In this document: positions 1 to 19,587 of the stretch, one piece after another
Position numbering within the stretch: the first letter of the stretch is position 1
Layout: each line of letters starts with the position of its first letter
Origin: a virus
Taxonomy: Duplodnaviria > Heunggongvirae > Uroviricota > Caudoviricetes
IMG/VR virus record: IMGVR_UViG_2563366928_000013
Strand: one strand, 5' to 3'
Length of the DNA: 19,587 nucleotides
Program-made: the position numbers and the translations under genes
The notes under the pieces: generated by a model
What the model was told of the DNA's origin: nothing
The model's input: the letters and a program-made list of their open reading frames with translations, nothing else
Database searches by the model: none

Positions 1-111
1 CCGGGCAACAAGGGAGACCGTCATTCCCGGTTCAAAGCTCTGCTGAACGATAGCGATCTTTTCCTGTGTAGTACGCCGTCTGCGTTTCTCCGGCCCTAAG
101 ACATCAATCAT
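1..111 (-). CDS. insC: IS2 OrfA (InsC) transposase, N-terminal 37 codons only (partial at window edge)
   Basis: Minus-strand translation from the ATG at 109-111 gives [37 protein letters not shown], the recalled InsC N-terminus. Confidence 0.8.
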
Positions 112-204
112 CTGTTCTCCAATGACTAGTCTAAAAACTAGTATTAAGACTATCACTTATTTAAGTGATATTGGTTGTCTGGAGATTCAGGGGGCCAGTC
201 TAAG
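1..204 (-). mobile_element. IS2 insertion sequence, left-end portion; the element continues beyond the window start
   Basis: Reverse complement of 95-204 reads TAGACTGGCCCCCTGAATCTCCAGACAACCAATATCACTTAAATAAGTGATAGTCTTAATACTAGTTTTTAGACTAGTCATTGGAGAACAGATGATTGATGTC, which matches the IS2 left terminus and orfA start as I recall them. Terminus is at 204. Recognition is from memory, not a search. Confidence 0.8.
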
Positions 205-1029
205 GACGTTAAGCCACGTCACATTGACGACATGTTAAAAGGTATCGTTGACCGAGGAGCACCAACGATAGCAACAGATGTATTACGCTGGACACGCCGT
301 ATCTTTGACTATGGGATAAAACGCCACGCTCTGGAGATAAACCCTTGTTCAGCGTTTGAAGTATCTGATGCTGGTGGTAAAGAGGTTTCCCGCGACCGTT
401 GGCTAACTCGCGATGAGCTTATCAGGCTATTCGAGGCTATGCGCACCGCAAAAGGATTCAGCCGCCAGAACGAACTGACATTTAAGCTATTGCTGGCACT
501 ATGCGTTCGTAAGATGGAGTTATGCGCCGCACGATGGGAAGAGTTTGATTTAGATGGTGCGGTATGGCATTTGCCGGAAGAACGCAGCAAAAACGGAGAC
601 CCTATTGATATACCTCTACCTTCCCCAGCCGTTGAATGGTTGAGAGAGCTACACACCTTTTCATGTAATAGCGCATGGGTGCTTCCGGCCAGGAAGATGC
701 AAAACAGAATGATCCCACATATTCAGGAAAGCACTTTACCCGTAGCACTGGCTAAGGTTCGCGCCGAAATGCCGGATGTGCCTAATTTCACGATTCACGA
801 CTTCCGACGCACCGCACGTACTCATTTAGCAGCATTGGGTGTTGATCCTGTCGTGGCGGAACGATGCCTCAATCATCGCATTAAGGGCGTAGAGGGGATT
901 TATAACCGTCATCAGTATTTTGATGAGCGTAAAGCAGCACTGGCACAGTGGGCAGATCTGCTGGTGGCACTGGAAAGCGGGAAAGACTACAACGTAACGC
1001 CATTCGATAAAGCCCGGAGGCAAATGTGA
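205..1029 (+). pseudogene. int: P4-family tyrosine integrase, C-terminal ~274 codons; N-terminal part cut off by the IS2 insertion
   Basis: Catalytic-domain motifs are present (HDFRRTARTHLAALGVDPVVAERCLNH and the tyrosine region GIYNRHQY). The in-frame stop at 166-168 and codons 175-204 lie inside the IS2 end, so the ORF-track start at 175 (TTG) is an artefact. About 130 N-terminal residues are missing. Confidence 0.75.
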
Positions 1030-1676
1030 ACAACATCTTGAGAAAATCGCCAATCGAACGGCTTTGTTCATCTGTATCGATTACCCCTCATGAAATGGCT
1101 GTGGCCTTGGCTGGCCTAAACCCATCTATGCGCATTAGCGATGTGCCTGAGGAAAATTTCGAATATGTCGATTTTGTCAGAACTCATCTTGCCAGAGCTA
1201 TCAAGGTGTACAGAGGTGAAAAAACTAGTAAAGATGAGCCTTGCCATGCCCTTGATATTTTCTTAGCTTCTTACCCATTTATTGACACAAATACACCAGA
1301 AATAATTGTTCAGAAAATATCAGAAGCGATTGATGATTTGCGTGGCACCAAGGGCTGGGAAGAAAAAGCCCGAAACCTTGGAGGACTCCAGTTAGTAAAC
1401 TACATCAAAGAAACCAACCGCAGCGGACGTGGGCAGCATAGAAAGCAGGATGAGGAAAACGGGACAATGAAAATGATGGGGTTGATAGTACATCTGCTGA
1501 TAAAAAAATCAGGCTCATCTTCCTACATCCAAAATGGGAAACCTAATCGCACAGCTATATACCGTGACATAGAAACCTTAATCAAGGATGAAGGGATATC
1601 CCATAAAGGAATAGCAAAAGCCACATTCCTAGAAAAAATCTCACGGGCTTTATTAGCTGTCCACGATCTCGACTAA
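1026..1676 (+). CDS. hypothetical protein, 216 aa, translationally coupled to int
   Basis: GTG start at 1026 overlaps the int stop (1027-1029); GGAGG at 1015-1019 gives a good RBS. AT-rich codon usage differs from int. No recognisable motif. Confidence 0.5.
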   Translation: MNNILRKSPIERLCSSVSITPHEMAVALAGLNPSMRISDVPEENFEYVDFVRTHLARAIKVYRGEKTSKDEPCHALDIFLASYPFIDTNTPEIIVQKISEAIDDLRGTKGWEEKARNLGGLQLVNYIKETNRSGRGQHRKQDEENGTMKMMGLIVHLLIKKSGSSSYIQNGKPNRTAIYRDIETLIKDEGISHKGIAKATFLEKISRALLAVHDLD

Positions 1677-2146
1677 TCACTTTTCACGCCCCTCCAAAGC
1701 AATGGCGGGGCATTACCTGTTTACCCATCTCCACCAGCATAGATAATTCTCGCCTAGCTATTGCTATATCTGTTCGGCTTAGTTCATCTGTAATCACCCC
1801 ATCTCTAAAAGATACGCCAGCTATCATTAGCCATTTTAAGCCATCATGAGCCATTATAAACCGACTCAACCAATTGAATAATAAAAGATAAAAAGAAATG
1901 TAAAAACATGATGAATGACGATGAAAGATATAACTCTTTGATAAAACAATGATTTTTTAAACTGGTAACTAATTGAAAATAAAGAAAATAATTATCCCAC
2001 CTGCATTTGCAATCTTTCAGTGGATCGGTATTTTTTCAATAGATTTATAATTTCTTTCAATAGATTCTAGTCTTAATAGAAATACTGTATGGGCAACCAC
2101 TAAACTTTAAGTAACTTCATGAGCTATCAGAGAGGTTACTAGAGAT

Positions 2147-2365
2147 ATGACAGCACACAAGCCAGCATCATCAGCTATCCCAACAACTGGATACATCCGT
2201 CGCTTTCGCATGCCGGAATTGCTAGGTGTTTCACTGCCTACTATTGATAGATGGGTTAAAAATGGCACTCTTCCACGCCCAGTGAAGCTAACAGATAACG
2301 TGACTGCGTTTGATGCGGTGGAAATTAATAACTGGCTGGCAGAACGCCGCGGGAAGGTGGCCTGA
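2147..2365 (+). CDS. alpA: AlpA-family phage transcriptional regulator (72 aa)
   Basis: Size and the motif LLGVSLPTIDRWVKNGTLPRPVKL...FDAVEINNWL are typical of AlpA/Xis-like regulators of P4/CP4-57-type islands; positioned after int. Confidence 0.7.
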   Translation: MTAHKPASSAIPTTGYIRRFRMPELLGVSLPTIDRWVKNGTLPRPVKLTDNVTAFDAVEINNWLAERRGKVA

Positions 2366-2796
2366 TGGAAAAGAAAAACCGCCCATTACAGGCGGCTAAT
2401 TCAGATATTCGCGTATCTGATATTACGCCCCTTACAAAATCCCTTCAAGCACCAAAGCGCACACCGAAAAAGCATCGTGCCCGAGTCTATATGCTGCGTA
2501 CTGGTATAGAGGGATGGACAGAAAATGACATTCTTCGCTACTGCCGTCTGTCTTCTGGTCGTAACTATGCAACAGAGTTAGAACGCCAGCTTGGAATCAC
2601 TCTGGAGCGTATCGACGAAAAGAATCCTGATGGTATCGGAACACACCTTCGCTACCGTTTCTCCTGCCGTGGTGATGTTCTGAAAGTGATCACTCATGTT
2701 AACCATCTTGCGAACATAAATGATCACAACGGACTTTCTCAGCAGGAAATTGCCGACATTCTGAAACTCTACCCGGACGCGTTTAACGCCGCCTAA
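2365..2796 (+). CDS. hypothetical protein, 143 aa
   Basis: ATG at 2365 overlaps the alpA stop (TGATG); RBS-like GGAAGGTGG upstream. No recognisable motif. Confidence 0.5.
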   Translation: MEKKNRPLQAANSDIRVSDITPLTKSLQAPKRTPKKHRARVYMLRTGIEGWTENDILRYCRLSSGRNYATELERQLGITLERIDEKNPDGIGTHLRYRFSCRGDVLKVITHVNHLANINDHNGLSQQEIADILKLYPDAFNAA

Positions 2797-2808
2797 CGGA
2801 GACTGAAA

Positions 2809-3642
2809 ATGAACATCGAAAAAAGCAGATTAATTTCTGAGGCCGCCCCTCATCTGAACGCCTCTCTGGGCACAATTAACGGTAATGAATTTGCCGCAAT
2901 TGTCCCGGTTATTTCTGGTCATATAGGTGGGCGTGAAACCAATATTGTTAGCGCAAAAGCGTTACACAAAGCGTTGGGCGTGGGAAAAGACTTCTCTACA
3001 TGGATCACTGATCGCATCTCTGAATATGACTTCACCATTGGGCACGATTACTCAGTCCATAAAACAATTTCCCCAAATTTGGGGAAAAGCCCGAATGGCG
3101 CGGCTTACAGCAAGATTAAGCACTCTGGCAGACCCGGCAAAGACTATCTGTTAAGTGTCGGAATGGCGAAAGAACTGGCAATGATCGAACGCAATGATCA
3201 GGGTCGCGCTATCCGTCGTTATTTCATCCAGTGCGAGGAAGAATTACAGCGTAGCGTTCCTGAAATCGCCGCCCGCTATCGTCGCCAGCTAAAAGCCCGT
3301 ATCAGTGCCGCAAACAACTTTAAGCCAATGTGCGATGCGCTGAACATGGCCCGTGCCGAGCAGGGGAAAACGACGCAGCAACACCACTACACAAACGAGA
3401 GCAATATGATTTCTCGTATCGTTCTTGGTGGGCTAACTGCTAAGCAGTGGGCGCGGATAAATGGCTATTCTGGCGAACCTCGCGACCATATGAACGCAGA
3501 ACAGCTTGAGCACCTCTCATATCTCGAAAGCACCAATATCACGTTAATTGATATGGGCATGGAATATGGGCAGCGCAAAGGAGAACTCACCCGCCTGTCG
3601 CAACGCTGGCTCGCCAAGCGTCTGGAGGCGGTCCATGTTTAA
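2809..3642 (+). CDS. phage antirepressor, AntA-like N-terminal domain plus KilAC/AntB-like C-terminal domain
   Basis: N-terminal VSAKALHKALGVGKDFSTWITDRISEYDFTIGHDY and C-terminal DYLLSVGMAKELAMIERNDQGRAIRRYFIQCEEEL resemble the AntA and KilA-C antirepressor domains from memory. GGAG RBS 9 nt upstream. Confidence 0.6.
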   Translation: MNIEKSRLISEAAPHLNASLGTINGNEFAAIVPVISGHIGGRETNIVSAKALHKALGVGKDFSTWITDRISEYDFTIGHDYSVHKTISPNLGKSPNGAAYSKIKHSGRPGKDYLLSVGMAKELAMIERNDQGRAIRRYFIQCEEELQRSVPEIAARYRRQLKARISAANNFKPMCDALNMARAEQGKTTQQHHYTNESNMISRIVLGGLTAKQWARINGYSGEPRDHMNAEQLEHLSYLESTNITLIDMGMEYGQRKGELTRLSQRWLAKRLEAVHV

Positions 3643-3817
3643 GCCGACAGGAACATCACAACCACAAAAACGCTACAAAGGTGCCCACGGAGCACTCGTT
3701 ACTGTCGAAAGCGTGTCTCACAACCGAGTGACGTTTTATCGCGACGGGTATCAATCGCCATGCGTACAACCGCTGGCACGTTTCATGAAGGAGTTCGCGG
3801 AGGTTAACAAATGCTAA
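3635..3817 (+). CDS. small hypothetical protein, 60 aa
   Basis: ATG at 3635 overlaps the antirepressor stop (ATGTTTAA), suggesting coupling. The longer ORF-track call from 3548 lies inside the antirepressor and is unlikely. Confidence 0.4.
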   Translation: MFKPTGTSQPQKRYKGAHGALVTVESVSHNRVTFYRDGYQSPCVQPLARFMKEFAEVNKC

Positions 3818-4878
3818 CCGTCCAGAAGAAGATATTTTCACTGGCTGGTATGTCGCCAAAATCCAGCAATATGACAGCAAAGTCAGGCATTAATACAGCA
3901 GATACAAGCAAAGTTTGTCATTTGCTGGTGGTAGGAGCGGATGCCTTAACCATGTCAGAAATTACGGTCGATGGTGTTAGCGTTGAGAAGGTCAGCGGCT
4001 GCGCCAGAGAATTTCTGGTCGTAGATGGCTTTCTCTTCTCGCGTAGTGACTCCACAAAAACCTTCGTCCATGCGCGTGACGTTAACGAAATGAGCGCGAT
4101 GTATTGTGCATCTGGTTCTTCCAATAGTGAGTTTTCGGAGTCCATAAAAAAGAGCTTGCCGTTATGCGGCAACACGGTTTATGGTTATAAGGCACCTCAT
4201 AAAACGGGTGCCGGGATTGGCGTCCTGAAAATTCGAAAGGCGACATATGACGCGCCGAGCGTCTTTTTTTATGTCGTAGGTCTGACTCACCCATTTTTTG
4301 GGCGTTGGTGTATAATCCAGCGCCTTTGTCAATCAATGGTGGCTCAGGCGGGGGCTTCTTCGGAAGCGCCGGTATCCTTCAGAGCCGGTTACGCCAACCC
4401 TGTCTGGGCTACCACCAGCGAAATTGGCGTTTCCGGTGGTAGCGTAACCCGCTATCTGAAGGAGGCTGCCACATGCTGGCTACTACCCCTACCCAAAAAC
4501 CGCAATTTATCTGGATTATCGCCGCAGTTCGCCGCGATTGCCCGACAATTACCGCCAAAATTCATCATATTGCTGCCGAGTCTGAACGCGATGCTCGCCG
4601 TTCTCTGGTGCACGATCACATCTGCTTTTTTGCTGGTCGTATCCGCATGGAGGTGGCACATGATTAAAACCTACGATGTGCATATGGACCCCCTCGAACG
4701 CACAAGCCAGATCATCACACTGACAGAAGTGATTAACGACATTCTGGTGAGCAACTCTCCCTTACGAGACGAAAGACTGAAGGCGTTACTCGCGATATTG
4801 GATCTCGCCGTTCGTGACGTTCATTTCCTGCTGGAAGGTGGCGAAATGCCAGTAAAAACGGGGGCAACCAATGAATAA
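3811..4878 (+). CDS. long open frame (355 codons) of uncertain validity; may be a real gene or a read-through across separate units
   Basis: A 356-codon stop-free frame is statistically unlikely by chance. Against it: a terminator-like hairpin plus T7 at 4249-4270 and a TATAAT at 4311-4316 sit inside it, and a strong GGAGGTG RBS precedes an internal ATG at 4660. Confidence 0.3.
4249..4270 (+). terminator. candidate intrinsic terminator (5-bp GC stem, 5-nt loop, T7 run)
   Basis: GACGC-GCCGA-GCGTC followed by TTTTTTT, read directly from the sequence. Confidence 0.35.
4473..4667 (+). CDS. small hypothetical protein, 64 aa; alternative to the long 3811 frame
   Basis: GGAGG at 4461-4465 with 7-nt spacing to the ATG; stop overlaps the ATG at 4660 of the next small ORF. 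Could be spurious. Confidence 0.3.
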   Translation: MLATTPTQKPQFIWIIAAVRRDCPTITAKIHHIAAESERDARRSLVHDHICFFAGRIRMEVAHD

Positions 4879-5065
4879 CTCAATTAATACTCCTCGCCTT
4901 ACGTCCGCACTTCAATTAATCGAGCAAGCAGCGGCTGTCCTGGTTGCTGTCAGTCTTTCGGCTGAAGAAATGGACGCTGCTGATGTCGTGGATGCGATTA
5001 AAGCGTGCTCATCTTTGGTTAACGATGCCCGTGCCGAGCTGGTAATTCTTGGGGGTGAAAAATGA
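4871..5065 (+). CDS. small hypothetical protein, 64 aa, in the coupled chain upstream of the primase
   Basis: Start overlaps the preceding stop at 4876-4878 and its stop overlaps the next start (ATGA at 5062). Confidence 0.45.
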   Translation: MNNSINTPRLTSALQLIEQAAAVLVAVSLSAEEMDAADVVDAIKACSSLVNDARAELVILGGEK

Positions 5066-5325
5066 ATATCAACTTAATTTATCGTCATCCGTGTGAGCTG
5101 GAAATTGAATCATTGCTGGGGCGCGAAGAGCCATATCCAGACACATTCACTCCCGCAGATTGCGCGACTGAACGGCTTACCAGAGCGCGCACAGGTCTGG
5201 TTCATGTGATGAATGAGATTGTTCCCTCGGTGGGAGGGGAACAGGCGACAGTAATCAATAGCTGGCTACAAAAAGTTACCTCCCTGATAGATATCGGTTT
5301 AATCGATGTGGAGAGTGCGAAATGA
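5062..5325 (+). CDS. small hypothetical protein, 87 aa, translationally coupled
   Basis: ATGA overlaps at both ends (5062-5065 and 5322-5325); RBS-like GGGGGTGA upstream. Confidence 0.5.
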   Translation: MNINLIYRHPCELEIESLLGREEPYPDTFTPADCATERLTRARTGLVHVMNEIVPSVGGEQATVINSWLQKVTSLIDIGLIDVESAK

Positions 5326-5543
5326 CCAACATCCAGCTCATTGAAGCGCAATGTCGCATCGAACAGGTTCAGACTGTTTTAGGGTTCTGGCTTGAAGGGG
5401 CCAGCCCCAGCAACAGAGACAAGTTAATGATTGGCGCGGTTATGTCACTGCTCAATGGCGTACCAGAAGCTATTCAGGAAGCGGACGAATTGTTGGGCAA
5501 ATATGAGTTACAGAATCATTCAGGCGAGGCGAAACATGAATAA
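5322..5543 (+). CDS. small hypothetical protein, 73 aa, translationally coupled
   Basis: ATGA overlap with the upstream gene; its stop at 5541-5543 overlaps the next start. Confidence 0.5.
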   Translation: MTNIQLIEAQCRIEQVQTVLGFWLEGASPSNRDKLMIGAVMSLLNGVPEAIQEADELLGKYELQNHSGEAKHE

Positions 5544-6138
5544 TTTCTTAACTTTCCATGCAGAAGCAACGCCTGACGGCGTAAACATCATGTACCGCAG
5601 CAACGATGGCATGACAGAACGCGTTGAGGCCGTCTCATATATTGATGCCGTAAATCGTCTGGATGCCGGGGATTATGACGATAAACCAGATGAAGGCATG
5701 TTTATACATCTCGCTATTGCCAGTGGCGGCAACCAGGGATATTTCGATTACACATCACAGCATCACGTGATTATGTGGCGCTGGCTGATAGCAACAGCAT
5801 TCATCAATGAAATGAGAAAGGAAAACGGCACCGTCAGCATTATTGATGACAGTGGCAATCATTCCGTGGTTTCTGTTTATTCCAATGGCATCGTCGCCAT
5901 GCCGCTGTATCCAGTAGCAGAGCGCCTCGCTATGGCAAACAACATTGAGGGCGCAATGATCGAGAAATATGGTGTTGATGTCGGAACAAAGAATGCCATC
6001 ATTTTTTACAGCAACATGTTCGATGTCGAACAGGGAACACTCACTTCGTTTGGGCGAGAAGTGCTTGCCGATCTTCACAACAGCTTTATTGCCGAACTAA
6101 ACGAAAACGGCATCCCAGAAGCACCAGTGACGCACTAA
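5536..6138 (+). CDS. hypothetical protein, about 200 aa, immediately upstream of the primase
   Basis: ATG at 5536 overlaps the previous stop (ATGAATAA); it is in frame with the ORF-track call 5431-6138 but the coupled ATG is the more likely start. Confidence 0.5.
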   Translation: MNNFLTFHAEATPDGVNIMYRSNDGMTERVEAVSYIDAVNRLDAGDYDDKPDEGMFIHLAIASGGNQGYFDYTSQHHVIMWRWLIATAFINEMRKENGTVSIIDDSGNHSVVSVYSNGIVAMPLYPVAERLAMANNIEGAMIEKYGVDVGTKNAIIFYSNMFDVEQGTLTSFGREVLADLHNSFIAELNENGIPEAPVTH

Positions 6139-6150
6139 ACGGGGGCCAGA

Positions 6151-8502
6151 ATGCGAAACATTGATCTTATCCGTCAGGTTATCAGTGCGTCTGAAAACAA
6201 CTGGCCTCATGTGCTGGGCTGCCTGAACATAAATGTCCCTGACTCTCCGCGCCGTCATGCTCCCTGCCCTGCATGTGGGGGCAAAGATCGATTCCGGTTC
6301 GATGACAACGGGCGCGGTAGCTTCATCTGTAATCAGTGCGGCGCTGGTGATGGGCTGGATTTAATTAAACGCGTAAATAACTGCGACACAACAGAGGCGG
6401 CGCTTCTTGCCGCTGATGTTCTGGGTATTGATTACCGGACAACGGAAACACCAGAAGCCACCAGCCAGAAACGGGAACAACTGGAAACCGAGCGCCAGCG
6501 ACGCGAACAGGAGCGCCTGAAAAGGGCAGAGAAGGACGAACAACAAAGACGGGATACGTTTTCCCGTCAGTTTGATGACATGCGCAGAAAGGCTGTAAAC
6601 GGCAAATCTGATTATCTGGTTGCGAAAGGGGTAGGTGATTTTACATTCCCCGTGTTGCCCGATGGATCTCTGTTGCTGGCGCTGGTGGATAAATCCGGCG
6701 CAGTCACAGCAGCACAGACTATTACCTCACATGGTGAAAAAAGACTCCTGACAGGTTCGGCAAAGCGGGGGGCATATCACGCCATAAACGCACAGAAACG
6801 ACCTCACAGCATCATAATTGCTGAGGGGGTGGCTACCGCCCTGTCGTGCCATTTAATTCGCCCTGACGCAATGACAGTGGCAGCAATCGACGCTGGCAAC
6901 CTGTTGCCAGTAGCGGAAGTCATGCGCAGAACATATCCGCAGGCACAAATCATCATTGCCGCAGATAACGATCACCAGCAAGGAGACTCAGAAAGTGGAG
7001 GGATCAACACGGGGAAAGATGCCGCAGAGAGGGCCGCTATTTCCGTAGCTGGCAGGGTGTCTCTGCCACCGACTGACTATAAAGCCGACTGGAACGACTA
7101 TCACCAACAACACGGGCTGGCGGCAGCCACAGCAGCATTTAAAGATTCGATGTACCAGCCACGGGGGAAAGGGGCGCAGGTGAAAAATCACAAACAGTCA
7201 GTCGGGGCGCTGAATGAGATCAGTTCTGGCGAGGTGTTAAGCGATGATGAAATTGCTGTCCTCGAAGAAATCAACCGGACGTTTACGCATGTCACCATCG
7301 GCGGGAAACACAAGGTGGTGTCGCTAAAGCCTTCTCAAACCGGCGGTGTATCGCACGTTTTCGAGGATTTATCACAATTTCAGCATTATTTTCATCATAA
7401 ACCGAGAGTCGCCAGAAAGCTGGCGGGATCGGCGTGGCTGTCATGGAGTGGGAAGAACTACAAGCCAGGAGGCGTAGGATTTTATCCAGTACCAGACAAA
7501 TGCCCTGACGATGTTTTTAATCTGTATGAGGGGCTGGCACTGGAACCAATTGAAGGAGATTGCACGGTATACCTTAATCACCTGTTGCAGGTTGTCTGTG
7601 CCGGTAATGAAGAGGCATACCAATATCTTATCCAGTGGATGGCGCACATTATCCAAAAGCCTGATGAAAAACCGTCCGTGGCAATCGTGATGAAATCTGT
7701 CCCGGGCACAGGGAAAGGCACAACGGTTAAACCGCTGCTGCAAATACTGGGGCAGTACGCCGCCCACATTAACGGGGCGGGACATATTTCAGGGCGCTTC
7801 AATTCAATACTTGCTAACAAGCTACTGGTATTTGCTGACGAAGTGACGATCCACAAGCCGTCTGAAGCTGACAGACTTAAAGCGATTATTAGCGAACCGA
7901 CGTTTAACCTTGAGCGCAAGGGAATTGATGCTGAACCAATGCCGAATTTTGCCCGGTTGATATTTGCCAGTAACAGCACACAGGTATTACAGGCAGGGAT
8001 AAGAGAGCGTCGCTATCTCGTGCTTGAGCCATCTCCTGAAAAAGCACAGAGCCGGGAGTATTTTGATCGGCTGTACAGTTGGCTTAATGATGGCGGTGCC
8101 GCAAAGTTGCTTTGGCATCTTAAAGGGGTGGATCTCTCAGGTTTTGACCCTCAACGAGCGCCACAGACCGATGCCTTACGTGAAGAAATCTTGCTGGGGC
8201 TGTCTGGCGTTGAATTGTTTCTTTATGGCGAGCTAATCAATGAACCTCCGTTTAATGGCGAAGTCCGTTTGTTTGCAAAGGATATGGTTAGTCGGTTTGT
8301 AGCGTGGTCGCTTGAGCGTGGGGAAAAGCTTAAAGAACCAGCTGCCAGATCACTACTGGGTAAATCACTTGCACAAATGGGGCTGGTGAAGCATGGAAGA
8401 CCAGACCGAGGGAATGGCGTGTTCTACGAACTACCAGAGGTCGGAGTTCTACAGGCTGCGTTTGCCCGTCTGATCGGTATGGGGGGTTATGATGTTTTTT
8501 AA
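6151..8502 (+). CDS. P4 alpha-type bifunctional primase-helicase (783 aa)
   Basis: N-terminal zinc-binding CPACGGKDRFRF...CNQCGAGDG, a TOPRIM-like IIAEGVATALS...DND segment, and a C-terminal P-loop NTPase with Walker A VPGTGKGTT and Walker B LLVFADEV. RBS GGGGG 6 nt before the ATG. Confidence 0.85.
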   Translation: MRNIDLIRQVISASENNWPHVLGCLNINVPDSPRRHAPCPACGGKDRFRFDDNGRGSFICNQCGAGDGLDLIKRVNNCDTTEAALLAADVLGIDYRTTETPEATSQKREQLETERQRREQERLKRAEKDEQQRRDTFSRQFDDMRRKAVNGKSDYLVAKGVGDFTFPVLPDGSLLLALVDKSGAVTAAQTITSHGEKRLLTGSAKRGAYHAINAQKRPHSIIIAEGVATALSCHLIRPDAMTVAAIDAGNLLPVAEVMRRTYPQAQIIIAADNDHQQGDSESGGINTGKDAAERAAISVAGRVSLPPTDYKADWNDYHQQHGLAAATAAFKDSMYQPRGKGAQVKNHKQSVGALNEISSGEVLSDDEIAVLEEINRTFTHVTIGGKHKVVSLKPSQTGGVSHVFEDLSQFQHYFHHKPRVARKLAGSAWLSWSGKNYKPGGVGFYPVPDKCPDDVFNLYEGLALEPIEGDCTVYLNHLLQVVCAGNEEAYQYLIQWMAHIIQKPDEKPSVAIVMKSVPGTGKGTTVKPLLQILGQYAAHINGAGHISGRFNSILANKLLVFADEVTIHKPSEADRLKAIISEPTFNLERKGIDAEPMPNFARLIFASNSTQVLQAGIRERRYLVLEPSPEKAQSREYFDRLYSWLNDGGAAKLLWHLKGVDLSGFDPQRAPQTDALREEILLGLSGVELFLYGELINEPPFNGEVRLFAKDMVSRFVAWSLERGEKLKEPAARSLLGKSLAQMGLVKHGRPDRGNGVFYELPEVGVLQAAFARLIGMGGYDVF

Positions 8503-8531
8503 TATAGTCTTTTTACAAGAAGATCGTTTTT

Positions 8532-8635
8532 ACCTGTACCACCTATACCACTTTGCTAATTCATCATTAAAAACAATGTGTTATAGTGGTACAGGTCAAT
8601 ATCTTACCTATACCAGACCTGTACCACCTATACCA
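8532..8635. repeat. iteron cluster 1 just downstream of the primase: ACCTGTACCACCTATACCA twice direct (8532-8550, 8617-8635) plus an inverted core TGGTACAGGT (8587-8596)
   Basis: Exact repeats read from the sequence, in non-coding DNA at the primase 3' end; candidate ori-like site. Confidence 0.6.
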
Positions 8636-8678
8636 TTAACAAACGCATTTCTTCTGGCTGGCTGAGAGGGAACAACCA

Positions 8679-8909
8679 ATGATGAGCACACCATTTTACA
8701 AAGTGCGCCAGTTAGCTTCTTCCTCTGGCTGGCAGCTACGGTTTGAGGGGCGTTCAGACTGGCTACCCATTGCGGCATGGGCGAATGTTGAAATGTGTAT
8801 TGACGGCGATACCGTTGAAATCATTATTCCCTGCGTGGCAAGTCGGGACGGCTGTATAGAGCCAACAGATATGGCAGCAGAAATCAGAGAGGTAAAACAT
8901 GAGCAATAA
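8679..8909 (+). CDS. hypothetical protein, 76 aa
   Basis: RBS GAGAGGGA upstream; overlaps the next gene by 11 nt. Confidence 0.45.
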   Translation: MMSTPFYKVRQLASSSGWQLRFEGRSDWLPIAAWANVEMCIDGDTVEIIIPCVASRDGCIEPTDMAAEIREVKHEQ

Positions 8910-9636
8910 CTATTGCATACCGCAGGGAATGACCAGAACGGAGCGCGAAGAATTAAAAAGTTTCGCTACACAGTGCGGGAATGCTGGCGACATCCAAAGT
9001 CTGGAACGCACTTTAATTATGATTGCGCACTGGATGCGTCAGGGGCAAAGGGTTTCATTTACTGAATATGCCAGCCAGTGGACAGAGGCACAGCGCGAAC
9101 GGAGCGACGGTAATCACTCAACACCCGAAATGGCGAAGCAATGGCCTTTCAGTGGTAAACGCTGTATCAGTCCCGGTGGTTCAGATTATTACCCTGCTGG
9201 TGTGGGAGATGAGCCATGTTGTGACGAGACTGAAATCCGCCACGCAGTGACAGTAATTACCGCTGAATACCCACAATTTAACCTTGACGGACTGGCGCTC
9301 CACAACCGGAATGCGGACTGGGAAAAACCGCTTGATAACCCGTCATTTATCGTATCGGCGAAAAGCTGCCTGAGATGGATCAGAGACAACGGGATGAGTA
9401 ATGCCCAGATTGAGAGCTTCCCGCAGGATAACCCCACATCTGACACGTTGAAGCATGAAGTGGAGCGATATAACCAGATAAACCACCAGCACAGTGATCA
9501 CCCGCACTATATCCCCAACGGAGCATTTATTGCGGCGATGGTGGCAAGCGGCTACAAGGTTAAGCCAGCGGGAAGAATGAACGCATTTTTCAATATTTCA
9601 AAAAAGGGATTATGTGCTGCTATGAGTAAAAATTAA
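8899..9636 (+). CDS. hypothetical protein, 245 aa
   Basis: GAGG RBS 7 nt before the ATG; coding-like length and composition. No recognisable motif. Confidence 0.55.
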   Translation: MSNNYCIPQGMTRTEREELKSFATQCGNAGDIQSLERTLIMIAHWMRQGQRVSFTEYASQWTEAQRERSDGNHSTPEMAKQWPFSGKRCISPGGSDYYPAGVGDEPCCDETEIRHAVTVITAEYPQFNLDGLALHNRNADWEKPLDNPSFIVSAKSCLRWIRDNGMSNAQIESFPQDNPTSDTLKHEVERYNQINHQHSDHPHYIPNGAFIAAMVASGYKVKPAGRMNAFFNISKKGLCAAMSKN

Positions 9637-9641
9637 ATAAA

Positions 9642-9746
9642 TGGTACAGGTCTGTACAGGTGGGGAGAGGTCATTTTTACCCACCTGTACCACCTGCAGG
9701 CCGCGCCACACAAGGGTTTGTGACATGGTGGTACAGGTGGTACAGC
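9642..9746. repeat. iteron cluster 2: at least four copies of the same GGTACAGGT / ACCTGTACC core in both orientations (9642-9651, 9652-9663, 9683-9692, 9729-9746)
   Basis: Same core as cluster 1, about 1.1 kb away; candidate crr-like second site. Confidence 0.6.
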
Positions 9747-10110
9747 AAAAACAGCGATTTTCTTTATAAGGTATGTTTTGCTCATCTGGCAGACGGAGGT
9801 ATTCGCTGCGGTTTGGCACGTAGCCCAGAACAGCAAAGAGTTTTACGAGACTTTTGTAAAATCCAGTGTACAAGGGCGTGACGTTTTTGAAGGAGAGACC
9901 TACGAAATTTTCGTAGTTCAAAAAATAGCCTCTGAGATGTTGTTATGCCTGTTCAGCAAACCATCCGCATAGCTGATCGCGAATCAAATTACCAATGGAG
10001 CCAGAAGCAAGGGCAGAACTGAAAAGCACCTGCCGTGAAGAGTAATGCGACACCATAAATATAGTTTTTAGAGTCCATAAAAAACCTGTCAAAACCTGAC
10101 ATACAGAACG

Positions 10111-10143
10111 ATGCCACCAGCTACTGAACGGTGGCATTTTTTT
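10111..10143 (+). terminator. intrinsic terminator (8-bp stem ATGCCACC/GGTGGCAT, then T7)
   Basis: Read directly; closes the replication-module transcript before the cargo cassette. Confidence 0.6.
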
Positions 10144-10238
10144 GTGCTATTTGTTTCATATTTTGCAATCACAATGATGAATATTGCGTTTTATGAAACT
10201 ATAATGACTGTTGTTTTATACAGTTCTAAGGGGGCGTT

Positions 10239-10412
10239 ATGGCTATTTCAGTAAAGCCGGTATTGATAAGTGAGAAGCAAATGGAAGCGATAAAGAAAAT
10301 TCAGGAGGAGCAGCGTAAAAAATCAGAGGTAGGAGTTGCGCCAACGATCCACGAAATTGCTCGGGGATTAATGGATAAGGCGCTGGCTTACACTTTAACT
10401 GGACGTGGGTAA
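10239..10412 (+). CDS. small hypothetical protein, 57 aa, possible DNA-binding regulator; first gene of the cargo cassette
   Basis: RBS AAGGGGG before the ATG; below the ORF-track size cutoff. Strand-then-helix pattern (VKPVLIS then EKQMEAIKKIQEEQ) is loosely ribbon-helix-helix-like, which is inference only. Confidence 0.35.
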   Translation: MAISVKPVLISEKQMEAIKKIQEEQRKKSEVGVAPTIHEIARGLMDKALAYTLTGRG

Positions 10413-10416
10413 ATCA

Positions 10417-11760
10417 ATGGCTACGTGGCAACAGGGTATTAATTCTGGTGGGTTTCTTGCTGGCATCGGTGCGCAAAATGAGAATGCGCCAAAGGCAAGC
10501 GACATTAACGCAACGCTTGGTCTGATCCGCGAAAACAATGAATTGGCTCGATCAGGTGCAAATAACGTTGCTCTGACAGGTCTTCGTGGTCTGGCTGGAG
10601 TTGCTGATATTTATAAGCAGCAGCAACAGCAGGAACGTAAAGCAGCATTCCAGAAAGGTTATGCGGATGCTTATGCGTCCGGCGACAGGGAGCAGATGCG
10701 TAATCTTATTACAGCATTCCCCGAAGAGTTTGAGGAAGTCCGTAAAGGCATGGGGTATGTCGATGACGCCCAGCGGGATGATTATGGCAATCTGGCGCTC
10801 AAAGCACAGGTAGCCTCATCGCTTGGTCCGGGCGCATTTGGCAGGTTCATGATGGATAATGAGCAGGAGATGCGTCGTTTAGGTATCCCTCCAGAAACTA
10901 TTGCTGAAATGCAGGTTAATGACCCGCAGGGCTTCCAGCATTTCGCAGGTAATCTGGCGCTGTTTTCTCTCGGTCATGAGAAGTACTTCGATATCAAAGA
11001 TCGAATGGAAGGCCGTCGACTTGAGCAAGGGCGACTGGATGAAAGTATGCGTCAGGCTGACATGGAGAACGCGAGAGGATGGGCAAATATCCAGAACGCT
11101 CAACTAGACAGGGCTCAGCGGGCACAAATTCACTCAGATGAGATGGGATTGAAGCTAATGGAGCTGGGGCAAAAAGGTAAGCCGTCAGCAGACTTAATTA
11201 AGGGATTAAATTCTGATATTACCAATTTTGGCAAAAATTATAACTCTGTCAGAGCGGCAGCAAACTCTCTGCAAGCCCTTAGCAAGGTAAATACTGGCGC
11301 TGCCCAACTTGGGATTATCTTCAACTACATGAAATCTCTTGACCCGCAGTCAGTCGTTCGTGAAGGCGAACAGGTTCAGGTAATGCGGTCTGATGGCATA
11401 TGGGGACAAATCAAAGGTTACATAGACCAGCTTAATGCTGGAAACGGCCTGTCGCAGGAGGCAAAGGATAACATTGTTAACGCCGCAAAAATCAACGCCA
11501 ATGCTATGGGGCAGCAGTTTAACCAGCAGGTTGACGAATATCTCGATACATATGGAGAAACCATTCCTCAGGGGCTAAGAAAAAGCCTTGAAAGAAGGAA
11601 AGCGAAGCTATTTGACGATGTTTCCGGGCAGCCTACATCACAGGCTGGCACTGGGCAGGCAAAAGCGGCAACCGGAGGAATATCAGAAGGCGCAACGGCA
11701 ACCAACCCTAAAACTGGTCAGAAAATTATTTACAGGAACGGAAAATGGCAGCAAATGTAA
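10417..11760 (+). CDS. hypothetical protein, about 447 aa, Gln/Asn/Ala/Gly-rich with predicted coiled-coil; no enzymatic motif seen
   Basis: Long ORF; ATG at 10417 is in frame with the ORF-track GTG at 10405. No Walker or nuclease motifs found by eye. Stop overlaps the start of the next gene. Confidence 0.6.
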   Translation: MATWQQGINSGGFLAGIGAQNENAPKASDINATLGLIRENNELARSGANNVALTGLRGLAGVADIYKQQQQQERKAAFQKGYADAYASGDREQMRNLITAFPEEFEEVRKGMGYVDDAQRDDYGNLALKAQVASSLGPGAFGRFMMDNEQEMRRLGIPPETIAEMQVNDPQGFQHFAGNLALFSLGHEKYFDIKDRMEGRRLEQGRLDESMRQADMENARGWANIQNAQLDRAQRAQIHSDEMGLKLMELGQKGKPSADLIKGLNSDITNFGKNYNSVRAAANSLQALSKVNTGAAQLGIIFNYMKSLDPQSVVREGEQVQVMRSDGIWGQIKGYIDQLNAGNGLSQEAKDNIVNAAKINANAMGQQFNQQVDEYLDTYGETIPQGLRKSLERRKAKLFDDVSGQPTSQAGTGQAKAATGGISEGATATNPKTGQKIIYRNGKWQQM

Positions 11761-13862
11761 TCTTACCGGAAGGTTTTGTGCTCGATGAACAACCTGATAA
11801 CTCACAGTTTCCTGATAGTTCACAGCTTCCTGATGGTTTTGTGCTTGATGCCCAACCAGAACAGCAGCAATCACCTTTGGTTTCACCATGGGAAAATTCC
11901 AGACAGGAAAATGTTGTTAATAATGCTAACGGTTTCGACCGTTTTATGTATGGCGTTCTCAGTGGATTGATGGATGTTGGTAAAGGTGTTGGCCTGTTTC
12001 AGGATATGACACCAGAAGAGCAAGCCGCAATTCAGTCTCTACAGCAGAAGTTAGCGGCAAAACCATCAACCGCACAAGATGTTGGTGAGTTCGTTGGACA
12101 AGCAGCACCATTTGTTAGTGGTGGTGGGATTATTTCTCAGGTTCCGAAAGGGGCGGCAAGGCTGGCTGCCGCCGCAGGGCTTGGTGCTGGAGAAGGGGCT
12201 ATTGTAGCCAATGGAACAAATAGCGATGTTGCTTCCGGCGCTGCTATTGGCGCTGTGGCTGGCCCTGTAGCCGAACTTGCTGGCCCTGCAATTAATAAAA
12301 TAGCTGGGAAATTAACCAAGAAGAATGTTTCTTCGATTCCAGATATTGAGGGGATTACTCCTGCCGAAGAGAAAATTCGTAAGTTATCTGCACAAGGCAA
12401 CCCAAATCTTGCCTCTTCGCTTGAAGGGCTAGATCTAAAACCTCAGAAAGAAATTGTTGAGGCTGCAAATAGGCTTCATGTTGATTCAGTTCTTCCTTCT
12501 CATTTTTCAGGAAATGAGCAATACCAAGCTGTAGAGCAAGCCCTAAAGTCACGGACAGGATCAGCGTTAAAAGCTCAAGAAGATAAAGCAATAAGCGAAT
12601 TAGCCTCTAGTGCTGGCAAGATAATCAATGATGTTGCTGGTGCGCCAGATGCGTTAGCTATGAGCGAAAAATATATTTATCAGATAAATAGTAGAATGGA
12701 AGCACTAAAAAACCGTAGTGATCAGTTATATAAACGTGTTGATTCCGCTCTATCACCAAGAACAAAAGTCGAAGCAAATAACACAAGCACTATGCTGGAA
12801 AAAATCGCTGATGATTTAGGTGGGTGGGATAATCTTGACCCAATAGAAAAGCGAGTTTTTACAGCAATAAACCCCGGCCCAGATAGCATCCTAACGTATG
12901 CAAATTTAAACAGGCAAAGGCGTTTAGTTGGTGATGCCCTAAATAAAAAGCAGGGGCCATACAAAGATGCTGATAAAGAAGCGCTATCAAGACTATATGG
13001 AGCTTTAGCTGAAGACCAAAAATCTGTCTTATCCAATACTGGATACTTGCGAGATTTCGAAGTCGCACAACGCCTTGTAGCTATGAGAAAAAACTTAGAA
13101 AGGCAAATGGTAAATCTTCGCGGGAAAACACTTAATGGGGATATAGCGTATAAAGTAACGAATTCTCTTCAATCTATGGCAAAAGGTGATGCGAGAGGGT
13201 TTCGTGAGATTATGCAAAATACTCCATCAAGAACATTGCGAAGGGAGCTAGTAGGAACAGCATTAAGAGATATGCTTTCCTCTGGAAAGCGCGGGGCCGA
13301 CTTTAATCCATCTGGCTTTGCAGATTGGTGGCAAAACTTGCAACACAGTGGACAGCTAAAGACTTTGGCTGAACATTTGCCAAAAGAAACAATGAGCGGA
13401 CTATATGATGTATACAAAGTTGCCAGAGCAATAAAAAATGCTAAAGCGCATGAAATATCTACTGGTAAGCTGAATGAGTTTGTAAACAGATTTAATCGGG
13501 TAACAGCTCCATACGAACTAGCAGCAAAACACATTCAAAAAATAGGCACGATGATAGGCGCTCATTTTGGATCGCTTGGAGCCATTGCTGGGGCTGATAT
13601 TGGAGCAAGATTGGCGAGTAAAGCTCGATTAGCTGGTGGAGCAGGGGCGGCTGATGCTGCGGATAAATTAATTGCCTCGCCAGCCTTCCAGAGCGCAGTA
13701 AAAAATCTACACGGAAAAGCGCCTGGGCACATTGTTGATTCACGTATTAGGCGCTCCCCTCAATGGAAGAGTTTTTTTAACTCTCTTCCTGAACAGGAAA
13801 AACGGACCATCGCCCGACTGGGCATCATTACTTGGCTATCTAATGATCCAGATAATGACTAG
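11745..13862 (+). CDS. hypothetical protein, 705 aa; N-terminal PEGFVLDEQP / PDGFVLDAQP duplication, two Gly/Ala-rich glycine-zipper-like segments, long helical middle
   Basis: ATG at 11745 overlaps the upstream gene by 16 nt. Composition read from the translation; no P-loop or catalytic motif recognised. Confidence 0.65.
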   Translation: MAANVILPEGFVLDEQPDNSQFPDSSQLPDGFVLDAQPEQQQSPLVSPWENSRQENVVNNANGFDRFMYGVLSGLMDVGKGVGLFQDMTPEEQAAIQSLQQKLAAKPSTAQDVGEFVGQAAPFVSGGGIISQVPKGAARLAAAAGLGAGEGAIVANGTNSDVASGAAIGAVAGPVAELAGPAINKIAGKLTKKNVSSIPDIEGITPAEEKIRKLSAQGNPNLASSLEGLDLKPQKEIVEAANRLHVDSVLPSHFSGNEQYQAVEQALKSRTGSALKAQEDKAISELASSAGKIINDVAGAPDALAMSEKYIYQINSRMEALKNRSDQLYKRVDSALSPRTKVEANNTSTMLEKIADDLGGWDNLDPIEKRVFTAINPGPDSILTYANLNRQRRLVGDALNKKQGPYKDADKEALSRLYGALAEDQKSVLSNTGYLRDFEVAQRLVAMRKNLERQMVNLRGKTLNGDIAYKVTNSLQSMAKGDARGFREIMQNTPSRTLRRELVGTALRDMLSSGKRGADFNPSGFADWWQNLQHSGQLKTLAEHLPKETMSGLYDVYKVARAIKNAKAHEISTGKLNEFVNRFNRVTAPYELAAKHIQKIGTMIGAHFGSLGAIAGADIGARLASKARLAGGAGAADAADKLIASPAFQSAVKNLHGKAPGHIVDSRIRRSPQWKSFFNSLPEQEKRTIARLGIITWLSNDPDND

Positions 13863-13881
13863 TGAATGGCCACGGATGGCC

Positions 13882-14238
13882 TCAATCTTTATTCTTTGAA
13901 ATAGAGTCATTGATCTTTTCGAAACACCAATGAAATCCACAAAAGAGAGCTACACCAATATAACAATACAAAACTATCAACCACCTTTCAGTGTCCGAAG
14001 GGTAAAAAACATCAATTATATAAGCAACACCAATTGGTATTAATGCTAGTAATAACATCGACATAGGACGTACAAACTTCTGAACTATATCAATTTTATA
14101 GAACCACAAGGCGGTATGTTTAATGATATAAGTAAAGATGGCTGCGCCAATAATGGCAAAAAACACCATCGATAAGGTCGGGTATAACTTTGCGACAATT
14201 AAACCCAACAAAATAATTATAACTGCCTGCCCCCTCAC
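13882..14238 (-). CDS. small hydrophobic membrane protein, 118 aa, about 3-4 predicted TM helices
   Basis: GTG start with AAGGGGG RBS on the minus strand; hydrophobic runs IIILLGLIV, VFFAIIGAAIFTYII, LLLALIPIGVAYII, IVLYCYIGVALF. Convergent with the 705-aa gene, 19-bp gap. Confidence 0.5.
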   Translation of the reverse strand: MRGQAVIIILLGLIVAKLYPTLSMVFFAIIGAAIFTYIIKHTALWFYKIDIVQKFVRPMSMLLLALIPIGVAYIIDVFYPSDTERWLIVLYCYIGVALFCGFHWCFEKINDSISKNKD

Positions 14239-14353
14239 ACCAACCCCCTTTAGCGTTGTTTAGAATGGCAATCATCATATATCCAAGACATGGCATTTGG
14301 TACATAGCTTGGGTCGGGATTTCAAATCCGCCCCCAGTTGATGGGGCCGTTAC

Positions 14354-14727
14354 AGTACGCGCATATCCGCTTTATGTGAAACAGGAAGATTTTTCTGATA
14401 TCACTGCCACAGCAAAACACCAATTTCGTGACCAGTACGCGCGCGAGGGGTATCAGTTGCAAAAAGTTTTGCAACTACGTCCGACCAGTACGCGCACGAT
14501 GGAGGGGAGTACCATGAAACTGTTCTCTACACGAGACAGAGTGGTGGTGATGTGTTGATTATCGGCGTATATGCGCACAGGACGCGCTATGACGATGTTT
14601 TATGCGGGTACACCAATCACATGTATCTGGTGTGATAAATCGCGTTACATGACCTCTCTGTTGTGCTGGTGGTTATCACGACGTTCTGAATCTGGCCTTT
14701 GCCTGATATTTTGCGACAAGTACGCGC
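14354..14727 (+). repeat. array of AGTACGCGC-core direct repeats (14354, 14434, 14487, 14719) with an embedded 20-bp palindrome (14456-14475) and a second repeated motif ATTATCGG..GCGTAT (14558, 14741)
   Basis: Exact 9-mer four times on one strand within about 375 bp; extended motif GAC(C/A)AGTACGCGC(G/A)CG. Lies between the membrane gene and Abi_2; local GC is higher than the flanks. Confidence 0.5.
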
Positions 14728-15107
14728 GCGTAGCATCGAAATTATCGGATGGCGTATGCTGCTGGCAATATGAAGACCGATAGTATTAACCGAAAAGCGA
14801 TTAAGGAGTGCCAACTTTTCAGTAGAGAAACTAGACAGCATAGGAAAATGTAGAAATTACCCAATTAATAGGTAAAAGTTATTGACACAGCCTGTAGTGG
14901 ATAACGATATGAATAAAAACCACATATAGTGGTTTTTCGTGAGTGATGATAGTACCTATGTTAGTTTCCTAAGTAACTGTGCATTGACATGTGGATAACT
15001 TCGGATAGAGTTACAGGCAACCGAGCCCGATCCTCTGTTTCTCCGCCGCCGATTTCAGGCATGTGAGTTTCACGGTCGGGCCTTTTATTATCTTTTGTTT
15101 CGCCACT

Positions 15108-16085
15108 ATGATTGCCGCAAAGCCTCATAAGGACTATCACGAATTGCTAGGATTGCTACTTGAACGTGGCATGATTATCAATGATCGAAATCGTGCGATA
15201 CGTAAGCTGTCGCAGGTTGGATATTATCGATTGTCAGGTTTTTGGTACCCATCAAGAATTATTGCGACAACAGATAAAGGTCTTTCGTACAGAACAGACC
15301 GATTTCTTACTGGTACCAGTTTCGAGAAGACGTACGATCTATATCTTTTTGACAAAAAACTGCGTCTTTTGATGATTGATGCTATCGAAAGAATAGAGAT
15401 TCATGTTCGTTCAGTCATCGCGCATGAGGTTGGTCGCAATGATCCACTTGCCTACATGTCATCAAAATACATTAATCCAAAATTCTCATCTGCCTTCGAG
15501 CATTGGGTGTATAAGCAAAAAGTAAAATTAGACGAAAGCAGAGATGACTGTATTGAATGGCATCGAAGCCAAGGCAAGGAGATTCCATTTTGGGTGGCGG
15601 TGGAGACCTGGGATTTTGGTCAGATGTCTAAATATTATGCGATGCTTAATGGTCATATGCAGGGGAAAATTATACGTCGTTTTGGCATTGATAATAAGCA
15701 GACATTTGCAAAATGGTTGAAGTGCCTTAATCTCATAAGGAATCGTTGCGCTCACCATTCCAGAATATGGAATAGAAAGCATCCCCGAGTTCCAGTACCG
15801 GATAATGAATACTTTGACGGACTTAATCTCCATCCAGAGAGTTGCGAGAGGATTTTTAGCGCGATCTGTATTATCTGGTACTTAGTTAAACGACTTGGTC
15901 CGGGATCAACATGGCTTCGGCAAATTGCAGACCTTATTGACTCTAAACCAAATGTTCCCGGATGTGGATATGATTCAATGGGTTTACCTGCTAAAGGATT
16001 CCCACGAGAGAGATTCTCTCAGGACTTAGGTTTTGTTATCGCCGACAACGACCCTGTAGCTGAAGGGCGGAAAGGGAGCGATTGA
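15108..16085 (+). CDS. Abi_2-family abortive-infection protein (AbiD/AbiF-like), about 325 aa
   Basis: Motifs LSQVGYYRLSGFWYP, IERIEIHVRSVIAHE and NLIRNRCAHHSRIWNR match the Abi_2 family as recalled. ATG at 15108 preferred over the ORF-track GTG at 15063; no clear SD at either. Confidence 0.55.
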   Translation: MIAAKPHKDYHELLGLLLERGMIINDRNRAIRKLSQVGYYRLSGFWYPSRIIATTDKGLSYRTDRFLTGTSFEKTYDLYLFDKKLRLLMIDAIERIEIHVRSVIAHEVGRNDPLAYMSSKYINPKFSSAFEHWVYKQKVKLDESRDDCIEWHRSQGKEIPFWVAVETWDFGQMSKYYAMLNGHMQGKIIRRFGIDNKQTFAKWLKCLNLIRNRCAHHSRIWNRKHPRVPVPDNEYFDGLNLHPESCERIFSAICIIWYLVKRLGPGSTWLRQIADLIDSKPNVPGCGYDSMGLPAKGFPRERFSQDLGFVIADNDPVAEGRKGSD

Positions 16086-16114
16086 GCGATAAATATCATT
16101 TATACACTGATCAA

Positions 16115-16555
16115 TTACTGAAGCAGCGTATTGATTCTTTTAATATTGTTACCCTGACGCTTCCACGCGCTGTAAATGTCTTTATCCCACGCTTTACCAG
16201 CTTTTGTTTGGTAGCCTGCTTCATTGAGCCGTTCAGCTATCACACGCCCATTATCAAATCCCTGTCGGATGGTATCGGCAATGATCTTTATAACTGCCGT
16301 TTCGTTATATGGCTTTGGTGGGGTGTTCGGCTTTCCGGCAATAAGCGATGCTGCGGCTTTTTCCATGCGCTCCACCAGCCCAAGCATTCGTGAATCAATA
16401 GACTTTTCCGGCTGTCCCAGCTTCATGCGAATCGCATCAACAAGCCAGGAGGTTTTATCCCCTCCAGAAGCGAGAACAGACCGATTAAACTCATCCTGCA
16501 ATTCAGATGGGATGCGGAACGCGATCAGATTAGATTTGCTCATTGCAAAGACCAT
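16115..16555 (-). CDS. putative DNA-binding protein, 146 aa: RHH-like N-terminus and recombinase-domain-like C-terminal segment
   Basis: N-terminus SKSNLIAFRIPSELQDEFNRS is strand-helix like; C-terminus VIAERLNEAGYQTKAGKAWDKDIYSAWKRQ resembles the IA..LN..G..T..G..W pattern of recombinase DNA-binding domains. Convergent with Abi_2, 29-bp gap. Confidence 0.45.
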   Translation of the reverse strand: MVFAMSKSNLIAFRIPSELQDEFNRSVLASGGDKTSWLVDAIRMKLGQPEKSIDSRMLGLVERMEKAAASLIAGKPNTPPKPYNETAVIKIIADTIRQGFDNGRVIAERLNEAGYQTKAGKAWDKDIYSAWKRQGNNIKRINTLLQ

Positions 16556-16657
16556 ATCAGTGAGTAATATCCATACAGTATACCACTGTATAACACTGTT
16601 ATACGCTCAAATATCAGCCAGAAAATAACGGACCAATCGCAAATCTATCGCTGTGTT

Positions 16658-16778
16658 GTTGGTTCAGAGCTGGGCTGTGTTGGTTCAAAATGAGTTGATG
16701 TTGGTTCAATATTTTAGAAAAAACACAATAAAAACAACGCTCTTTACAAATTGAACCAACTGAACCAACTGAACCAAC
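16658..16778. promoter_or_regulatory. operator-like iteron array: GTTGGTTCA at 16658, 16679, 16700 (21-bp phasing) and three tandem reverse-complement copies TGAACCAAC at 16752-16778
   Basis: Exact repeats read from the sequence, in the divergent intergenic region between the 146-aa gene and the PerC-like gene. Confidence 0.55.
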
Positions 16779-16814
16779 ACCTTTTTGCTTATCTATATAA
16801 TCTGAGAGGCAGAA

Positions 16815-17102
16815 ATGATAAAGGACAGGAAAGCTGAAGAGCTGGAGTCAAAAGGGCTATACCGGAGAGCTGCCGCACGATGGGCAGAAGTCATGATGCT
16901 GGCAGATGGCGATAAAGAACGTGAACATGCAGCAAACAGACGCTCTGAATGTATCCGTAAGGCGGCACGCCCACCAGCAACTACAGACAGATTCGGAGAT
17001 TTAAGACAGGCAGTTAAGCGGACTCATTCGGCTCTTGGTATGGATGAGGAAGCGAGAGGGTACTTCAGGCGTTATCGCGATAAAGATTGCCAGAGACAGT
17101 AA
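16815..17102 (+). CDS. PerC-family transcriptional activator-like protein, 95 aa
   Basis: N-terminus KAEELESKGLYRRAAARWAEVM resembles the PerC/Pch family as recalled; GAGAGG RBS 5-6 nt upstream. Confidence 0.45.
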   Translation: MIKDRKAEELESKGLYRRAAARWAEVMMLADGDKEREHAANRRSECIRKAARPPATTDRFGDLRQAVKRTHSALGMDEEARGYFRRYRDKDCQRQ

Positions 17103-17214
17103 TGCTCTCTCTGTTTTGGCAAATTACCCCTCACTTTGAAGGGAGCGGAGCTATAAAAATGGTTTTAGGTACATTCCTCAAATTGAGGATTGTGGGAAAA
17201 CCAATGAGTTAGGC

Positions 17215-17235
17215 TTTTCCCCCAATGGGGGTTTT
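17215..17235. terminator. short GC hairpin CCCCCAATGGGGG flanked by T runs on both sides; candidate bidirectional terminator
   Basis: Read directly; about 110 bp after the PerC-like stop. Confidence 0.4.
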
Positions 17236-17664
17236 CGAAAGAATCAATGGGTTAGTCCATCGTGCAAATTTGCACCCTGCCAGCCAACGCAATTTCTCGT
17301 TGGCGAAAATATCAGGTATTTACTGAACGAACGGTCTACCAGTCTGTTCAGTTACCAGTTGCATATGGCTGTTTCATGTGAGAACGGAGGTTTTTTCGGA
17401 CATCACTATTGGGTACAGCAATTTCACGAGCAATACGCGCGCGCAGGACAACAAGCCTGAACATGGTTACACACCTCGATCGTGAGGGATGTAGGCAATG
17501 GCTTCTGACCAAAGCACCCGAAAAAACCGTGTACATAAGGGTGTACATAATCAAAAATCGCATTAGGAAGAAACCAGCTACAATGCGGCATTGAAGCCAA
17601 TACTCTACAAACAGATTCAACATTGAATAACTCGTAACGCCAATTCTTACTTTTCAGCCTTCAC

Positions 17665-17700
17665 AAATGCCGCCCACTCAAACAGAGCGGCATTTTTCTT
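17665..17700 (+). terminator. intrinsic terminator (9-bp stem AAATGCCGC/GCGGCATTT followed by TTTTTCTT)
   Basis: Read directly; plus-strand orientation implies a plus-strand transcript from the otherwise non-coding 17236-17665 stretch. Confidence 0.5.
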
Positions 17701-17829
17701 CCCCGCAACTTCAATTCTGTTTTGCGTGCCTGCTCCAGATTTTGCGATGTTTTTTTGCCCAGCACACTGAGAACGTGAGATACTCACAACTGTATATAAA
17801 TGGGTCTTCCCCGATCATGGTGGGAAGAC

Positions 17830-19050
17830 TCAGTACGCCATATTCAGTTTCCCATAGTGGAACATAACTCCCAGTTTAAAGCGTTCCCGGTTTCGGTATC
17901 CCCTGGCCTTTATCCTCAGCAGTCTGATCTTGCTGTTCAGCGCCTCCGCATTTCCATTCGAGACGCGATGACGCATTGCATTCAGTATTCCGTATAACCG
18001 TTTTTTAATGGTTTTCGCTGCGTTTTTCATCATCGGCACATCACATTCAGACGCCAGCGATATCCACTGCAACCAGTCATTCCTGCGTTCTGTGCTCCAG
18101 GGGCGATCCCAGATATTTTTTGCCAGCTCTTTCAGTGTCCAGCACTGGCTTGTCTGTTGCATCTGTTCCCGCAACCACATCAGCTTTTCCTGCCGGGACT
18201 CAGTCATCCATTTGTCGCTGTACTGCCACAGGAAGCGGGTACCTTTGGCCTGACGACGACTTTCAACAGGGAGGTGCGGATGTTCATTCTGGCGGGTTTT
18301 ATCAACCACTTCGCCCAGTTGCTTCGCCACATGGAAGCGATCGAAGGCGATTTTCTCGACCGCATTGGGTAAATGGATACGCGCTGCTCTTATATAGCCC
18401 GCATTCATGTCCATCGACAGTGTTTTGATGGCCAACAACTGACTGTCAGTAAGCGAACGGAGATAGCTGGCAAGACTCTCTGTGCCACGATCATCGGTTA
18501 ATGCCAGTGCCCGCCCGTCGCGATCAGATACCACGGTTATATACCTATGCCCTTTTTTAAAGGCGACTTCGTCTACATTCATATGACGCACTGATAAAGG
18601 CTTTTTAATCCGCGACAGGCCTCGCTTAACCGCGCGGGTCATGATGCCGTCAACGGCATTCCAGCTAAGTTTAAGTTGTTTTCTGACCGCATCAACGGTG
18701 CTGATTTTAAGCCATGAGAGCACGAACGATTCGAACAGCAGAGTGTACCGACTGCCGGAACCTGCCCACGGTACAGGCAGAGTCTGGCAGCCATGCTCCG
18801 GGCACATAACGCGGGGAACATCGGCTTCTACTAATGTCATGAACTGGCAGGTATCAAGGTGGCGCCATTTACGATGTCGGTGATCGTGAACAGAACAGGA
18901 TTTCCTGCAGGTCGGACAGGTTAACTGAGTATTTTCAGCAATTCCGACTGTAACAGTAACGGAACCTGCATTTTCATCGAGGGTAAGGGATTTAACCTGC
19001 CATGGTGCAGTCAGGTTAAGGATATGGGCATAGAGGGATTTTTCGTCCAT
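17830..19050 (-). CDS. ISL3-family transposase, 406 aa
   Basis: N-terminal zinc-finger region CPTCRKSCSVHDHRHRKWRHLDTCQFMTLVEADVPRVMCPEHGCQTLPVPWA and overall size fit the ISL3 family as recalled. IS boundaries and terminal inverted repeats were not resolved. Confidence 0.7.
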   Translation of the reverse strand: MDEKSLYAHILNLTAPWQVKSLTLDENAGSVTVTVGIAENTQLTCPTCRKSCSVHDHRHRKWRHLDTCQFMTLVEADVPRVMCPEHGCQTLPVPWAGSGSRYTLLFESFVLSWLKISTVDAVRKQLKLSWNAVDGIMTRAVKRGLSRIKKPLSVRHMNVDEVAFKKGHRYITVVSDRDGRALALTDDRGTESLASYLRSLTDSQLLAIKTLSMDMNAGYIRAARIHLPNAVEKIAFDRFHVAKQLGEVVDKTRQNEHPHLPVESRRQAKGTRFLWQYSDKWMTESRQEKLMWLREQMQQTSQCWTLKELAKNIWDRPWSTERRNDWLQWISLASECDVPMMKNAAKTIKKRLYGILNAMRHRVSNGNAEALNSKIRLLRIKARGYRNRERFKLGVMFHYGKLNMAY

Positions 19051-19068
19051 ATAATTTCATTCTGAAGC

Positions 19069-19587
19069 TTACTTTAAACTGATATTATTATTTTTTGCCC
19101 ACTTTCTTAATCTTCCATTAGCGTTGGCGTAAGGCGAAGATGTGTTAAATGAGATCATTCTCCCCATCGTCCATTTTGTGTACCATGGTCTTCCATACAA
19201 AATATCATCGGTACGATCATTAATAAGGTTCACAATCTCATTTTTTACAGTCTGAAGTTCAGCTACTAACAACTCATAACTTAACTCACTGTAATCTGAG
19301 TAAAATTTTTGAGCAAGAAGGCCAAGCTGATTCCATTTATAGCCAGTTTCCGGAAAATCGACAGGCAGACCTTTAGCATCAGAAGCGATCCACTTTACAA
19401 CAAGAGCATTCCATCCAAGCAGATACGAAACGAGATCACGAACACTCATCTCCGTTCCTTTGGCGTGTCCGTCCATTGATTTATCTGAAGTAATTTCTGG
19501 TGGGATTGTGTTGAGGTAACTAATTAATTTACTAAAATTTTTATCAATAGCTAAAAGCAGTTCAGCTTTTGTTTGCGGCACACTCAT
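19069..19587 (-). CDS. ClbS/DfsB-like (DUF1706) protein, 172 aa; start codon at the last window bases
   Basis: Pattern GHAKGT...VSYLLGWNALVVKW...KWNQLGLLAQKFYSDY...YGRPWYTKWTMGRMISFNTSSPYANANGRLRKW matches my recollection of ClbS-like proteins. Its stop lies only 18 bp from the transposase start. Confidence 0.55.
   Translation of the reverse strand: MSVPQTKAELLLAIDKNFSKLISYLNTIPPEITSDKSMDGHAKGTEMSVRDLVSYLLGWNALVVKWIASDAKGLPVDFPETGYKWNQLGLLAQKFYSDYSELSYELLVAELQTVKNEIVNLINDRTDDILYGRPWYTKWTMGRMISFNTSSPYANANGRLRKWAKNNNISLK

Follow-up and report, generated by a model that had tools for sequence, protein, structure and literature searches.

An IS2 insertion in the integrase gene of a satellite-type island at the 3′ end of yicC in Escherichia coli

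The island and its closest relatives

The Gram-negative PICIs of the EcCICFT073 type carry int at the left end and an alpA gene, nearly all of their genes are transcribed rightward, and when int of EcCICFT073 was knocked out, detectable excision and transfer were abolished (PMC6092414). A preprint from another group places the integration site of reference PICIs in yicC and notes that the identity block drifts (bioRxiv 10.1101/2022.07.18.500453). Literature searches on PICIs and yicC gave only this one statement, and a search for an island between yicC and dinD found none.

The DNA analysed here, referred to as the window, is a stretch of 19,587 nucleotides that begins inside an IS2 copy. It matches positions 739902–759488 in the chromosome of E. 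coli AF10, an isolate from a UK blood culture (NZ_OZ546911.1), and the sequence upstream of it was read from that record. The window and AF10 are identical in 19,585 of 19,587 bases. The sole difference is at positions 4235–4236, where the window has GA and AF10 has TG, and it falls within an IsrK-like RNA; an exact identity of the window with AF10 is ruled out by these two adjacent bases. A second isolate, AF14 (NZ_OZ546925.1), matches the window as well as AF10 does and is apparently also two bases off, the bit scores being equal. The window may thus stem from a third isolate of this lineage, or from a variant of AF10 or AF14.

The layout of the island fits that of the Gram-negative PICIs, with some P4-like traits, as follows. 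Without IS2, the island is about 18.1 kb long, and at least 80% of it is present in 60 genomes. It has int at the left, alpA, and rightward transcription: of the 21 island genes annotated to the right of the IS, 19 are on the + strand. The genes are int, a conserved gene of unknown function, alpA, an AntA/AntB gene, an ORF annotated as ‘ash’, a primase-helicase gene, two homologues of P22 ejection genes, an Abi_2 gene, and a PerC gene. The AlpA-family regulator is encoded at 2147–2365 (+ strand; Pfam Phage_AlpA, E = 6e-6). The primase-helicase, which is pri-rep or P4 alpha-like, is encoded at 6151–8502 (+ strand) and matches Pfam Zn_Ribbon_Prim, Toprim_3, and DUF5906, and the PHROG DNA primase group. 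On the 3′ side of this gene are two identical 19-nt repeats, ACCTGTACCACCTATACCA, at 8532–8550 and 8617–8635, which are candidate origin iterons. The two repeats are 85 bp apart, and a related inverted copy is found between them.

Two RNA genes are predicted between alpA and the primase-helicase gene, both on the + strand: isrK, for the Hfq-binding RNA IsrK, at 4192–4269 (Rfam, 67.9 bits), and a C4 antisense RNA at 4332–4419 (Rfam, 79.9 bits; gathering score 45). The C4 family includes the c4 RNAs of P1 and P7 and the CI immunity RNA of P4, so that the island has the CI/C4-family RNA of the P4-like satellites. Both RNAs lie inside the ‘ash family protein’ ORF, 3811–4878, under the Pfam Phage_ASH match. 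Part of what is annotated as the ‘ash’ protein may be an RNA immunity locus that follows the AntA/AntB gene.

The homologues of the P22 ejection proteins gp20 (Pfam Inj_translocase, E = 5e-74) and gp16 (PHROG DNA transfer protein) are encoded at 10417–13862 (+ strand). The first ~1.8 kb of this segment has 85–94% nucleotide identity to Kapi1, SEN22, and other P22-like phages. That the island is itself a catalogued phage was considered and rejected, as the phage collection matched only this 1.8-kb ejection-gene segment. A literature search for satellites with ejection proteins found nothing relevant. No capsid, tail, terminase, or lysis genes are present among the ORFs scanned, and no Psu, Delta, or Sid homologue is present among the 14 ORFs scanned against Pfam and PHROG, a set that leaves out several ORFs of fewer than 90 residues. 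No helper phage, packaging gene, or interference gene was identified for the island. In the accessory region, which extends from the ejection genes to attR, a motif of 20–23 nt, ATTTCGTGACCAGTACGCGCGCG, is found in 3–4 copies that are 80–90% alike, at 14423–14734 and 17421–17447.

The likeness to the Gram-negative PICIs extends to a pri-rep gene with candidate iterons behind it, a PerC-type cargo regulator, integration at yicC, and a probable need of int for excision. In contrast to those elements, which are roughly 10–15 kb long, the island measures about 18 kb once IS2 is subtracted, has two P22-type ejection genes and a C4/IsrK-type RNA pair, and has an inactivated int. With the P4/CP4-57-type elements, the island shares the integrase architecture of Arm-DNA-bind_3, central, and catalytic domains, an AlpA/Vis-type regulator, an alpha-like primase-helicase, and the C4/CI-family RNA. 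Unlike those elements, it has no Psu, Delta, or Sid homologue in the ORFs scanned, and its integration site is in a protein-coding gene, not in a tRNA gene.

The IS2 copy and the divided integrase gene

IS2, a member of the IS3 family, is a common jumping gene of E. coli, and a 5-bp target-site duplication is the product expected of its transposition. The K-12 feature ‘insertion sequence:IS2A’ (NC_000913.3, 381260–382590) was taken as the reference. Positions 1–202 of the window are nt 1–202 of IS2 in reverse complement (− strand), with no gaps and five mismatches relative to the annotated IS2A. This segment contains the left terminal repeat (IRL), the untranslated leader, and codons 1–37 of orfA/insC, whose minus-strand ATG is at 111–109. 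The other 1129 bp of the element are upstream of the window and were read in AF10, in which the whole element is complete and lies on the minus strand. Every IS2 feature tested was found in this copy and is shared with K-12 IS2A, as follows. The length is 1331 bp, and the alignment has 1331 columns, 0 gaps, and 57 substitutions, for an identity of 95.72%, within the range of 95% or more expected of IS2. The termini are the same as those of IS2A over the first 132 nt (IRL end) and the last 26 nt (IRR end), and the imperfect terminal inverted repeats, TAGACTGGCCCC... and TGGATTTGCCCC..., are present. The orfA and orfB frames, nt 47–457 and 397–1320, are open and overlap, with the A6G −1 frameshift site at nt 409; PGAP labels the AF10 element an IS3 family transposase with programmed frameshift. 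Finally, there is a 5-bp duplication. The 57 substitutions set the copy apart as an isoform rather than the K-12 sequence.

The boundary between IS2 and int is at 202/203, since the intact int genes of other genomes align with the window from 203 on. The target-site duplication is AGGAC; its right copy is at 203–207 (int nt 443–447), and its twin is directly to the left of IS2 (L001 6867–6871). Uninterrupted int genes have one AGGAC. The matches to IS2 and to int are exact or near-exact across hundreds of bases and are beyond chance. An earlier note on the window, made from the letters alone, had recognised IS2 and expected an AGGAC duplication, and in both it was right. Its coordinates need correction: it ended IS2 at 204, two nucleotides too high, and put the duplicated pentamer at 205–209. 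It also had int resume at 205. This is true of the first complete native codon, the GAC at 205, the codon at 202–204 being a hybrid in which one base is from IS2 and two are from int, but the int sequence itself starts at 203.

The 3′ fragment of int extends from 203 to 1029 on the + strand (int nt 443–1269, residues 150–422 plus the stop codon) and is 100% identical to intact int from 203 on. In the ORF list it is part of a chimeric ORF of 284 codons, 175–1029 (+ strand), whose TTG start and first nine codons come from IS2. This TTG is inside the IRL, in agreement with the earlier note, which took the apparent start to be IS2-derived, and an in-frame TGA at 166–168 precedes the ORF. No Shine–Dalgarno-like sequence is found ahead of the TTG at 175 or the next in-frame ATG at 232. 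An outward promoter in IS2 that might serve the 3′ fragment was looked for and rejected, as a consensus scan of L001 6150–9100 gave no sigma-70-like site.

The 5′ part of int, as the earlier note had also anticipated, is beyond IS2 and outside the window. In AF10 it is found 1.33 kb upstream, where it fills the space from just after yicC to the IRR end of IS2, and consists of the first 447 nt, or 149 of the 422 codons (35%). Its frame reads 28 codons into IS2 before a stop, giving a predicted product of 177 residues. When IS2 and one AGGAC are removed in silico, an uninterrupted int ORF of 1269 nt and 422 residues results, and this reconstructed gene is 100% identical over its full length to the intact int of four genomes, ACN001, AHM8C212RI, AHM8C160RI, and 500010. 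The ACN001 protein is WP_021548272.1, and PK5 is a further strain with an intact int.

Heterobivalent integrases, of which the lambda and P4 types are examples, need an arm-binding, a core-binding, and a catalytic domain in one chain to recombine att sites. The reconstructed Int has this organization; int as it stands does not. The Pfam domains of the reconstructed protein are an arm-binding domain at residues 4–90, a core-binding domain at 110–198 (Phage_int_M), and a catalytic domain at 213–385, and residues 101–207 match the solved core-binding domain of an integrase, 2kj5 (E = 4e-44). That is, the cut after residue 149 bisects the predicted core-binding domain, the region in which the earlier note had located the break. 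By these domain matches, an intact arm-binding domain and the first half of the core-binding domain remain in the 5′ fragment, and the 3′ fragment has the distal half of the core-binding domain (Phage_int_M positions 42–92 of 96) and the whole catalytic domain (Phage_integrase positions 1–169 of 172).

The 3′ fragment retains the motifs VRKMEL (R250), HDFRRT (H346, R349), LNH (H372), and GIY (Y381), which line up with the catalytic Arg, His-x-x-Arg, His, and Tyr positions of other tyrosine recombinases, and there is no secondary decay in the int flanks. The Pfam Phage_integrase match of Int is significant. The alignment of the motifs to IntI4 and a XerC-like protein is weak (E 0.1–0.2), with no confident assignment of the catalytic lysine, and a search of solved structures with the catalytic domain gave weak matches only. 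In the public annotation the split int is already flagged as a broken gene: PGAP calls both AF10 pieces partial pseudogenes, one ‘missing C-terminus’ and the other ‘missing N-terminus’.

The gene that follows int, 1026–1676 (+ strand), is conserved and encodes a protein of 216 residues with no assigned function (phrog_30524). Its GTG start overlaps the int stop codon in the sequence ATGTGA, and it is likely co-transcribed with int. Because of this overlap, the gene may be exposed to polarity from IS2.

Attachment sites and mobility of the island

The earlier note pointed to a tRNA or tmRNA gene as the attachment site. ARAGORN finds neither in the 29 kb around the island, and this proposal is rejected. 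Instead, alignment of the attL and attR of AF10 and ACN001 with the empty K-12 site places the island at the 3′ end of a protein gene, yicC. The attL core, CAGATTCAGAATATCGAATAA, lies outside the window (L003 1118–1138) and consists of the final 21 nt of yicC, stop codon included. The attR core, CAGATTCAACATTGAATAA, at 17612–17630 (+ strand), marks the right boundary of the island. The empty attB of K-12 is CAGATTCAGAACATCGAATAA, and excision would reconstitute the junction ...CAGATTCAGAAYATYGAATAACTCGTAACGCC..., in which the 3′ end of yicC is joined to CTCGTAACGCCAATTC.

Candidate arm-binding sites for Int are provided by GTGTACAT repeats, which lie at 17528–17551 (+ strand) in the right arm; other copies are outside the window, in the stretch that separates yicC from the start of int. 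The sequences TGTACAT/ATGTACA occur eight times in the 29 kb, at four sites by attL and two by attR and nowhere else, and two of the left-side sites of the GTGTACAT type match in both orientations. The attL of AF10 differs from that of ACN001 by a single base, in a stretch of A residues that lies downstream of the core. Two positions of the attR core differ between these strains, and the identity block is conserved. Since the AF10 sites match those of ACN001, whose int is intact, the recombination substrates attL and attR appear undamaged.

To the right of the island is an ISL3-family element of 1885 bp with an ISEc53-like transposase gene and a ClbS/DfsB gene. It starts at 17794, runs past the end of the window at 19587 to L003 22588, has perfect terminal repeats of 11 bp, and is flanked by an 8-bp duplication, ATATAAAT. 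The element sits upstream of dinD within CTGTATATAAATACAG, which we take to be the dinD LexA box, and dinD is also annotated as frameshifted in AF10.

We infer that the IS2 insertion very probably stops the island from excising itself, for the following reasons. The domains of Int are split between two fragments, and no other recombinase is annotated in the island. Among 5426 complete genomes, int occupies at most two places per genome, and the two places in AF10 are accounted for by the two halves, so that AF10 has no second close copy at the level of megablast similarity. Finally, excision of EcCICFT073 depends on its int (PMC6092414). A divergent integrase elsewhere in the genome could possibly act on the att sites. 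It is also conceivable that the 3′ fragment, with its open frame and all its catalytic motifs, has some residual activity, such as Holliday-junction resolution or topoisomerase-like cleavage.

An alternative is that the island is still mobile, by means of Int supplied in trans from a related element or an incoming satellite, by a precise excision of IS2, or, with no excision of the island, through transduction of the generalised or lateral kind. Precise excision of an IS is rare. The state of the DNA offers this alternative some encouragement, as the att cores and arm repeats are undisturbed and agree with those of a strain whose int is whole, the catalytic motifs are undamaged, and outside int the identity to copies with an intact gene is 98.7–99.9%. 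Nevertheless, the absence of a second close int copy in the genome counts against it, as does the finding that EcCICFT073 without int gave no detected transfer (PMC6092414), and we consider continued mobility unlikely. It does bear on the proposal of the earlier note that the cargo may be fixed in this genome. ‘Fixed’ is too strong a word, since the att sites are intact, and Int in trans or a precise loss of IS2 could restore mobility.

It is tempting to imagine a role for the insertion, in which it is not neutral decay but a selected ‘locking’ of a satellite that carries Abi defence and PerC regulatory cargo in an invasive clinical lineage. The 177-residue product, made of the intact arm-binding domain and 28 IS2-encoded residues, would then still occupy the GTGTACAT sites, either to regulate or to serve as a decoy when related satellites enter. 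We regard this proposal as decidedly improbable. The insertion is a routine case of IS-mediated pseudogenisation, real but ordinary.

Origin and age of the insertion

The IS2–int junction is present in only two of the 5426 complete E. coli genomes, those of AF10 and AF14, which are UK blood isolates from the same project. Carriers of int number 335 among these genomes, and in 320 of them the gene is in one piece. Both chromosomes are rich in IS2, with 18 places in AF10 and 18 in AF14 versus a median of 4 for E. coli genomes, which suggests an expansion of IS2 in the AF10/AF14 lineage. The AF14 chromosome also holds, elsewhere, an IS2 copy that is 100% identical. The rarity of the junction, the many IS2 copies, the identical copy in AF14, and the undecayed flanking gene together indicate that the insertion is a recent event in a lineage with active IS2.

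We hold it highly probable that a single, recent, and simple transposition of IS2 into codon 149/150 of int left the island without excision or re-integration of its own. The proposed course of events is as follows. An active IS2 copy would have jumped into int codon 149/150 of the ~18-kb PICI/P4-like island at the yicC 3′ end. The insertion cuts Int within its core-binding domain, so that the arm-binding and catalytic domains are now on different pieces, each with one half of the core-binding domain. Neither piece of Int should then perform att × att recombination, and excision and re-integration by the island’s own functions would be lost. The att sites and the other island genes remain intact.

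A different history would be a rearrangement mediated by IS2, for example recombination of one IS2 copy with another, or a deletion or inversion next to the element. In that case the two int pieces would not have come from a single gene, and some of the island would be missing. A genome with 18 IS2 places has many substrates for IS–IS recombination. However, identical AGGAC repeats flank IS2 on both sides, the joined flanks give, base for base, an int allele that is intact in four other genomes, and the gene order from yicC to dinD is the same as in ACN001. The target duplication and the perfect reconstruction of int show a simple transposition and all but exclude a rearrangement. The chance that IS2 in int is an assembly artefact, a repeat collapsed or misplaced, is close to nil: IS elements are a classic source of misassembly, but the same junction is found in the window and in the independently assembled complete chromosomes of AF10 and AF14, with a target duplication such as real IS2 transposition makes.

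Insertion of an IS into a recombinase gene is a common first step in the immobilisation of islands and degenerate prophages. Unlike IS-inactivated integrases in general, the int described here was interrupted very recently, shows no secondary decay, and has its pre-insertion allele intact in other strains. Another member of the island family, in MDR_56 (L002 5824–7820), has an intact int and is cut off just after it by IS1203, with most of the replication and regulation module missing. So members of this family decay by IS insertion in differing ways.

Beyond the annotation of this strain, the insertion of IS2 into int matters little. It shows that IS2 transposed very recently in a bloodstream lineage rich in this element. 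For studies of the Abi/PerC cargo or of mobility, it is of note that this copy of the satellite-type island in yicC is probably unable to mobilise through functions of its own. The insertion also provides an int-null allele of natural origin whose att sites are intact, and islands that are int+ but otherwise 98.7–99.9% identical are present in other strains. Work on excision or helper phages could use such a pair as a control.

Follow-up and report, generated by a model that had tools for sequence, protein, structure and literature searches.

Two iteron clusters as the probable replication origin of an EcCIMP1-like PICI, with two conserved genes between the halves

The two repeat clusters that lie downstream of the primase-helicase gene in this stretch of DNA (19,587 nucleotides in all, hereafter the window) are probably, at a likelihood that we put near 80% on the basis of sequence comparison, the cis-acting replication origin of an EcCIMP1-like PICI, recognized by the island's own primase-helicase (Pri-Rep). 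Most likely, this is a known kind of origin in a new layout, where two small conserved genes have driven the halves ~1 kb apart. The half next to the primase-helicase (cluster A) has the appearance of a complete SaPI/PICI-type origin core, while the distal cluster B would be the other half of the two-part origin canonical for PICIs, inverted and, in the lineage of this island, parted from A.

We expect that, once the island is induced, the Pri-Rep would bind the 9-bp GGTAYAGGT iterons through its C-terminal winged-helix domain and would then assemble as an SF3 hexamer, melt the 38-bp AT-rich spacer of cluster A, load itself, and prime via its Toprim domain. This scheme is modeled on SaPI Rep and P4 alpha.

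On sequence grounds, the window is an EcCIMP1-like Gram-negative PICI (a phage satellite) at yicC/dinD. It has the PICI hallmarks of int, an alpA-type regulator, a unidirectional operon with pri-rep, and a specific att site, and the HTH ORF at 2147-2365 matches the excisionase/regulator family phrog_66. Strain PK5 has an identical island between yicC and dinD, a listed PICI att site (PMC6092414), carrying int, the HTH regulator, AntA, Ash, the primase, and PerC. The published att core of this site, GAGCAGATTCAA, had no match in the window, which begins within int. The island ORFs that we scanned include AntA, Ash, P22-type ejection proteins, Abi_2, and PerC, with no families corresponding to the P4 satellite genes sid, psu, delta, epsilon, or cI (RNA) among them. 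Of 5,426 complete genomes, ~130 have the split-origin form and several hundred more a sister form.

Repeats downstream of the primase-helicase

Eleven 9-mers of the GGTAYAGGT type lie in two clusters of ~105 bp, A at 8532-8634 and B at 9643-9747. With at most one mismatch allowed, GGTACAGGT has 14 matches in the 19.6-kb window against 2.08 expected from 200 dinucleotide shuffles (sd 1.54, max 7), none of which reached 14. The two clusters hold 10 of these 14 matches, six exact and four with one mismatch (GGTATAGGT three times and TGTACAGGT), and no further clusters of the iteron motif were found elsewhere in the window. Our recount agrees with the earlier note of this region on the iteron coordinates, on at least seven copies in mixed orientations, and on a spacing of 1.1 kb between the clusters. 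That note also placed the repeats directly 3' of the primase-helicase, and in our comparisons they do behave as origin iterons tied to that gene.

Cluster A begins 30 nt beyond the primase-helicase stop at 8502, placing the candidate origin 3' of its initiator. The six sites, at 8532(-), 8541(-), 8588(+), 8606(-), 8617(-), and 8626(-), form a layout of two sites(-), 38 nt, one site(+), 9 nt, and one plus two sites(-), that is, oppositely oriented iteron sets around an AT-rich region, as in PICI and SaPI origins. The 38-nt spacer (8550-8587) is 76% AT, and its 40-bp duplex stability lies within the least stable 2.5% of the window; we propose that it is the DNA unwinding element, making cluster A the origin half with the melting region. 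In relatives, the AT content of the equivalent spacer is 63-83%, and in EcCICFT073 it is 77%. The layout recurs in loci of six other genera and of a second E. coli strain, and across seven genera its footprint is concentrated on the iterons, with 37 of 54 iteron columns invariant versus 12 of 62 other columns (Fisher p=9e-8). These iteron columns have been kept while synonymous sites are near saturation (dS 0.9-1.8). Scanning for promoters and terminators returned nothing within either cluster, including any sigma-70-like promoter, and an Rfam scan of 8300-10500 gave only chance miRNA-like matches on inverted repeats.

Cluster B is an inverted copy of this layout with the same 38-nt spacer length, a relationship that the earlier note had not seen: when reverse-complemented, it aligns with cluster A in register. 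The sites at 9643(+), 9653(+), 9683(-), and 9730(+) are followed by an eleventh, degenerate one (GGTACAGCA) at 9739(+), giving two sites(+), 21 nt, one site(-), 38 nt, and two sites(+), the last degenerate. The spacer here (9692-9729) is GC-rich, with 39% AT, and falls within the 2.4% of 40-mers of highest stability in the window, so we propose that cluster B serves for binding and not for melting. The spacer contains GCCGCGCCA at 9700-9708, an element also found in the equivalent spacers of Citrobacter L014 and EcCICFT073. Cluster B was found in Raoultella, Salmonella, Buttiauxella, Citrobacter, and Xenorhabdus, and not in Enterobacter L016, whose primase is intact, nor in the decayed Pantoea L011. 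These two losses suggest that B may be dispensable.

As the earlier note described, two ORFs lie between the clusters. The same origin parts run contiguously in EcCICFT073 and in Citrobacter L014, a satellite-like element in which the two halves are 43 nt apart. The first ORF, orf76 (8679-8909, + strand, 76 aa), has 12 homologue clusters and a dN/dS of ~0.07-0.16 against Raoultella, Salmonella, Pantoea, and Enterobacter; the second, orf245 (8899-9636, + strand, 245 aa), is also conserved, and its start overlaps the orf76 stop. To judge by these comparisons, both genes are conserved and under purifying selection. No Pfam, PHROG, or NCBIfam match was obtained for orf76; orf245 has no match in Pfam or NCBIfam, and its sole PHROG match is marginal, to a family of unknown function. 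Within the PICI lineage, orf76 always accompanies the primase type of this island, and it is possible that it acts as a helper in origin function; it is absent from Citrobacter L014, whose iteron core is the same. We rejected the iterons as binding sites for the products of orf76 or orf245, since L014 has both clusters without the ORFs and L008 has orf245 with other iterons. Xenorhabdus has its full AT-rich cluster after orf73 and only two weak sites behind the primase, which indicates a history more complex than one insertion.

The primase-helicase and its replicon module

The primase-helicase (6151-8502, + strand) is a 783-aa protein composed of a Zn ribbon, a Toprim domain, a DUF5906 SF3 helicase, and a C-terminal winged helix, with Pfam matches to Zn_Ribbon_Prim, Toprim_3, and DUF5906. 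The earlier note called it alpha-type, which holds for the N-terminal Zn-ribbon/Toprim part and fails for the helicase. Similarity to P4 alpha (33% identity, E=4e-41) covers aa 7-337 only, with no BLASTP alignment past aa 337, and the P4-family helicase profile TIGR01613 scores 20.4 bits, well below its cut-off of 108.7. The protein matches the NrS-1 helicase 6k9c (E=1e-10), and by these profile and sequence matches, its helicase part is DUF5906/NrS-1-like, not P4-family. The C-terminal domain (8098-8499, + strand, aa 650-783) is predicted to be a winged helix in which no specific similarity to 1ka8 was seen; from this predicted fold and by analogy, we propose it as the iteron reader. The predicted picture of the initiator, an SF3 helicase that loads itself and binds the origin through a C-terminal winged helix, is the one known from PICI and SaPI replicons.

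Comparison with sister islands points to the part of the protein that goes with the repeats. By blastn, this island shares 88-92% nucleotide identity with L003 and L004 up to position 7172 and again from 9837, including the primase domain. In place of 7173-9836, the sister islands have a helicase half of the DUF927 type together with GTTGGTTCA iterons, arrayed directly 3' of the primase as three to four GTTGGTTCA copies, ~40 nt of 84% AT, and three TGAACCAAC copies. The exchangeable replicon module (7173-9836) comprises the helicase and winged-helix half of the primase, cluster A, the two ORFs, and cluster B, and, by this comparison, is exchanged as a single unit with the recombination joint inside the primase gene. 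The AlpA-like HTH, AntA, Ash, and all upstream genes are common to the sister islands; only the helicase/winged-helix half co-varies with the repeats.

The same co-variation is seen in more distant relatives. A GGTACAG core is kept wherever the C-terminal half of the primase is at least 59% identical, which covers eight genera including that of this island (the others being Raoultella, Salmonella, Buttiauxella, Enterobacter, Pantoea, Xenorhabdus, and Citrobacter). A primase 48% identical in this half goes with the iteron GGGTTAGAT, an AAA_25 replicase with AAAAGTGGGGA, and the unrelated EcCICFT073 Pri-Rep with GGTAGAYAG. These comparisons, which span about a dozen loci, indicate that each Rep allele has its own iteron sequence, as in PICI and SaPI replicons. 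A search of genome contigs with the helicase half gave two loci, and the relatives were gathered by protein searches and contig look-ups. The earlier note had made its reading depend on the repeats being present in related islands with the same primase, and cluster A or the GGTACAG core was found in all nine other loci examined with this primase type, which come from seven other genera and the second E. coli strain.

Alternative readings of the two clusters

A P4-style two-site system, in which A is the origin and B a crr-like auxiliary cis site acting at a distance (e.g., by replicase-mediated looping), is possible, though we hold it only tentatively. P4 itself has two iteron regions, with crr lying directly 3' of alpha and ori 4.5 kb off; cluster A mirrors the P4 ori layout, B has been kept in five other genera despite saturated synonymous sites, the swapped module carries A and B together, and the DUF927 lineage that includes EcCIMP1 has two GTTGGTTCA arrays 6-8.4 kb apart. 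However, the family does not require distance, given that the halves adjoin in EcCICFT073 and Citrobacter L014; B is absent from Enterobacter L016 with the primase intact, A and B are inverted, unlike the direct 120-bp repeats of crr, and the helicase is not P4-family. The absence of B from two relatives would also suit a reading in which only A is functional and B is the decaying remnant of an origin half severed by gene insertion, and so would its degenerate outermost site and a spacer that is not AT-rich. We find this unlikely, given that GCCGCGCCA is retained and that the sites and the 37-38-nt spacer are kept in E. coli, Raoultella, Salmonella, and Buttiauxella despite dS of at least 0.9. 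Cluster B may instead keep copy number down by titrating or "handcuffing" the replicase (cf. P1 incA and F incC), being neither an initiation part nor an enhancer. Its putative binding sites are intact, its very stable GC-rich spacer is unlikely to melt, and in iteron plasmids, extra iteron arrays beyond a gene serve copy control. Unchecked replication of EcCICFT073 also harms the growth and viability of the host cell (PMC6092414). We nevertheless regard such a role as improbable, as in EcCICFT073, whose pri-rep-ori clone maintained a plasmid (PMC6092414), the GC-rich half adjoins the other and belongs integrally to the ori region, and tight copy control would be less expected of satellites that replicate in a burst after induction.

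Two further readings would take the repeats out of replication altogether. They would be operators of an island transcription factor if their role were to control the genes downstream of each cluster, with A preceding orf76 and orf245, B preceding the ejection-protein block, and a GTTGGTTCA array at 16658-16778 sitting 37 nt ahead of perC. This is very improbable because the candidate regulators (AlpA-like HTH, AntA, and Ash) are shared with sister islands that bear different repeats, the layout equals that of validated origins, and neither cluster contains a sigma-70-like promoter. That A and B are mutually inverted and bracket two genes would also fit the terminal inverted repeats of a small mobile cassette, but neither ORF resembles a transposase or recombinase, the supposed ends are contiguous without the genes in L014 and EcCICFT073, orf245 is found elsewhere without these repeats, and Xenorhabdus brackets orf73 only, which together leave this explanation hardly credible.

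If the two clusters are indeed the halves of one PICI origin, the likely origin and its specificity determinant, the helicase/winged-helix half, have been located for a widespread E. coli satellite family, and the bipartite origin canonical for PICIs is tolerant of, or adapted to, a 1-kb coding stretch separating its halves. In combination with the distal array of the EcCIMP1 type, this makes it testable whether both halves are needed and whether they can act apart as in P4. The co-variation also offers a rule to predict origin specificity, and with it possible cross-talk between co-resident satellites. As a speculation that we think unlikely, PICI replicases of this family may work on far-apart origin parts (1 kb here, 6-8 kb in EcCIMP1), and the orphan GTTGGTTCA array upstream of perC may be functional. 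The result would be a long-range two-site origin akin to P4 ori/crr, and the DUF927 replicase of a co-resident sister island could replicate this island via the orphan array or be titrated by it, with cross-replication or incompatibility among satellites competing for one helper phage.

Comparison with known origins

The likeness to P4 ori/crr proposed in the earlier note stands in part. Cluster A mirrors the annotated P4 ori layout (3 / 14 / 1 inverted / 35 AT-rich / 2), and the two systems share a homologous Zn-ribbon/Toprim primase domain, an iteron array directly 3' of the gene, two separate iteron regions, and the domain order of primase, SF3 helicase, and C-terminal DNA-binding winged helix (the last predicted here). 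The clusters themselves, though, are better read as halves of one PICI origin than as ori and crr. In P4, crr consists of two direct 120-bp repeats 3' of alpha, with ori upstream of alpha, whereas this island has inverted single-copy clusters 1 kb apart, both 3' of the gene. The note was right that the iteron differs from the P4 octamer, TGTTCACC having no match in the window. Because the octamer is absent and only the primase domain is alpha-like, we take the island to have a PICI origin and not to be a P4 replicon.

The iteron plasmids P1 (incC-repA-incA) and F (ori2-repE-incC) also have coding sequence bracketed by arrays of the same iteron, one of them without a melting region. The bracketed gene in these plasmids is the initiator itself, however, the second array is a proven negative regulator, and the initiators are RepA-type winged-helix dimers, not helicases.

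The closest origin in layout is that of EcCICFT073 (Fillol-Salom et al. 2018, PMC6092414), an island with the order int - alpA-like - ... - pri-rep - ori - ... - perC. [quoted passage not shown] Both islands have the origin directly 3' of the replicase gene and 9-bp iterons in both orientations. The first half reads 2 / ~40 nt AT-rich / 1 inverted / ~10 / 3 in either case, and the second 2 / 10-21 / 1 inverted / ~40 nt GC-rich with GCCGCGCCA / 2. They differ in that the EcCICFT073 halves, with spacers of 77% and 43% AT, are 25 nt apart versus 1,008 nt and two genes here, its replicase is unrelated in sequence (no BLASTP match), and its iteron is GGTAGAYAG versus GGTAYAGGT.

EcCIMP1, an E. coli PICI mobilized by the P22-like helper phage Kapi1 (PMC11773190), shares the gene order and near-identical flanks (AntA, DUF4222, Ash, and small ORFs), as well as a near-identical N-terminal primase half, DNA-ejection proteins, and perC. 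It differs in its DUF927 helicase half, its GTTGGTTCA iterons, the lack of orf76 and orf245, and integration at tRNA-Thr (proA/yagU) and not yicC/dinD. One of its GTTGGTTCA arrays lies 3' of the primase, and a second lies 8.4 kb off, upstream of perC.

In SaPI Rep/PriRep systems (PMC9371898; Ubeda et al. therein), the SF3 helicase loads itself and is either fused to a primase or placed beside one, the iterons are read by a C-terminal winged helix (as predicted here), and the ori lies directly 3' of the gene, with an AT-rich center and opposed iterons on each side. These systems are Gram-positive, use penta- or hexanucleotide iterons, and have no genes inside the origin, and the likeness seen here is one of organization. 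Taken together, these comparisons suggest that the PICI/SaPI Pri-Rep/ori replicon is a better-fitting family for this island than P4 alpha/ori/crr.

Two iteron arrays as the probable halves of one origin

The window has 14 matches to GGTACAGGT with at most one mismatch where 2.08 are expected, and none of 200 dinucleotide-preserving shuffles reached 14. Ten of the 14 lie within two clusters, at 8532-8634 (cluster A) and 9643-9747 (cluster B), where they are joined by a two-mismatch site, GGTACAGCA, at 9739; the motif forms no third cluster anywhere in the window. The earlier note had placed iterons beside a primase-helicase gene with an insert between them, and both points hold: the clusters are 3' of the primase ORF, which ends at 8502, and they bracket orf76 (8679-8909, 76 aa) and orf245 (8899-9636, 245 aa).

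Cluster A consists of two minus-strand sites, 38 nt, one plus-strand site, 9 nt, one minus-strand site, 2 nt, and two more minus-strand sites. Read backwards, cluster B follows this plan with a spacer of exactly 38 nt, and when reverse-complemented it can be aligned to cluster A in register. The cluster A spacer is 76% AT and among the least stable 2.5% of window 40-mers; the cluster B spacer is 39% AT and among the most stable 2.4%. Of the 54 iteron columns of cluster A, 37 are invariant over seven genera, versus 12 of the 62 columns outside the iterons (Fisher p=9e-8), in a cross-genus comparison where synonymous divergence in the neighboring genes is 0.9-1.8. Relying, for all that concerns binding, melting, and replication, on sequence, structure prediction, and the literature on related elements, we infer that cluster A and cluster B each make up one half of a canonical bipartite origin of a phage-inducible chromosomal island (PICI). 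Cluster A, which has all parts of the SaPI/PICI origin core, is likely where melting and loading take place, and cluster B would be a putative binding array lacking an easily melted spacer.

What cluster B contributes can be read in several ways. It may still be required, in a crr-like role, but its loss from an Enterobacter relative (L016) speaks against strict essentiality; it is also missing from a decayed Pantoea locus (L011). It may instead act negatively, as does incA, the negatively acting array of P1, or it may be vestigial, a reading against which its conservation speaks. In the Pantoea stewartii locus (3893-5760) the module is decaying: the primase ORF is down to 478 aa, cluster A and orf74, the orf76 counterpart, are retained, and orf245 and cluster B are lost.

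Both ORFs sit between the two halves in E. coli, Raoultella, Salmonella, and Buttiauxella, and both are under purifying selection (dN/dS 0.07-0.16); in Xenorhabdus, the orf76 counterpart orf73 alone is bracketed, with a full AT-rich cluster after it. The orf245 family is small (29 clusters, the named sources all Enterobacterales) and lies downstream of replicases of unrelated types (DUF5906, AAA_25); the next gene is usually ssb, proQ, or perC (L006, L008, L013, and L016 among the loci). In its model the N-terminal part is helical and the C-terminal part resembles a winged helix, with a 'recognition' helix that is invariant and hydrophobic, and the protein may be a replication accessory factor.

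Exchange of the replicon module

Islands that share these flanks but have a primase annotated 'TOPRIM and DUF927' (sister islands) are found in several hundred E. coli genomes. By blastn, homology to them runs through the primase domain to 7172 at 88-92% nucleotide identity and resumes from 9837. The gap at 7173-9836 defines an exchanged block comprising the helicase/winged-helix half and both clusters with the ORFs between them, and its borders, 7172/7173 and 9836/9837, are the joints at which recombination exchanged the replicon module. The left one falls inside the primase gene, at the boundary of the Toprim domain and helicase, making the protein a natural chimera whose first 340 aa are common to DUF927-type primases. 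Directly 3' of the primase gene, the sister islands have three to four copies of GTTGGTTCA, ~40 nt at 84% AT, and three copies of TGAACCAAC; since the remaining island genes are unchanged while the repeats differ, repeat specificity maps to the exchanged block.

Within the block, about a dozen loci were compared. A Citrobacter satellite-like element (L014, with Ogr/Delta, an epsilon-like Derepression domain, and a helicase half 59% identical) lacks the two ORFs but carries both clusters, its iteron being GGTACAG(A/T)T, and an orf245 homolog 67% identical occurs in an E. coli island whose replicase is of the unrelated AAA_25 type and whose repeats are AAAAGTGGGGA. Together these loci indicate that the iterons track the helicase/winged-helix half and not the ORFs. 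The GGTACAG core is retained in Raoultella, Salmonella, Buttiauxella, Enterobacter, Pantoea, Xenorhabdus, and Citrobacter relatives; another E. coli island, with a DUF5906 primase 48% identical, has TGGGTTAGAT repeats. The last 134 residues of the primase-helicase, modeled on a 36-sequence alignment, are predicted to form a winged helix (pLDDT 87.5). The putative recognition helix and wing of this domain differ among the three compared groups of differing iterons, which is consistent with co-variation with the iteron, although too sparse to decide.

Downstream of cluster B, a ~400-nt non-coding stretch (9837-10238) is 94-97% conserved between islands of different replicases. It contains an inverted repeat, TACGAGACTTTTGTA (9844-9858) and TACGAAATTTTCGTA (9901-9915), and, at 10120-10135, a terminator-like hairpin ahead of a T run, and could be a regulatory or packaging region.

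Island context and the orphan array

The window is DNA of E. coli, and an identical copy of the island lies between yicC and dinD, one of the listed PICI attachment sites, in E. coli strain PK5. Its order, with families assigned by Pfam and PHROG, is int, HTH regulator, AntA, DUF4222, Ash, small ORFs, primase, two ORFs, P22-type DNA-ejection proteins, cargo, and PerC. The 1.5-kb region is found in 140 of 5,426 complete E. coli genomes, with at least 80% of its length in 130. Satellite-encoded homologs of P22 ejection (DNA-transfer) proteins (Inj_translocase, phrog_770/phrog_6704) occupy 10405-13862; to our knowledge, it is unusual for a satellite to supply its own ejection proteins. These homologs fit with the report that the helper of the sister island EcCIMP1 is P22-like; EcCIMP1 is a PICI of equal gene order whose mobilization by the P22-like phage Kapi1 has been demonstrated (PMC11773190). 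The cargo end (15063-16085 and 17830-19050) holds an Abi_2 abortive-infection gene and an ISL3-family transposase, in whose place PK5 has ImmA/IrrE and other genes, and looks like a variable defense-cargo region.

The blastn comparison also revealed a complete GTTGGTTCA array at 16658-16778, 37 nt upstream of perC (16815-17102): three copies of GTTGGTTCA with a 21-nt period, 43 nt of AT-rich DNA, and three inverted sites, TGAACCAAC, with a 9-nt period. Such an array is the kind of origin that goes with the DUF927 sister replicase, which the window island does not encode; here it is an orphan, kept from before the helicase-half exchange. EcCIMP1 and ECO-104 have a perC-proximal array plus one 3' of the primase, in inverted orientation, 8.4 and 6 kb apart, so that, with the window, separated paired iteron arrays recur in this PICI family. 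The perC-proximal array is present in 560 E. coli genomes, at a median of two places per genome.

Comparison with the P4 and PICI origins

The likeness to P4 ori/crr proposed in the earlier note is correct as a likeness: the annotated P4 ori (3 sites, 14 nt, 1 inverted, 35 nt AT-rich, 2 sites) is the mirror image of cluster A, and aa 7-337 of the primase-helicase, which comprise the Zn ribbon and Toprim, share homology with P4 alpha (33% identity, E=4e-41). Homology to alpha is limited to that segment; the helicase part is DUF5906, similar to the NrS-1 helicase, and reaches 20 bits with the P4-family model (cut-off 108.7). The island is set apart from P4 replicons by its helicase family, iteron sequence, and satellite gene set, and less clearly by the comparison with crr structure, and the PICI Pri-Rep/ori family, in a split-origin variant, is the better assignment.

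Gram-negative PICI origins have been located directly 3' of pri-rep, with an AT-rich region between iteron sets; the EcCICFT073 pri-rep-ori segment maintains a plasmid, with significantly fewer colonies upon ori deletion and none with a rep mutant (Fillol-Salom et al., PMC6092414). In SaPIs, the iterons are read by a winged helix at the C terminus of Rep (PMC9371898). The EcCICFT073 Pri-Rep (584 aa) has no detectable similarity to the window protein. In the 230 nt after its gene, the first half of the origin is 2(-), 40 nt at 77% AT, 1(+), 10 nt, 3(-), and the second, 25 nt further, is 2(+), 10 nt, 1(-), 40 nt at 43% AT, 2(+), with the iteron GGTAGAYAG. GCCGCGCCA occurs in the GC-rich B-half spacer of the window (9700-9708), the Citrobacter element (6166-6174), and EcCICFT073 (~4190-4198), in the last despite a replicase and iterons unrelated to those of the window, and may be a functional element common to PICI origins, e.g., a host-factor or priming site. 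The EcCICFT073 origin thus has the layout of cluster A with that of cluster B directly after it.

Follow-up and report, generated by a model that had tools for sequence, protein, structure and literature searches.

Predicted gp20- and gp16-type ejection-protein genes in a chromosomal island resembling EcCIMP1

Genes and signals at the locus

The window, by which we mean the whole stretch of 19,587 nucleotides analysed (IMG/VR record IMGVR_UViG_2563366928_000013), contains two large overlapping genes preceded by a small gene with its own transcription signals and followed by a convergent gene. The features are as follows.

10102-10146, plus strand: Rho-independent terminator, closing the upstream, primase-side transcription unit
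10153-10199, no strand assigned: conserved dyad GTTTCATATTTTGCAAT / ATTGCGTTTTATGAAAC, adjoining the -10 box
10200-10205, plus strand: perfect -10 hexamer TATAAT, read from the sequence and conserved across genera
10239-10412, plus strand: leader ORF, 57 aa, ATG to TAA, always directly upstream of the virion-protein slot
10417-11760, plus strand: gp20-type ejection protein, 447 aa, predicted periplasmic part of a P22-like DNA-delivery conduit
11745-13862, plus strand: gp16-type ejection protein, 705 aa, predicted membrane-active part of the conduit at the inner membrane
13882-14238, minus strand: convergent membrane ORF, 118 aa, with about four hydrophobic segments (multi-pass)

The strong terminator, the 57-aa gene, the overlapping 447- and 705-aa genes and the convergent membrane ORF had all been described in an earlier note on this DNA, and all are present in the sequence. 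The RNA of positions 10098-10150 folds at -20 kcal/mol (z = -5.2, equalled by 0 of 200 shuffles) and is followed by U7; a terminator pattern scan matches at 10120-10135, an inverted repeat (I1) coincides with the terminator, and a terminator-like hairpin and T-run lie at the equivalent position in most aligned loci of other genera. The dyad corresponds to a second inverted repeat (I2) with 17-nt arms, 76% complementary and spaced by 13 nt, and loci from E. coli, Leclercia, Serratia, Klebsiella, Raoultella and Erwinia share its TTTCAT, TTGCAAT and ATTGC blocks; the dyad is a candidate operator or activator site. No -35 box is recognisable, and a sigma-70 scan found no complete plus-strand promoter here. 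Because a perfect -10 hexamer stands without a recognisable -35 box, the cassette promoter is probably regulator-dependent.

The leader is present in 499 of 5,426 complete E. coli genomes and forms 290 protein clusters across the Enterobacterales, with 16-17 invariant columns. It has no DNA-level match in phage records and the protein matches no Pfam or NCBIfam family. An AF2 model (pLDDT 73) has an extended segment at residues 1-11 and helices at 12-28 and 37-53, and the top Foldseek matches in the PDB include RHH and TCP domains, none of them significant (E > 4; the best RHH match, 7ycw_D, has a TM score of 0.66-0.73). The suggestion that this gene encodes a small regulator is plausible from the RHH-like topology of the model, although the fold matches fall short of significance; the leader is possibly a ribbon-helix-helix-like regulator.

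By sequence, the 447-aa protein is a homologue of P22 gp20. A mechanical ORF call begins at GTG 10405 (451 aa) and the RefSeq start is ATG 10417, exactly where DNA homology to gene 20 of Lederbergvirus phages begins. The Pfam family Inj_translocase (PF16928) matches at 5.1e-74 (249.1 bits against a cut-off of 29.7), aligning residues 16-223 of the 451-aa ORF (about 12-219 of the 447-aa protein) with positions 1-208 of the 218 in the profile, and phrog_917 matches at 4e-134. The gp20 of the P22-like phage Kapi1, also 447 aa, is colinear over 100% of the length with 74.7% identity. The gene immediately precedes the gp16-like gene, which it overlaps by 16 nt.

The 705-aa protein matches phrog_6704 over its full length (1.2e-173; residues 1-701 on positions 1-706 of 707) and phrog_770, annotated as 'DNA transfer protein', at 1.3e-50. 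In tblastn it is colinear, with 99% coverage, with the third ejection gene of Kapi1, E212, EC.P3 and S.Kent, and is 40-44% identical to the products of the first three. No Pfam family matches at E <= 0.01, including Phage_P22_gp16 (PF26808), for which the Serratia and Citrobacter island homologues give mostly faint or weak matches; P22 gp16 itself has no BLAST match to this allele. Because the allele is of a divergent Sf101/Kapi1-like type, we assign it by PHROG profiles and gene order, and on these it is a gp16-type ejection protein. Its repeated N-terminal decapeptide (LPEGFVLDEQP at residue 7 and LPDGFVLDAQP at residue 28) and its two glycine-zipper-like segments (GxxxG-type runs at 165-173 and 601-620), both noted earlier, are confirmed at the residue level. 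The likeness to membrane-active or ejection-type proteins that had been drawn from them was well founded, both large proteins being homologues of P22-like ejection proteins. The label 'unknown function' was mistaken, given the gp20 match in Pfam and those of the gp16-type protein to phrog_6704 and phrog_770; the two proteins do lack motifs by eye, but profile searches match them very strongly to phage ejection families.

The stop codon of the membrane ORF lies 19 nt beyond that of the gp16-like gene. In P22 the gene order is 14-7-20-16-sieA, with sieA convergent after gene 16 across a gap of 23 bp, and the ORF agrees with sieA in position, being a small inner-membrane-type ORF, convergent and directly after the gp16-like gene. 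It has no BLAST match to P22 SieA at E <= 10 and lacks the FnRYPnEAnnFNK motif of SieA types A-C, and we therefore reject its identification as SieA and regard it as analogous in position only. It has no phage match in tblastn, and its NCBIfam matches are sub-threshold and unrelated. Compared with the 131-aa EcPF7 allele there is a 2-nt deletion near its 5' end, so that the window holds a frameshifted copy. Envelope proteins at this position in other islands include 4-TM types, a secreted type, a lipoprotein in EcCIMP1, and Rap1a after T7-type sets.

EcCIMP1 is a phage-inducible chromosomal island (PICI) of E. coli MP1 that is mobilised by Kapi1 (Pick, Stadel & Raivio 2025, PMC11773190). The unit exchanged between islands extends from about 10388 to about 14310, including the body of the membrane ORF, and homology between the window and EcCIMP1 picks up again only at 14311. 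Judged by these homology boundaries, the membrane ORF travels with the ejection genes, and the leader with its promoter belongs to the island backbone. The three genes do not, then, form the delimited trio of the earlier note, the first of them being backbone in all 499 leader-bearing genomes.

The carrier island and its relatives

Outside the cassette, the window contains the following genes.

175-1029: integrase, split by an IS3 element in the window's strain (Pfam/PHROG scans, RefSeq annotation)
2147-2365: AlpA (Pfam/PHROG scans)
6151-8502: primase, DUF5906 type (Pfam/PHROG scans)
15063-16085: Abi_2/AbiD (PADLOC AbiD match, 6.9e-58), separate from the cassette
16815-17102: PerC (Pfam/PHROG scans)

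RefSeq places the island between yicC and dinD. Relatives with an intact integrase are integrated at yicC and at tRNA-Thr, and the annotated context at either site comprises only int, AlpA, Ant, Ash, primase and PerC. Pfam and PHROG scans of the window's main ORFs, together with the RefSeq annotation, revealed no capsid, portal, large terminase, tail or lysis genes, the ejection genes being the only virion genes in the window. A prophage was rejected as the carrier, this being an int-AlpA-Ant-Ash-primase-PerC island that lacks capsid, portal, terminase and tail genes. The earlier note had named homology to phage morphogenesis genes within a prophage as the finding that would count against its reading; the homology is confident, but the genes lie outside a prophage. 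As in Gram-negative PICIs, for which we used a size of about 10-20 kb, an integrase, AlpA and a primase module are arranged in one direction at a fixed att site. We are almost certain that the genes encode gp20- and gp16-type ejection proteins and that the element carrying them is an EcCIMP1-like PICI, a satellite. The window's copy appears partly decayed at its edges, with the IS3-split integrase and the frameshifted membrane ORF. Abi_2 is present in some related islands and absent from others, and PADLOC-DB profiles do not match the leader, the gp20-like and gp16-like proteins or the 118-aa ORF; the anti-phage role proposed from the proximity of Abi_2 is unsupported.

P22-type ejection genes directly follow the leader in about 475 of the 5,426 complete E. 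coli genomes, which amounts to about 94% of the leader-bearing E. coli islands; the leader adjoins gp20 in 217 genomes, gp14 in 258 and something else in 33, and many islands have a complete gp14-gp7-gp20-gp16 set in the slot. The window's cassette is intact in about 85 genomes, and the islands include two integrases and att sites and two primases. The P22-type arrangement also occurs in Serratia, Citrobacter and Leclercia; in other Enterobacterales the shared leader and promoter are followed by genes for T7-like internal virion proteins, for tape-measure proteins (with or without Dit), or for a baseplate hub. All 48 IMG/VR loci have virion-delivery genes in the slot (15 P22-type, 10 T7-type, 15 tape-measure type and 8 baseplate hub), and P22 coat, portal and TerL are found in none of them. 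A primase lies upstream in 43, the other five having less than about 2.3 kb of upstream DNA. In an independent test set the slot prediction held in all three cases. The cassette is consequently a core module of the island family, recurring at the corresponding position in related islands as a survey proposed in the earlier note might have found, and not the stray cargo of an accessory region. Sister islands each have, in this slot, the device by which the matched phage type delivers its genome, which suggests that the satellites equip the virus particles they steal with DNA-delivery machinery of their own. We found no publication describing this pattern across phage types.

The two genes are mosaic. 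In gp20, residues 51-200 are of an island type and residues 201-447 are 77-100% of Kapi1 type; in the gp16-type protein, residues 1-150 are 76-100% of Kapi1 type and residues 204-701 are 62% identical to Sf101. Such mosaicism with Kapi1-like and Sf101-like phage sequence could be that of a functionless remnant, a fragment of the late operon of a decaying P22-like prophage recombined into the island, and the IS insertions and frameshifted neighbour gene of the window's island copy, as well as an IS1 within the gp16-like gene in a few genomes, would fit a decaying element. However, the ORFs are intact and dN/dS between island alleles is 0.05 for gp20 and 0.19 for the gp16-type gene; by this measure both genes are under purifying selection and selectively maintained at full length. 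The genes also join the leader start region precisely, the arrangement is shared by hundreds of E. coli genomes and three further genera, and the slot is used alike for four unrelated kinds of delivery protein. A neutral remnant is strongly disfavoured, and we give it scarcely any credence.

Possible roles of the ejection-protein pair

On balance we favor the view that an EcCIMP1-like satellite, helped by P22-like podophages such as Kapi1, has its virion-protein module in this cassette and uses it to supply helper-built particles with a co-adapted gp20 and gp16 pair of its own. The island promoter would fire when the helper enters lytic growth; the RHH-like leader, an activator encoded by the island or the helper, or both might act on it through the dyad. 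Island gp20 and gp16 would be loaded into helper-built procapsids, replacing or joining the helper's own, and at the next infection they would be ejected and form, with the helper's gp7, a DNA conduit through the periplasm and inner membrane. Because gp20 and gp16 need cognate pairing and determine sensitivity to exclusion of the SieA type, the satellite would set its own DNA-entry specificity; if this is true, it could also get into helper lysogens, from which helper-type particles are otherwise shut out. We regard the chances of this mechanism as a whole as about even.

The exchangeability of ejection proteins (E-proteins) has been shown in P22, whose virions incorporate foreign E-protein sets in functional form, gp7 being interchangeable (Leavitt et al., PMC10461980). 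Sf6 gp16 alone or gp20 alone gives P22 particles that assemble but are non-infectious, and the Sf6 pair is functional; changes that escape SieA lie in gp20 and gp16, and escape is partial with HK620 E-proteins (PMC10461980). The gp20 and gp16 genes of the window are exactly the two-gene minimum of the Sf6 swap. Several considerations count against a self-supplied conduit: the C-terminal half of gp20 is nearly identical to that of Kapi1 and so does not differ from the helper there, particles built from helper and island subunits together might be poisoned instead of aided, EcCIMP1 is transduced at a low rate only (PMC11773190), and the window's copy of the island appears decayed at its edges.

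Poisoning could itself be the function. When a P22-like phage infects, its progeny would package the island's heterologous gp20 and gp16 as well and become less infectious, because a non-cognate gp20-gp16 combination cannot form a working conduit. The result would be a population-level defence comparable to the ways in which other satellites redirect capsid size or inhibit tail assembly. The non-infectious mismatched P22 particles are in keeping with this, and satellites commonly hinder helper assembly (PMC11364771, PMC6893505). Island and co-resident prophage alleles also differ in three of three genomes (gp20/gp16 identities of 26/24%, 59/45% and 38/23%), which fits a self-supplied conduit as well, although E-protein alleles of P22-like phages are diverse enough for chance to explain such differences in three genomes. 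However, Kapi1 titres from induced lysogens are unaffected by EcCIMP1 (PMC11773190), satellite particles would be poisoned too, and the full gp14-gp7-gp20-gp16 sets of many islands resemble a supply kit rather than a poison. We consider such interference improbable.

Somewhat less improbable, though still unlikely, is superinfection exclusion, in which resident copies of the ejection proteins, possibly with the convergent envelope protein, would occupy or disturb the site of conduit assembly at the inner membrane and in the periplasm and so block the DNA entry of incoming P22-like phages. EcCIMP1 adds to superinfection immunity against Kapi1, in lysogens only, and carries no defence system known to PADLOC or DefenseFinder (PMC11773190); this is its sole reported phenotype, and it speaks for exclusion more than for delivery. 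The cassette carries a promoter of its own that is probably regulated, SieA acts on gp20 and gp16, and the islands keep a small envelope protein where P22 has sieA, directly after gene 16. Yet the immunity was reported for the island as a whole, and the membrane ORF has neither similarity to SieA nor its motif and is frameshifted in the window. The parallel cargoes (tape measure, baseplate hub and T7 core proteins) have no known intracellular exclusion activity, and full-length proteins under purifying selection along their whole length are what would be expected of working virion parts, as in the delivery reading that we prefer.

Comparison with known systems

Excision of EcCIMP1 requires Kapi1, which transduces the island at a low rate; the ejection genes of EcCIMP1 have been noted in print, with a guessed role in packaging (PMC11773190). 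EcCIMP1 shares with the window's island a backbone of AlpA, Ant, Ash, small ORFs, primase, leader and PerC, with DNA identity of 94% over 2355-6136 and 93.6% over the terminator, promoter and leader, and has P22-type ejection genes in the slot after the leader. The EcCIMP1 slot holds four genes, coding for DUF2824/gp14, gp7, a 439-aa gp20 and a 906-aa gp16 with a transglycosylase domain, whereas the window has gp20 and gp16 only; the two gp20 proteins are about 25% identical, and the gp16 proteins have no BLAST match (E <= 1e-3). The downstream gene is a co-directional lipoprotein gene in EcCIMP1 and the convergent membrane ORF in the window, and EcCIMP1 is at tRNA-Thr, whereas the window's island, with its DUF5906 primase and AbiD, is at yicC|dinD.

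With P22 the cassette shares homologous gp20 and gp16 genes in the same order, overlapping or abutting, a convergent small membrane-protein gene about 20 bp downstream of gene 16, and glycine-rich membrane-active segments in the gp16-type protein. It differs in lacking gp7, gp14 and other virion genes, and in lying behind an island promoter and leader instead of in a phage late operon. Resemblance to P22 itself is low, with 54% identity to its gp20 across residues 1-212, and both island genes are of other allele types.

SieA, HK97 gp15, Tai and Tab act on machinery of the kind described here (the E-protein conduit, tape measure and tail assembly) and are borne by prophages and satellites. They are small dedicated inhibitors, whereas the window's proteins are copies of virion proteins, and we found no homology between the cassette and defences of these types. 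Satellites that contribute virion parts of their own include the capsid-forming PICIs, P4 with Sid and Psu, and SaPIs with CpmAB and Ccm; as with the role proposed here, the satellite's proteins join or reshape a helper-derived particle, and their genes lie downstream of a replication module and are switched on at helper induction (PMC6893505, PMC10085698). Those proteins affect packaging or the size or identity of the capsid, whereas the parts encoded in the window are ejected genome-delivery proteins.

The gp20-gp16 cassette

The three open reading frames described in the earlier note stand as drawn: a 57-aa leader gene, a 447-aa ORF whose start codon is five bases past the leader stop, and a 705-aa ORF sharing a 16-nt overlap with the 447-aa ORF. 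The strong terminator reported upstream is also present (RNA fold -20 kcal/mol, z -5.2, then U7), and the duplicated decapeptide and two GxxxG-rich stretches of the 705-aa protein are real, as is the convergent membrane-protein ORF, which has about four hydrophobic segments and a stop codon 19 nt from that of the gp16-like gene. The genes from integrase to primase all lie in one direction, with several small ORFs between Ash and the primase, and the cassette is followed by Abi_2/AbiD, PerC, an ISL3 transposase and a ClbS/DfsB gene, in that order.

Features of the window
175-1029, tyrosine recombinase (integrase), C-terminal fragment
2147-2365, AlpA
2809-3642, AntA-type antirepressor
3811-4878, Ash
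6151-8502, Zn-ribbon/Toprim/DUF5906 primase
10153-10199, dyad of the leader promoter region
10200-10205, perfect TATAAT
10239-10412, leader, 57 aa
10417-11760, gp20-like protein, 447 aa, starting at ATG 10417
11745-13862, gp16-like protein, 705 aa
13882-14238, minus strand, convergent membrane ORF, 118 aa
15063-16085, Abi_2/AbiD
16815-17102, PerC

The two large proteins had been taken to be of unknown function; both match phage ejection-protein profiles, the 447-aa protein in Pfam and PHROG and the 705-aa protein in PHROG. The former hits Inj_translocase of Pfam ("DNA/protein translocase of phage P22 injectosome"; 5e-74) and phrog_917 (4e-134); the latter aligns along its full length with phrog_6704 (1e-173) and also hits phrog_770 "DNA transfer protein" (1e-50). 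DNA similarity to Lederbergvirus phages (Kapi1, SEN22, E212 and others) begins within about 10 bases of the gp20 start codon. The gene order in Kapi1 is gp14-like, gp7-like, gp20 (447 aa) and gp16-like (722 aa), and in P22 it is 14-7-20-16 followed by a convergent sieA, encoding the superinfection-exclusion protein; read against these orders, the cassette is identified by sequence as the gene 20 and gene 16 pair of a P22-like phage, lacking 14 and 7. Copies of gp7 or gp14 hidden upstream were considered and rejected, as the 245-aa (8899-9636) and 76-aa ORFs found there are dissimilar to both and phage homology begins only at gp20.

Both proteins are mosaics. Residues 1-50 of gp20 are nearly universal, residues 51-200 are of an "island" type and residues 201-447 are 77-100% identical to Kapi1, and in gp16 residues 1-150 are of Kapi1 type and residues 200-705 are ~50-74% identical to Sf101. 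The alleles vary widely among islands, with at least three gp20 C-terminal types, at least three gp16 types, and similarity falling to ~25% identity or no detectable match. Between island alleles there are 26.5 synonymous and 4.5 non-synonymous differences in gp20 (dN/dS 0.05), and 8 and 5, respectively, in gp16 (dN/dS 0.19). A PDB sequence search gave no relatives of either protein among solved structures. In three comparison islands (L006, L008 and L010) RefSeq tags the 701-aa gp16-type genes as "injection protein" pseudogenes, "incomplete, missing C-terminus"; this looks like an annotation artefact and not decay, because the ORFs stay open over 701 aa and share 93-100% identity.

The carrier island in E. 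coli

The element is flanked by yicC and dinD in NZ_OZ546911, a near-identical genome, and the island backbone matches EcCIMP1, the phage-inducible chromosomal island (PICI) of E. coli MP1. EcCIMP1 is a functional PICI under alpA control, its excision depends on the presence of the P22-like phage Kapi1, and Kapi1 transduces it; its genes EcCIMP1_017-019 were said to resemble "DNA transfer proteins and DUF2824", and a packaging role was proposed for them (Pick et al., PMC11773190). An intact or remnant prophage was rejected, with no capsid, portal, terminase or tail genes in the window or its relatives. The cassette is also found at 98.8% identity in two other settings, a tRNA-Thr island with a different integrase and a yicC island that has another primase (DUF927) and lacks Abi_2; no lysis genes were seen in either of these or in the NZ_OZ546911 element.

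The integrase is split by an IS3-family element (window 1-1029; L001 4326-6930), as seen in NZ_OZ546911, and the end of that element forms the first ~110 bases of the window; relatives have an intact 422-aa integrase. With its integrase interrupted, the window's copy of the island is probably not mobile unless complemented.

The leader and its promoter (10100-10416) are present in 499 of 5,426 complete E. coli genomes, and the full cassette in 85. The C-terminal half of the window's gp16 allele is found in 87 genomes, always at ≥99% identity, and only in islands among the loci inspected. We counted the content of the slot directly after the leader gene with junction-spanning queries, which gave 217 genomes for leader to gp20, 258 for leader to DUF2824 (gp14) and 33 for leader to a 223-aa gene without assigned function; P22-type ejection genes therefore follow the leader directly in ~94% of these islands, and the cassette, previously placed in a cargo region, belongs to a core module. 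PICIs with their own P22-type ejection genes thus occur in ~9% of complete E. coli genomes. The window and EcCIMP1 are homologous up to 10387, which falls in the 3' end of the leader, and again from 14311; this delimits an exchanged block of ~10388-14310, of which the body of the convergent ORF is a part.

The 223-aa gene (L009 8309-8980) replaces the ejection genes after the same leader in its 33 E. coli genomes and is the lone E. coli slot variant without them; RefSeq names its product "peptidase M41 family", a name backed by sub-threshold Pfam hits only and no PHROG hit. The segment between primase and terminator (8679-9636) is variable, with the 76-aa and 245-aa ORFs here lacking a family match and a 152-aa ORF, SSB, ProQ or PerC in other islands. 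The Abi_2/AbiD gene and a convergent 146-aa ORF without assigned function (15063-16555) recur as a pair in some E. coli, Serratia and Erwinia islands and are missing from others; the island's true variable defence cargo is this pair. At the right end, an ISEc53 (ISL3) transposase and a ClbS/DfsB-family gene (17830-19587) between PerC and dinD are absent in strain PKF4 and are probably a separate insertion.

The slot in other genera and its flanking genes

Searches anchored on the leader protein show that the unit recurs at the same position in related islands, a check suggested by the earlier note, in E. coli, Serratia, Citrobacter and Leclercia. The leader is followed by gp20 and gp16 in Serratia, and by gp14, gp7, gp20 and gp16 in Citrobacter, Leclercia adecarboxylata and an Escherichia species. 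In a Leclercia sp. and in metagenome contigs it precedes a T7-like set of internal virion proteins: one T7_gp14-like, one of ~890 aa with an SLT (transglycosylase) domain, and two others of ~565 and ~850 aa. In an arrangement very common in K. pneumoniae, the three large genes of this set come after a 98-aa ORF instead of the T7_gp14-like one. Of the tape-measure type, Erwinia and other Erwiniaceae have a 108-aa ORF followed by a full-length tape-measure protein, K. quasipneumoniae has a tape-measure/transglycosylase protein with Dit, Raoultella a 605-aa relative, and Serratia silvae a fragment from the N-terminal part of a tape-measure protein. The pattern, predicted in advance for three new lineages, fitted all three.

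A further 48 IMG/VR loci were classed by the type directly after the leader, with P22-type ejection proteins in 15, T7-type internal virion proteins in 10, the tape-measure type in 15 and a baseplate hub (phrog_196) in 8. The primase is upstream in 43 loci, the remaining five having less than ~2.3 kb of upstream DNA, and P22-type coat, portal and TerL are found in none of the 48. The regulated slot holds T7-type core, tape-measure or baseplate-hub proteins in Klebsiella, Serratia, Erwinia, Raoultella, Citrobacter and Leclercia. That the cassette is a neutral phage remnant is contradicted by its core-module status in E. coli and by the delivery devices of other phage types in the same slot. Islands of the tape-measure and hub types have small-terminase-like genes downstream (phrog_51/57, DUF2280; L022 13168-14751, L087 11509-12111, L057 10827-11480). 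Such a gene is the classical PICI packaging-redirection function; none was seen in the window or EcCIMP1.

The region upstream of the leader (terminator, dyad and -10 box, with no -35 box) is kept across genera. The 47-bp dyad and -10 box are conserved from E. coli to Erwinia regardless of the cargo after the leader, with equivalent regions in L006, L009, L015-L018, L022, L026, L028 and L031; candidate users of the dyad are the leader itself, AlpA, PerC or a helper factor. The leader protein has 16-17 invariant residues and is modelled as an extended segment and two helices, compatible with a ribbon-helix-helix fold; it is not a confirmed member of that family, the fold search having given no significant match.

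The convergent ORFs of different islands have ~30 N-terminal residues in common and then diverge into membrane or secreted proteins. In the window this gene (14180-14320, minus strand) has a 2-nt deletion relative to the 131-aa allele of strain EcPF7, so that the first ~10 codons (MIAILN...) are out of frame and the annotated 118-aa ORF restarts at GTG. Identification of the ORF as SieA was rejected after negative results from BLAST, from a search for the motif, from tblastn against phages and from NCBIfam; it is a positional analogue of sieA only. A small envelope-targeted protein lies directly after the delivery genes in every island examined (window 13882-14310, L005 17783-18178, L006 13971-14360, L007 12952-13392, L011 11749-12447, L031 16938-17315), and two of the types have four TM segments; the others are a 146-aa protein that is secreted, the lipoprotein of EcCIMP1 and, behind T7-type sets, a periplasmic protein of the Rap1a family. 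By analogy with sieA, these proteins are candidate exclusion factors.

A possible role in genome delivery

Homology, genomic context, conservation, purifying selection and a slot matched to helper type are established by these comparisons. In P22-like phages gp7, gp20 and gp16 are ejected and build a trans-envelope DNA conduit; P22 virions take up foreign sets of these proteins, which function, and P22 gp7 is replaceable by that of Sf6 (Leavitt et al., PMC10461980). Sf6 gp16 alone or gp20 alone gives assembled, non-infectious particles, and the Sf6 16+20 pair works (PMC10461980). By these swaps, the island minimum of gp20 and gp16 without gp7 is exactly the smallest self-compatible, specificity-determining unit, and this minimal module matches the cognate pair defined by experiment. 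SieA-escape mutations map to the C-terminal regions of gp16 and gp20, and HK620 ejection proteins confer partial SieA resistance (PMC10461980); exclusion by HK97 gp15 is described as targeting the tape measure. As exclusion systems hit conduit proteins in both cases, they would select for satellite-owned variants.

We therefore suggest, tentatively and with rather less than even confidence, that Enterobacterales PICIs with the conserved slot refit hijacked virions with their own injection devices of helper type, and so pass helper exclusion of the SieA or gp15 type. Most likely, upon helper induction the island would express the gp20-gp16 pair, which would enter helper procapsids and, in particles with island DNA, make up the periplasmic and inner-membrane portion of the conduit. 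The satellite would thereby have its own DNA-entry specificity and, unlike the helper, would profit from entry into helper lysogens. Each PICI lineage would keep the device of its helper type, be it P22 ejection proteins, a T7-like core, a tape measure with or without Dit, or a myophage baseplate hub, and the exclusion-escape rationale could, hypothetically, span all four.

EcCIMP1 transfer is inefficient, and one finding also fits superinfection exclusion, exerted by the ejection proteins or, equally, by the small envelope protein after them: EcCIMP1 adds to superinfection immunity in Kapi1 lysogens, a phenotype of unexplained cause and the only one mapped to the island (PMC11773190). The anti-phage role proposed earlier is not that of a known defence system, PADLOC being negative for the cassette proteins. 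Mismatched subunits could instead act as poisons that interfere with the helper, but EcCIMP1 leaves Kapi1 yields unaffected (PMC11773190). Island and co-resident prophage alleles differ in three of three genomes, as expected by chance from ejection-protein diversity, so that this counts for little, and 2 of 60 Kapi1-like lysogens among the matches listed carry the cassette, with about one expected, too small a difference to be informative.

The PICI element type and the "DNA transfer"-like genes of EcCIMP1 are already published. The identification of gp20/gp16 as a conduit pair, the two-gene variant, the core-module status in ~9% of E. coli genomes and the slot pattern across phage types were not found in the literature searched, whose coverage was partial, and an earlier description is possible; for satellites encoding ejection, internal virion or tape-measure proteins, a search with subscription journals mostly outside its scope gave only the passing remark in PMC11773190. 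Satellite cataloguing uses tail-type genes as exclusion criteria (PMC10085698), and the slot pattern may have gone unreported because SatelliteFinder drops candidates with tail profiles.

If the proteins are loaded into particles, the satellite and not the helper would set transfer host range and resistance to superinfection exclusion, which bears on the spread of the defence and virulence cargo of these islands. The cassette would also supply a concrete candidate for the EcCIMP1 immunity phenotype, and the question is open to test in the existing MP1/Kapi1 genetic system. To our knowledge, the prevailing view is that satellites steal whole virions and change no more than the size or identity of the capsid or the specificity of packaging; refitting of the injection device, if true, would be a new class of satellite piracy, aimed at genome delivery and not at capsid or packaging.

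Follow-up and report, generated by a model that had tools for sequence, protein, structure and literature searches.

The spacer of about 870 bp ahead of the Abi_2 gene in this window (the whole 19,587-nucleotide stretch of DNA analyzed here) is read, with a probability of about 0.8, as the junction of two unrelated modules: the repeat-rich backbone of a phage-inducible chromosomal island (PICI), and a self-contained AbiF cassette that brings its own RNA partner. Comparative sequence data make it likely that the Abi_2 locus has a conserved structured RNA partner in the last ~80 nt of this spacer. The earlier note had suggested a structured RNA partner of Abi_2 in the same intergenic region; a conserved RNA is found there, but at 15018–15095 and not in the repeat-rich stretch. 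It had also taken such a partner to be new for the family. RNA partners of Abi_2 were already published in 2017 (RF03085) and 2025, and the RNA in the window adds a structural variant to a principle that was already known. The features discussed below are collected in Table 1.

Table 1 Features of the window, with strand and basis of each assignment.
Position	Strand	Feature	Basis or remark
13882..14238	-	Small membrane-protein ORF, 118 aa	ORF call and hydrophobic translation
14239..14800		Repeat-rich non-coding PICI backbone	Left flank of variable cargo slot, outside the Abi_2 system
14341..14365	+	Repeat copy 1	Weakest fit to extended motif
14385..14406	+	P22 pac-like sequence, GAAGATTTTTCTGATATCACTG vs P22 GAAGATTTATCTGAAGTCGTTA	16/22 bases, 13/14 at start; weak lead
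14421..14445	+	Repeat copy 2, CAATTTCGTGACCAGTACGCGCGCG	17/20 bases match Kapi1/Sf6 terS segment
14455..14476		Inverted repeat, 10+10 nt, 2-nt spacer, AGTTGCAAAA-AG-TTTTGCAACT	Between repeat copies 2 and 3
14474..14498	+	Repeat copy 3	Core differs among island copies: GCGCAC, GCACAC or TGCACAC
14706..14730	+	Repeat copy 4, ATATTTTGCGACAAGTACGCGCGCG	Core TACGCGCGCGTA palindromic over 12 bp
14801..16144	+	AbiF cargo cassette: upstream region, RNA gene, abiF	Homology of cargo-swapped copies ends at 14739–14800 and resumes at 16145
14915..14937		Hairpin AAAAACCAC-N5-GTGGTTTTT	A-run before, T-run after; folding z = -3.3
14984..15011	+	Predicted sigma-70 promoter TTGACA-16-TAGAGT, for RNA and abiF	Promoter scan and conservation
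15018..15095	+	AbiFr-like structured non-coding RNA, predicted antitoxin and attenuator, ~75–80 nt	Comparative structure and covariance model
15108..16085	+	abiF (Abi_2/AbiD family), HEPN RNase toxin by homology, 325 aa	Profile and PDB homology
15738..15755	+	HEPN catalytic motif R211-N-R-C-A-H216 (R-phi-x-x-x-H)	Invariant in 30 homologues
16115..16555	-	Backbone ORF, 146 aa	Right flank of cargo slot; accompanies every cargo type
17419..17443	+	Repeat copy 5, extended, CAATTTCACGAGCAATACGCGCGCG	Downstream of PerC, beyond the range of the earlier note

Island backbone and cargo slot

Synteny and sequence identity identify the window as a PICI of the EcCIMP1 type, its integration site being yicC–dinD. 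DNA identity to EcCIMP1 is 88–96% across the common blocks, with 95.9% for the repeat region, and the gene order is the same: integrase, HTH, antirepressor, Ash, primase, DUF2824 and ejection proteins, membrane ORF, repeat region, cargo, and PerC. The two differ in integration site (tRNA-Thr in MP1), partly in primase type, and in cargo (a small HTH gene in EcCIMP1 vs AbiF in the window); the integrase of the window is moreover disrupted by IS3, so that this island copy may be immobile. EcCIMP1 is an E. coli PICI mobilized by the P22-like phage vB_EcoP_Kapi1, and helper-dependent excision and transfer have been demonstrated for this pair (PMC11773190). P22-like ejection-protein genes are carried by the island in the window, the closest phage match of its ejection protein being Kapi1 (74.6%), together with a variable cargo slot. 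Sampled E. coli loci without Abi_2 hold ImmA/IrrE, HTH, or small ORF cargo in this slot, and a second E. coli AbiF allele, with a 51% identical protein, occupies the same place; EcCIMP1-type islands have a defined slot in which several cargos can replace one another, AbiF with its RNA being one of them. Profile searches with Pfam, PHROG, and PADLOC returned no informative family for the 146-aa backbone ORF on the right flank.

The backbone stretch was found in 549 E. coli records; coverage of the spacer reaches 80% or more in only 128 of them. Homology among copies with differing cargo stops at 14739, 14795, or 14800. The repeats are independent of Abi_2, because they occur without it in most E. 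coli copies and are absent from all 86 Abi_2 loci outside E. coli. Copies of the backbone stretch differ from one another by 1-nt indels that break the reading frames, which shows the stretch to be non-coding. The ORFs at 14265–14558 and 14571–14783 were rejected as present-day genes on the same indels and for want of a Pfam family; their homologues are near-identical E. coli and Salmonella ORF calls only (58–134 aa), among which no terminase-related Pfam family was found. Permissive Rfam scans of the spacer gave chance-level matches, none significant; blastn of the spacer gave no match to phages and a single match in a plasmid collection, an E. coli chromosome-sized record; and a pattern search for two spaced repeats in IMG/VR returned 70 loci, six of them real and all near-identical E. 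coli islands. Across the whole window, Rfam at gathering score matched C4 and isrK only, both distant from the abiF region, and ARAGORN predicted no tRNA genes.

A mini-ORF at 14514–14558 behind GGAGGGGAG, which the earlier note had offered as a possible leader peptide, does exist, but as the in-frame tail of a longer ORF (14256/14265–14558). A role in a leader-peptide attenuator is not supported: the ATG at 14514 is ATA in 4/7 aligned copies, which also show in-frame changes and indels. Between the mini-ORF and abiF, ~550 nt further downstream, lie a terminator-like hairpin and the gene's own promoter.

Backbone repeats and a possible packaging signal

Exact copies of AGTACGCGC are found at 14354, 14434, 14487, and 14719, all on the plus strand, just as the earlier note had described them within an extended motif; mononucleotide shuffles of the window contained 0.12 copies on average and two at most. 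A degenerate copy is present at 14579. The extended motif of ~20–25 nt reads (A/T)TTT(C/T)G.GAC(A/C)AGTACGCGCGCG, and its fifth copy is in a position occupied in most element variants examined, EcCIMP1 included (one variant, L165, is without it). The duplicated ATTATCGG..GCGTAT motif was likewise recovered, at ~14559 and ~14741. The palindrome reported between two repeats is indeed bracketed by copies 2 and 3, but is not perfect, having a 2-nt AG spacer at its center. This inverted repeat is dispensable in some island copies, because the stretch between copies 2 and 3 is lost in two of them (L165 and L166).

The AGTACGCGC-centered repeats may be multi-copy mimics of the pac site of a helper small terminase of the Kapi1/Sf6 type, a reading held at somewhat under even odds. 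Their most likely source, which they would imitate, is the segment of the helper small-terminase gene where the pac sites of such phages sit. When the Kapi1 genome was scanned with the repeat profile, one outlier was obtained, within terS, at 22.3 bits, the next best match having 12.8 bits and 60 shuffles reaching at most 17.1. The matching terS segment is Kapi1 18872–18896, where Sf6 is identical; the exact 14-mer GCGACAAGTACGCG of copy 4 corresponds to Kapi1 18879–18892, inside terS; and copy 2, when translated (AKHQ-FRDQYAR), aligns with TerS AKHEDFRDKYAK. Work by Leavitt and colleagues from 2013 reportedly places the Sf6 pac site within the portion of gene 1 coding for the DNA-binding domain.

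As a separate lead, a P22 pac-like sequence lies between copies 1 and 2 (Table 1; the reference is the annotated site, NC_002371 positions 4–25). It fits 16/17 positions of the published pseudo-pac pattern (PMC10996546), is the sole match in the window at 0.04 expected, and is also present in EcCIMP1. P22 gp3 gave one weak 29-aa tblastn match around this site (E 0.007, from a very small search space), which is regarded as a lead only.

The competing interpretation, that the backbone repeats are binding sites of an island regulator or a decayed, functionless small-terminase pseudogene and not a packaging signal, falls a little short of an even chance. The palindromic core TACGCGCGCGTA in copy 4 would suit it, as would the way in which five copies bracket the accessory module (cargo, 146-aa ORF, PerC), and similarity to TerS at the protein level suits a gene relic. 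Several rearrangement junctions fall at repeat copies, as expected of plain recombination substrates (two island copies, L007 and L126, have their cargo boundary 12 nt past copy 4), and conservation of the repeat region, 93–99%, is not above that of adjacent coding DNA. Against this interpretation, the motif stands out at one place only in the helper genome, within terS (22.3 bits), and it would be surprising for a relic in particular to have retained the same ~20-nt terS segment four to five times with the rest of the gene lost.

The original description of EcCIMP1-type islands (PMC11773190) names no packaging signal. The repeats are a concrete and testable candidate for how a helper packaging motor recognizes islands without a terminase gene. 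If the pac-mimic reading is true, a family of terminase-less PICIs would be packaged by P22-like phages with different terS alleles through pac sequences adjoining the cargo slot.

Three further roles were considered. Replication-origin function of the AGTACGCGC repeats was judged unlikely, as islands with a DUF927-type primase retain the same region; an ori-like iteron block at 16658–16778 is a better origin candidate. Integrase arm-type sites are unlikely as well, with copies 1–4 lying ~3 kb from the island end, and the GGATTTCAAATCC palindrome was rejected as a tRNA remnant on the ARAGORN result.

AbiF and its upstream RNA

For the Abi_2 gene (plus strand) and the membrane ORF of 118 aa (minus strand), the description in the earlier note holds. 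By homology, abiF in the window is an AbiF-type RNase toxin with an intact catalytic motif, carried as PICI cargo. Its product matches Pfam PF07751 Abi_2 (E 2.3e-52; 178 bits vs a cut-off of 25.6), PADLOC AbiD (E 6e-58), and PHROG 2158 (E 1.4e-56), and homology to PbAbiF (PDB 8VZ6) is full-length (E 3.9e-36 across residues 4–301). The RNRCAH motif aligns with RNSCCH of PbAbiF, of which the R210A+H215A variant is given as inactive, as cited in PMC12373285. The start codon is taken as the ATG at 15108, called by PGAP and consistent with the PbAbiF alignment; no Shine–Dalgarno sequence is visible before it.

Two elements were placed upstream of the RNA. The hairpin at 14915–14937 looks like a two-way terminator that would insulate the AbiF cassette. 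Downstream of it lies the predicted sigma-70 promoter. A promoter that matches at 9 or more of 12 positions occurs in 81/88 homologous loci (control windows, 3/86), and the end of the -10 hexamer lies 12–14 nt ahead of the basal stem of the RNA in 78 of the 81 promoter-bearing loci. Neither this promoter nor the hairpin at 15025–15081, both directly upstream of abiF, had been flagged in the earlier note.

The predicted RNA consists of a 5' CAAC, an 8-bp basal stem (15025–15032 with 15074–15081), CUC left unpaired at 15033–15035, an apical helix, and a tail rich in U that is conserved among homologues. The motif precedes nearly all of 80 homologues with 39–68% protein identity, at 13–69 nt (mostly 20–40) before the start codon, in Enterobacterales, Pseudomonas, Vibrio, Pasteurellaceae, Desulfobacterota, and cyanobacteria. 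When 75 distinct sequences were aligned with MAFFT, pairing was found in 91.5% of pair cells, vs 30–44% with partners slid by 1–3 columns; both-sided changes occur in 15/17 pairs, with none of 500 shuffles attaining the observed values; and the same fold is independently predicted by RNAalifold. Covariation across upstream regions of other Abi_2 loci, a check proposed in the earlier note, supports the hairpin at 15025–15081. A covariance model (R1) gave one match each, of 46–58 bits and in the correct place, in 7/7 Enterobacterales loci that had been left out of model building, and a single match in the window, at 15015–15095; no significant matches to R1 were found in cargo-swapped E. coli loci. 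The fold is retained in the second E. coli AbiF allele, whose RNA has another interior and a compensatory change from A-U to G-C. As a single sequence, the RNA in the window folds unexceptionally (z = -1.66), and the case is built on the comparative data; the terminator scan did not call its hairpin and U-tract, the loop exceeding the pattern of the scan.

The hairpin and U-tract could be a mere attenuator or terminator in the abiF leader, by which the toxin is kept low, with no protein-binding antitoxin role. This explanation is improbable. It would account for the G+C-rich 8-bp stem followed by CUUUUAUUAUCUUUU, and RCd22 of C. difficile likewise acts in cis through premature termination (PMC12373285); however, unpaired nucleotides and flanking positions (CAAY, C-Y-C, an invariant U-A pair, CUUCUUGUUU) keep their sequence from phylum to phylum, which is not required of a plain terminator, the hairpin interior shifts along with the protein allele, and both experimentally studied AbiF RNAs bind and neutralize the toxin.

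That the repeat-rich stretch 14239–14800 itself works with Abi_2, as operator array, leader-peptide attenuator, or structured RNA, is highly improbable: the repeats are real and far beyond chance, the stretch adjoins abiF and folds locally (z = -2.7 for 14440–14500), but it is without Abi_2 in most of the E. coli records and in EcCIMP1, none of the 86 Abi_2 loci of other bacteria carries the repeats, the mini-ORF start is unconserved and its frame broken by indels, the terminator-like hairpin and conserved promoter separate the stretch from abiF, and neither Rfam nor R1 has a significant match within it.

Comparison with known RNA antitoxins

The abiF RNA motif (Rfam RF03085) was described by Weinberg and colleagues in 2017. 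In 2025 such RNAs were demonstrated to serve as the antitoxin of AbiF, for PbAbiF/AbiFr of Prevotellaceae (Zilberzwige-Tal et al., Cell 2025; PDB 8VZ6) and for AbiFCd/RCd22, which comes from the phi027 prophage of C. difficile (PMC12373285). The RNA in the window resembles RF03085 in its position upstream of an Abi_2 gene, in its hairpin shape, and in several sequence signatures, but differs in helix arrangement and fails the covariance model of the family: no match was obtained at E up to 10 (14150–15250; 15005–15110, 106 nt), and none at gathering score in 20 homologous loci. The gathering threshold is 37 bits, and the same model scores phiC2 RCd22 at 37.6 bits.

The PbAbiF locus was recovered from metagenomes at 100% identity (IMG/VR gave no match), and its upstream RNA follows the RF03085 consensus. 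R1 finds PbAbiFr-type RNAs weakly, at 11–14.5 bits, in the homologous place in 11/13 loci (PbAbiFr itself, 14.5 bits), which suggests that the two RNA types are homologous. Both systems pair a toxin, homologous over its full length and with the same HEPN R-phi-x-x-x-H, with one structured RNA encoded immediately ahead of it on that strand. Their RNAs have in common CA.UAG at the 5' end, a basal stem of CCCG/CGGG, the elements CCUCU and CAA(A)U or UAYG, and, ahead of the start codon, a tail rich in U. They differ in that the window-type RNA adds an apical helix, of 9 bp in most proteobacteria and longer and two-step in the clade of the window, and has C-Y-C in an internal loop, whereas PbAbiFr has it in the terminal loop; the proteins are ~30–35% identical, as judged by eye from the alignment.

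With AbiFCd/RCd22, the order of promoter, short RNA, and abiF on a mobile element is shared, as is an RNA proposed to act in cis (termination) and in trans (binding). RCd22 has two tandem RF03085 motifs and a separate terminator, whereas the window has one motif, whose own basal stem and U-tract look like a terminator; the proteins are only ~29% identical (tblastn to phiC2). As proposed for the window, ToxIN and AbiQ combine an RNA antitoxin upstream of an endoribonuclease toxin, a terminator between them, and abortive infection, but the toxin folds are unrelated (ToxN vs HEPN), and ToxI consists of tandem 36-nt repeats processed by the toxin, whereas the window has a single hairpin and no tandem array.

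Proposed mechanism and significance

The AbiF cassette would act as a self-contained type III toxin–antitoxin and abortive-infection unit. Transcription would start at ~15018 from the sigma-70 promoter (14984–15011), and the first ~75 nt would fold into the G+C-rich basal stem, unpaired C-Y-C, apical helix, and U-rich tail. If it works as in the PbAbiF/AbiFr and AbiFCd/RCd22 pairs, the RNA would serve in cis as an attenuator, terminating most transcripts before abiF, and in trans as an antitoxin that binds the AbiF HEPN dimer and blocks the RNase site; the RNase would be released, and the cell arrested, on phage infection or when the RNA is lost. Transcription, termination, binding, toxicity, and trigger are what we infer. 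Protein homology, the intact catalytic motif, conservation and covariation of the RNA, promoter conservation, and linkage of RNA and gene are shown by the sequence comparisons.

On this reading, the RNA-antitoxin principle of the Prevotellaceae and C. difficile AbiF systems would extend to a large clade, mostly Proteobacteria and Desulfobacterota, with some cyanobacteria and gut-phage contigs. The RNA variant is missed by the curated Rfam model, so that pipelines label such loci as a single-gene "Abi family protein"; the alignment and R1 could seed a new or broadened RNA family, and the variants offer a natural series for asking how AbiF RNA was remodelled toward Cas13 crRNAs.

Membrane ORF

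The 118-aa membrane ORF occupies the position of P22 sieA, directly after a gp16-like injection gene (gene order in P22: 7-20-16-sieA(-)). SieA homology was rejected (BLASTP vs P22 SieA, E 1.9; no match to Pfam SIEA), genomic position alone agreeing with it. The slot varies among element copies, in which other membrane proteins of 129 or 204 aa are found: the 129-aa variant has only its first 20 residues in common with the 118-aa ORF, and the 204-aa variant bears a weak precomputed Pfam SIEA mark.

Composition of the spacer

The spacer between the membrane ORF and abiF (14239-15107) was compared by blastn with 5,426 complete E. coli genomes; 549 records matched, only 128 of them over at least 80% of the query, and the other matches ended at query position 501, 537, 557, 562 or 799. 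In other copies the same backbone is followed by other cargo (a second AbiF allele; ImmA/IrrE with a small ORF; a small HTH gene; small hypothetical ORFs), and to the right of the swapped cargo homology starts again at 16145. The end points, together with the different genes behind the same backbone, show a spacer of two modules, backbone from 14239 to about 14740-14800 and a cargo cassette at 14801-16144.

The flanks named in the earlier note were found as described, with Abi_2 (Pfam E 2.3e-52) on one side and, on the other, a minus-strand ORF for a hydrophobic protein of 118 aa, as were the four exact copies of AGTACGCGC (mean expected in the shuffled window, 0.12) and the duplicated ATTATCGG..GCGTAT; copy 5 of the extended motif lies beyond the range covered by that note. 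The palindrome is indeed bracketed by copies 2 and 3, its form being two inverted arms of 10 nt each around a 2-nt spacer and not a perfect 20-bp palindrome; the mini-ORF behind GGAGGGGAG is present, but as the tail of a longer ORF. The repeat array belongs to the island; at least two RTACGCGC within 1 kb upstream were found in 0 of 86 Abi_2 loci of other bacteria. A coding role of the repeat-rich backbone was rejected on account of 1-nt indels at four places among the copies, the presence of stop codons, and loss of the mini-ORF ATG, which reads ATA in 4 of 7 copies; protein searches with backbone ORFs returned near-identical ORF calls of varying length and nothing else. Conservation of the backbone (93-99%) is not above that of neighbouring genes and is therefore, taken alone, uninformative on its function.

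Features of the island copy and its surroundings (window coordinates)
Feature	Position	Strand	Remarks
Integrase gene	first gene of element, left end		split by IS3
HTH gene, antirepressor, Ash	after integrase, before C4/isrK RNAs		
isrK RNA	4192-4269		67.9 bits
C4 antisense RNA	4332-4419		79.9 bits
P4-alpha-like primase	right of C4 and isrK RNAs		
P22 gp20 and gp16 homologues	after primase		
118-aa hydrophobic membrane ORF	13882-14238	minus	position of P22 sieA
Backbone repeat copies 1-4	14341-14365, 14421-14445, 14474-14498, 14706-14730		
Exact AGTACGCGC copies	14354, 14434, 14487, 14719	+	
P22-pac-like sequence	14385-14406		GAAGATTTTTCTGATATCACTG
Inverted repeat	14455-14476		between copies 2 and 3
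Mini-ORF	14514-14558		
TTGACA-(T)GTGGATAAC copies	14882-14905, 14984-14999		94 bp apart
Terminator-like hairpin	14915-14937		follows upstream TTGACA copy
Sigma-70 promoter	14984-15011	+	TTGACA-16-TAGAGT
DnaA-box sequence	14990		TGTGGATAA
RNA upstream of abiF	15015-15095		span of the single R1 match, 51.6 bits
abiF (Abi_2)	15108-16085	+	followed by 146-aa ORF, then PerC
Direct GTTGGTTCA copies	16658, 16679, 16700		between 146-aa ORF and PerC
Inverted TGAACCAAC copies	16752, 16761, 16770		between 146-aa ORF and PerC
Repeat copy 5	17419-17443		
ISEc53 transposase and adjoining ClbS/DfsB genes	17830-19587		right end, between island and dinD

RNA upstream of abiF

The covariance check proposed in the earlier note, on upstream regions of other Abi_2 loci, yielded a conserved covarying RNA just before abiF. 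The interpretation given there is partly supported: a predicted RNA partner for Abi_2 exists in the spacer, but not in the repeat-rich stretch, and its kind, taken there as new to the family, is already published. AbiF is a type III toxin, with a small RNA encoded just upstream as antitoxin (AbiFCd/RCd22, PMC12373285; PbAbiF/AbiFr), and within this known system the cassette in the window represents a structural variant that is new.

Of 80 loci with AbiF homologues at 39-68% identity (one genome per species), nearly all share one motif, which lies 13-69 nt (in most cases 20-40 nt) upstream of the start codon. It consists, in order, of CAAY.G., a G+C-rich stem of 8 bp, C-Y-C, a U-G opening an apical helix of variable sequence, a closing A, the basal stem's 3' arm and CUUCUUGUUU. 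When 75 distinct sequences were aligned with MAFFT, 91.5% of pair cells were paired (30-44% once the partners had been slid by 1-3 columns) and 15 of 17 pairs had changed on both sides (mean in shuffles, 10.7); none of 500 shuffles reached the observed values, and RNAalifold independently found the same fold. In 7 Enterobacterales loci left out of model building, the covariance model built here (R1) gave a single, correctly placed match per locus (46-58 bits); it gave no significant match where E. coli loci hold other cargo. The window's clade has a longer apical part, with a covarying tip; in the second E. coli AbiF allele (protein 51% identical) the fold is retained, the interior differs and G-C takes the place of A-U in the basal stem. 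The RNA travels together with the abiF gene.

With E allowed up to 10, the Rfam abiF RNA model, RF03085, still gave no match to the RNA in the window, and at gathering score it matched none of 20 loci homologous to it; it does match RCd22 of phage phiC2 (37.6 bits). The PbAbiF locus was recovered at 100% identity, and the RNA upstream of the gene there, ACCCGCCAAGCCUCUCAACGAUGCUCAAAUGUGCGGGU, is the consensus of RF03085. This RNA and that of the window both have CA.UAG at the 5' end, a basal stem of CCCG/CGGG, the element CCUCU, either CAA(A)U or UAYG, and a tail rich in U. In 11 of 13 loci of the PbAbiFr type R1 gave a match at the homologous position, at only 11-14.5 bits. The window RNA is read as a structural variant that has diverged and into which an apical helix has been inserted, outside RF03085. 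Two phage-like contigs from human faeces ('Bacteriophage sp.'), L089 (525-562) and L090 (535-572), with Abi_2 homologues at 30-35% identity, carry a short form of this RNA motif, for example GGCCGCCC-CCUCUG-UUGCC-UCU-GGCAU-CAAG-GGACGGCC, intermediate in shape between the proteobacterial form and RF03085.

Promoter, toxin and proposed mechanism

Of 88 loci, 81 have a sigma-70 promoter in front of the RNA, and in 78 of these its -10 hexamer ends 12-14 nt before the stem (control windows, 3 of 86); the window promoter places the predicted transcription start near 15018. The TTGACA stretch is duplicated in the window, a duplication absent from the upstream sequences inspected from other genera (e.g., loci L008-L010), and a perfect DnaA-box sequence lies inside the promoter spacer.

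The Abi_2 protein is a full-length homologue of PbAbiF (PDB 8VZ6, E 3.9e-36) with an intact HEPN motif, R211-N-R-C-A-H216. No recognisable Shine-Dalgarno sequence precedes its ATG at 15108 (window 15082-15110), and one seems to be absent from the closest clade of abiF as well; many Pseudomonas homologues start with TTG after GGACAUGGAAG instead. A Proteus locus (L173 1-2472, Logan SRR26679162_34) holds two Abi_2 genes in tandem, the first cut by the locus end and the second preceded by the RNA motif.

Toxin homology, the intact catalytic motif, the covarying RNA with its own predicted promoter and the linkage of RNA and gene are directly supported. By analogy with PbAbiF/AbiFr and AbiFCd/RCd22, transcripts would mostly end at the U-tract behind the hairpin, the RNA would bind the HEPN dimer and block its RNase site, and infection or RNA loss would free the RNase and stop growth. 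The conserved unpaired C-Y-C might, speculatively, provide the nucleotides reaching the active site.

The island

The window is an integrated element flanked by yicC and dinD and a member of the EcCIMP1 family, named for a 20-kb PICI that is induced and transferred by the P22-like phage Kapi1 (PMC11773190); common blocks, the repeat region included, are 88-96% identical, and the ejection protein has its best phage match in Kapi1 (74.6%). An IS3-family element splits the integrase (locus L161, 8327-10931), and mobility of this copy has probably been lost. The adjoining isrK and C4 RNAs, both upstream of the Ash-family gene, suggest that this island carries an immunity module of the P1/P7/P4 type that works through RNA. 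Next to the gp16-like injection gene, on its downstream side, is a second variable slot; in the window and in L002, L003 and L165 it is filled by small membrane proteins unrelated to one another (118, 129 or 204 aa), of which the 118-aa and 129-aa forms have only the first 20 residues and upstream DNA in common. The block at 16658-16778, where an A+T-rich 43-bp stretch separates direct from inverted repeats, resembles an iteron-based origin such as P4 ori/crr; EcCIMP1 has a second, inverted copy adjoining its primase gene.

Backbone repeats and their possible role in packaging

Several rearrangement junctions fall on repeat copies: in island copies L166 and L165 the stretch between copies 2 and 3 is missing, in L163 the left boundary lies immediately before copy 2, and in L007 and L126 the cargo boundary lies 12 nt past copy 4. 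Of the two best short matches between 14239-14880 and the genome of Kapi1, one is GCGACAAGTACGCG, which lies inside the small-terminase gene (terS). A profile built from seven repeat copies scored 22.3 bits at Kapi1 (L255) 18872-18896, inside terS (runner-up site, 12.8; maximum in 60 shuffled genomes, 17.1; best P22 site, 12.8), and Sf6 (L257) terS is identical to that of Kapi1 over the repeat-matching segment, about 162-186. The two best tblastn matches of Kapi1 TerS on the region both involve TerS residues 51-73 and fall on copies 2 and 4. In P22-like phages the pac site is located within terS; that of P22 is annotated there, and Leavitt et al. 2013 reportedly placed that of Sf6 there too. 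The EcCIMP1 description names no packaging site (PMC11773190). On these grounds the repeats are tentatively read, at rather less than even odds, as remnants of the pac region of the helper that also mimic it; the array is a testable lead on packaging of the island.

The P22-pac-like sequence matches the 22-bp P22 pac site at 16 of 22 bases and fits 16 of 17 positions of a published pseudo-pac pattern (PMC10996546); its flanking translation weakly resembles P22 gp3 residues 78-106. It is a weaker lead than the Kapi1/Sf6 terS match, and it is also carried by EcCIMP1.

Follow-up and report, generated by a model that had tools for sequence, protein, structure and literature searches.

A Probable Half of a PICI Replication-Origin Module, Parted from Its Helicase, Directly Upstream of perC in an EcCIMP1-Like Island of Escherichia coli

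Introduction

The replication origins of phage-inducible chromosomal islands (PICIs) in Gram-negative bacteria always consist of two iteron sets that flank an AT-rich region (PMC6092414). In the island EcCICFT073, the pri-ori segment drives plasmid replication, and deletion of the ori impairs replication (PMC6092414; Fillol-Salom et al. 2018); the dependence of the satellite P4 on its alpha protein and ori is mentioned in the same paper (PMC6092414). In the SaPI origins, 6–12 iterons follow rep immediately and surround an AT-rich centre, with two or more of them on each side and in opposite directions; these iterons are recognised by a C-terminal winged helix of the SaPI Rep protein, a hexamer being thought to load on each side (PMC9371898). 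A third system of relevance here is EcCIMP1, a validated PICI of E. coli MP1 that is mobilised by the P22-like phage Kapi1 (PMC11773190; Pick et al. 2025). Its PerC-like gene silences LEE1, and its origin is not described in its paper (PMC11773190).

In this study, we compare with these systems a viral record of 19,587 nucleotides (IMG/VR record IMGVR_UViG_2563366928_000013), hereafter called “the window”, in which an array of six short repeats lies between two divergently transcribed genes, one for an RHH-like protein and one for a PerC-family protein. According to the original prediction, the repeats are operators to which the RHH-like protein and/or PerC bind cooperatively, controlling a divergent promoter pair and possibly acting as a switch for the adjacent Abi_2 region. 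We consider another reading probable: the array would be one half of a PICI replication-origin module, the binding site of a DUF927 helicase that the island has lost, and a less conspicuous cluster nearby would be the separate operator of the RHH protein.

The Island and Its Repeat Array

The window is an EcCIMP1-like PICI. It is identical to an E. coli island located between yicC and dinD (L002), whose gene order is integrase (split by IS3), AlpA-like HTH, AntA/B antirepressor, Ash, primase-helicase, P22-like DNA-ejection proteins, Abi_2, a 146-aa protein, PerC, and ISEc53. The genes for int, the AlpA-type regulator, and the primase are co-oriented, PerC stands at the far end, and virion and lysis modules are absent, as judged from the L002 annotation and the comparison with EcCIMP1. 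Because the integrase is interrupted by IS3 in the L002 annotation, the mobility of this copy is doubtful. EcCIMP1 has int, AlpA-like HTH, antirepressor, Ash, primase, P22-like DNA-transfer proteins, and PerC in the same order; it is inserted at thrW, whereas the window island lies at yicC-dinD and contains Abi_2 and the 146-aa RHH-like protein (RHH146), and the two PerC proteins are ~53% identical. A close relative, L001, is inserted at thrW in O26. Among the E. coli complete genomes, 65 have a place that covers at least 80% of the primase-to-perC stretch of the window, and 103 have one that covers as much of the corresponding stretch of L001, which includes a DUF927 helicase. A tRNA scan of the window gave zero hits.

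The genes around the array are those named in the original prediction: Abi_2 (15063–16085), the 146-aa protein on the minus strand (16115–16555), whose N-terminus is RHH-like and whose C-terminal domain is helical and conserved, and the PerC-family gene on the plus strand (16815–17102; Pfam PF06069, E 3e-33). The geometry had been described correctly as well. Three exact copies of GTTGGTTCA occupy 16658–16666, 16679–16687, and 16700–16708 on the plus strand (together 16658–16708), with a start-to-start distance of 21 bp, and they would represent the inner arm of the origin module. They are followed by a 43-bp spacer (16709–16751; ~45 bp in the original prediction) with a GC content of 21%, compared with 46% for the window, which is the presumed melting region and which ends in a conserved TCTTTACAAAT. 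Beyond it, three head-to-tail copies on the minus strand (16752–16778; TGAACCAAC on the plus strand) would form the outer arm. In other words, two opposed sets of three exact 9-mers converge on an AT-rich spacer, as in the described origins.

These six are the only exact copies in the 19.6-kb window; all of them fall inside one 121-bp stretch, and there is no seventh. When up to one mismatch is allowed, the window contains 12 matches against an expectation of 4.95 ± 2.1, and 0 of 200 shuffles reach 12. A 40-kb copy of the locus likewise has six exact copies, against 0.43 expected.

Two Inverted Modules and the DUF927 Helicase Genes

When the intergenic region by itself was used as the query of a sensitive search, it proved to be a mosaic. 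In many E. coli loci, such as L003 and L004, the match starts only at the first or second iteron, and in these perC is present and the 146-aa gene is absent; other loci match only the left part of the region. The two weakest matches, L005 and L006, have neither the 146-aa gene nor perC. They are capsid-encoding satellites in which the iterons lie directly 3' of TOPRIM/DUF927 primase-helicase genes, and two modules are contiguous there within ~300 bp. Module A consists of tandem GTTGGTTCA copies, an AT-rich stretch, and spaced inverted copies; module B consists of GTTGGTTCA copies at 21-bp spacing, an AT-rich stretch, and tandem inverted copies. The array in the window is a module B.

The tandem set of module A adjoins the helicase stop codon in L001, L005, L006, and EcCIMP1. 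In L001, module A follows immediately after the primase gene (11802–11921) and module B lies 8.4 kb further on, before perC; in EcCIMP1, module A starts 26 bp past the primase stop, and 37 bp separate the end of module B from the start of perC. The two clusters are ~8.4 kb apart and mutually inverted in both islands, and an alignment identifies module A of L001 as an inverted paralogue of B, including a ATTTGTAAAG beside the tandem repeats. There are two arrangements: in the compact satellites, A and its inverted paralogue B adjoin each other just behind the helicase gene, and in the EcCIMP1-type islands A remains by the helicase gene and B is found ~8 kb off, directly upstream of perC, with cargo between them. 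The unit of module B and perC occurs in EcCIMP1, and also in loci without the RHH gene.

Pattern scans of genome and viral collections yielded ~110 true arrays, in Escherichia, Erwinia, Pantoea, Rosenbergiella, Rahnella, Pectobacterium, Leclercia, Cedecea, Serratia, Citrobacter, and numerous viral contigs. The geometry of module B is exact in 16 different sequences, which represent six genera: the spacers measure 12 nt, the AT-rich gap measures 43 nt, and the 9-mers beyond it stand in tandem. The length of the 12-nt spacers is invariant in this set, yet their sequence is conserved at just 61%. About 80 of the ~110 arrays begin no more than a few tens of bp from the point where a DUF927 helicase gene ends, and the helicases beside them are 62–100% identical. 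Because loci selected by their repeats are a biased sample, the reverse test was also made, using 80 viral-contig loci picked by helicase protein similarity only. At least four exact copies were present within 400 bp of the stop codon in 70 of these 80 loci, the first copy 21–37 bp past the helicase stop, and 72 of the 80 had no copies outside that 400-bp stretch. A distant case is a contig of Pelosinus propionicus, whose DUF927 helicase is only 24% identical (E 2e-16) and is followed, immediately after its stop codon, by nine GTTGGTTCA copies with a very AT-rich core; DNA similarity between this contig and the other array loci is absent.

Repeats as short as these, present in both orientations and close to an end of an integrative element, could also be arm-type sites of an integrase, or an attachment or packaging element of another kind at the island's right end. 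The chance of this is negligible in our view, since arrays elsewhere are located mid-element beside helicase genes, and the integrases and insertion sites that they accompany differ, the site being thrW for L001 and EcCIMP1 and yicC-dinD for the window. Moreover, perC and ~290 bp of shared island sequence separate the array from the point at which the window and L001 diverge. Repeats of that kind would sit in the att arms and travel with the integrase, and these arrays do neither.

Iteron Sequence and the Helicase C-Terminus

Several loci (L277, L291, L292–294, and L296) have the same architecture in the same place with other iterons, namely CGTGGTTCA, ACTTRTCCCA, or GTGGGTTAY. We compared their helicases with those of the GTTGGTTCA class, all identities being measured against L254. 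In the GTTGGTTCA class (L263, L295, and L333), the protein body is 70–82% identical and the last 70 residues are 73–78% identical; the motif SGRG[YF]QRKSPRI[DQ]GRQ is retained even at 70% body identity. In the exception loci, the body is 78–81% identical overall, and the tail either falls to 37–58% identity or shows the change of SGRGYQRK to DGQRFQQK. This change is found in L277 (iteron CGTGGTTCA; body 81%, last 70 residues 78%). For L292 and L296 (GTGGGTTAY), the values are 78–79% for the body and 57–58% for the last 70 residues, and for L291 (ACTTRTCCCA) they are 80% and 37.5%. In other words, four iteron classes correspond to four classes of helicase tail in the relatives of the island.

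From this covariation, together with the Pelosinus case, it follows that the iterons pair with the C-terminus of the helicase. An array that tracks the 3' end of the DUF927 gene and co-varies with the C-terminus of its product has, as far as such comparisons can tell, the signature of a replication origin; and because the same layout recurs after helicase genes and the iterons change with the last ~70 residues, we interpret it as a Rep-bound origin module. Two opposed 9-bp iteron sets around an AT-rich melting region would constitute the module, and a DUF927-type primase-helicase would bind it through its C-terminal DNA-binding tail; primase-helicases of this type are relatives of the self-loading SaPI Rep helicases. 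The DUF927 protein matches the PDB entries 8tch, “Pathogenicity island protein” (E 3e-15), and 5dgk, “Active helicase”.

The likeness to the SaPI ori/Rep system includes the opposed iterons, the AT-rich centre, the position after rep (in the homologues), a specificity that resides in the C-terminal part of the protein, and the matches of the DUF927 helicases to 8tch and 5dgk. On the other hand, the iterons are 9 bp long compared with 5–6 bp in the SaPIs, the GTTGGTTCA elements are Gram-negative, and the doubled, inverted layout of A and B, sometimes split by 8 kb of cargo, differs from the SaPI arrangement. We also read the EcCICFT073 locus directly and found tandem CTGTCTACC copies right after the primase stop, an AT-rich gap, and inverted copies, with a PerC gene ~1 kb downstream. 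The homologues of the window module share the position and design of this pri-ori; the differences are that the iteron is CTGTCTACC rather than GTTGGTTCA, that the protein is a “DNA primase family protein” rather than a DUF927 helicase, and that the window module is detached from any cognate rep gene. The kind of origin is thus already known, and the GTTGGTTCA class of iterons was not found described in the literature searched: among the papers listed by a search for the 9-mer in both orientations, the matches were all to primers or shRNAs without relation to it, and the supplements of the Gram-negative PICI paper (PMC6092414) hold no iteron sequences in text form.

A Separate Operator Cluster of the RHH-Like Protein

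RHH proteins commonly bind short tandem repeats. This fact, the location of the array between divergently transcribed regulator genes, and the presence of RHH146 homologues next to the array in Pantoea, Erwinia, Rosenbergiella, and Chimaeribacter all speak for the operator reading of the original prediction. We nevertheless judge it very improbable that the six repeats are operators for cooperative binding by RHH and/or PerC at divergent promoters with a switch for Abi_2, on the basis of the following observations: (i) arrays without the RHH gene exist in L003, L004, L005, and L006, arrays without perC in L005, L006, L026, and others, and arrays without both RHH146 and PerC in dozens of loci; (ii) RHH146 and its ACTGTATA operator exist without the array in L157, L171, and L204; (iii) the iterons are invariant across two classes of RHH beta-strand, and it is another repeat that co-varies with these; (iv) the iterons co-vary with the helicase tail; and (v) neither repeat is found upstream of Abi_2. 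What stands of the earlier claim is a conserved multi-site array, putatively bound by protein; the regulator switch is not supported.

The other repeat is the composite cluster TACAGTATA-CC-ACTGTATA-AC-ACTGTTATAC at 16574–16604, which is single in the window, lies 19 bp from the annotated start (ATG) of the minus-strand gene, and overlaps -10-like hexamers on the minus strand. A palindromic cluster beside the start of this gene had been predicted as part of the control region, and both its presence and its role as a regulatory site of the minus-strand gene receive support, the latter because the site switches with the beta-strand of the RHH protein. In seven loci with the beta-strand SNL[IV]AFR, a ACAGTATA/ACTGTATA cluster stands just upstream of the RHH gene; it is near-identical to the window cluster in six of the seven, L157 having a rearranged variant, and in three of the seven (L157, L171, and L204) the operator is present and iterons nearby are absent. 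In seven further loci with the beta-strand SLSVTFR, the site is GTAAGACA-NN-GTAAGACA or a near variant, and the adjoining GTTGGTTCA arrays are unchanged. Because the cluster co-varies with the beta-strand across these 14 loci and occurs without iterons, it is likely to behave as the protein's own autoregulatory operator, an element separate from the iterons. Co-occurrence and covariation with a regulator are therefore seen for the ACTGTATA cluster with RHH146, and not for GTTGGTTCA.

It should be mentioned that the RHH assignment is an inference, for which there are three grounds: the pattern of the sequence, a label in one database, and the covariation with the operator. The family comprises 369 RHH146 homologues; every one with a named organism belongs to the Enterobacterales, one source label reads “Arc-like”, and no Pfam domain was detected in any of the 369. 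The PDB contains no sequence relatives of RHH146, PHROG gave one weak match, the AlphaFold model is confident for the C-terminal domain only, and a Foldseek search of the PDB with this model returned nothing below E 0.1. Since the family alignment begins at Met5, the true start of the 146-aa protein is probably the ATG at 16543. The cluster resembles the P22 Arc/Mnt operators in that a short repeated or palindromic site lies ~20–50 bp from the start of an RHH-like gene and changes when the DNA-reading beta-strand changes, whereas RHH146 has an extra conserved C-terminal domain with no Pfam match; the likeness concerns the 16574–16604 cluster only, the fold of RHH146 being confirmed neither by the model nor by the fold search.

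With respect to Abi_2, its gene reads towards the array region, its promoter is ~1.5 kb away, and a scan of the window found neither repeat type upstream of it, so that the proposed Abi_2 switch is not borne out, and no link of the array to Abi_2 was found. Three related candidates were rejected on similar grounds: a centromere of the ParG/omega type for the RHH protein, because arrays exist without an RHH gene; PerC autoregulation, because arrays exist without perC; and control of Abi_2, because there are no repeats upstream of that gene.

A Replaced Helicase Cassette and an Orphaned Module

The primase-helicase of the window (6151–8502, plus strand) is itself a mosaic. Its Zn-ribbon/Toprim half has 86% protein identity to that of L001, and its C-terminal half is of the DUF5906 type, with no similarity to the DUF927 half that goes with GTTGGTTCA. 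From 27 bp after the primase stop, a first resident iteron array, ACCT[G/A]TACCA (8529–8635), is arranged as a tandem pair, an AT-rich gap, and inverted plus direct copies; this array is the presumptive origin of the island itself. A second resident array of the same iterons (ACCTGTACCA/TGGTACAGGT; 9642–9745) follows 1 kb beyond the first. Because only identical copies or proteins of <30% identity were retrieved as relatives of the DUF5906 half, the pairing with ACCTRTACCA cannot be generalised.

The BLAST breakpoints relative to L001 are at 7172 and 9837 of the window. The swapped cassette (7173–9836) holds the helicase half, its iterons, including the 8529–8635 array, and two ORFs, and positions 14234–17391, including module B and perC, are 97% identical to L001. 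EcCIMP1 keeps the DUF927 helicase and module A, whereas the window has the DUF5906 cassette with different iterons. As read from these breakpoints, recombination replaced the DUF927 half and module A with the cassette, that is, with a DUF5906 half and ACCTRTACCA iterons. A tblastn search of the window found no DUF927 remnant, and hence no cognate Rep in the same element. Since the DUF927 half and module A are lost, module B is orphaned from its cognate helicase, and its occupation would require a GTTGGTTCA-specific Rep from a second island present in that cell.

Objections to the origin reading can be raised at this point. The array in the window does not follow a rep gene; it is flanked by the RHH gene and perC, at a distance of 8.1 kb from the primase stop (8502). 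With the module 8 kb from the primase and no cognate helicase present, origin function in the window should not be assumed. Furthermore, RHH146 homologues in other genera also adjoin module B; this adjacency is conserved, though each also occurs apart from the other.

Possible Roles of the Module Beside perC

A further objection is that module B always stands beside a gene start with a conserved TATATA block, and a transcriptional role, either in addition to or instead of the origin role, is possible. A TATATAAT block abuts the last iteron, and the conserved block TTTTTGCTTATCTATATAAT (16782–16801, plus strand) lies between this iteron and the ribosome-binding site of perC. A similar TTTTG-N-TATATA block is found behind the tandem iterons of each of the four iteron classes, and in most loci a gene starts 35–45 bp beyond these iterons. 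The block contains a perfect TATAAT at 16796–16801, with no -35 apart from the iteron sequence. It is possible that 16782–16801 includes the -10 region for perC and that the -35 position lies inside the iterons, which may in this way overlap a weak perC promoter. A promoter/terminator scan of 16400–17400 found no consensus promoter, so that a perC promoter at this place is putative.

These features allow a dual use of module B, as a Rep site that also gates the perC promoter, so that Rep on the -35 tandem iterons would couple perC to the induction of the island. Module B remains with perC in EcCIMP1, L001, L003, and L004; a gene starts 35–45 bp past the last tandem iteron in most loci; and the conservation of TTTTG-N-TATATA in four iteron classes, with the TATAAT and its -35 only in the iterons, also fits. 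We regard this reading as possible, although rather doubtful: besides the missing consensus promoter, the TATAAT is too near to the ATG, such that a transcript from there would be without a Shine-Dalgarno sequence, and the block may equally belong to the unwinding region.

In the satellite P4, a second iteron cluster, crr, lies kilobases from ori (~4.5 kb) and is needed in cis by the alpha protein. By analogy, module B could be an auxiliary cis element, either crr-like or a plasmid-type iteron control locus that titrates or handcuffs Rep. The two clusters 8.4 kb apart in L001 and EcCIMP1 recall P4 ori and crr, and the resident DUF5906 replicon of the window too has two clusters, 1 kb apart. 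Set against this, B alone has what is published for SaPI origins (opposed iterons and an AT-rich centre), and A and B are contiguous in the compact satellites. We hold a purely auxiliary function to be conceivable, with a low probability. The P4 comparison extends to the protein, a primase-helicase with origin recognition in its C-terminus, and the Zn-ribbon/Toprim/DUF5906 architecture of the window primase is typical of alpha-like proteins; two clusters of the same iteron kilobases apart are seen both in L001/EcCIMP1 (A and B) and in the window (8529 and 9642). The iterons, however, are unrelated in sequence to those of P4, and the island is PICI-like and without sid, psu, and delta. As for GTTGGTTCA, the window has a single cluster and no cognate helicase, unlike the bipartite arrangement of P4.

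To return to the origin module, B could be a second origin, a locus like P4 crr or plasmid inc, a Rep-gated promoter, or, in this island, a relic of recent recombination. The comparisons above show the position, anatomy, and conservation of the module, the covariation of iteron and helicase tail, and the cassette swap; binding by the helicase tail, firing as an origin, and any effect on perC are inferred from them.

Conclusions

The main interest of the locus lies in an orphaned or split origin module and in a code that relates the helicase tail to the iteron. From sequence comparison, the origin and the iteron code of the widespread EcCIMP1-type PICIs can be defined, and the four helicase-tail variants with their four iterons provide a natural specificity table that points to the recognition segment of the DUF927 helicases. 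The window further shows that a helicase half and its presumptive origin are exchanged as a single cassette, and that the second, inverted origin module, which is joined to perC in the EcCIMP1-type islands, can become orphaned. There is also a lesson for annotation: a tidy array between divergent regulators invites the label “operator”, and here the true RHH operator would be the neighbouring, less conspicuous cluster.

Finally, I may speculate on why the module stays beside perC. It could be more than the remnant of an origin, namely a conserved landing pad at which a GTTGGTTCA-specific Rep, either the island's own or that of a co-resident satellite, controls perC and/or amplifies the cargo. 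This is an unlikely proposal. If it is true, islands that have lost the cognate helicase would respond to other PICIs with which they share a cell, or be incompatible with them, and cross-talk between satellites would be tied to a regulator family that modulates the LEE virulence genes.

A resident iteron system and a mosaic primase-helicase

The primase-helicase gene of the window (6151-8502) is mosaic. It shares the Toprim half with L001, the close relative of this phage-inducible chromosomal island (PICI) located at thrW in an O26 genome, and the breakpoints relative to L001 lie near positions 7172 and 9837. The helicase half, the iterons behind it, and two ORFs were swapped as a single cassette, replacing the DUF927 half and module A (the opposed 9-bp iterons that follow the helicase gene) of L001. 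The iterons within this cassette, ACCT[G/A]TACCA, begin 27 bp after the stop codon of the DUF5906 primase-helicase gene and form a first array (8529-8635), in which tandem and inverted copies flank an AT-rich gap; 1 kb further on they recur in a second array (9642-9745). They are unrelated to the iterons of module B, the set that precedes perC, and represent a second iteron system in the window. These arrays presumably constitute the island's own origin.

In Pelosinus propionicus, nine exact GTTGGTTCA iterons surround a very AT-rich core on a 2.5-kb contig (976-1288), directly 3' of a DUF927-like helicase gene whose product is 24% identical to that of E. coli. Apart from the iterons, DNA similarity between this contig and the E. 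coli loci is absent. The Pelosinus iterons reflect either a deeply conserved recognition code or contamination or transfer.

Immunity RNAs and the neighborhood of RHH146

Within the region annotated as an Ash-family gene, isrK (4192-4269; 67.9 bits) and the C4 antisense RNA (4332-4419; 79.9 bits) both match their Rfam models above the gathering score. Together they make up an immunity RNA module of the P1/P4 type, which has also been described in other PICIs.

The genes for Abi_2 and RHH146, the 146-aa protein with an RHH-like N-terminus, are convergent, lying tail to tail with 30 bp between them (15063-16555). The pairing is seen again in another locus, L204 (10486-11957), with protein identities of 50% and 71%, respectively; in some loci with RHH146, no Abi_2 homologue was detected. 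In Pantoea coffeiphila (L046, 4438-6400), a unit of module B and an RHH146 homologue is duplicated in tandem with a period of 1251 bp.

Mobility and the helper phage

ISEc53 of the ISL3 family (17830-19050) is inserted just outside the right end of the island. In L002, where the locus is identical, the annotation shows the island's integrase interrupted by an IS3 element (window 175-1029; L002 2026-4630). The copy in the window is probably immobile. In the O26 genome, the PICI is directly followed by a second element (L001, 21665-33284) with genes for a major capsid protein and a baseplate protein and with an integrase of its own; two elements thus stand in tandem at thrW.

It should be mentioned that this satellite island itself encodes P22-type DNA-ejection proteins, namely an Inj_translocase and a 705-aa DNA-transfer protein (10405-13862, and also 9989-10400). 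Their presence fits the finding that EcCIMP1, the PICI of E. coli MP1, has a P22-like phage, Kapi1, as its helper.
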